Source: Candidatus Bathyarchaeia archaeon (GTDB taxonomy: Archaea; Thermoproteota; Bathyarchaeia; Bathyarchaeales; SOJC01). From it: 29,263 bases of DNA. Under the pieces are notes generated by a model that saw only the letters and a program-made list of their open reading frames with translations, did not search any database and was not told where the DNA came from. The stretch's first letter is position 1. Each line of letters begins with the position of its first letter. Where the stretch lies: the NCBI GenBank assembly GCA_046760665.1, contig JBHIEO010000001.1, positions 1-29,263 of the forward strand, read 5' to 3'. The translations under genes and the position numbers were made by a program. Below, in pieces: positions 1-29,263 of the stretch.

Positions 1-313
1 TTGAGACGTTGCTCTTTCTTCCCTCTTCTCTCTGTACCTCTTCGGTGCCGATGGCGATGTTCTTCAGCTCCAAGTCTTTGACGAAGGCACGTCGCAAAAG
101 TTCCACAGTGTCGACGGCCCTGCTGATTGCCCGTCCTCTGGCTTTGACACAGATGCTTTTCTCACCTGAGTTGAAGAAGGTGAGGCAGGCAACCACATAG
201 TTCATCACTGGTTTTCGGCCGATGAGGACAACGTTTTCGTTCGTCTTTACCACCTCTTCAGGTTTCTCTTTTTTTTCTGGTTCTGGTTTTGCGGTTTTTT
301 CTTCTTCTGTCAC
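1..313 (-). CDS. albA: DNA/RNA-binding protein Alba (3' end truncated by window edge)
   Basis: Not in the ORF track. Manual translation from GTG at 313 gives MTEEEKTAKPEPEKKEKPEEVVKTNENVVLIGRKPVMNYVVACLTFFNSGEKSICVKARGRAISRAVDTVELL..., carrying the Alba motifs KPVMNYV and KARGRAISxAVD. SD GAGGAGGT at 328-321. Confidence 0.95.
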   Translation of the reverse strand, partial: MTEEEKTAKPEPEKKEKPEEVVKTNENVVLIGRKPVMNYVVACLTFFNSGEKSICVKARGRAISRAVDTVELLRRAFVKDLELKNIAIGTEEVQREEGRKSNVS

Positions 314-470
314 ATTTTCTACCTCCTCAAGTTACTTGAGGACCATGATGGCAAATGAGAGCACCTGTACTCAAGATATTGTATAGTGCCCTATAAAGTT
401 CACTTGGATACTCTTATAGTTTTCCTATGTCTCACATCTAACAGACAAAACTTGCTTTTTATGCATCCTT

Positions 471-1031
471 CTAGTGTTTGCCGTAGTCCATTCCTTTTTT
501 AAAGGCTTGCATGTTCACATCGAGAAATTGAATTTTCTCCCTGAAGAATTCTTTTAAACCCTCGAAAACGCTTTCTTTAGACACAACTTTTGTCCGTGCT
601 ACATAAGCTCCAAGCATTACCATGTTAGCTGTTCTTTTTTCGCCGACTGCTGCTGCAATGTCGTTTGCTGGTATCGCTATAACTTTAATGTCTTTTCTTG
701 TAACTGGACGGTTTATTAGTGAACTGTTGAGAAATAACAGTCCACGAGTTTGCAGTCGCTGTTCGAAGGCTTCTAAAGAGGGGTTATTCAAAATTATCAA
801 TGCTTGAGGCGAGGTTATAACTGGCGATCCTATTTCTTCTTCTGAGATGACAACTGTACAGTTGGCAGTTCCTCCACGCATCTCTGGACCATAGGAGGGT
901 ATCCATGTGACATGTTTTCCAGTTTTCATGGCGCTGTATGCCAAAAGTTTTCCAATAAACATTAATCCTTGACCGCCGAAACCAGCCATTATGACATTTG
1001 CATAAAGTGGTTTTTCAATCGTTTTCTCCAA
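471..1031 (-). CDS. 2-oxoacid:ferredoxin oxidoreductase gamma subunit (Vor/Kor-type)
   Basis: AGFGGQG, PSYGPEMRGGTANC and ANMVMLGA motifs; last gene of a delta-alpha-beta-gamma operon; TTG start. Confidence 0.92.
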   Translation of the reverse strand: MEKTIEKPLYANVIMAGFGGQGLMFIGKLLAYSAMKTGKHVTWIPSYGPEMRGGTANCTVVISEEEIGSPVITSPQALIILNNPSLEAFEQRLQTRGLLFLNSSLINRPVTRKDIKVIAIPANDIAAAVGEKRTANMVMLGAYVARTKVVSKESVFEGLKEFFREKIQFLDVNMQAFKKGMDYGKH

Positions 1032-1034
1032 ACG

Positions 1035-1796
1035 TCAACTCTCCTTTGGAACTTTGAACTCACCTAATGGGTAATAAGGCATCATTTTTTCTTCAACCCA
1101 TCTTGTTGCCTCTAGGGGAGTCATATGCCAGTCTGTTGGACATTGTGATAGGACTTCCACCATAGAATAGCCTAAACCCTTTGTCTGCGTTTCAAAAGCC
1201 TTCTTTATGACTTTTTTGGCTTGCAAAATGTATTTAGGCGTACTCACGCTCACCCTTGCAATGTACGTCGCACCATCTAGCGTTGCAAGCATCTCAGCCA
1301 TCCTGATTGGAAAGCCAGCTTGCTCTGGAATCCGCCCCAAGGGAGAAGTTGTGGTTTTCTGACCGATAAGTGTAGTAGGCGCCATTTGTCCACCAGTCAT
1401 CCCATAGATTGCGTTGTTGATGAAAATTGTCGTGATTTTTTCTCCACGAGCGGCTACATGAACTGCTTCCGCAGCCCCTATAGAAGCAAAGTCTCCGTCA
1501 CCTTGGTAAGTAAACACAATCAGTTCGGGGCGAACTCGCTTACAGCCAGTTGCCACAGCTGGCGCACGACCATGCGCGGCTTCATACATATCAATGTCAA
1601 GATAATTGTAGAGAAGAACTGAACACCCTACAGGTGCAACCCCAACAGTTCTTTCCCTAATTCCCAACTCATCTATTATTTCCGCTACAAGACGCTGGAC
1701 AATTCCATGGCCACAGCCAGGACAATAGTGCGTTGCTACTGGGCGCAGTGTTTTTGGTCTTTCGAAAACTTTTTCGAGCTCTACTTGCATTTTCAA
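1035..1796 (-). CDS. 2-oxoacid:ferredoxin oxidoreductase beta subunit (TPP-binding)
   Basis: YCPGCGHG, PVGCS, YQGDGD...NNAIYGMTGGQ TPP motif, CPT; SD GAGGAGG upstream. Confidence 0.93.
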   Translation of the reverse strand: MKMQVELEKVFERPKTLRPVATHYCPGCGHGIVQRLVAEIIDELGIRERTVGVAPVGCSVLLYNYLDIDMYEAAHGRAPAVATGCKRVRPELIVFTYQGDGDFASIGAAEAVHVAARGEKITTIFINNAIYGMTGGQMAPTTLIGQKTTTSPLGRIPEQAGFPIRMAEMLATLDGATYIARVSVSTPKYILQAKKVIKKAFETQTKGLGYSMVEVLSQCPTDWHMTPLEATRWVEEKMMPYYPLGEFKVPKES

Positions 1797-2854
1797 GGTG
1801 CCTCCTCTACGAGTTTTTCTATTTCAGCAACTATTTCATCATAGGTTGGAACCACGCCTCCAGTTCGCCCATAGAAGCAAATTTGAGCTTTACCGCACAC
1901 CGCAAGTTTAACGTCTTCAACCATCTGTCCAAGACTCATCTCAACCACCAGAAACTTGTTCGCTCTATCAGCTATTTTTTCGAAAGTCTGGTATGGGAAG
2001 GGAAAAACAGTAATTGGCCTCACCATTCCCACCTTAATACTTTTTTCGCGTAGAACTTTGATAGCAGTTTTGGCAATTCTTGCAACCATCCCGTAAGCAG
2101 CAATGATAACCTCAGCGTCATCGGTTCGATAAGTTTCAACACGCACTTCGTTTTTAATCATTTCCTGAATTTTGCGATTTATTTCCAAATTGTGTTTTTC
2201 TAAAGTTTCAGGGTCAAGGTAGAGACTCTTGATCAAGTTTGGAGGTCTTCCTTTTGCACCTGTTAGGGCCCATTTCTTTGGAGGAAGCTTCGAAGATGCT
2301 GTCTGTTTAAATTCGACGGGTTCCATCATTTGACCCAGATAGCCGTCGCCCAAAATCATTACAGGATTTCGATACTTATCAGCAAGGTCAAAGGCTTCCA
2401 TTGTAAGCGAGACTGCTTCTTGCACGGTGTGAGGTGCAAGCACAAGCAGGTGATAGTCACCGTGGCCTCCGCCTTTAGTTGCTTGAAAGTAGTCAGATTG
2501 TGAAGGCTGTATACCACCCAGTCCGGGCCCCCCGCGCATAATATTGACTATTACGCAAGGAAGCTGAGCACCAGCAATGTATGAAATCCCTTCCTGCATT
2601 AAGCTGATTCCAGGACTTGAAGAAGACGTCATCACCCTTGCACCAGCGCCAGCTGCTCCGAAAAGCATGTTAATCGCAGCTACCTCGCTTTCCGCTTGAA
2701 GGTAAACTCCCCCAATTTCAGGAAGACGTTTTGACATGTATTCTGGAATTTCACTTTGAGGAGTTATGGGATAACCGAAAAAGTAGCGGCAACCAGCTTG
2801 AACCGCTGCTTCAGCGATCGCTTCGTTTCCAGTCATAAACTTTTTTTCCATCAT
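1793..2854 (-). CDS. vorB: 2-oxoacid:ferredoxin oxidoreductase alpha subunit, VorB-like (2-ketoisovalerate-type; substrate not certain)
   Basis: GNEAIAEAA, FFGYPITPQSE, ESEVAA, TSSSSPGISL, RGGPGLG motifs. Start reassigned to ATG 2854, which gives an ATGA overlap with the ferredoxin stop; the ORF-track start at 2941 is over-extended. Confidence 0.9.
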   Translation of the reverse strand: MMEKKFMTGNEAIAEAAVQAGCRYFFGYPITPQSEIPEYMSKRLPEIGGVYLQAESEVAAINMLFGAAGAGARVMTSSSSPGISLMQEGISYIAGAQLPCVIVNIMRGGPGLGGIQPSQSDYFQATKGGGHGDYHLLVLAPHTVQEAVSLTMEAFDLADKYRNPVMILGDGYLGQMMEPVEFKQTASSKLPPKKWALTGAKGRPPNLIKSLYLDPETLEKHNLEINRKIQEMIKNEVRVETYRTDDAEVIIAAYGMVARIAKTAIKVLREKSIKVGMVRPITVFPFPYQTFEKIADRANKFLVVEMSLGQMVEDVKLAVCGKAQICFYGRTGGVVPTYDEIVAEIEKLVEEAP

Positions 2855-3084
2855 TTCTTTTCTCCAGATCCCTTTTTCTCTCGGTAAACTTCTATGGCAA
2901 CATCGGGGCATGTTATGGCGCATAAAGTGCAACCGGTGCATTTTCCCCCCGTATCAATGAACTCGGCAGGATAGTACCCTTTGATGTTGATTCGCTGGGA
3001 TATACGTATGAGGTGAAGTGGACAGGCGTTGACGCACAACGCACAACCCTTACACGCATTTTCATCGACTACAATTTTACCCAT
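2851..3084 (-). CDS. 2x[4Fe-4S] ferredoxin-like delta subunit
   Basis: CKGCALCVNACP and CTGCTLCAITCP (two CxxCxxCxxxCP); first gene of the operon. Confidence 0.93.
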   Translation of the reverse strand: MGKIVVDENACKGCALCVNACPLHLIRISQRINIKGYYPAEFIDTGGKCTGCTLCAITCPDVAIEVYREKKGSGEKK

Positions 3085-3381
3085 TTTGCTTTACACCCTT
3101 TAATCACAGTCTAATACTTGCACACACTTGTTTCGTTTATTGTAGGGTCCCTTTTGAGAAGTAACAAGTGCCATTAGAAAGGGAAAAGTGTTTCGCAAGA
3201 ACAGTGGAAATTAGTGACTTAAGAGTATTTATGAAAGAATTTCATTGCGTATGCATAAGGTTCTTGTGAATTAACTCTTTAAATCTTCTTTCAATTGTTT
3301 TCTAGATTGTTTTGTAAAGTTCAGGGGAAATGTGTATATTTAACGGTTCAAATGTAGAATGAAAGGTTCGAGGAACATTAA

Positions 3382-3942
3382 ATGGCACAGTTTCAAGAAA
3401 TACGTTGGCATGGCAGAGGTGGACAAGGTGCATGGACAGCAAGCGAACTTCTGGCTAAAGCTGCAATTCTTGAGGGAAAACATGTTCAGTCATTCCCCGA
3501 GTTCGGTCCCGAACGCATGGGTGCTCCTTTGGCAGCCTACACGCGAATCAGCAACGAATCCATAAAACTTCACTGCTCGGTCTACAACCCAAATGTAGCT
3601 GTAGTGCTTGATCCAACACTCCTGAAAACAGTTAAAGTAACTGACGGCCTCACTGAAGACGGAGTACTGGTCGTTAACACCCAAGAAAGTCCTGTAGAGG
3701 TAAGAAAAAGACTGAATCTTGCATCTCAAAAAGTTTGGACCGTTCCAGCAACTGACATTGCCATCAAAACATTAAATGTCCCCATCACAAACACTGCCAT
3801 GATCGGTGCTGTCACTCGTGCAACGTCATTGATAAACTTAGAAAGCATTGAAAAGGCTATCCGAAACCGGTTTCGACAAGAATTAGCTGACAGAAATATT
3901 GTTGTAATAAGAGAGGCGTATAGGGAGGCGAAAACAGGATGA
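3382..3942 (+). CDS. porC: Pyruvate/ketoisovalerate:ferredoxin oxidoreductase gamma subunit
   Basis: EIRWHGRGGQGA, FPEFGPERMGAP, NTAMIGA motifs. Confidence 0.9.
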   Translation: MAQFQEIRWHGRGGQGAWTASELLAKAAILEGKHVQSFPEFGPERMGAPLAAYTRISNESIKLHCSVYNPNVAVVLDPTLLKTVKVTDGLTEDGVLVVNTQESPVEVRKRLNLASQKVWTVPATDIAIKTLNVPITNTAMIGAVTRATSLINLESIEKAIRNRFRQELADRNIVVIREAYREAKTG

Positions 3943-4226
3943 GGCAAGAACTGAAGGGCTGGAAAGAAATTCCGATAGCTGGAGTTTGTTGGAAACCAGC
4001 CACAGAATATCCTACAGGCGACTGGAGAACCTTCAAACCAATCCGTGACCCAGAAAAATGCACCAAATGTTTACTATGCCCCATGATTTGCCCTGACTCA
4101 GCCATAACATGGAATAAAACCGCAGAAGACATCGAGTTTGATTATGATTTCTGTAAAGGCTGCGGCATATGTGCCAACGAATGTCCTGTAGACGCAATAA
4201 AAATGGTTAGAGAAGGAGAAGCTTAG
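3939..4226 (+). CDS. porD: Pyruvate:ferredoxin oxidoreductase delta subunit (2x[4Fe-4S])
   Basis: TGDWRTFKP, CTKCLLCPMICP, DYDFCKGCGICANECP; ATGA overlap with the gamma gene. Confidence 0.92.
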   Translation: MRQELKGWKEIPIAGVCWKPATEYPTGDWRTFKPIRDPEKCTKCLLCPMICPDSAITWNKTAEDIEFDYDFCKGCGICANECPVDAIKMVREGEA

Positions 4227-4229
4227 GAG

Positions 4230-5459
4230 ATGGCAGCTATTCAACAAAAAGTTCTTGCACTAAATGGTGACGAAGCAGTTGCTCTCGCCGTTAAACAGTC
4301 AGATGTGGATGTAGTAGCAGCATACCCTATAACACCGCAAACAATAATCGTGGAAAAGTTCAGTGAATACGTGGCTAACGGAGAAGTAGATACCGAATTT
4401 GTCTGCACAGAATCAGAACACAGCGTCCTCAGTGCATGCTTAGCTGCTTCTGCCACAGGAGCACGAACCTTCACAGCTTCAGCGTCAGCAGGTCTGGCCT
4501 TAATGCATGAAATACTCTACGTTACATCGGGCTGTAGAGCACCCGTAGTGATGGCTATCACAAATCGGGCTTTGTCTGCGCCGATAAACATTCACTGTGA
4601 CCACTCAGATAGCATGGTGGAGAGAGACAGCAGCTGGATACAAATTTACGTGGAAAACTCGCAAGAAGCCTACGATTCGATTATTCAAGCCTTTAGAATA
4701 GCCGAACACCCAGACTTGCTTCTCCCAGTTATGGTATGCCTCGATGCATTCTTCCTCAGCCACACTCTAGAAAACGTCAAAATATTACCAGAGGAAACTG
4801 TGCGAAAGTTTGTTGGCAACCGACAAATCCCCTTAGTAATGAACCACGAAGGCAAAAAAGTGTCCTTCAAATTGGACCCAAACAATCCAATAACGATGGG
4901 TCCTTTAGACCTTTACGATTACTATTTTGAACATAAGAGACAACAAGAAGAAGCGATGCGAAAAGCGCCGCAAATAATTAAACAAATCCATAACGAATAC
5001 GCCGAAATAAGCGGGCGCAAATATGGAAATGGTCTTGTTGACGCTTACTGTCTTGAAGATGCTGACGTCGCAACAGTATGTGTCGGCTCAACCGCAGGTA
5101 CCACCAAAACCACTGTAGACCAGCTTCGCGCTAAAGGAATAAAAGCAGGAACCTTACGTCTTCGCACCTTCAGGCCCCTTCCAGTAACAGATATTGTGAA
5201 GGCGTTAGAAAACGTAAAAGCAGTAGCGGTAATGGACCGAAGCAACAGCTTCGGTGGGCATGGGGGACCGATATTCCATGAAATCCGCCATGTCCTCTAT
5301 GACGCCAAATCACATCCATATGTTGTAAATTATATATACGGTCTTGGGGGAAGGGATATGCCCCAAAACATCATACGATGTATTTATGAAGACTTGCAGA
5401 AAATCCTCGAGAAAAAGCAGGTGAAAGATTATGTGCAGTTTGCAGGAGTGCGAGAATAG
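4230..5459 (+). CDS. porA: Pyruvate:ferredoxin oxidoreductase alpha subunit
   Basis: AAYPITPQT, ESEHS, SAGLALMHE, NRALSAPINIHCDHSD, YGLGGRD motifs. Confidence 0.92.
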   Translation: MAAIQQKVLALNGDEAVALAVKQSDVDVVAAYPITPQTIIVEKFSEYVANGEVDTEFVCTESEHSVLSACLAASATGARTFTASASAGLALMHEILYVTSGCRAPVVMAITNRALSAPINIHCDHSDSMVERDSSWIQIYVENSQEAYDSIIQAFRIAEHPDLLLPVMVCLDAFFLSHTLENVKILPEETVRKFVGNRQIPLVMNHEGKKVSFKLDPNNPITMGPLDLYDYYFEHKRQQEEAMRKAPQIIKQIHNEYAEISGRKYGNGLVDAYCLEDADVATVCVGSTAGTTKTTVDQLRAKGIKAGTLRLRTFRPLPVTDIVKALENVKAVAVMDRSNSFGGHGGPIFHEIRHVLYDAKSHPYVVNYIYGLGGRDMPQNIIRCIYEDLQKILEKKQVKDYVQFAGVRE

Positions 5460-5470
5460 GAGGCGATAGG

Positions 5471-6442
5471 ATGATAGCAACCCCTTGGAGATTCACTGCA
5501 AAAGAAATCGTGGAAAAACCAGAACTCTTCACATCAGGACATCGAGCATGTGCAGGATGCGGTCCAGCCGTTGCTTTACGGCAGATAATGAAAGCCACAC
5601 GTGGGCCCACAATAGTCACAAACGCAACAGGATGCATGGAAGTCGTTTCAACGATATATCCCTATACTGCATGGAAAATCCCTTGGATCCACACAGCCTT
5701 TGAAAACGCCGCAGCTAATGCATCAGGCATAGAAGCCGCCTTAAAAGCAATGAAAAGGAAAGGGAAGCTTCATGAAAACATTGATGTGATAGCCTTTGCC
5801 GGCGACGGAGGCACTTTCGACATTGGAATTCAAGCATTGTCTGGGGCGGTGGAAAGAGGCCACGACTTTCTATATGTTCTTTACGACAACGAAGCCTATA
5901 TGAACACAGGCATACAACGAAGCGGAGGCACTCCCCACGGCGCCTCAACTACCACATCACCTGCAGGTAAAGTAATTCCTGGAAAACCTCAGTTCAAGAA
6001 ACCCATAGCAGACATCATAGTTGCTCATGAAATTCCCTACGTAGCCACGGCTTCAATTGCTTATTGGCAAGACTTGCTCATGAAAACACGAAAGGGCTTA
6101 GAAGTAGAAGGCCCAGCTTTCCTACATGTCTTCGCACCTTGCCCCCGAGGCTGGCGCTACAACACAAGCAAAACTATAGAAATTGCTCGTTTAGCGGTGG
6201 AAACTTGCATATTTCCGTTATGGGAAGCAGTGAACGGCGAATATGCTTTGTCTCCTCAAAGCAAGATTATAGCTTTAAAACCTGAACGCAAGAAACCTAT
6301 TAGGGAATATTTAAAGACGCAGCGCCGTTTTGGACACCTATTTAAACCAAAATTCGAATATGTAATTGATGAACTTCAGAAAATAATTGACAAACGCTGG
6401 AACAAACTGCTTAAAAAATGTACAAAACATAGAAAAAACTAA
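5471..6442 (+). CDS. porB: Pyruvate:ferredoxin oxidoreductase beta subunit
   Basis: GHRACAGCG, ATGCMEV, GDGGTFDIG...DNEAYMNTGIQRS TPP motif, PCPRGW. Confidence 0.93.
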   Translation: MIATPWRFTAKEIVEKPELFTSGHRACAGCGPAVALRQIMKATRGPTIVTNATGCMEVVSTIYPYTAWKIPWIHTAFENAAANASGIEAALKAMKRKGKLHENIDVIAFAGDGGTFDIGIQALSGAVERGHDFLYVLYDNEAYMNTGIQRSGGTPHGASTTTSPAGKVIPGKPQFKKPIADIIVAHEIPYVATASIAYWQDLLMKTRKGLEVEGPAFLHVFAPCPRGWRYNTSKTIEIARLAVETCIFPLWEAVNGEYALSPQSKIIALKPERKKPIREYLKTQRRFGHLFKPKFEYVIDELQKIIDKRWNKLLKKCTKHRKN

Positions 6443-8256
6443 AAAATAATGAGCAACACTGCTAAAAGCAAACCCACAGCTGCGAATAAGGGAACTGCTG
6501 TTTCCTTAGCCCGTTGCAATGCTCTATCTGCCAGAAGCGACATTTCTTCTATCTGTTTTTCTCCAATAACCTTCACGTTAGCAACCTCGCCTAAACGCCA
6601 TGCAACCGATGCAGGTCTCAGATTGCTTAACGCCTCTCTTACTGCATGCTTGATGTAGTTAATCAGTTTTTCATGGGGGATTACCTCGCCTAAAGGATGA
6701 TATCCACGAGCGGTCATGATTATCGCGTTTACGACATGCGTATCCGTAGTAAGAACCTCTCCTTCATCGACACCTAACTCTTTTAGAGCATCAAGAACTT
6801 TTTCTCTCAAACCTGAAATCATGTTATTACCGTCAACAGTGATGTAAGCACAGGTCTGTCCGTCCACTCTAAAAACTAAGGCGGATATCCCGCCAGGCCC
6901 CATTCCATCCTCAAAGCTGAACTCTTTTGGCACCACCTTTGCCGCTCCAACTTCAAAAGAAGAAAGCTTTAGATTTGAAGCCTTTTTTAAAACGTCCAGA
7001 GCAGCTTCTTTCAAAGGCTCCACAGCCCTACTTACATCAAAGGGGCCGTTGATACTGTTATGGGCATTAATTATTATCACATGAGCCAACCCGAGTTTTG
7101 CTGCTTCTTCAAGAATAAAATCACCTATCCCATGTGGAAAATCCTCAGTTGTTTCAGGTGCCAAAGTCAAGGTGAGAACTGCACAGTTCCAAAAAATCTG
7201 ACAACTCGCACCTGCAACATCCTTCTGTGTTCTTACGAACTGCGTCGCCTTCTTGGCAAACTTGATGAAATTAGTTGCCTCCAATATACTCCTCAACACT
7301 TTTTGGTTTTGCTTCTGGGACGAAAGATCAAACTCGTGTCCAAACAAGCCGTGGGGCACTGCAACAACAGAGTGTATCTTCTTCTCCAAGGCTTCTTGGA
7401 TCATAAATGGAAGAAGACTGCTTCCGACGTTGTTAAAGGGCCCAGGATGAAAAGAAGACACGACAATCATAGGTTTGGCGTTGTTCTCCGTTTCGAAGGC
7501 TAGAAGAGAAAAGTCGACAGTTTTTTCCTTTCCAAAGCTTTCAAAAAGCCTCTCAAGGGGGGCCTTTAAATTTTCCATCCAGTTAGCAAGGAAAGCCTTC
7601 AAAATGGAAGTCGTAGGTATCTCAAGAGACTCAGCGCCTACATTATTCACTGAACTGATGAAAATAAACGCGGTAAGGATCGACGCCGGGATAGAAAAGA
7701 GAAAATATGCCATTAAGGCGCTGTCAAAAGGATAACTCATAAAATGGGACACGTAAAACATTGGAAGTAGACAAATAATAGGCTGCACTAAAGACGATGT
7801 CACTACCCGCCAATAAGATGAAAAAGAAGTTGAAGAAAACACGATTAAACGAAGAACACAAACAGCAGCAAAACCGAATGAAAAAAGGTCAATCCAAAAA
7901 CTCCAAGAATTGAAAAAAAGAGTTAGTAAGGAACCGCACAAGAGAAAACCAAACCATAATATAATGGAGAACATAGAAAGCGCAGAGCAACGTCTTGCGT
8001 TATAAACTGGATCGGATTTCATGAAAACTTGCCTTATAATTAAATCAGAGACTGTTGACAATATGAAGAGAAGTAAGCTAAACTGCAAAGCTAAAACTAG
8101 TGAAGGATTAAGCAAAAAAACGGTTATGGTACCGCCTATTATACATAAAAGAAAAGTGAAAAAAGCAATTTTTCGGTGAGATGGCAAAACAAATAGTGAA
8201 GAATAGTGTTTGACTACTCTTTCAATTGAATGCTTTAAGCTCTTATTAGAAGCCAA
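6439..8256 (-). CDS. DUF2070-family membrane protein
   Basis: 605 aa with a multi-TM N-terminal third and a soluble domain with HPGPF, PHG, HEFDL, NAHNS, DGNNM and TTDTH motifs, recalled as typical of archaeal DUF2070 proteins. Confidence 0.8.
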   Translation of the reverse strand: MASNKSLKHSIERVVKHYSSLFVLPSHRKIAFFTFLLCIIGGTITVFLLNPSLVLALQFSLLLFILSTVSDLIIRQVFMKSDPVYNARRCSALSMFSIILWFGFLLCGSLLTLFFNSWSFWIDLFSFGFAAVCVLRLIVFSSTSFSSYWRVVTSSLVQPIICLLPMFYVSHFMSYPFDSALMAYFLFSIPASILTAFIFISSVNNVGAESLEIPTTSILKAFLANWMENLKAPLERLFESFGKEKTVDFSLLAFETENNAKPMIVVSSFHPGPFNNVGSSLLPFMIQEALEKKIHSVVAVPHGLFGHEFDLSSQKQNQKVLRSILEATNFIKFAKKATQFVRTQKDVAGASCQIFWNCAVLTLTLAPETTEDFPHGIGDFILEEAAKLGLAHVIIINAHNSINGPFDVSRAVEPLKEAALDVLKKASNLKLSSFEVGAAKVVPKEFSFEDGMGPGGISALVFRVDGQTCAYITVDGNNMISGLREKVLDALKELGVDEGEVLTTDTHVVNAIIMTARGYHPLGEVIPHEKLINYIKHAVREALSNLRPASVAWRLGEVANVKVIGEKQIEEMSLLADRALQRAKETAVPLFAAVGLLLAVLLIIF

Positions 8257-8432
8257 TCAGATCGTTACTCCATATAAGCCCCCAAAAGTAGTGTCTTCTC
8301 AAATATTAAATTTAACAAACTTTCAGAAAACAATTTCTCAACCACATGCTAGAAGTTTTCGCATAAAGAACTTTCTTATAAAAATGAGATAAAGTTTTAT
8401 CTTGGAACTGCTATAAAAAGTAGAGACTGTTT

Positions 8433-8717
8433 ATGCCAGCTAATATCCCACCTCTCTCAATCTTTCATATGTTGGAGAAAAATGTAGGTAAAAAAATACT
8501 AGTAATTTTAAATCAGGCGTACGGTTTTGAGGGAAAATTGGTAGCTGTAACCCACGAACCGCCTGGAATCTGGCTTTCAAACGCAGAAGCTGTTATTTTC
8601 CGCGCGACTATTGCAAACCCTATACCACAAATTGCAGGCAGAGAGGAAAGAAGCGAAATATTTGTCCATTTAAACTCGGTTCAGCGAATTGAGGTTCTTC
8701 ACAAGAGCCGCGAATGA
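8433..8717 (+). CDS. Divergent Sm/Lsm-fold small protein
   Basis: GKKILVILNQAYGFEGKL...IWLSNAE resembles Sm1 and IFVHLNSVQRIEV resembles Sm2. TATA-like TATAAAAA at 8412-8419 lies just upstream. Fold assigned by eye. Confidence 0.6.
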   Translation: MPANIPPLSIFHMLEKNVGKKILVILNQAYGFEGKLVAVTHEPPGIWLSNAEAVIFRATIANPIPQIAGREERSEIFVHLNSVQRIEVLHKSRE

Positions 8718-8722
8718 AGCAC

Positions 8723-8908
8723 TTAGAAGAGTCCCCCTAAATAGTAAATCTGAGCTAATATACATAAAACTATTAAGCTGATGGAAAGGACGACGATAAG
8801 TTCTGGCTTAATCTGTATGCCTTTCGTTTCCTCTTCAAAAAATCTTAGCAAGCCAGCACTTGCCGCCGGCATTGGCGCACCACTTTCGCGCTTTTTTCTT
8901 CTACTCAT
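8723..8908 (-). CDS. secG: Preprotein translocase subunit Sec61beta/SecG
   Basis: 61 aa; basic N-terminus, AGLLRFFEEE motif, single C-terminal TM helix. Confidence 0.9.
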   Translation of the reverse strand: MSRRKKRESGAPMPAASAGLLRFFEEETKGIQIKPELIVVLSISLIVLCILAQIYYLGGLF

Positions 8909-9026
8909 GGTAAGAGGCTCCTTTAATGTCCCTTTTTATTCATTAAAGCTCAGCTAATATATCTTATTGTTGCTTCAAAGCTTTTATGTTGGCGCTGAGC
9001 TTTCATAAGAACAGAGGCTCACATCG

Positions 9027-10340
9027 TTGTCTGCCCACGAATCATATAACCAAACATTTAAACTACTCAAAAAACACCATGAATGGATCCAAGAAAGTAT
9101 TCCATTAATAGCAAGCGAAAACGTGTCAAGTCCGGCTGTGCGTGAAGCTTTGGCAAGTGATTTCGGTCATCGTTACGCTGAGGGATGGCCCGGTGAACGT
9201 GTTTACGCTGGGTGTGTATACATAGACCAAGTTGAGCTTTTATGTATTGATTTGATGAAGAAATTGTTTAATGCAGAGTTTGTTGACGTCCGTCCGATTT
9301 CCGGGGTGGTTGCAAACCTTGTGATTTACACGGCTTTCACGGAGCCTGGCGATGTCATGATGGCGTTGTCGATTCCATGTGGTGGTCACATTACGACGGG
9401 TAAGAAGCGACTAGGTGGCACTGCTGGTGCAGTTAGCGGTTTAGATGTGCAATACTTAGCTTTGGATTATAAAGAACTGAACGTTGATGTAGATAAGACT
9501 AAAGAACGAGTGCAAAAACTAGTAGATAAAGGAAAACCGCCTAAGCTAGTGATGTTTGGGGCAAGCGTGTTTCCTTTTCCTCATCCAGTTGAAGAACTAG
9601 CTGAAACTTTTCATGACGCAGGCGCTACGGTTGGCTATGACGCTGCCCACGTAGCCGGTTTGATTGCAGGCGGAAGATTTCAAGACCCTCTGCGAGAAGG
9701 TGTTGACGTCGTTAGCCTAAGCACACATAAAACCCTCTTCGGTCCGCAACACGGGGGGGTACTTTCATTGAGCAAGTACGCAGATGCCATAAAGAGAGCC
9801 ACGTTTCCAGGGATGGTTAGCAATCACCATCTCCATGCCTTAGCGGGCGTCACTGTGGCGTGCGCTGAAATGTTGGAGTTTGGGAAGGAATACGCCGAAC
9901 AGGTAGTTAAGAATGCGAAAATGTTGGCGCAGGCTTTGTATGAACGGGGGTTTAAGGTGTTGGCGGAGCACAAAGGTTTCACCAAGTCCCACGTTATTCT
10001 CATCGATGTGACGCAGCAAGGGGATGGGGGTACAATAGAAGAAACGTTGGAAAAGGCAAACATCATAATAAACCGTAACCTCTTGCCATGGGACATTAAA
10101 GAGGGACGTCACTTCATGCACCCGGGCGGCATAAGACTCGGCACCTCTGAGATAACAAGACTCGGCATGAAAGGATCCGAGATGGTTGAAATCGCGGAAT
10201 TTATGAAACGCGTAATCATCGAAAAAGAAGACGTTAACAAAGTCAAAAAGGATGTTGCAGAGTTTAGAAAAGACTTTCAAAAGGTGCATTACTGTTTTGA
10301 AGACGCTGCAGAAGCATACAAATACATAAAAATCCGCTAG
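9027..10340 (+). CDS. glyA: Serine hydroxymethyltransferase (archaeal type)
   Basis: LIASEN, RYAEG, GGHIT, YDAAHVAGLIAG, STHKTLFGPQHG (PLP lysine), GIRLGT; TTG start. Confidence 0.97.
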   Translation: MSAHESYNQTFKLLKKHHEWIQESIPLIASENVSSPAVREALASDFGHRYAEGWPGERVYAGCVYIDQVELLCIDLMKKLFNAEFVDVRPISGVVANLVIYTAFTEPGDVMMALSIPCGGHITTGKKRLGGTAGAVSGLDVQYLALDYKELNVDVDKTKERVQKLVDKGKPPKLVMFGASVFPFPHPVEELAETFHDAGATVGYDAAHVAGLIAGGRFQDPLREGVDVVSLSTHKTLFGPQHGGVLSLSKYADAIKRATFPGMVSNHHLHALAGVTVACAEMLEFGKEYAEQVVKNAKMLAQALYERGFKVLAEHKGFTKSHVILIDVTQQGDGGTIEETLEKANIIINRNLLPWDIKEGRHFMHPGGIRLGTSEITRLGMKGSEMVEIAEFMKRVIIEKEDVNKVKKDVAEFRKDFQKVHYCFEDAAEAYKYIKIR

Positions 10341-10383
10341 AAAGCATCAATCTTATTCTAAAAAAGTATTGAGGTTGCAGAAG

Positions 10384-10821
10384 ATGAAAGGTGAAACATG
10401 CATATGGACAATAGGGCACAGCAACCGTTCAATCCAAACGTTCATTGAACTAATGCGAGAGTATAGCATAGAAGTTGTAGTCGATGTAAGGAAGTTCCCA
10501 ACATCTAAGATTGAGCATTTCAAACGAAAACAAATGGAACGCTGGCTTCAGAAATATAGCCTAAAATATGTTTGGTTGGGTGAGGAATTAGGAGGTTATC
10601 GTAAAGGCGGATATAAGAACTATATGCGAACAAAGCCTTTCAAAGAAGGAATAGAGCATCTTGTGAAAATCTCAAAAAAAAGACGTGTCTGTATAATGTG
10701 CATGGAGACTAACCCAAAATACTGCCACCGCAAGTTTATTTCGCAGTATTTAGAAAGAAAGGGAGTAAAAGTATTCCACATCCTAAAGAAGGGACAGAAT
10801 TCTTTAACTACTTTGCTTTGA
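10384..10821 (+). CDS. DUF488-family protein
   Basis: IWTIGHSNRS, VVDVRKFPTS, ELGGYR, CIMCME...CHR motifs; ATG 10384 follows GAGGT. Confidence 0.85.
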   Translation: MKGETCIWTIGHSNRSIQTFIELMREYSIEVVVDVRKFPTSKIEHFKRKQMERWLQKYSLKYVWLGEELGGYRKGGYKNYMRTKPFKEGIEHLVKISKKRRVCIMCMETNPKYCHRKFISQYLERKGVKVFHILKKGQNSLTTLL

Positions 10822-10857
10822 AAACATCTTGGGAAAACACTGTTTGAGGATCCATTT

Positions 10858-11163
10858 ATGATTTCAATAAAAGAGTTTCAAAAAATGATGCGACGCATTT
10901 ATTTCCACCGAGATTCCGAACGAGGAGCAGACAGAACCTTCAGATGGCTTAGAGAAGAAGTTGACGAGCTTGGAGAAGCCATGGAAAACGGTGACAAAAA
11001 ACTCTTAGAAGAAGAGTTTGCAGACGTCATCGCTTGGCTTGCGTCGTTGGCTAACGTTCTCAAAATAGACTTGGAAAAGGCTACACTAAGAAAATACGAC
11101 AACTGCTGCCCAAAATGTCTTTCATCACCCTGTAAATGTACTTTCCAAGTAACAAAGAGTTAA
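10858..11163 (+). CDS. MazG-like nucleotide pyrophosphohydrolase with C-terminal Cys cluster
   Basis: WLREEVDELGEA and EEEFADVIAWLASLAN (ExxE...ExxD); C-terminal CCPKCLSSPCKC. Confidence 0.88.
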   Translation: MISIKEFQKMMRRIYFHRDSERGADRTFRWLREEVDELGEAMENGDKKLLEEEFADVIAWLASLANVLKIDLEKATLRKYDNCCPKCLSSPCKCTFQVTKS

Positions 11164-11432
11164 ATGGTTTTCAAACGTTGCTGTCCTATGCCTGTTAACT
11201 TCCAAAAATAAGGTTTTTTACTTGTTTTACGCGAAACGATTTTCTCGGCTGCCAAAAGCCGTAAGTGGTGAAGAACCACGCTGTAGTTCAATCCAGATTC
11301 CTTTGCCACAATGTTTGCAGTAGCGCTTTTTCTTTCAAGAATCCTAAGGATTTTAGTACGTGAAGCCAATCCCTGTTGAACGTTCCTTGTTTCACTCAAG
11401 TAGGCATTTGGATGAAAAACTAGTTTAGCCAT
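11160..11432 (-). CDS. ArsR-like winged-helix protein
   Basis: RTKILRIL...ATANIVAKESGLNYSVVLHHLRLLAAEKIV...YFWKLT wHTH pattern. Confidence 0.8.
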   Translation of the reverse strand: MAKLVFHPNAYLSETRNVQQGLASRTKILRILERKSATANIVAKESGLNYSVVLHHLRLLAAEKIVSRKTSKKPYFWKLTGIGQQRLKTI

Positions 11433-11473
11433 AACACTATCAACTATATTTCTGCATTTCAGGCAAAAAAGGT

Positions 11474-14400
11474 TTAGGCAAAGTCAACAAGGCTTATCTG
11501 TCGAGGCTTTTTACCTTCAAACAGAGTAATAAGCTCTTCTTCCACTAAGGCAAGACGATGAAGGTAGTATTTAGGTAAACCGTACTTTTGAATGAGGCGC
11601 CGTGCAGCATCCAGATACTTTTCGATTCCGCCGCGATACACGGTCAACGACAAAGGCCCTCCGCATTCCAGGCATTTCCCCTTTAGTGGTATGCGGCGAA
11701 AACGTTTGTTGCAGAGTTTGCACCGGAAGCCTTGAGTTGAAAAAGCACGGAGGTTTCCAGAGATGTCTCTTAGAAAATGGCTAGTTAAAACTTTAAAAGC
11801 TACTCGTTTAGCGTCTACGGCCTCGATTTTTTCTGCAAGCGCTAACTGACTGTGTAGCTTGTCGGTCATCTTCTTAAGCTTCTTATACGTACTCTCACGA
11901 TTTCCCATATTAACGTTTGAAACGGGAATCGTAAAGCCGAATCCTTCAAACTGCGCTTCGGTTCCCAACTTGTGTGCAATCAAATCAATAAGATTCGATG
12001 CTTTCCAAGGAGATGCCTTCTCTAACGTTTTTTCGTAAAACTCTAAAGGATACTGGCTAGCGACGTCGAACTCATGTGCCTGCCGCTGCACTTCCACTGG
12101 ATTAACAATTGGGATAATGAAAAGCGGTGCGTCCATTATGCCACCAATTTGGGAAGGCAGATACTCCCTTGAAAAATTTAACAAAGTATCAAGGGCAAGC
12201 ATTAAAGCATCTTCGTCTCCATCACAATCGCGCCGTTTTGCAGAATGCCATAAAGGATGAGCATAACAAACATTAAGATCAGTAAACCCTACGATGCGCC
12301 CTAAAATGCCGACAGAAGTGTGAGGCGCCAAACCAATTACAAGATGACCAACCAAGTCTTCAACTTGCTTCACATCATAATAGCTGGAAACTTTGTAGAC
12401 TTTTTCGAGAAGTTGGTCAATGAAATTCGCAACTTGAACAAAATACGTTGCACTCTTCTGTGGAATAATAATATCTTGTACTTTTAACTCACAAATTTGT
12501 TCTTCACTAGTTAGAGATCTACCTTGAAAGTCCACTGTGTAGCCTAGTTGCCTAAGCTTTTCTGTTGAAACTTTGACTTCAATAGGTTTAAAATGGGTTA
12601 TCGGAGCGTTTGTGGCATCAAATCTTATTGTTCCATCTTTATAAACAGACAGGTCTTCTTTTGAGCGAAGAATGCCTTTCTCAACAATTTCAGCTACTTT
12701 GTGTTCGTTTGATAAGCCTTTCACTCCTTTGACAATTTCAGGTTGCTTAACCTCTAATAGGTGGCAGGCATCGTTAATCATGGTTTTCAGGTCAAATCTT
12801 TGTCGTTGAAAGCCACGGGTTGGGATTCTGCAAGTTGGACAAACATCGTCGTCGATTCTTACACCACACCGGGGACAGATTTTCTCGAGAGCTGTTTCAA
12901 CATGGCATGAAAGACATTTTACTCTAAAAGTTAGCTTTTGACAGATTGGGCATCGGCGTTTTACCAAGTCTACATGAATTGGTCCTTTCTGCGCCGCCGC
13001 AATTAAATTGCGCTGTGAACCACCTGATAACCCCACGGGAAAGAGCAGATGAACACGCGGCTTCATTTCACGCCTTTTTGCTTTCTCAGGCCTACCCATA
13101 CGGGCACCTATAGTGGTTGGCGCTTTTGCTCGAACTATAATGCCTGAAAGGCTTTTTAGCGCTTCCAAGGGAGAAATCGTAATGTCAATTTCGGCTACAG
13201 ATTTGGTAACACCCAAGCAAGTGATCAAGGCAAAAGCTTCGTCGCCTTCAATCATTATTTGATTTTCAACAATTTTGTGGGGAAGACATAAACGTTCCAG
13301 AGTACTCTTAACTGCAGTGCCTAGTTTACCAGTTATCTTGGAGCCCTGTTCACCTCCTTGGTGAATCTTAGAGGCGAGTAACCATTTACGCAATTCCTGC
13401 AATTCCTCAGTTGTAATATGTGACCAGAAAAAGCTGTAATGTGGATGAAGAGGTACATGGAGGTTTTTGGCTATCGCAACAGCTTCCCTAGCAGTTGGTT
13501 TGTTGTAAAAAGGTTGTAAAAGGAACCTTTCTAAACGTTGTGCTGAAACGTTGGCGACTCTGGCCGCCTGTTCAAAGCTGCCGTTGAAGCGTTGAGCTAT
13601 TGCTAAGTTTAGTTCCTCGCTCCACCATTCTTCTGTATACCCTGAGGGGCGAAGCTTTTTGTTATTGTATAAGAAGTCGCCGAAGCTAATGAGCATATCA
13701 CCTAAAAAAAGAACCTTATCAATTTTGTTTTTTATTCGACTGAAGTTCTGTGTTGAAACGCGAGTTACTGATCGGTCTTTCAGTAACACTGTGGGTGGTT
13801 CAATGGTGTCTACAGGCGTAACCACTCCGCCTTTACCAGGCAACTCTATGCGAACTTGTGTACCTCCAGCGAGGAACTGGTTTAGAACCATCATCGTCAA
13901 AGGGTGTACTCCAACGGCAGCCAAACCGGTGTTTCTTGCCCGACCATAACGGAGACGAAATCCACCAAGTTTTGAAGGAAAAGAAAAAATAGGACGCCCA
14001 GCAATTATGTCCTCCATAAAACCAGCAGTTCTTTTCTTTTCTTCTTCGGTGCCCCGCGCTTCACCTGCATGTTGCAGCCAATCCCAGCCCTCGATGCCCA
14101 ATTTCTTTACAATGGTGAAAACCTTTGCTGCTCGCCCTATCACACCATCATTTACTACACGTAATGCGCCGCCGCGAACGCGGTTTGTTTCTATTCTTGG
14201 CAGATTGCGGAAAGATTGCACTTCAATTGGAGCAGATTCAGTGCCTGTCACTTCAACAGGCATCGACTCTATGGCCATTCGAAGCTGCGCATCCGTAACG
14301 TGGTATTGGAATCGACCTAAGTTTCGCTCATAAAGCCGCATTTCTTCAATAAACCGGTTGATTTCTTCCTCTGTAGGCTTATAACGATCTAAGCCTAGAA

Positions 14401-14899
14401 GGCGACGTACAAAGTCGCCAATCACCAGCGTTAATGCTTGATCTGTGCCGCCCGCAGAACGAATTGGCCCCGCAAAATAAATAGCCAAATATTTCGTCCG
14501 GTCAAAATTTGTTTTTATAGAGACTTTCGCCACCCCTTGAAGAGGCGCCGCCGTGATGCCTTCGGTAAGTATGGCAAGGGATGTACGAACAGCTTGTTCT
14601 GCTGCGGTTTGAGTATCCATATGGCCAAACTTACCGTAAACAATTTTTTCAGCAATCTTAAAAGCAAGTTCTTCGCGGTGAAGCTTTTCACTTAGTTCTC
14701 TTATGCTCTTTGCAACTCCACTGGGACCCACTAAACCTTCTACAAGTTCAGCAAGATCCTTAGCAACTTCGGGTTCTGGTTTTAATGCAGGGTCCAATCC
14801 TTTTTCTCGTGCCTTTTCAGCAATTCCATAAAGTCTTTGCAGTTCATTTTCAAGGCAACTTGTATATTGTTGATATCCTTTGCTCATCTTGATGCCCAA
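11474..14899 (-). CDS. polC: DNA polymerase D large subunit DP2
   Basis: YFAGPIRSAGGT, GGFRLRYGR, RMGRPEKA, catalytic KRRDCDGDED, Zn fingers, C-terminal PIP-like QISLVDFA. No intein. Start is TTG 14899 or ATG 14887. Confidence 0.97.
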   Translation of the reverse strand: MGIKMSKGYQQYTSCLENELQRLYGIAEKAREKGLDPALKPEPEVAKDLAELVEGLVGPSGVAKSIRELSEKLHREELAFKIAEKIVYGKFGHMDTQTAAEQAVRTSLAILTEGITAAPLQGVAKVSIKTNFDRTKYLAIYFAGPIRSAGGTDQALTLVIGDFVRRLLGLDRYKPTEEEINRFIEEMRLYERNLGRFQYHVTDAQLRMAIESMPVEVTGTESAPIEVQSFRNLPRIETNRVRGGALRVVNDGVIGRAAKVFTIVKKLGIEGWDWLQHAGEARGTEEEKKRTAGFMEDIIAGRPIFSFPSKLGGFRLRYGRARNTGLAAVGVHPLTMMVLNQFLAGGTQVRIELPGKGGVVTPVDTIEPPTVLLKDRSVTRVSTQNFSRIKNKIDKVLFLGDMLISFGDFLYNNKKLRPSGYTEEWWSEELNLAIAQRFNGSFEQAARVANVSAQRLERFLLQPFYNKPTAREAVAIAKNLHVPLHPHYSFFWSHITTEELQELRKWLLASKIHQGGEQGSKITGKLGTAVKSTLERLCLPHKIVENQIMIEGDEAFALITCLGVTKSVAEIDITISPLEALKSLSGIIVRAKAPTTIGARMGRPEKAKRREMKPRVHLLFPVGLSGGSQRNLIAAAQKGPIHVDLVKRRCPICQKLTFRVKCLSCHVETALEKICPRCGVRIDDDVCPTCRIPTRGFQRQRFDLKTMINDACHLLEVKQPEIVKGVKGLSNEHKVAEIVEKGILRSKEDLSVYKDGTIRFDATNAPITHFKPIEVKVSTEKLRQLGYTVDFQGRSLTSEEQICELKVQDIIIPQKSATYFVQVANFIDQLLEKVYKVSSYYDVKQVEDLVGHLVIGLAPHTSVGILGRIVGFTDLNVCYAHPLWHSAKRRDCDGDEDALMLALDTLLNFSREYLPSQIGGIMDAPLFIIPIVNPVEVQRQAHEFDVASQYPLEFYEKTLEKASPWKASNLIDLIAHKLGTEAQFEGFGFTIPVSNVNMGNRESTYKKLKKMTDKLHSQLALAEKIEAVDAKRVAFKVLTSHFLRDISGNLRAFSTQGFRCKLCNKRFRRIPLKGKCLECGGPLSLTVYRGGIEKYLDAARRLIQKYGLPKYYLHRLALVEEELITLFEGKKPRQISLVDFA

Positions 14900-15084
14900 G
14901 AATCTCGCCTAGTAACCGCAATTACAGAATACGTATTTTGAGTTTTCTGACATAAACAAGGTTAAAATTATCAAAAACGTGAAAACCGTTGTTGTATTTA
15001 TGGACAGCAACTTGGTTATTTTTTGTGTGTTCTGCCCAGCCTCGTTATTAGGTGCCCAAAAACATGTTCAAGGGCAACAGCGAT

Positions 15085-15840
15085 CTAAATTCTTCCACTC
15101 TTTTTAATAGTTGCCACAAGTCTTTTGAACCTGCTTTTAGTGCCTATTTCTTCGATTACGTTTCCAGTAACAACTATGTCTGCACCAGCCATAACAGCAG
15201 TTTTTGCTTGTTCGCTCTTCCGAATCCCGCCTCCAACAATCAATGGGATATTTATAGCTTGTTTTACGGTTTTTACCATGATTGGCGGAACAGGTTGACT
15301 TGCCCCAGACCCTGCCTCCAAATATACGAATCTCATACCAAAATATTGCGCCGCCAACGCATGGACTGCAGCAAGCTCCGGTTTCGTGTAGGGAATTGGA
15401 ACGGCTCGCCCTACTATTCCAGCAGTACCGCCTTCTCCTACGATAATGTAGCCTAGTGGTAGAGCTTCTAAACCGTATTTTTTAACCATAGGTGCGCCTA
15501 AAACTTGAGCGCCGATTAGAAAGTAAGGATCAGTCGAGTTTAGAAGGGACATAAACCATATTGCGTCAGCATATTTGCTGATTCCAGTCACGTTATTTGG
15601 AAACAAAATTATAGGAATTTTTACCGTGCGTTTTATCGCCTTTATTACACTGTCCAAATGTGTTGTGGATATAGAAGTAGAGCCCCCCACCATAATGGCT
15701 GTTGATTTGTACGTTTCTACTTTCTTAGCTATGCGAGAAGCAGAAGAGGCTGTAACTTTCTCTGGGTCAATAAGAGTTAGGTGAATAGCGCCTTCTTCTT
15801 GAATGTTTTCTAGAAGATATTTTTCTACAGGGCCAACCAT
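15085..15840 (-). CDS. Geranylgeranylglyceryl phosphate (GGGP) synthase, group II-like
   Basis: HLTLIDPEK, IMVGGS, PIILFP, YIIV, MRFVYLEAGSGA, LIVGGGIR, VTGN; start reassigned to ATG 15840. Confidence 0.93.
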   Translation of the reverse strand: MVGPVEKYLLENIQEEGAIHLTLIDPEKVTASSASRIAKKVETYKSTAIMVGGSTSISTTHLDSVIKAIKRTVKIPIILFPNNVTGISKYADAIWFMSLLNSTDPYFLIGAQVLGAPMVKKYGLEALPLGYIIVGEGGTAGIVGRAVPIPYTKPELAAVHALAAQYFGMRFVYLEAGSGASQPVPPIMVKTVKQAINIPLIVGGGIRKSEQAKTAVMAGADIVVTGNVIEEIGTKSRFKRLVATIKKSGRI

Positions 15841-15853
15841 ATGAAACCCTTTG

Positions 15854-16114
15854 CTACGTAGTTGTTGTAGTTTTTGATGCCCTCCTCTCACTATAGTATT
15901 TGTCGGTAAATCTGCAATAAACATCAATGCTCTTATAAGAGAGTTTAATAGGTAACTCGTCGGTCAAGTCGCAACCGCCACAACGCACCACAGCTCTTTC
16001 TTCTTCCTTAATAAGTTCAACGCGTATTGCTTCTTTTCCGCAGCGGGGGCAGAGAAAGACTTGTGGCAAACGCTTCTTGGGAATGCGAACAACTTTCCTC
16101 CGCCTTCTCCCCAT
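15854..16114 (-). CDS. elf1: Transcription elongation factor Elf1 (Zn ribbon)
   Basis: MGRRRRK, FLCPRCG...[13 protein letters not shown]; characteristic Elf1 pattern. Confidence 0.9.
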
Positions 16115-16183
16115 GTCTTCAAGCCTCTATTTCTTAACATCTAGCCAACATTCCTTAAATATTTACCCAAAGCCTCCACAATC

Positions 16184-16245
16184 TTTGAGCGTCTTGATAA
16201 CTGTTTAGCACTAAAAAGCGCAAGTATTTGAGCGTCTTGATAACT
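16184..16245. repeat. Perfect 19-bp direct repeat TTTGAGCGTCTTGATAACT x2 (16184-16202, 16227-16245)
   Basis: Read directly from the sequence; 24-bp spacer, 43-bp period. Confidence 0.95.
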
Positions 16246-17218
16246 TCCTCGGCATCACTAAATCTGCGATGTCTACGCTATGATCAAAAATTCGATACAT
16301 CGAGGACGCAACAGTCAAAGTAAGAGGCACAGCCTCTGTTGACTGTTTCTTTGCTGCGGATTCTATTTGGTGGAACGTATTCTCTATCTCTGTTTTTTCA
16401 TCTCGTACTTCTTCTGCTAGAACAACGTCATGCCCGAAGAACGCTTTTAGGGCCTTTTCTTGAGCCTCAAAAACTATTGAATGAAACTTTCCTATGAGCT
16501 TTGAAAACTCTTTAGAAACCTTCACTCCCTTTAACGCTAGGGTTTTATAAGCAATCTCTACGGATCTGTCACCTATAGTTTCAACAAGACTTGCACATAA
16601 GCGGTAGTCGAGGCAATCAATAGAGTGGATTCCTAATTTCTCGCCTAAACTTGGATTTTGGATTACAGTTCGCAGGATTCGTACATGGAGAAAATAAAGC
16701 CTATTCACTTCATCATCACGAGCAATCACATTTTTAGCTAAATGTACGTCGCCTTCTAGAAAGGCCCTTACGGCGTCTCGGTGCATGCTAGCGGCAATGT
16801 TGTACTCGCGTCTTAAAATCTTCTCAGGTGGAAACGCGGTGGGTTCCAACAAACATTGCAAAACAATACGGGCATAATTTTCCTCTACAATCTCCAAACC
16901 GACAAGACGACTAGAGGCTTGCTTGACTACTGTTCTCTCACTTGGTAGGATGTGGTTTTTAGCTTCAATACAAATTACATCATAACCAAGCAAATATTTA
17001 CCAACAATTTCTCTGTCTAAATAGCGTGTTGGTTTCAGCACAACGTTTAAGGGCTTACGTTCGACATCATATTGAGGGTCAAGACGTAAACGTCCATCAA
17101 TAGACTCCGAAACTGCTAAAAGTGCTCCTTTGTCAAGCCCAACACGTTCCGCCCAATCCTTAGGTAAGGAGACAAAAAAAGTACCGCTGTTGGTACGCTG
17201 AACCTTACGAAGCTCCAT
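16211..17218 (-). CDS. phoU: Phosphate-uptake regulator (AbrB/SpoVT N-domain plus two PhoU repeats)
   Basis: MELRKVQRTNSGTFFVSLPKDWA (AbrB), DDEVNRLYFL, ETIGDRSVEIA, RIFDHSVDIAD; start reassigned to ATG 17218. Confidence 0.88.
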   Translation of the reverse strand: MELRKVQRTNSGTFFVSLPKDWAERVGLDKGALLAVSESIDGRLRLDPQYDVERKPLNVVLKPTRYLDREIVGKYLLGYDVICIEAKNHILPSERTVVKQASSRLVGLEIVEENYARIVLQCLLEPTAFPPEKILRREYNIAASMHRDAVRAFLEGDVHLAKNVIARDDEVNRLYFLHVRILRTVIQNPSLGEKLGIHSIDCLDYRLCASLVETIGDRSVEIAYKTLALKGVKVSKEFSKLIGKFHSIVFEAQEKALKAFFGHDVVLAEEVRDEKTEIENTFHQIESAAKKQSTEAVPLTLTVASSMYRIFDHSVDIADLVMPRKLSRRSNTCAF

Positions 17219-17276
17219 AACACTGCACCAAACGTTCGTTGAAAGTCTAAAGCAATCACACAATATATAGATATAG

Positions 17277-17876
17277 GTGGCAAAAATGGAAGTTGAAAAG
17301 GAAGTTATAATAGGTATAGACTTGGCAGCTTTAGAAAAAAATCCAACAGGATGGGCCTATTGGAAAAACAAAAAAATTTTAACACGCTGCCCATATACAG
17401 ACAAAGAGATAGTAAATTTAACAGTCAACTACAAACCACGCATTGTAGCAATAGATGCACCTTTAACGCTGCCGCAAACTGGCACTACACGAAAAGCAGA
17501 CAAAGAAATGCTCAAACAAGGTTACCCTGTCTTTCCACCCCTTATGCACTCGATGAAAAGCCTTACTAAACGCGCTATTTCTCTAACCCATGTGCTGAGA
17601 ACCAACAGATTATGTGTCATTGAAATTCATCCCGCATCAACCAGAAAAGCCTTGGGCATGCCAACAAAAAACTGGCAAAAAGTTCAAACCTTTCTAAAGC
17701 AAATAGGCTTAAAGGGAGACCTCGAAATACGCACTCTAACACCACACGAAATCGACGCTATCACTGCTGCTCTAACAGCCTACCTACATTTACGAGGAAA
17801 GACCAGAGAAGTAGGCGATAGAAAAGAAGGGTCTATCGTGATTCCAATAAGAAATAGCTGGAAGGCAATTACATGA
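17277..17876 (+). CDS. DUF429-family predicted nuclease (RNase H-like fold)
   Basis: IIGIDLA, VAIDAPL, RxADKEM, IEIHP, HEIDAITAA acidic motifs; ATGA overlap with DP1. Confidence 0.82.
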   Translation: MAKMEVEKEVIIGIDLAALEKNPTGWAYWKNKKILTRCPYTDKEIVNLTVNYKPRIVAIDAPLTLPQTGTTRKADKEMLKQGYPVFPPLMHSMKSLTKRAISLTHVLRTNRLCVIEIHPASTRKALGMPTKNWQKVQTFLKQIGLKGDLEIRTLTPHEIDAITAALTAYLHLRGKTREVGDRKEGSIVIPIRNSWKAIT

Positions 17877-19426
17877 GCGAAAATGGAAAAGTACAGAAAG
17901 CAATCTCCCTTTCACTCACAGCAGGTTACCACCTCGACAAAGAAGCCTTCAATCTTCTCACTATTATATCAAAAACAGAGGACCCAGTGAAACTCATAAA
18001 AGCAACTCTAAAAAAACTAGAAACACGCATAGAAAGACCCCTCTTCATAAGCAAGAGCTTTCTTGAAGAAACAGCCAAAGAAACTCTCCTTGAAACCGAA
18101 GAAACAAAACCGGTTACAGCCCTCGTACGGGAGCCTTGTATAGCAACAGAGAAAGTTAAAAGGCCTTTCTTTCCCCACGCGAAAAACATTAAAAAAGACA
18201 TAAAAATATTAGAAGATCCAACCGACAAAATCTGCTCATCAGGTTCAGTTGATGAATATTTAGAATATTTTCATGATCGGTTTAAGCGGGTTAGAAAACT
18301 GCTGCGACAACGAATCGATTCTAGGAATGCTGCTTCAATAAAAGAGGCATTCCGAGCAACTTCTCGTTCAAGACTCAAGATAATTTGCATAGTTACTGAG
18401 AAACGTGAATCGAAATATGGAACTTTTTTAAGAATTGAGGACTTGGAATCTAGCGCTACGGTGCTCGTTCCTCGAAATACTTCTCGTGAACTATTAGAGA
18501 AAATGAAGTCGCTACTACTTGATCAAGTTGTATGCCTTAGTCTATTAAAAAGCAGAAGAAATCTGCTAATTGTTGAAGACCTCTTCTTTCCAGATGTCCC
18601 CCAAAAAAAGCCTCATAGAGCCAAAGAACCAGTCTATGCGGCACTCATATCTGACCTTCATGTTGGAAGTAAAGAATTTATGCAAGAAAAATTCAATCAT
18701 TTCGTTTTGTGGCTTAACGGAAAATATGGGAAGGAGAACTTAAAGCAAATTGCTAGTCTTGTTAAATATGTTATTATCGCAGGCGACATCGTAGACGGGA
18801 TAGGTATTTACCCAAACCAAATAGAGGAACTGGCGATACAAGATGTCTTCAAACAATATAAGTTCGCAGCCAATTTCATCGAACAAATTCCAGACTATAT
18901 AGAGTTGATAATAATTCCAGGAAATCACGATGCTTCAAGAAAGGCACTGCCACAACCTGCCCTTTTAAAGGAATATGCAGAACCCCTTTACGAAACACGA
19001 AACATTTTATCTCTAGGTAATCCAACAACTGTAAGCCTTCACGGTATAGAATTCCTCATATATCACGGGCGAAGCTTGGATGATGTTCTTGCAACAGCAG
19101 CTGATATGGATTTTCACTCGCCGGAAAGAGCTATGCGTTTGTTGCTTAGAGGTAGACACTTGGCACCTATATATGGCCAACGTACTTCCATTGCACCTGA
19201 GAAGCGAGATTTCCTTGTAATAGAGCGTGTTCCAGATGTTTTTCATGCAGGTCACGTACATGTGATGAAGTATGAACATTACAGAGGAACTCTCATGGTT
19301 AATTCTGGTGCTTGGCAAAAACAAACTAGTTATCAGAGAAATTTGGGTCTAAAACCTACACCAGGTATTATTCCGGTTGTAAATCTTCAGACACTTGCCG
19401 TTTTACCAATAGACTTTAATGCCTAG
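17873..19426 (+). CDS. polB: DNA polymerase D small (proofreading) subunit DP1
   Basis: OB fold followed by calcineurin-like phosphoesterase motifs ISDLHVGS, AGDIVDG, PGNHD, YHGRS, HAGHVH, NSGAWQ. Confidence 0.96.
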   Translation: MSENGKVQKAISLSLTAGYHLDKEAFNLLTIISKTEDPVKLIKATLKKLETRIERPLFISKSFLEETAKETLLETEETKPVTALVREPCIATEKVKRPFFPHAKNIKKDIKILEDPTDKICSSGSVDEYLEYFHDRFKRVRKLLRQRIDSRNAASIKEAFRATSRSRLKIICIVTEKRESKYGTFLRIEDLESSATVLVPRNTSRELLEKMKSLLLDQVVCLSLLKSRRNLLIVEDLFFPDVPQKKPHRAKEPVYAALISDLHVGSKEFMQEKFNHFVLWLNGKYGKENLKQIASLVKYVIIAGDIVDGIGIYPNQIEELAIQDVFKQYKFAANFIEQIPDYIELIIIPGNHDASRKALPQPALLKEYAEPLYETRNILSLGNPTTVSLHGIEFLIYHGRSLDDVLATAADMDFHSPERAMRLLLRGRHLAPIYGQRTSIAPEKRDFLVIERVPDVFHAGHVHVMKYEHYRGTLMVNSGAWQKQTSYQRNLGLKPTPGIIPVVNLQTLAVLPIDFNA

Positions 19427-20672
19427 ATTTATCAAGTTTTGTTTTCAAACAGTTAGGTGTAAAACTAGACAACTCGCCCAAGTGTGGGTCATTCGAATAC
19501 ACTTCTTTAAAAGGACTTCGTGGTATTGCAAGACTAATTTTCTTTGTACGCCCGTAGCGGCCTCTACTTACAACTCTTGAATTTAACAATCCAATTGCAT
19601 CAAGCTCACTTATAAGCCCACTTACCCGCCTTTGTGTCAACGGTGAGATTCCAACCTGTTTACATATTTCGGTATAAACCTCAAAAATGTCGCCAGTAAT
19701 AGCGGAGTAGATGTTGGCTTTTCCGAGAAGATATACGCTATAAAGAACAATTTTTGAGTGTAATGTTAAATTCGTTAAGGCTTCAATTATTCTATCGTGC
19801 TCAATGCGTCTTGCAGCTTCTCTAACACAATCTTCAGTGACTAATTGTGCGTTGTCCCTCTCAGCTACCTCACCTGCTACACGCAGTAAGTCGAGTGCCC
19901 GTCTCGCGTCTCCATGTTCTGCAGCAGCTAAGGCTGCACATAAGCTAACAGCCCCATCAAGCAACACCCCTTTGTAAAAGGCCAACTCTGCTCGTTCCCA
20001 CAAAATGTCTTGAAGTTCAGAGGCATTATAAGGTCTAAACATCACCTCCTCTTCACTTAAAGAGCTTAAAACACGAGGCTCTAAAAGTTCTTTGAAACGC
20101 ATATCGTTCGAAATTCCCACAATAGAAACTTTACCTTTATTAATATACTCATTTACTCTTGTCAGTTCGTATAAAAGCACGTCACCTCTAGTCTTAATCA
20201 ACTCATCTAATTCATCTAACACAACAATAAGTGATAACTTTCGCGTATCCAAGCCTTTTTTAAAACGATCAAAAACCTCCCCAACCGCAAGTCCAGTAAA
20301 TGGTACGTAAATGTCCAAGGTGTTACATAAGCTTGTAAAAACCCTGTATTCTGTTCCTGCTAAGCGACAATTGACGTATGCTACTTTGACTGGTGCACCA
20401 AATTCAGTCGCCTTTTGTGCTAAGCGATTTAATACATACTTCATGACAGCAGTTTTTCCAGTGCCTGTTTTTCCATATATAAAGATATTTGAACATCTTT
20501 CTGTTTTCAAAAGTGGGGCAACGATCATACCTAAATGTTTTATTTGTTCTTCACGGTGGGGTAACTTTTCTGGAACATAGTCATGGCGAAGTACATCTCG
20601 GTCTTTAAAGAAACGGGTGCTACTTAAGAAACGATTAAAGACAACATCGAGCATATCTTCTCCTCTTTTCAT
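19416..20672 (-). CDS. cdc6: Orc1/Cdc6 replication initiator
   Basis: YVPEKLPHRE, Walker A GKTGTGKT, Walker B VLDELD, GISND, GDARRALDLLR, C-terminal wH GRYGRT. Start is ATG 20672 or 20654; the ORF-track start 20804 runs through an ORB and is over-extended. Confidence 0.97.
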   Translation of the reverse strand: MKRGEDMLDVVFNRFLSSTRFFKDRDVLRHDYVPEKLPHREEQIKHLGMIVAPLLKTERCSNIFIYGKTGTGKTAVMKYVLNRLAQKATEFGAPVKVAYVNCRLAGTEYRVFTSLCNTLDIYVPFTGLAVGEVFDRFKKGLDTRKLSLIVVLDELDELIKTRGDVLLYELTRVNEYINKGKVSIVGISNDMRFKELLEPRVLSSLSEEEVMFRPYNASELQDILWERAELAFYKGVLLDGAVSLCAALAAAEHGDARRALDLLRVAGEVAERDNAQLVTEDCVREAARRIEHDRIIEALTNLTLHSKIVLYSVYLLGKANIYSAITGDIFEVYTEICKQVGISPLTQRRVSGLISELDAIGLLNSRVVSRGRYGRTKKISLAIPRSPFKEVYSNDPHLGELSSFTPNCLKTKLDKSRH

Positions 20673-20707
20673 AATATGATCTTCTCCCTTCAGCAAATGC
20701 ACTTGTA

Positions 20708-20728
20708 AAGCCTTGGTTTCAACTGGAG
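20708..20728 (-). promoter_or_regulatory. ORB-like element 1 (degenerate G-string)
   Basis: CTCCAGTTGAAACCAAGGCTT on the minus strand, in the cdc6 leader/promoter region. Confidence 0.65.
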
Positions 20729-20859
20729 AAAATAAACACTTTCCTACAAAAAAATAAAGACTTACTATAGAACTTAAAAAGAAAAGTATAGGATTAAGGA
20801 ACATGTTTTGAGAATATAGAGGATAAATAGTTTAACTCATTTTCCTAAGTTGCACGCTC

Positions 20860-20880
20860 CCCCCTTGTTTTCCTTTAGAA
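20860..20880 (-). promoter_or_regulatory. ORB element 2
   Basis: TTCTAAAGGAAAACAAGGGGG on the minus strand. Confidence 0.8.
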
Positions 20881-20920
20881 ACTCTTTTTTAAAAAATAGG
20901 AATAGGGGATTTCTGTTAAA

Positions 20921-21005
20921 AGAAATATACTCTAAAATTTAATTAAAAAAACTAATTATATTTTTAATGCTTTAATTATTTTTAGCAAAAACACTATTTT
21001 ATTTT
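20921..21005. other. AT-rich tract, candidate DNA-unwinding element
   Basis: About 10 G+C in 85 nt by hand count. Confidence 0.7.
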
Positions 21006-21056
21006 CCGCAACCTGCTTTTGCAATATAGATTAGTAATACTGATTCGTTTATAGGT

Positions 21057-21077
21057 TTGCAGTGGAAATGTAGGGGT
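21057..21077 (+). promoter_or_regulatory. ORB element 3
   Basis: TTGCAGTGGAAATGTAGGGGT. Confidence 0.88.
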
Positions 21078-21201
21078 TGGTGCAGATGTACGTCGCCGAC
21101 AGTTTGTGAAGCATGTGTAAAATTTAACTTATTTTGAAACTTCTAGCTAGATATTTCACTTCTTTTTATATCTTTTCTGCTTATTTAGCTGTGAAGAAGA
21201 G

Positions 21202-21222
21202 ACCCCTTCATTTCCTTTGGAA
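21202..21222 (-). promoter_or_regulatory. ORB element 4
   Basis: TTCCAAAGGAAATGAAGGGGT on the minus strand; its G-string faces that of ORB3. Confidence 0.88.
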
Positions 21223-21416
21223 AATTAAAGAATATTATCGGTTTTTTCCAGTTTTTGGGAAAAGTTTGCATGTGAAGACTGTTAACCCATAATAATTGCA
21301 AAAGAGCCTTCTTATTCCTGTACATCGCCATTTTCTGCTTCCTTTTTTATGCGGTTTTTTCGTAACACCTATAACTTGTGAAATGTAAAGTGTTAAGGCT
21401 TGTTATGGTGTGTGTA

Positions 21417-21836
21417 ATGCCCGCTAGGAAAATGCGCGTAGAAGTCTTTGATGAAAATGGGAATCGTTACACTATAACTTTTGAGGGCAAAGTTACTAGG
21501 AAAAAGGCTTTGTGTCTTCTTGATATTGTTGAGTTGCTAGGTGGCGTAAATGACACACAAGAACTAAAGTATGAAATGAGTAATATTTCAAAATTTGACA
21601 AGACCAAACTGGTGGTTAAAAAACATTTTCCTTTTATGTGGTTTTCTTCTAAAGAGGTTCTTTACATGTATGAACAAGAACTAAATGAACCTATATCCCT
21701 TAGCACAATTTCAACATATTTGGCGAGAATGGTTGACCGTGGATTTCTCATAAGAAAAGGCCCAGTCTATGACAGGAAATATCGGATGATGACAGAACTG
21801 ACGCAAAAAGCTATGAAGATTACAGAAAATAGATAA
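21417..21836 (+). CDS. Origin-adjacent hypothetical protein with C-terminal winged helix
   Basis: N-terminal beta-rich MRVEVFDENGNRYTITFEG; C-terminal WFSSKEV...EPISLSTISTYLARMVDRGFLIRKG...RKYRM wHTH pattern. Start reassigned to ATG 21417. Confidence 0.75.
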   Translation: MPARKMRVEVFDENGNRYTITFEGKVTRKKALCLLDIVELLGGVNDTQELKYEMSNISKFDKTKLVVKKHFPFMWFSSKEVLYMYEQELNEPISLSTISTYLARMVDRGFLIRKGPVYDRKYRMMTELTQKAMKITENR

Positions 21837-21909
21837 GCAAAACTGTTGTAAAAAGATTTACTGTACATTCACACTATTTTGAATTTTGAAGATTTCAGGA
21901 GTATACCTA

Positions 21910-22896
21910 ATGGATAAAGAACTCCAAGCTTACTTCAACGAGATGAAGAAGATATTAAAGAATTACGTTGAAAAGGGCCAAGTGGTAAGTTTAAGGGATG
22001 TAAAGGATGAGCCTTCAATATCTGTTAAGCCAACACTAGCTAAGATTGCCCCACTAAAAAAAATGAAAACTTGCGACGTACATTTCTTTGCGGTAGATTG
22101 TTCAACACGAACATTAAAAAGGGCAAATAATTGGGGTATATACCTTCTTCGAGCTTCATATGCTACTGTAAAGAAAAGGAGTGTCGATTGGGGGTTTAAA
22201 GAGGCAATTCGAACGATTAAAGGGGATCCACATGTACGCCGCAAAATTTTGCAGGAAATTAGGCTTCAATTAGAGAGCGAGATGGCTTTAGGCTTACTTC
22301 AGAAAGCCGATGAAAACGACTATATTCTTTTGGATGGTGCTAGCTACTTTGGTGGTGAGAGAAAATTTAATGTCATGCTTTATGAGAAATGCGAGAGAAA
22401 AGGAATAAAACTCCTTGCTATAAGCAAGCGTTCTCCCATTCTTCGTGACGAAAAAGGTCGTGACCTTATTGCTGCGACGTACATGCTTGCCCCTCAAGGG
22501 CGTTGGGTATATTATCCGGTTAAGAAAGCTAATATTCACGAGCATCTTTATGGCGACGTATCTATTATTAAACTGTGTGAGGACAGTCCACGTGCTTTTA
22601 GATGTGATATAATGAGTTATTTAACCAGCAGCAATATATCATCATTACTTTCACCGCTTTCAACAATCTCAGAAGATCCTCGATGCTTAGGGTACCCAGT
22701 GGTGCTGTGGTTGGCCCATGATTTTTCAGGTGTTTCCGAGACCAAACTTCTTCGATATCATGTCCAAGTTGAAGAGGAGTTGGCAAGTGCCGGCCTTCTT
22801 GATGTACTTCGTCAAGAAGAAATTGCTTGCAATTTTGCGGATGTGCTTCATGGAGCGAAGTATGCCTTCAATTGGGAGTGGATTGAAAGTGTCTAA
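21910..22896 (+). CDS. nurA: NurA-family nuclease (divergent)
   Basis: FAVDCS, ILLDGA, AISKRS, LGYPVVLWLAH motifs; ATG 21910 follows AGGAG; overlaps the herA start. Confidence 0.85.
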   Translation: MDKELQAYFNEMKKILKNYVEKGQVVSLRDVKDEPSISVKPTLAKIAPLKKMKTCDVHFFAVDCSTRTLKRANNWGIYLLRASYATVKKRSVDWGFKEAIRTIKGDPHVRRKILQEIRLQLESEMALGLLQKADENDYILLDGASYFGGERKFNVMLYEKCERKGIKLLAISKRSPILRDEKGRDLIAATYMLAPQGRWVYYPVKKANIHEHLYGDVSIIKLCEDSPRAFRCDIMSYLTSSNISSLLSPLSTISEDPRCLGYPVVLWLAHDFSGVSETKLLRYHVQVEEELASAGLLDVLRQEEIACNFADVLHGAKYAFNWEWIESV

Positions 22897-24430
22897 CCAT
22901 TTGGGCTCAATATGTGAAGTAAAAGGTGACAAAATATCCTTTTTTCTAAATAAAAATACAAACTTGTCTTTTGGACAAATAGTTCGTATAGATTCGGGTA
23001 ATAGCAGTTTTTATGCCCGAGTTGTGAATGCTCAAAGCAGATCTACCCTTGACACAGGGGAGCAACTTCGTGAAGCGGAAGGAAAAGAAACTTTTGGCCC
23101 CTACTCCTGTTACAAAAACATTGAGGCAATTCTTTTTCTTGAGAGGAAAGCTGGAAAAACTCGATCCCCCACTTTTAACCCTAACTATATGGATAAGGTA
23201 TACCCAACAAGTGCAGAAGACTCCAATGTGTTGAAACTTGCAGGAGAGCTAGTGATAGGGCGTCTGCGATCTGGAGAGCAAACCCTCGGCAAGGTGGGCA
23301 TAAACGTTGATGCTATACCCCGAATGATGGGCATGTTTGGCATGACAGGGTCTGGAAAAACCAACACTGAACTAATAATAAACGCACAGCTAATTGACCA
23401 CAGCCCAAAAACTGTGGGCCTGATCTTTGATTTTGCCGGGCAATTACTTGAAGGAAAGGAAATTGGAGGAAAAGGATTGCGAAACCACCCTCGGTTTCAC
23501 AGTCGAGTCAGTTTCTATACTACGAAGGAGAATAAAATGCGCATTGGCCTGCATACACTTTTCCCTTGGAAACTACTCACTCTTTTCCCTGAAATTGGTT
23601 ATCCGCAATATCGACTTGCTAAAGAGTTACACAAAAAACTAGGGAATAAATGGATAGAAAAGGCCCGTGAAAGGTATGTAGTGAAAGGCTACAAGGGGAT
23701 TGCTGAGATAGCAGGATATAGCAATAAGGTGGTCATAGAGGCATTAATGAGTAAACTGTTAAACCTTGACTCGAGTCTTTTTCCACCTTCTAGCTACAGC
23801 TTCATAGACAGTGTCATTCAGAACGTAACCGAGGGCATTACTTGCTTGGTGGACATTTCAGGAATAAGTTCTGAGGAGCAACACAGAATTGTGTGTCTAA
23901 CTGCTACGGGAGTAGCGAACCACTATAAACGGATGTGGGAAGAACACTACGAAGAATGGCAAAGGTTTCCCACACTACTCATAACTCTCGAAGAAGCTCA
24001 TGAATTCCTTGACCCGAACAAGCCGAAAACAATTTTTTCCGCTATCGCCTTAACATACCGAAAATATCGTGTAGGATTGAACGCTGTGACGCCACGACCT
24101 TCTCGCATTAACTCTGACGTGTTTGCAGAACTCTGGACGAAGGTAATCATGAAAACTGAATTGAAGACCGACAGAGAATACCTCACTAAAAACACGCCAT
24201 ATCTTGAATACAGCGACACAGAAGTAAAGATGCTTGACATAGGAGAAGCATTGCTAATATCTGAACCGAAGATTCGGTTTGCAGTCCCAGTGAAAGTAAT
24301 GCATTATCCTGAATACTTAGAGGCCCAAGGGAAAGTAGACTATGACCTGCCAGCCTCTAAGACCCTTGACACACTAGACAAAAATCTGAAACGGCTACGT
24401 AACGCAGGTGAAAAGCTCAGCCTCAGCTAG
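22889..24430 (+). CDS. herA: HerA/FtsK-family ATPase (HAS barrel plus DUF87-like), divergent
   Basis: N-terminal HAS-like LGSICEV...FGQIVRI, Walker A GMTGSGKT, Walker B LITLEEAHEFL, RKYRVGL. Start reassigned to GTG 22889 (or TTG 22883) after GGGAGTGG. Confidence 0.88.
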   Translation: MSNHLGSICEVKGDKISFFLNKNTNLSFGQIVRIDSGNSSFYARVVNAQSRSTLDTGEQLREAEGKETFGPYSCYKNIEAILFLERKAGKTRSPTFNPNYMDKVYPTSAEDSNVLKLAGELVIGRLRSGEQTLGKVGINVDAIPRMMGMFGMTGSGKTNTELIINAQLIDHSPKTVGLIFDFAGQLLEGKEIGGKGLRNHPRFHSRVSFYTTKENKMRIGLHTLFPWKLLTLFPEIGYPQYRLAKELHKKLGNKWIEKARERYVVKGYKGIAEIAGYSNKVVIEALMSKLLNLDSSLFPPSSYSFIDSVIQNVTEGITCLVDISGISSEEQHRIVCLTATGVANHYKRMWEEHYEEWQRFPTLLITLEEAHEFLDPNKPKTIFSAIALTYRKYRVGLNAVTPRPSRINSDVFAELWTKVIMKTELKTDREYLTKNTPYLEYSDTEVKMLDIGEALLISEPKIRFAVPVKVMHYPEYLEAQGKVDYDLPASKTLDTLDKNLKRLRNAGEKLSLS

Positions 24431-25125
24431 CTTTTTTGCTCTGGTTTTTTCAAAATTTTCTGCATCTCTTCTTTCAAACGGTAAGTGAAAGGAATTTTGT
24501 TTGCATTGCGTTCTAAGTAGCCCTCTTCATAAAGCTTTTTCATTAGGCGAGCGGTGTGTTCCCTGCTAAGTTTTATTCGCTCCTTTATTTCAGGCGCCGT
24601 TTTTTCACCTTCCACAGCAAGGAATTCAAGAACAGTAAGCTCAGTTGCAGTTAATGGTGCTAACGCTTTTTCTCGTTTTATCGGAATTGCGGACTTAATT
24701 TTTACTTCAGACTCTGGGCCAGGCCGTTGCTTTTTGAGTTCAGTAATCTTTTGCAACAAAGAATCTTTCATCGACACAACCTCGCTGAGTTTATTCTCCA
24801 GCGCATCAATTCTGGCTAGCGCTTTTTCCAAGGCGGGGAAGGATTCAATTCTTTTTGCAAGTGCCTGAACCTCTCTCTCTTGCATCTCCAGTTTTTCAGC
24901 CAATAATTCGTCGCGGTTGTAAAGAACATCAATCTTGCTAGCTGAGGTTTCAAGCTGAGATTCTTGTCTTTGAAGTTGTCTGTTAAAACTTACAACAATA
25001 TCGTCCACTACACCCTTTGCCTCTACATATCTTTCACAAGCTTCACGTATTCGCTTATTATATAAAATTGCAACAACCAACGTGAAGACTGACAAACCGC
25101 TTACAACAACAAGAGTTTCAAACAT
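24427..25125 (-). CDS. Membrane-anchored coiled-coil protein with C-terminal winged helix (MarR/TrmB-like wHTH)
   Basis: Hydrophobic residues 4-22 (TLVVVSGLSVFTLVVAILY), heptad-rich region about 45-133, then LTATELTVLEFL...TAPEIKERIKLSREHTARLMKKLYEEGYLER...PFTYRL; SD GAGGCG. Confidence 0.82.
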   Translation of the reverse strand: MFETLVVVSGLSVFTLVVAILYNKRIREACERYVEAKGVVDDIVVSFNRQLQRQESQLETSASKIDVLYNRDELLAEKLEMQEREVQALAKRIESFPALEKALARIDALENKLSEVVSMKDSLLQKITELKKQRPGPESEVKIKSAIPIKREKALAPLTATELTVLEFLAVEGEKTAPEIKERIKLSREHTARLMKKLYEEGYLERNANKIPFTYRLKEEMQKILKKPEQKS

Positions 25126-25138
25126 TAGTATCGCCTCG

Positions 25139-25257
25139 TGTGATTTCTCCGTGATTTACTGTGACCTACATGACGTCACAATCGATATCACAATATTGAA
25201 CAAGATGACTTAAAGTTTGTGGCGAAGGTCGCGATTATTGTGACGTCACAAATCACG
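25139..25257. repeat. TGTGA-N2-TCACA palindrome cluster 1
   Basis: Perfect TTGTGACGTCACAA at 25238-25251; degenerate copies TGTGACCTACAT 25160, CATGACGTCACA 25169 and ATCGATATCACA 25181; half-sites at 25139, 25150 and 25252. Confidence 0.85.
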
Positions 25258-25399
25258 TCGCTGAAAACTTAGAAGCAACACTTAGCGAGAAATTGCTAGA
25301 AATCAGGGCCTTTTTAGAGGTCTATTTCATGATAGAGGGTTATTTTTGAGCGGAAATTAGTGCCGCTTAATTCTTGAGGTTTAATGAGGGCTTGAGCCA

Positions 25400-25418
25400 T
25401 GTGATGTGTGATATCACG
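25400..25418. repeat. TGTGA-N2-TCACA palindrome cluster 2
   Basis: TGTGATG followed by TGTGATATCACG (25407-25418; perfect core GTGATATCAC). Confidence 0.75.
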
Positions 25419-25896
25419 AATTAGATGAGGGCCATGTTTTTGATAGTTGATTAAGCATTGTTTCAAGTTCTTCGCGCAACATGTTTATGACTTTTTTTTG
25501 TTCTTCTGCTCTCTCGTGGTTATATACGAGATCTCTATACGCTGTTGTATATGCTTTTAGTTTATTTGCAATTTCTAGGTAAGGAGTTAAGCTTGTATCT
25601 TCGAGGATGCCGAGGTAGCCGAGAAGAAGAATTGTATATATTGATTGTATGATGTTTCTTTTAGCTTGTCTTAATGTCCTGTTGAAGGAACCGCGGCTTA
25701 TCGCTGCCTTTGTTAGCCTTAATTTGGCTTTTTCTTCGTATTTTAGCGATTTTGAGGCTAAATTTTCAGCTAAAACGTCTATAAGGAGTGTTTCAAGCTG
25801 TATTCTAGTTAAATTGCTATTTTTTGCAAGTATTTTTACAAGGGAATCTTCTAGTGAGCGTTTTATCCAATTTCGAACATTTTTTTTGAAGGACAA
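25414..25896 (-). CDS. Hypothetical protein with HTH-like region (Tfx/sigma70-r4-like) and helical C-terminus
   Basis: NSNLTRIQLETLL...YEEKAKLR...ISRGSFNRTLRQAKRNI resembles the Tfx-type LTxxQ...HTH; TTG start after GGTGG. Family assigned by eye. Confidence 0.65.
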   Translation of the reverse strand: MSFKKNVRNWIKRSLEDSLVKILAKNSNLTRIQLETLLIDVLAENLASKSLKYEEKAKLRLTKAAISRGSFNRTLRQAKRNIIQSIYTILLLGYLGILEDTSLTPYLEIANKLKAYTTAYRDLVYNHERAEEQKKVINMLREELETMLNQLSKTWPSSNS

Positions 25897-26014
25897 GATT
25901 CCACCAGACGTTCCATGTTTATTGGATACAGTTTTGTATACAAGTTGAATATAGTTTTTCTGTTGCAGAGTTGGATTTTGCCATATCTTTTAAATTTGTA
26001 AAGGTAAACGTTTT

Positions 26015-27229
26015 ATGTTAGGAGAATTAAAGGAAAACGAGGAAAAACGCTTGCAAACACGTAAAAAAAAGGCCGAAAGGTTAAGAAATATCAAGCCTTC
26101 CGGAATTCGTCGTCTTTTTGCATTAACTCAAGAAGCCCCAAGCCTCATAAGCCTCGGTTTGGGAGAGCCCGACTTTACGCCTCCAAGACATATTTTGGAG
26201 GCAGCTAAACATGCGATGGATGAAGGAAAAACTCATTATACACCTTCGAACGGTATTCCCGAATTGAGAGAGGCCTTAGCGAAGAAATTTATACAAGAAT
26301 ATGGGCTTTCCTATAGTCCAGAGAATGAAATCTTAGTTACCGTAGGGGCAACAGAAGCCGTCTCTCTTGCGTTATTAGCCTTCATAAATCCTGGCGATGA
26401 AGTGCTATTACCTGACCCTGGTTTTGTTTGTTACAAACCTGCAGTGTTAATTGCGGGCGGGATTCCTGTTTCAATGCCAATGCTTGAGAATGATGGTTTT
26501 AAACCAGATATAGAAACTGTGACATCACTTATCACAAAGAAGTCACGTGTGATTATTATCAACTCCCCCAACAACCCTACAGGGTCTATTTTAACATATG
26601 ACGAGTTGGCAGAATTAGCAAAACTTGCAGTTGAAAACGATTTGGTTGTGATTTCTGATGAGGTTTATGAAAAAATTGTCTATGACGATGCAAAACACTA
26701 TTGCTTAGCAACATTTCCTGGCATGCGTGGTCGAACAATAGTTGTTAATTCCTTTTCTAAAACATATGCGATGACTGGTTTTCGTGTTGGCTACGCATTA
26801 GGACCTGAAGATTTAATCTCAGCCATGTTTCTTGTTCAACAATTTACTGTAGCATGTGTTGATGGGCCGGCACAATATGCTGCTACGGCAGCTTTGGAAG
26901 GTTCGCAAAAATTCGTATCGAACATGGTTTCTAAATTTGACAAAAGACGTAGACTTGTCTACAAGCGATTAAGTGAAATTGAAGGATTTGATTGCTCACT
27001 TCCAAAGGGTGCATTCTACGCTTTTCCAAACATTAAAGCATTTAAAACCGCGTCTGATGATTTTTCCGAGTTCCTTTTGAAAGAGGCTCAAGTTTTTGTA
27101 ACACCTGGTTCCTCGTTTGGCAGGTACGGCGAAGGCTTTTTGCGACTGTCTTATGCTGCAGCCTATGAAAAAATTGATGAAGCTTTGGGTAGGATAGAAA
27201 GAGCTATTAAAAAGTTTAAGAAATCCTAA
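26015..27229 (+). CDS. Class I/II PLP aminotransferase (aspartate aminotransferase-like)
   Basis: LGLGEPDF, YTPSNGIPELR, NSPNNPTG, ISDEVYE, NSFSKTYAMTGFRVG (PLP lysine), GAFYAF, LRLSYA. Confidence 0.95.
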   Translation: MLGELKENEEKRLQTRKKKAERLRNIKPSGIRRLFALTQEAPSLISLGLGEPDFTPPRHILEAAKHAMDEGKTHYTPSNGIPELREALAKKFIQEYGLSYSPENEILVTVGATEAVSLALLAFINPGDEVLLPDPGFVCYKPAVLIAGGIPVSMPMLENDGFKPDIETVTSLITKKSRVIIINSPNNPTGSILTYDELAELAKLAVENDLVVISDEVYEKIVYDDAKHYCLATFPGMRGRTIVVNSFSKTYAMTGFRVGYALGPEDLISAMFLVQQFTVACVDGPAQYAATAALEGSQKFVSNMVSKFDKRRRLVYKRLSEIEGFDCSLPKGAFYAFPNIKAFKTASDDFSEFLLKEAQVFVTPGSSFGRYGEGFLRLSYAAAYEKIDEALGRIERAIKKFKKS

Positions 27230-27248
27230 GTTTTAGAAAGGCTAAATC

Positions 27249-27257
27249 TCTTTTTTT
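27249..27257 (+). terminator. Candidate oligo-T terminator after the aminotransferase
   Basis: TCTTTTTTT about 20 nt after the stop codon. Confidence 0.35.
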
Positions 27258-27268
27258 GGGCTTATTCA

Positions 27269-27315
27269 ACATCACGTATACATCACATGGCTGTGACATA
27301 TGTGATGTCACAGCC
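27269..27315. repeat. TGTGA-N2-TCACA palindrome cluster 3 and 11-bp inverted repeat
   Basis: ACATCAC at 27269 and 27280, TGTGAC at 27292, TGTGATGTCACA at 27301-27312; IR GGCTGTGACAT (27289-27299) / ATGTCACAGCC (27305-27315). Confidence 0.8.
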
Positions 27316-28141
27316 TTTCTGAGAATTCCTTTAATGAAGCGTACAGTTCTGGTCTCAAATCGCGAAGGGTGGGCACAAAGGCTTCTACTGGTCTTAAGTC
27401 TTCATAATCTACGGATCCGAATGAAATATCTTCCTCATCATATTTTGTTTGTGTAATGATGGTGCCACTTGGTCCTATGAGGCGGCTTCCTCCCCAAAAC
27501 TGTAACCCGTCTTCTATGCCAACAAGGTTTACGTATGCTAAGAAGCATGTGTTTTCTATTGCTCGTGCAGTTGTAAGGACTTCGAAAAATTTTTTCCTTA
27601 TAGCCGGTGAAGCTGAGATGCAAATTACGAATTTTGCTCCTTGGATGCGTAATGCCCGAGTTGTTTCTGGGAAGAATATGTCGTAGCATATGGTTATGCC
27701 TATTTTTCCGAGGCTTGTTTCGAAGACTGGCGTTTGGTATCCTGGTCTGAAGTATCTTTTTTCTTCGAAAACGCTGTGGGTTGGTAAATGCATTTTTCTG
27801 TATTTGCCGATGTAGCCTTCTGGTCCTGTTAGGACGGCTGTGTTGTAGAGTATTGCCTTTCCTTTTTCGCTTCGTTCTGGCATGCCATGGATTACGTAGA
27901 GGTTTTCTTTTTTAGCCATTTTTTCGATTTTTTCTGTCGAAGGTCCTGGAACTTCTTCGGCTAGTTCATATGTTAGGTCTCTTGTGGTATATCCTGTGAG
28001 GGACATTTCAGGGAAAATGATGACGTCGGCTTTTTGTTTTTTGGCTTGTATAACGTATTTTGATATTTTACTGATATTATGTTGCTTGTTTCCGATTTTG
28101 CAGGGGAATTGGGCTAAGGCTACCTTGAACGGGTTCTTCAT
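27308..28141 (-). CDS. Carbon-nitrogen hydrolase (nitrilase-family amidase/glutaminase)
   Basis: Glu-Lys-Cys triad motifs IFPEMSLTGY, YRKMHLP, ITICYDIFFPE; also FWGGS. Confidence 0.93.
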   Translation of the reverse strand: MKNPFKVALAQFPCKIGNKQHNISKISKYVIQAKKQKADVIIFPEMSLTGYTTRDLTYELAEEVPGPSTEKIEKMAKKENLYVIHGMPERSEKGKAILYNTAVLTGPEGYIGKYRKMHLPTHSVFEEKRYFRPGYQTPVFETSLGKIGITICYDIFFPETTRALRIQGAKFVICISASPAIRKKFFEVLTTARAIENTCFLAYVNLVGIEDGLQFWGGSRLIGPSGTIITQTKYDEEDISFGSVDYEDLRPVEAFVPTLRDLRPELYASLKEFSERL

Positions 28142-28142
28142 G

Positions 28143-28991
28143 TTATGCTGCCTCTGTTGTGCGAGTAAGTCTAAAGTCGGTGTTTATAGTTCGGTACTCG
28201 AGTTTTGTTGTTAAAGGCATTTTTCTTTTGTGTTCTGTTTGTAACCATCTTTTTTTAACAGATGCAATAGTCTTGGTTGGCAAACGAAGTTGTTTTGCTA
28301 TTGTTTGTACAGACATGAAATGTTCCAAGCCATAAAGAATTAGGTCTATGGTTTCATATTTTAGACCTAACTCTCCTTCTGCCGTCTGGTTTGGCCACAG
28401 GGCAGGGGTTGATGGTTTTCTAGCAATTTCTGGTGGTATGCCAATGTGAAGGGCAAGCTGACGGACTTGGGTTTTGTAGAGATCCATGATGGGAGCGATG
28501 TCTGCGGCTGCATCCCCCCATTTGGTGTAGTAGCCTATCATAGTTTCACTTTTGTCGCTGCTGCCGGCTACGACACGGTTTTGGCAGTTTGCGTAATAGT
28601 AAAGAATGAGCATGCGCGTTCGAGCTTTGAGGTTTCCTCGGCTTATCTTGTCTTTTGGGTTATAATCGGGGATGATTTTGTATAAAGTATTTAGAGTTTC
28701 TGTAAGGTCGATAGTTTTTAGTTGAAATTTGAATTTTTTGGCGAGTTGTTTTACATGTTTGTGGTCAGTTTCGTTGTAAGTTTCTTTTTCTGGCATGTAG
28801 AGTGCTAGAAGTTTATCGGGCCCTATAGCCATTGTAGAGAGAGCAACTGTGGTGGCACTGTCAACTCCTCCTGAAACTCCTAAGACTATGCCTTTTGCTT
28901 TTGTCTTGTTTATGTAGTCTTTGATAAAACGTGTGATTTTTTGCTGCGTAGTTTTCGGGTTAATTTGGAGTAGTTTGTCTGCTAGTCTCAT
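28143..28991 (-). CDS. nadE: NAD+ synthetase (single-domain synthetase subunit)
   Basis: VLGVSGGVDSA, GNLKARTRM, GSSDKSE, GYYTKWGD, DLYKTQV, KPSTPALW. Confidence 0.96.
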   Translation of the reverse strand: MRLADKLLQINPKTTQQKITRFIKDYINKTKAKGIVLGVSGGVDSATTVALSTMAIGPDKLLALYMPEKETYNETDHKHVKQLAKKFKFQLKTIDLTETLNTLYKIIPDYNPKDKISRGNLKARTRMLILYYYANCQNRVVAGSSDKSETMIGYYTKWGDAAADIAPIMDLYKTQVRQLALHIGIPPEIARKPSTPALWPNQTAEGELGLKYETIDLILYGLEHFMSVQTIAKQLRLPTKTIASVKKRWLQTEHKRKMPLTTKLEYRTINTDFRLTRTTEAA

Positions 28992-29109
28992 AAACTGAAT
29001 CCCTCTGTTGTTTGTTTGGTATTGGCTGCTTTTATCTTTAAGGTGACTGATGACTCGTATGTCTATCGACCTTCAAATTTTGTTTGGCTTCAAATAGGTG
29101 ACCGTGAGG

Positions 29110-29124
29110 CAAAACGCTTTTAGA
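29110..29124 (+). promoter_or_regulatory. Candidate BRE/TATA of the tRNA gene
   Basis: CAAAAC followed by TTTTAGA about 30 nt upstream of the tRNA 5' end. Confidence 0.35.
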
Positions 29125-29151
29125 CACGATGCTAGTTTTTGACTTGTCGAT

Positions 29152-29263
29152 GCCGGGGTGGCAGAGCGGTAATGCGCCGGCCTCGAGATCCAAAATGTGT
29201 AAAACAGGGCCAGTTAGCCGGTGGGTCTTCGACCCTCAGGGGTTCAAATCCTCTCCCCGGCGC
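29152..29263 (+). tRNA. tRNA-Ser(CGA) with a 28-nt intron at position 37/38 (29188-29215); 3' end at window edge
   Basis: Acceptor stem GCCGGGG/CCCCGGC, anticodon stem CCGGC/GCCGG, loop CT-CGA-G|A, long variable arm GGGTC-TTC-GACCC, T arm AGGGG-TTCAAAT-CCTCT, discriminator G. Confidence 0.93.

Follow-up and report, generated by a model that had tools for sequence, protein, structure and literature searches.

The window analyzed here, a stretch of 29,263 nucleotides from a Candidatus Bathyarchaeia archaeon whose assembly measures 824 kb and is 66% complete, carries an origin neighborhood made up of cdc6, an oriC spacer and the small gene orf152 (Table 1). ORB-like elements with G-strings span positions 20848-21225 of the spacer, which also holds a tract of 12% GC (20921-21005). 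Further along lie the genes of two predicted DNA-binding proteins, P1 and P2, followed by an aminotransferase and a CN-hydrolase gene. In most lineages P1 is convergent with orf152, whereas here HerA-NurA is inserted between the two.

Table 1. Genes, protein segments and site arrays of the origin-side locus, in positions of the window.
Feature	Position	Strand	Description
cdc6	19416-20804	-	
oriC spacer	20805-21377		between cdc6 and orf152; ORB-like GGAAAn3RGGGG at about 20848-20873, 21057-21082, 21203-21225
orf152	21378-21836	+	small wHTH protein adjoining the ORBs
P1 gene	24427-25125	-	ORF, 232 aa; predicted TM helix, coiled coil, flexible linker, C-terminal MarR-type wHTH
wHTH domain of P1	24448-24678	-	residues 150-226; recognition helix SREHTARLMKKLY
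Coiled-coil stalk of P1	24727-25059	-	residues 23-133
N-terminal hydrophobic helix codons	25060-25116	-	about residues 4-22, then NKRIRE
Cluster 1	25139-25257		half-sites TGTGAT 25139, CGTGAT 25150, TGTGAC 25160; TGACGTCACAAT 25171-25182; GATATCACA 25184-25192; perfect TTGTGACGTCACAA 25238-25251
Proximal array (cluster 1)	25139-25194		between P1 TATA box and P1 start codon
Predicted BRE/TATA of P1	25205-25222	-	CCACAAACTTTAAGTC; orthologue consensus ccATAAnnTTTAAGTTT
Upstream tri-site (cluster 1)	25238-25257		perfect palindrome plus third half-site, heptad spacing (GTGACGTCACAAATCAC, 25240-25256)
Cluster 2 (tri-site 2)	25400-25418		TGTGATGTGTGATATCACG; minus-strand GTGATATCACACATCAC at 25401-25417
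P2 gene	25414-25896	-	160 aa; Tfx / sigma-70 region 4-like HTH protein
Intragenic cluster	26518-26553		in aminotransferase coding sequence; tri-site GTGACATCACTTATCAC + GTCACgtGTGAT
Cluster 3 (distal)	27269-27315		between convergent genes; ATCAC 27271 and 27282, GTGAC 27293, perfect TGTGATGTCACA 27301-27312

GTGAY/RTCAC half-sites gather around these genes in four clusters, 3.9-6.1 kb from the origin. A sequence-only reading of this DNA had listed clusters 1 to 3, which were found in place when the sequence was re-read; the fourth, inside the aminotransferase coding sequence, had escaped it. The 10-11 bp phasing that it described is real: half-site spacings of 5 (palindrome), 7, 10 and 11 bp are frequent across 13 orthologous promoters, and the proximal array, read on the minus strand, runs GTGAT, GTGAC, then GTCAC, ATCAC, ATCAC at 10-11 bp steps. 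P2 takes its stop codon TGA (25414-25416) from the GTGA of tri-site 2, an overlap that recurs in nearly every tri-site-bearing genome. The distal cluster is indeed flanked by convergent 3' ends, and the perfect palindrome in it overlaps the CN-hydrolase stop codon TGA (27308-27310); a site at the 3' end of this gene is also present in loci L013, L015, L016 and L018-L020.

A chance origin of these arrays is excluded. With at most one mismatch, TGTGANNTCACA has four matches in the window against 0.94 expected, a count reached in 0 of 100 shuffles; there are 14 such copies in the assembly, four of them at the P1 locus, which also has both of the assembly's perfect TGTGANNTCACA palindromes. The densest 130-bp windows for GTGAY/RTCAC genome-wide (25131, 26521 and 27271, with 8, 5 and 5 sites) also belong to this locus, all remaining ones holding at most four sites. 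Once the P1 locus is masked, half-site pair spacings in the assembly never rise above a reversed-word control, and no other targets were found genome-wide, the 5-bp half-site core being too short to rule out weak ones. Five complete relatives carry 5-8 perfect GTGAYRTCAC copies each, 2-4 of them within about 2 kb at the P1 locus, and the copies elsewhere equal control counts. The tri-site GTGAYRTCACNNRTCAC gives about 108 matches in 74 of 201 Bathyarchaeia genomes versus one control match, and all but two adjoin P2/P1. The genome-wide scan proposed in the earlier reading thus shows the sites to be locus-specific.

The motif is also conserved at orthologous loci across three archaeal classes, since arrays at P1 are common to Bathyarchaeia, Nitrososphaerota (e.g. 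Nitrosopumilus) and Methanomethylicia. They always lie at the gene for P1, a coiled-coil and winged-helix protein with an invariant recognition helix. GTGAT/ATCAC arrays precede the P1 orthologue in Nitrosopumilaceae and Methanomethylicia; in Nitrosopumilaceae, the sites are confined to about 300 bp (promoter and adjoining gene ends), and in three complete genomes this array is the sole triple cluster. Their extent at the P1 gene varies from 0.3 to 7 kb across lineages, with site modules multiplied over 7 kb in one genome (G047). No relatives were found in viral contigs. The sites are a real, locus-specific and deeply conserved cis element tied to P1.

P1 is a single-copy gene in 34 of 41 relatives and in 160 of 201 Bathyarchaeia. 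Its proposed architecture of hydrophobic N-terminal helix (predicted to be transmembrane, TM), coiled coil and wHTH is confirmed by hydropathy (19-residue Kyte-Doolittle mean of 2.36), by an AlphaFold2 model (pLDDT 84; helices 2-94 and 97-133, disordered linker 134-149, wHTH 151-225) and by a Pfam MarR match of 29.3 bits (cut-off 24.6). A weak TrmB match (E = 3.8e-5, 23.9 bits) stays under its gathering cut-off of 25.6. The best Foldseek matches are MarR-family wHTH domains, with the AspA fold as match 25, and PDB profile matches of the stalk are coiled coils only. Alignment shows a moderately conserved juxtamembrane pattern (Y..RI..Y..AK..V..IV.SF) in an otherwise variable stalk. In the wHTH domain, 20 class-wide orthologues share R188, E189, H190, R193, K196, L198, G202, R206, P212 and Y215 without exception, and a second alignment extends the invariance of REH..R..K to Nitrososphaerota and Methanomethylicia.

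The N-terminal segment, which could have been a cleaved signal peptide, is predicted to be a signal anchor because it has K/R residues after it and no positive n-region; the NKRIRE stretch predicts an N-out/C-in topology. Comparable TM helices occur in 27/27 Bathyarchaeia and 5/5 Nitrososphaerota loci, and in two further Thermoproteota loci (L077, L081). The helix is absent from the three Methanomethylicia loci examined, which keep their arrays, and membrane anchoring is therefore not the conserved core of the system.

The predicted BRE/TATA block lies between the two arrays of cluster 1 and is conserved in 12 loci. Twelve orthologous loci from other genera and families repeat the ordered proximal array, which covers the expected transcription start site (TSS) and leader. 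Among sequencing runs, this sequence occurs in DNA runs only. Because sites bracket the TATA box of P1's own gene, autoregulation is near certain: the main cluster is at least an autoregulatory operator, which weakens the initial reading as centromere-like sites. As had been argued in that reading, the sites are not limited to promoters: two overlap stop codons, and the intragenic cluster is under DNA-level selection, judging from its third-codon-position identity (0.82 versus a gene mean of 0.61, sd 0.07) and from a Thr/Met swap (ACA/ATG) that keeps GTGAYRTCAC.

Inverted repeats in a leader may also act as RNA, in a hairpin or terminator, or belong to an iteron-type secondary replication origin with P1 as initiator; we consider this pair of readings highly improbable. 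Past the aminotransferase gene, GGCTGTGACAT/ATGTCACAGCC form an 11-bp stem followed by TTTCT, and GUGAU-AUCAC pairing is possible in the leader. However, the leader folds no better than shuffles (z = -1.46), the covariation term is +0.3 for a consensus fold over nine orthologues, no Rfam match was found, and sites flank the TATA box on both sides and sit inside coding sequences on either strand. Moreover, variation is limited to the spacers and spares the core pairs throughout, a pattern that points to sequence recognition rather than pairing. As for a secondary origin, the P2-P1 spacer or array region is strongly AT-rich in some relatives (21-26% GC in L051, whose genome has about 57% GC; 20-37% GC in L058), but that of the window is not (40.6% versus 41.7% overall), and Pfam finds no helicase-loading or Rep domain in P1.

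The sites had been assigned to P1 and/or its HTH neighbor, and only the tie to P1 stands. P2 lacks a Pfam match, and its atlas feature and structure neighbors (Tfx and sigma70_r4) predict a DNA binder. It co-occurs with P1 in most genomes and is the most constant neighbor, with a tri-site over its stop codon in nearly all of them, so that P2 could bind the arrays, alone or in a P1-P2 complex, with P1 as co-factor or regulated target. We find this improbable. Nine P1-less loci from four families (tblastn and HMM searches) keep cdc6, orf152 and P2, and contain zero palindromes and zero dense arrays; the sites therefore track P1, not P2. Within the class-wide sample, these four families have P2 in 17/18 genomes, and P1 and the tri-site both in 0/18. 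On the Cdc6 tree, at least two changes are needed to explain the absence of P1 and arrays, and three genomes without P1 and P2 contain 0 palindromes. Across the three classes neither the recognition helix of P1 nor the half-site varies, a match that counts for P1 as the binder. P2 is a conserved neighbor and probably does not bind the arrays.

The P1 module lies beside cdc6 and ORBs in most lineages, including Nitrosopumilus, typically 1-4 kb from this origin, which bears out the claimed origin-side placement and synteny. Since the whole origin neighborhood is syntenic, inheritance rather than selection may account for the linkage. The small gene orf152 is also present at P1-less loci without arrays. 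One family (f24) has lost the adjacent cdc6-1/ORB/orf152 block and kept P1 (43/46 genomes) and arrays; in a complete genome of this family (G157), the sole cdc6 paralogue is 343 kb away.

As a whole, we give an even chance to the explanation that a self-regulating, membrane-anchored P1 holds the origin-side locus. The C-terminal MarR-type winged helix would recognize the half-site (T)GTGAY. P1 is probably a parallel coiled-coil dimer or higher oligomer, and each DNA-binding head would sit on a flexible linker of roughly 16 residues, allowing it to occupy half-sites that abut as palindromes, repeat as heptads or are phased at 10-11 bp. Genome-wide, the only recognizable high-affinity sites for P1 would be those of its own locus. 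Through the tri-site upstream of BRE/TATA and the five-site array over TSS and leader, P1 would control its own abundance, with repression at high occupancy as the most likely mode, while sites at the P2 stop codon, in the next coding sequence and at the next gene's stop would add up to a 2-kb multi-site platform (up to 7 kb in some relatives). The signal-anchor helix would fix P1 of Bathyarchaeia and Nitrososphaerota in the membrane, and the occupied sites would hold a chromosome stretch, normally 1-4 kb from cdc6/oriC, at that membrane. Such tethering is plausible. The promoter-bracketing layout, for its part, is fully accounted for by autoregulation alone.

P1 might instead be merely an autoregulated, membrane-tethered one-component transcription factor, a possibility that we rate as rather unlikely. 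The proximal arrays would then be cooperative operators, the distal sites auxiliary operators (DNA looping would raise the local concentration) or promoter-insulating roadblocks, and chromosome-membrane contact a side effect that contributes nothing to positioning the origin or to segregation. In every lineage the conserved TATA box is bracketed and the leader covered by arrays, which fits such a factor, as do the short Nitrosopumilaceae arrays, the TM-less orthologues that retain arrays, and the family in which the module has outlived the adjacent origin. The lac and gal operons offer examples of auxiliary operators within coding sequences. Yet a regulator with its own promoter as sole detectable target has no output, and no consistent neighbor could serve as regulon (aminotransferase, CN hydrolase, HypF, NAD synthase and HerA vary by lineage). 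The distal sites 1.3 and 2.1 kb away keep their places across genera, one of them under selection at the DNA level within a coding sequence, and modules have multiplied in G047. A membrane location would also be unjustified, since P1 contains no extracytoplasmic sensor domain.

Membrane-integrated one-component regulators (ToxR, CadC, TcpP) share with P1 a single TM helix and a DNA-binding domain at the membrane, binding promoter DNA while membrane-held. Their DNA-binding domain is N-terminal, however, and they have a periplasmic sensor and regulate other genes, whereas P1 exposes essentially nothing on the outside of the membrane, and has a stalk of roughly 110 residues and its own locus as sole detectable target. 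TrmB/TrmBL1, with the Thermococcales glycolytic motif TATCAC-N5-GTGATA, are likewise archaeal wHTH proteins with the ATCAC/GTGAT half-site predicted for P1; P1 differs in half-site geometry and in lacking a sugar-binding domain, and the TrmBL1 regulon is genome-wide.

Centromere binders of type Ib/II partition systems (omega with its WATCACW heptads, ParR-parC) and archaeal SegB and AspA come closer. They too have short direct and inverted repeat arrays, unique to the locus, in or next to their own promoter, acting as operator and centromere at once, and omega shares the heptad spacing and ATCAC core. In contrast, the P1 locus has no adjacent ParA/SegA-type ATPase gene and is chromosomal, origin-side and conserved in three classes rather than on mobile elements; its protein is a wHTH instead of a ribbon-helix-helix, with an added TM anchor and long stalk. 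The ram sites of Bacillus RacA, about 25 in number, are spread over several hundred kb. Bacterial origin-membrane anchors are RacA (B. subtilis), RicO (S. aureus), whose nine ricS sites span about 700 kb, and RocS (S. pneumoniae) (bioRxiv 10.64898/2026.03.06.710092; PMC11500499; PMC13042908). Contrary to the initial comparison, P1 sites do not scatter over hundreds of kb around the origin, as ram, ricS and parS do, but are confined to 0.3-7 kb at the P1 gene and promoter. Like P1, the three anchors combine a small wHTH head, a self-associating coiled coil and membrane attachment, and RacA and RicO recognize short palindromic sites near oriC. RacA has no membrane module of its own and uses DivIVA, a parallel to the TM-less Methanomethylicia orthologues. 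P1, an archaeal (Thermoproteota) protein, is not homologous to them: its order is reversed (N-terminal anchor, C-terminal head), its head is MarR-type instead of MerR-type, and its predicted anchor is an integral TM helix instead of an amphipathic one.

The closest analogues of P1 thus appear to be these anchors and the self-regulating centromere binders, with homology to neither, and its working mode may resemble both. P1 may have a role in anchoring or segregation, and together with its arrays it is a good candidate for a self-regulating link between the chromosome and the cell membrane.

The four clusters of sites at this locus are built from one repeat unit, the half-site tGTGAY, whose T at position -1 is present in 78% of copies. 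The sequence-only reading had reported a 12-bp palindrome clustering at three places; all three clusters lie where it put them, and TGTGANNTCACA with at most one mismatch occurs four times in the window (0.94 expected). The only two perfect copies in the assembly, a hydrothermal-vent Bathyarchaeia MAG (824 kb in 96 contigs, 66% complete), are both located at this locus, which includes the gene for P1, a protein with a predicted transmembrane (TM) helix, a coiled coil and a winged helix-turn-helix (wHTH). An assembly-wide scan for GTGAY/RTCAC places the three densest 130-bp windows at 25131, 26521 and 27271 (8, 5 and 5 half-sites, with at most 4 in all others). At 26521, a fourth cluster had been overlooked; it is located within the aminotransferase coding sequence. 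The grammar of these sites is better described by half-sites than by a 12-bp palindrome; they usually occur as inverted pairs that abut (GTGAYRTCAC), as direct repeats at heptad spacing or as direct repeats phased at 10–11 bp. Together, the sites span 2.2 kb in the window and at most ~7 kb in relatives. In a sequencing-run search, the window's sequence matched DNA metagenome runs from hydrothermal vents only.

Genes, presumed origin and sites around P1 (tri-site: a recurrent 17-bp arrangement of half-sites)
Feature	Position	Strand	Remark
PolD small subunit	17873-19426	+	
cdc6	19416-20804	-	
Spacer taken as oriC, 570 bp	between cdc6 and orf152		ORB-like GGAAAn3RGGGG elements and a 12%-GC tract
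orf152, small wHTH protein	21378-21836	+	
NurA and HerA	21886-24430	+	between orf152 and P1
P1	24427-25125	-	
Site cluster	25139-25257		
Tri-site GTGAYRTCACNNRTCAC	25240-25256		
Site cluster	25400-25418		
Tri-site GTGAYRTCACNNRTCAC	25401-25417		
Half-site GTGA(Y)	25414-25416		its GTGA supplies the TGA stop codon of P2 at this position
P2, HTH protein	25414-25896	-	
Aminotransferase, class I/II	26015-27229	+	
Site cluster	26518-26553		within the aminotransferase CDS
Tri-site GTGAYRTCACNNRTCAC	26519-26535		
Site cluster	27269-27315		
Inverted repeat, 11 bp	27289-27315		directly 3′ of the aminotransferase gene
Half-site	27308-27310		supplies, on the opposite strand, the CN-hydrolase stop codon at this position
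CN hydrolase	27308-28141	-	
NAD synthase			beyond CN hydrolase

Gene 3′ ends are preferred positions for these sites; in one relative (locus L058), a site stops 3 nt ahead of the hypF stop codon. Sites at 3′ ends may act as protein roadblocks, or 3′ ends may simply be the cheapest place to keep a site. The inverted repeat behind the aminotransferase gene is perfect (GGCTGTGACAT/ATGTCACAGCC, with a 5-nt loop and followed by TTTCT); it embeds the distal palindrome and could form an additional terminator-like hairpin.

A single P1 gene is present in each of 34 of the 41 close relatives, and in 160 of the 201 Bathyarchaeia sampled. Upstream of it, twelve loci belonging to other genera and families share the same ordered layout: a tri-site, ~22 nt, ccATAAnnTTTAAGTTT (a predicted BRE/TATA), ~20 nt, two half-sites in forward orientation, three in reverse orientation spaced 10–11 bp apart, then a Shine-Dalgarno sequence and the ATG. 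Spacings of the distal nodes hardly vary either (~780, 1110 and 130–190 bp in the window as well as in genomes G007 and G018). At loci without the aminotransferase gene (L014 and L016), a site on the CN-hydrolase or NAD-synthase side is still kept, and other families have hypF between P2 and P1, with arrays inside its coding sequence. A search of 201 Bathyarchaeia genomes for the tri-site gives ~108 matches, spread over 74 of them, and one match for the control; comparison of coordinates places all but two beside P2/P1. In five complete relatives, 2–4 of the 5–8 perfect GTGAYRTCAC copies are located at the P1 locus, the rest being at the level of a reversed-word control.

The site within the aminotransferase gene is under selection as DNA. 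Identity at third codon positions reaches 0.82 there, where the mean over the gene is 0.61 (sd 0.07); every Ser is encoded by TCA and every Val by GTG. Where Thr and Met replace one another, the codons are ACA/ACG or ATG, precisely the choices that preserve GTGAYRTCAC.

In the genome G047, the site modules are multiplied over 7 kb. Its locus L058 (contig C15) contains a 3.3-kb AT-rich stretch (13692-17018, 20–37% GC) between hypF and P2, in which we found no ORF of at least 90 aa and no Rfam match. This stretch holds three or four duplicated modules, each consisting of a gene 3′ end plus a tri-site, and could have arisen by amplification of P1 sites on the spot or by decay of a gene region.

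Three predicted DNA-binding proteins flank the arrays: P1 (with a MarR-type wHTH), orf152 and P2, which has no Pfam match and whose protein-atlas neighbours are Tfx and sigma-70 region 4 proteins. The sequence-only reading had left open whether P1, its HTH neighbour or both bind the sites. Nine loci from four families (f14, f23, f26 and f28) lack P1 by tblastn and profile HMM, while keeping cdc6, orf152 and P2; none of these 20-kb loci has a perfect palindrome or a window with at least four half-sites per 100 bp. Class-wide, these families have P2 in 17 of 18 genomes, and P1 and the tri-site in 0 of 18 each. Three genomes without P1 and P2 likewise have zero palindromes. Since P2 and orf152 both persist at P1-less loci without arrays, we rejected either as the array binder, and the sites track P1. 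That P2, or a complex of P1 and P2, binds the arrays is therefore very unlikely. A Cdc6 gene tree groups the P1-less families in a single larger clade, within which a P1-bearing family is nested, requiring at least two changes; the co-loss of arrays and P1 thus amounts to about two events instead of nine.

Where P2 starts is uncertain (25850-25990, minus strand): the listed ORF opens at a TTG just past an A8 run and the open frame reaches 191 aa, while orthologues align from residue 1–3 of the TTG-started protein. The other neighbour, orf152, belongs to no Pfam family and directly adjoins the ORBs. In Bathyarchaeia, Nitrosopumilaceae and Methanomethylicia, its gene and that of P1 converge, directly so outside lineages with a NurA-HerA insertion. 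This insertion (without mre11/rad50) is present in most sampled families of the window's order, though not in G018 or three other families. As orf152 persists where P1 is lost, it is predicted to be an independent, deeply conserved origin-side DNA-binding protein.

The AlphaFold2 model of P1 (pLDDT 84) consists of helices 2-94 and 97-133, a disordered linker (134-149) and a wHTH with a recognition helix (188-200), a beta wing and a single short helix (219-225) past the wing. Both long helices show heptad character and match coiled coils in the PDB. Pfam MarR (PF01047) scores 29.3 bits against a cut-off of 24.6 over residues 158-209, an assignment that holds for the wHTH only. The best Foldseek matches are MarR proteins, over ~77–80 columns with an rmsd of 2–4 Å, versus ~15 Å for full-length P1 on MarR chains; the archaeal centromere binder AspA ranks 25th among the matches. 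MarR dimers are compact and triangular, built by N- and C-terminal helices flanking the wHTH. No such dimerisation helices were found in the P1 model, where the TM helix, a 130-residue helical stalk and the linker precede the wHTH. Pfam TrmB (PF01978) stays below its cut-off (23.9 against 25.6 bits), and P1 has no C-terminal TrmB-type effector domain. A PDB sequence search returned a generic MarR wHTH at E ~0.04 plus coiled-coil noise and nothing closer, and neither this search, Pfam nor the fold search gave a MerR match. Orthologues are annotated only as ‘MarR family’ or ‘hypothetical’, and a full-text literature search found no description of the family in Bathyarchaeia or Nitrosopumilus. 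Its recognition helix (S/T-REHTxRLMKKL) and wing residues are invariant in 20 class-wide orthologues and on into Nitrososphaerota and Methanomethylicia, matching the invariance of the half-site.

Over 19 residues, the N-terminal segment of P1 has a mean of at least 1.98 on the Kyte-Doolittle scale in 34 of the 37 loci (27/27 Bathyarchaeia, 5/5 Nitrososphaerota and two others). The segment has no n-region with positive charge, and K/R come directly after it, which by the positive-inside rule predicts an N-out/C-in signal anchor. A cleaved signal peptide was rejected on these grounds and because the cargo is a DNA-binding domain. In three Methanomethylicia proteins, the mean is at most 0.31 and there is no TM helix. 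The layout proposed earlier for a membrane-to-DNA tether (TM, coiled coil, wHTH) is predicted for P1, with the exception of these three loci.

The P1 family is older than Bathyarchaeia. A phylum-wide profile search found an orthologue in 45 of 45 sampled genomes of one Nitrosopumilaceae-like family, including WP_179363658.1 (annotated ‘MarR family/winged helix’) of the cultured ammonia oxidiser Nitrosopumilus oxyclinae, as well as orthologues in Methanomethylicia such as Methanosuratincola and Culexmicrobium. Nitrosopumilaceae share the synteny (PolD small subunit, cdc6, ORBs, orf152 and P1 convergent with orf152). Here, GTGAT-N4-GTGAT and ATCAC-N5-ATCAC arrays precede the P1 gene and reach into the 3′ end of a P2-like gene, forming the only triple cluster of GTGAT pairs in three complete genomes. 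In Methanomethylicia, arrays are present and orf152 is adjacent. At three Nitrosopumilaceae loci (L073, L074 and L082), the GTGAT half-sites that enter the P2-like coding part ~200 bp upstream of P1 are read as V-I and D-V-I codons (…DVISKL…SVINESDIF…EVIDVIDRL…), so that protein sequence and DNA sites are interleaved.

P1 probably binds GTGAY half-sites via heads on flexible linkers; this would account for sites set as palindromes, at heptad spacing or in phase. The conserved ccATAAnnTTTAAGTTT box, a predicted promoter, has arrays on either side, which also cover the leader, in all three classes (Bathyarchaeia, Nitrososphaerota and Methanomethylicia), as expected of an autoregulatory operator. 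Since sites flank its TATA box and extend over the leader, P1 would control its own synthesis; autoregulation is near-certain if P1 binds at all, and that it does both is probable. With the locus masked, half-site pairs in the window's assembly show no enrichment over a reversed-word control in any orientation at spacings of 0–13 bp. A genome-wide regulon was rejected on this result and on the control-level palindrome counts outside the locus in complete relatives; as neighbouring genes also differ between lineages, no other P1 regulon is visible. Alternatively, P1 may be a pure autoregulator, its remaining sites serving for looping or as roadblocks, a reading that we consider rather unlikely.

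Membrane attachment would be the simplest output of an anchor, a stalk and conserved extra sites at stop codons and within coding sequences. With a predicted integral membrane anchor, a ~110-residue stalk and extra sites over 2 kb, P1 could physically fasten the DNA on this side of the origin to the membrane. If P1 were inserted during translation, beside its own gene, the difficulty that a membrane-bound DNA binder has in finding its target would be solved. Several findings weaken the case for a tether: the sites are local and not distributed around the origin, Methanomethylicia P1 proteins lack the TM helix, and family f24 has lost the adjacent cdc6-1/ORB/orf152 block and kept P2, P1 and arrays. 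In this family (L050 and L051, from G151 and G157), the order is big1141-o280-NADsyn-P2-(hypF)-P1-PolDs, arrays included, and the only cdc6 elsewhere is a 31–34% identical paralogue, 343 kb away in the complete genome G157. As the entire origin neighbourhood is syntenic, linkage of P1 to the origin may be inherited rather than selected. The proposal of centromere-like sites near oriC is partly supported: its sequence observation stands, with sites concentrated at an origin-side locus and partly outside promoters, though not spread around the origin. For P1 binding, autoregulation and membrane anchoring combined, we see the case as evenly balanced; an additional role in anchoring or segregation is plausible, with the balance tipped somewhat against it.

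The arrays could also act as an RNA-level element, or as an iteron-type origin. The array region has no Rfam match, the leader folds at z = -1.46, and the consensus fold of the orthologues shows no covariation, its core pairs never varying; we therefore rejected an RNA element. A secondary or iteron origin was rejected too, as the window's P2-P1 spacer is of average GC and has no ORB-like words. Both are highly improbable. The array regions of L051 (P2-P1 spacer of 21–26% GC in a genome of ~57% GC) and L058 are AT-rich, which the rejection of an iteron does not account for. Origin from a mobile element was rejected: there are no relatives in viral contigs and the module lies within a stable syntenic block.

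The closest systems in function are the bacterial anchors RacA, RicO and RocS, which combine a wHTH, a central coiled coil that mediates self-association and a membrane device. P1 does not belong to them: its DNA-binding domain is C-terminal, unlike the N-terminal one of RacA, thereby reversing the domain order, and its head is of the MarR rather than the MerR type. Its membrane device is a predicted N-terminal TM helix, as opposed to a C-terminal amphipathic helix or a partner such as DivIVA. Their sites are scattered over origin-proximal hundreds of kb, whereas P1 sites lie within 2.2–7 kb. RicO has nine ricS sites over ~700 kb around oriC (bioRxiv 10.64898/2026.03.06.710092; PMC11500499; PMC13042908). 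ParB–parS and SegAB differ in that the centromere binder is encoded with a ParA/SegA ATPase. Pfam found no ParB or ParA/CbiA domain in ten genes spanning 17873-28991, and gene content revealed no ParB-, ParA- or SegA-type neighbour in more than 40 orthologous loci. Omega and ParR are centromere-binding proteins whose operator is also the centromere; like these, P1, as the predicted binder, has its only visible targets at its own gene. We thus regard the module as archaeal and non-homologous to these systems, a candidate site-specific chromosome-membrane anchor or self-regulating centromere-like binder.

To our knowledge, chromosome positioning and segregation in archaea outside Sulfolobales and haloarchaea are largely unknown, and we know of no archaeal protein that ties the origin region to the envelope. 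The P1 module makes this question testable: its gene is single-copy, its DNA word is precisely defined and does not vary, its target locus is unique and can be mapped, and cultured ammonia oxidisers, such as N. oxyclinae, have it. The arrays are also useful to mark the origin-side neighbourhood in Thermoproteota MAGs. Were P1 an autoregulator only, it would still be an unusual archaeal transcription factor, integrated in the membrane, equipped with a stalk but no sensor domain, regulating only itself, and with an operator grammar conserved together with the protein across three classes. Tentatively, and as a possibility rather than our expectation, the module may be an ancient chromosome-membrane attachment device of Bathyarchaeia and Nitrososphaerota (soluble in Methanomethylicia): a self-nucleating, self-regulating ‘centromere plus anchor’ beside oriC that positions or segregates new origins or couples firing to the envelope, and an independently evolved, first archaeal counterpart of RacA/RicO/RocS. 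If so, it would provide a means of origin positioning and segregation for archaea without described segregation machinery.
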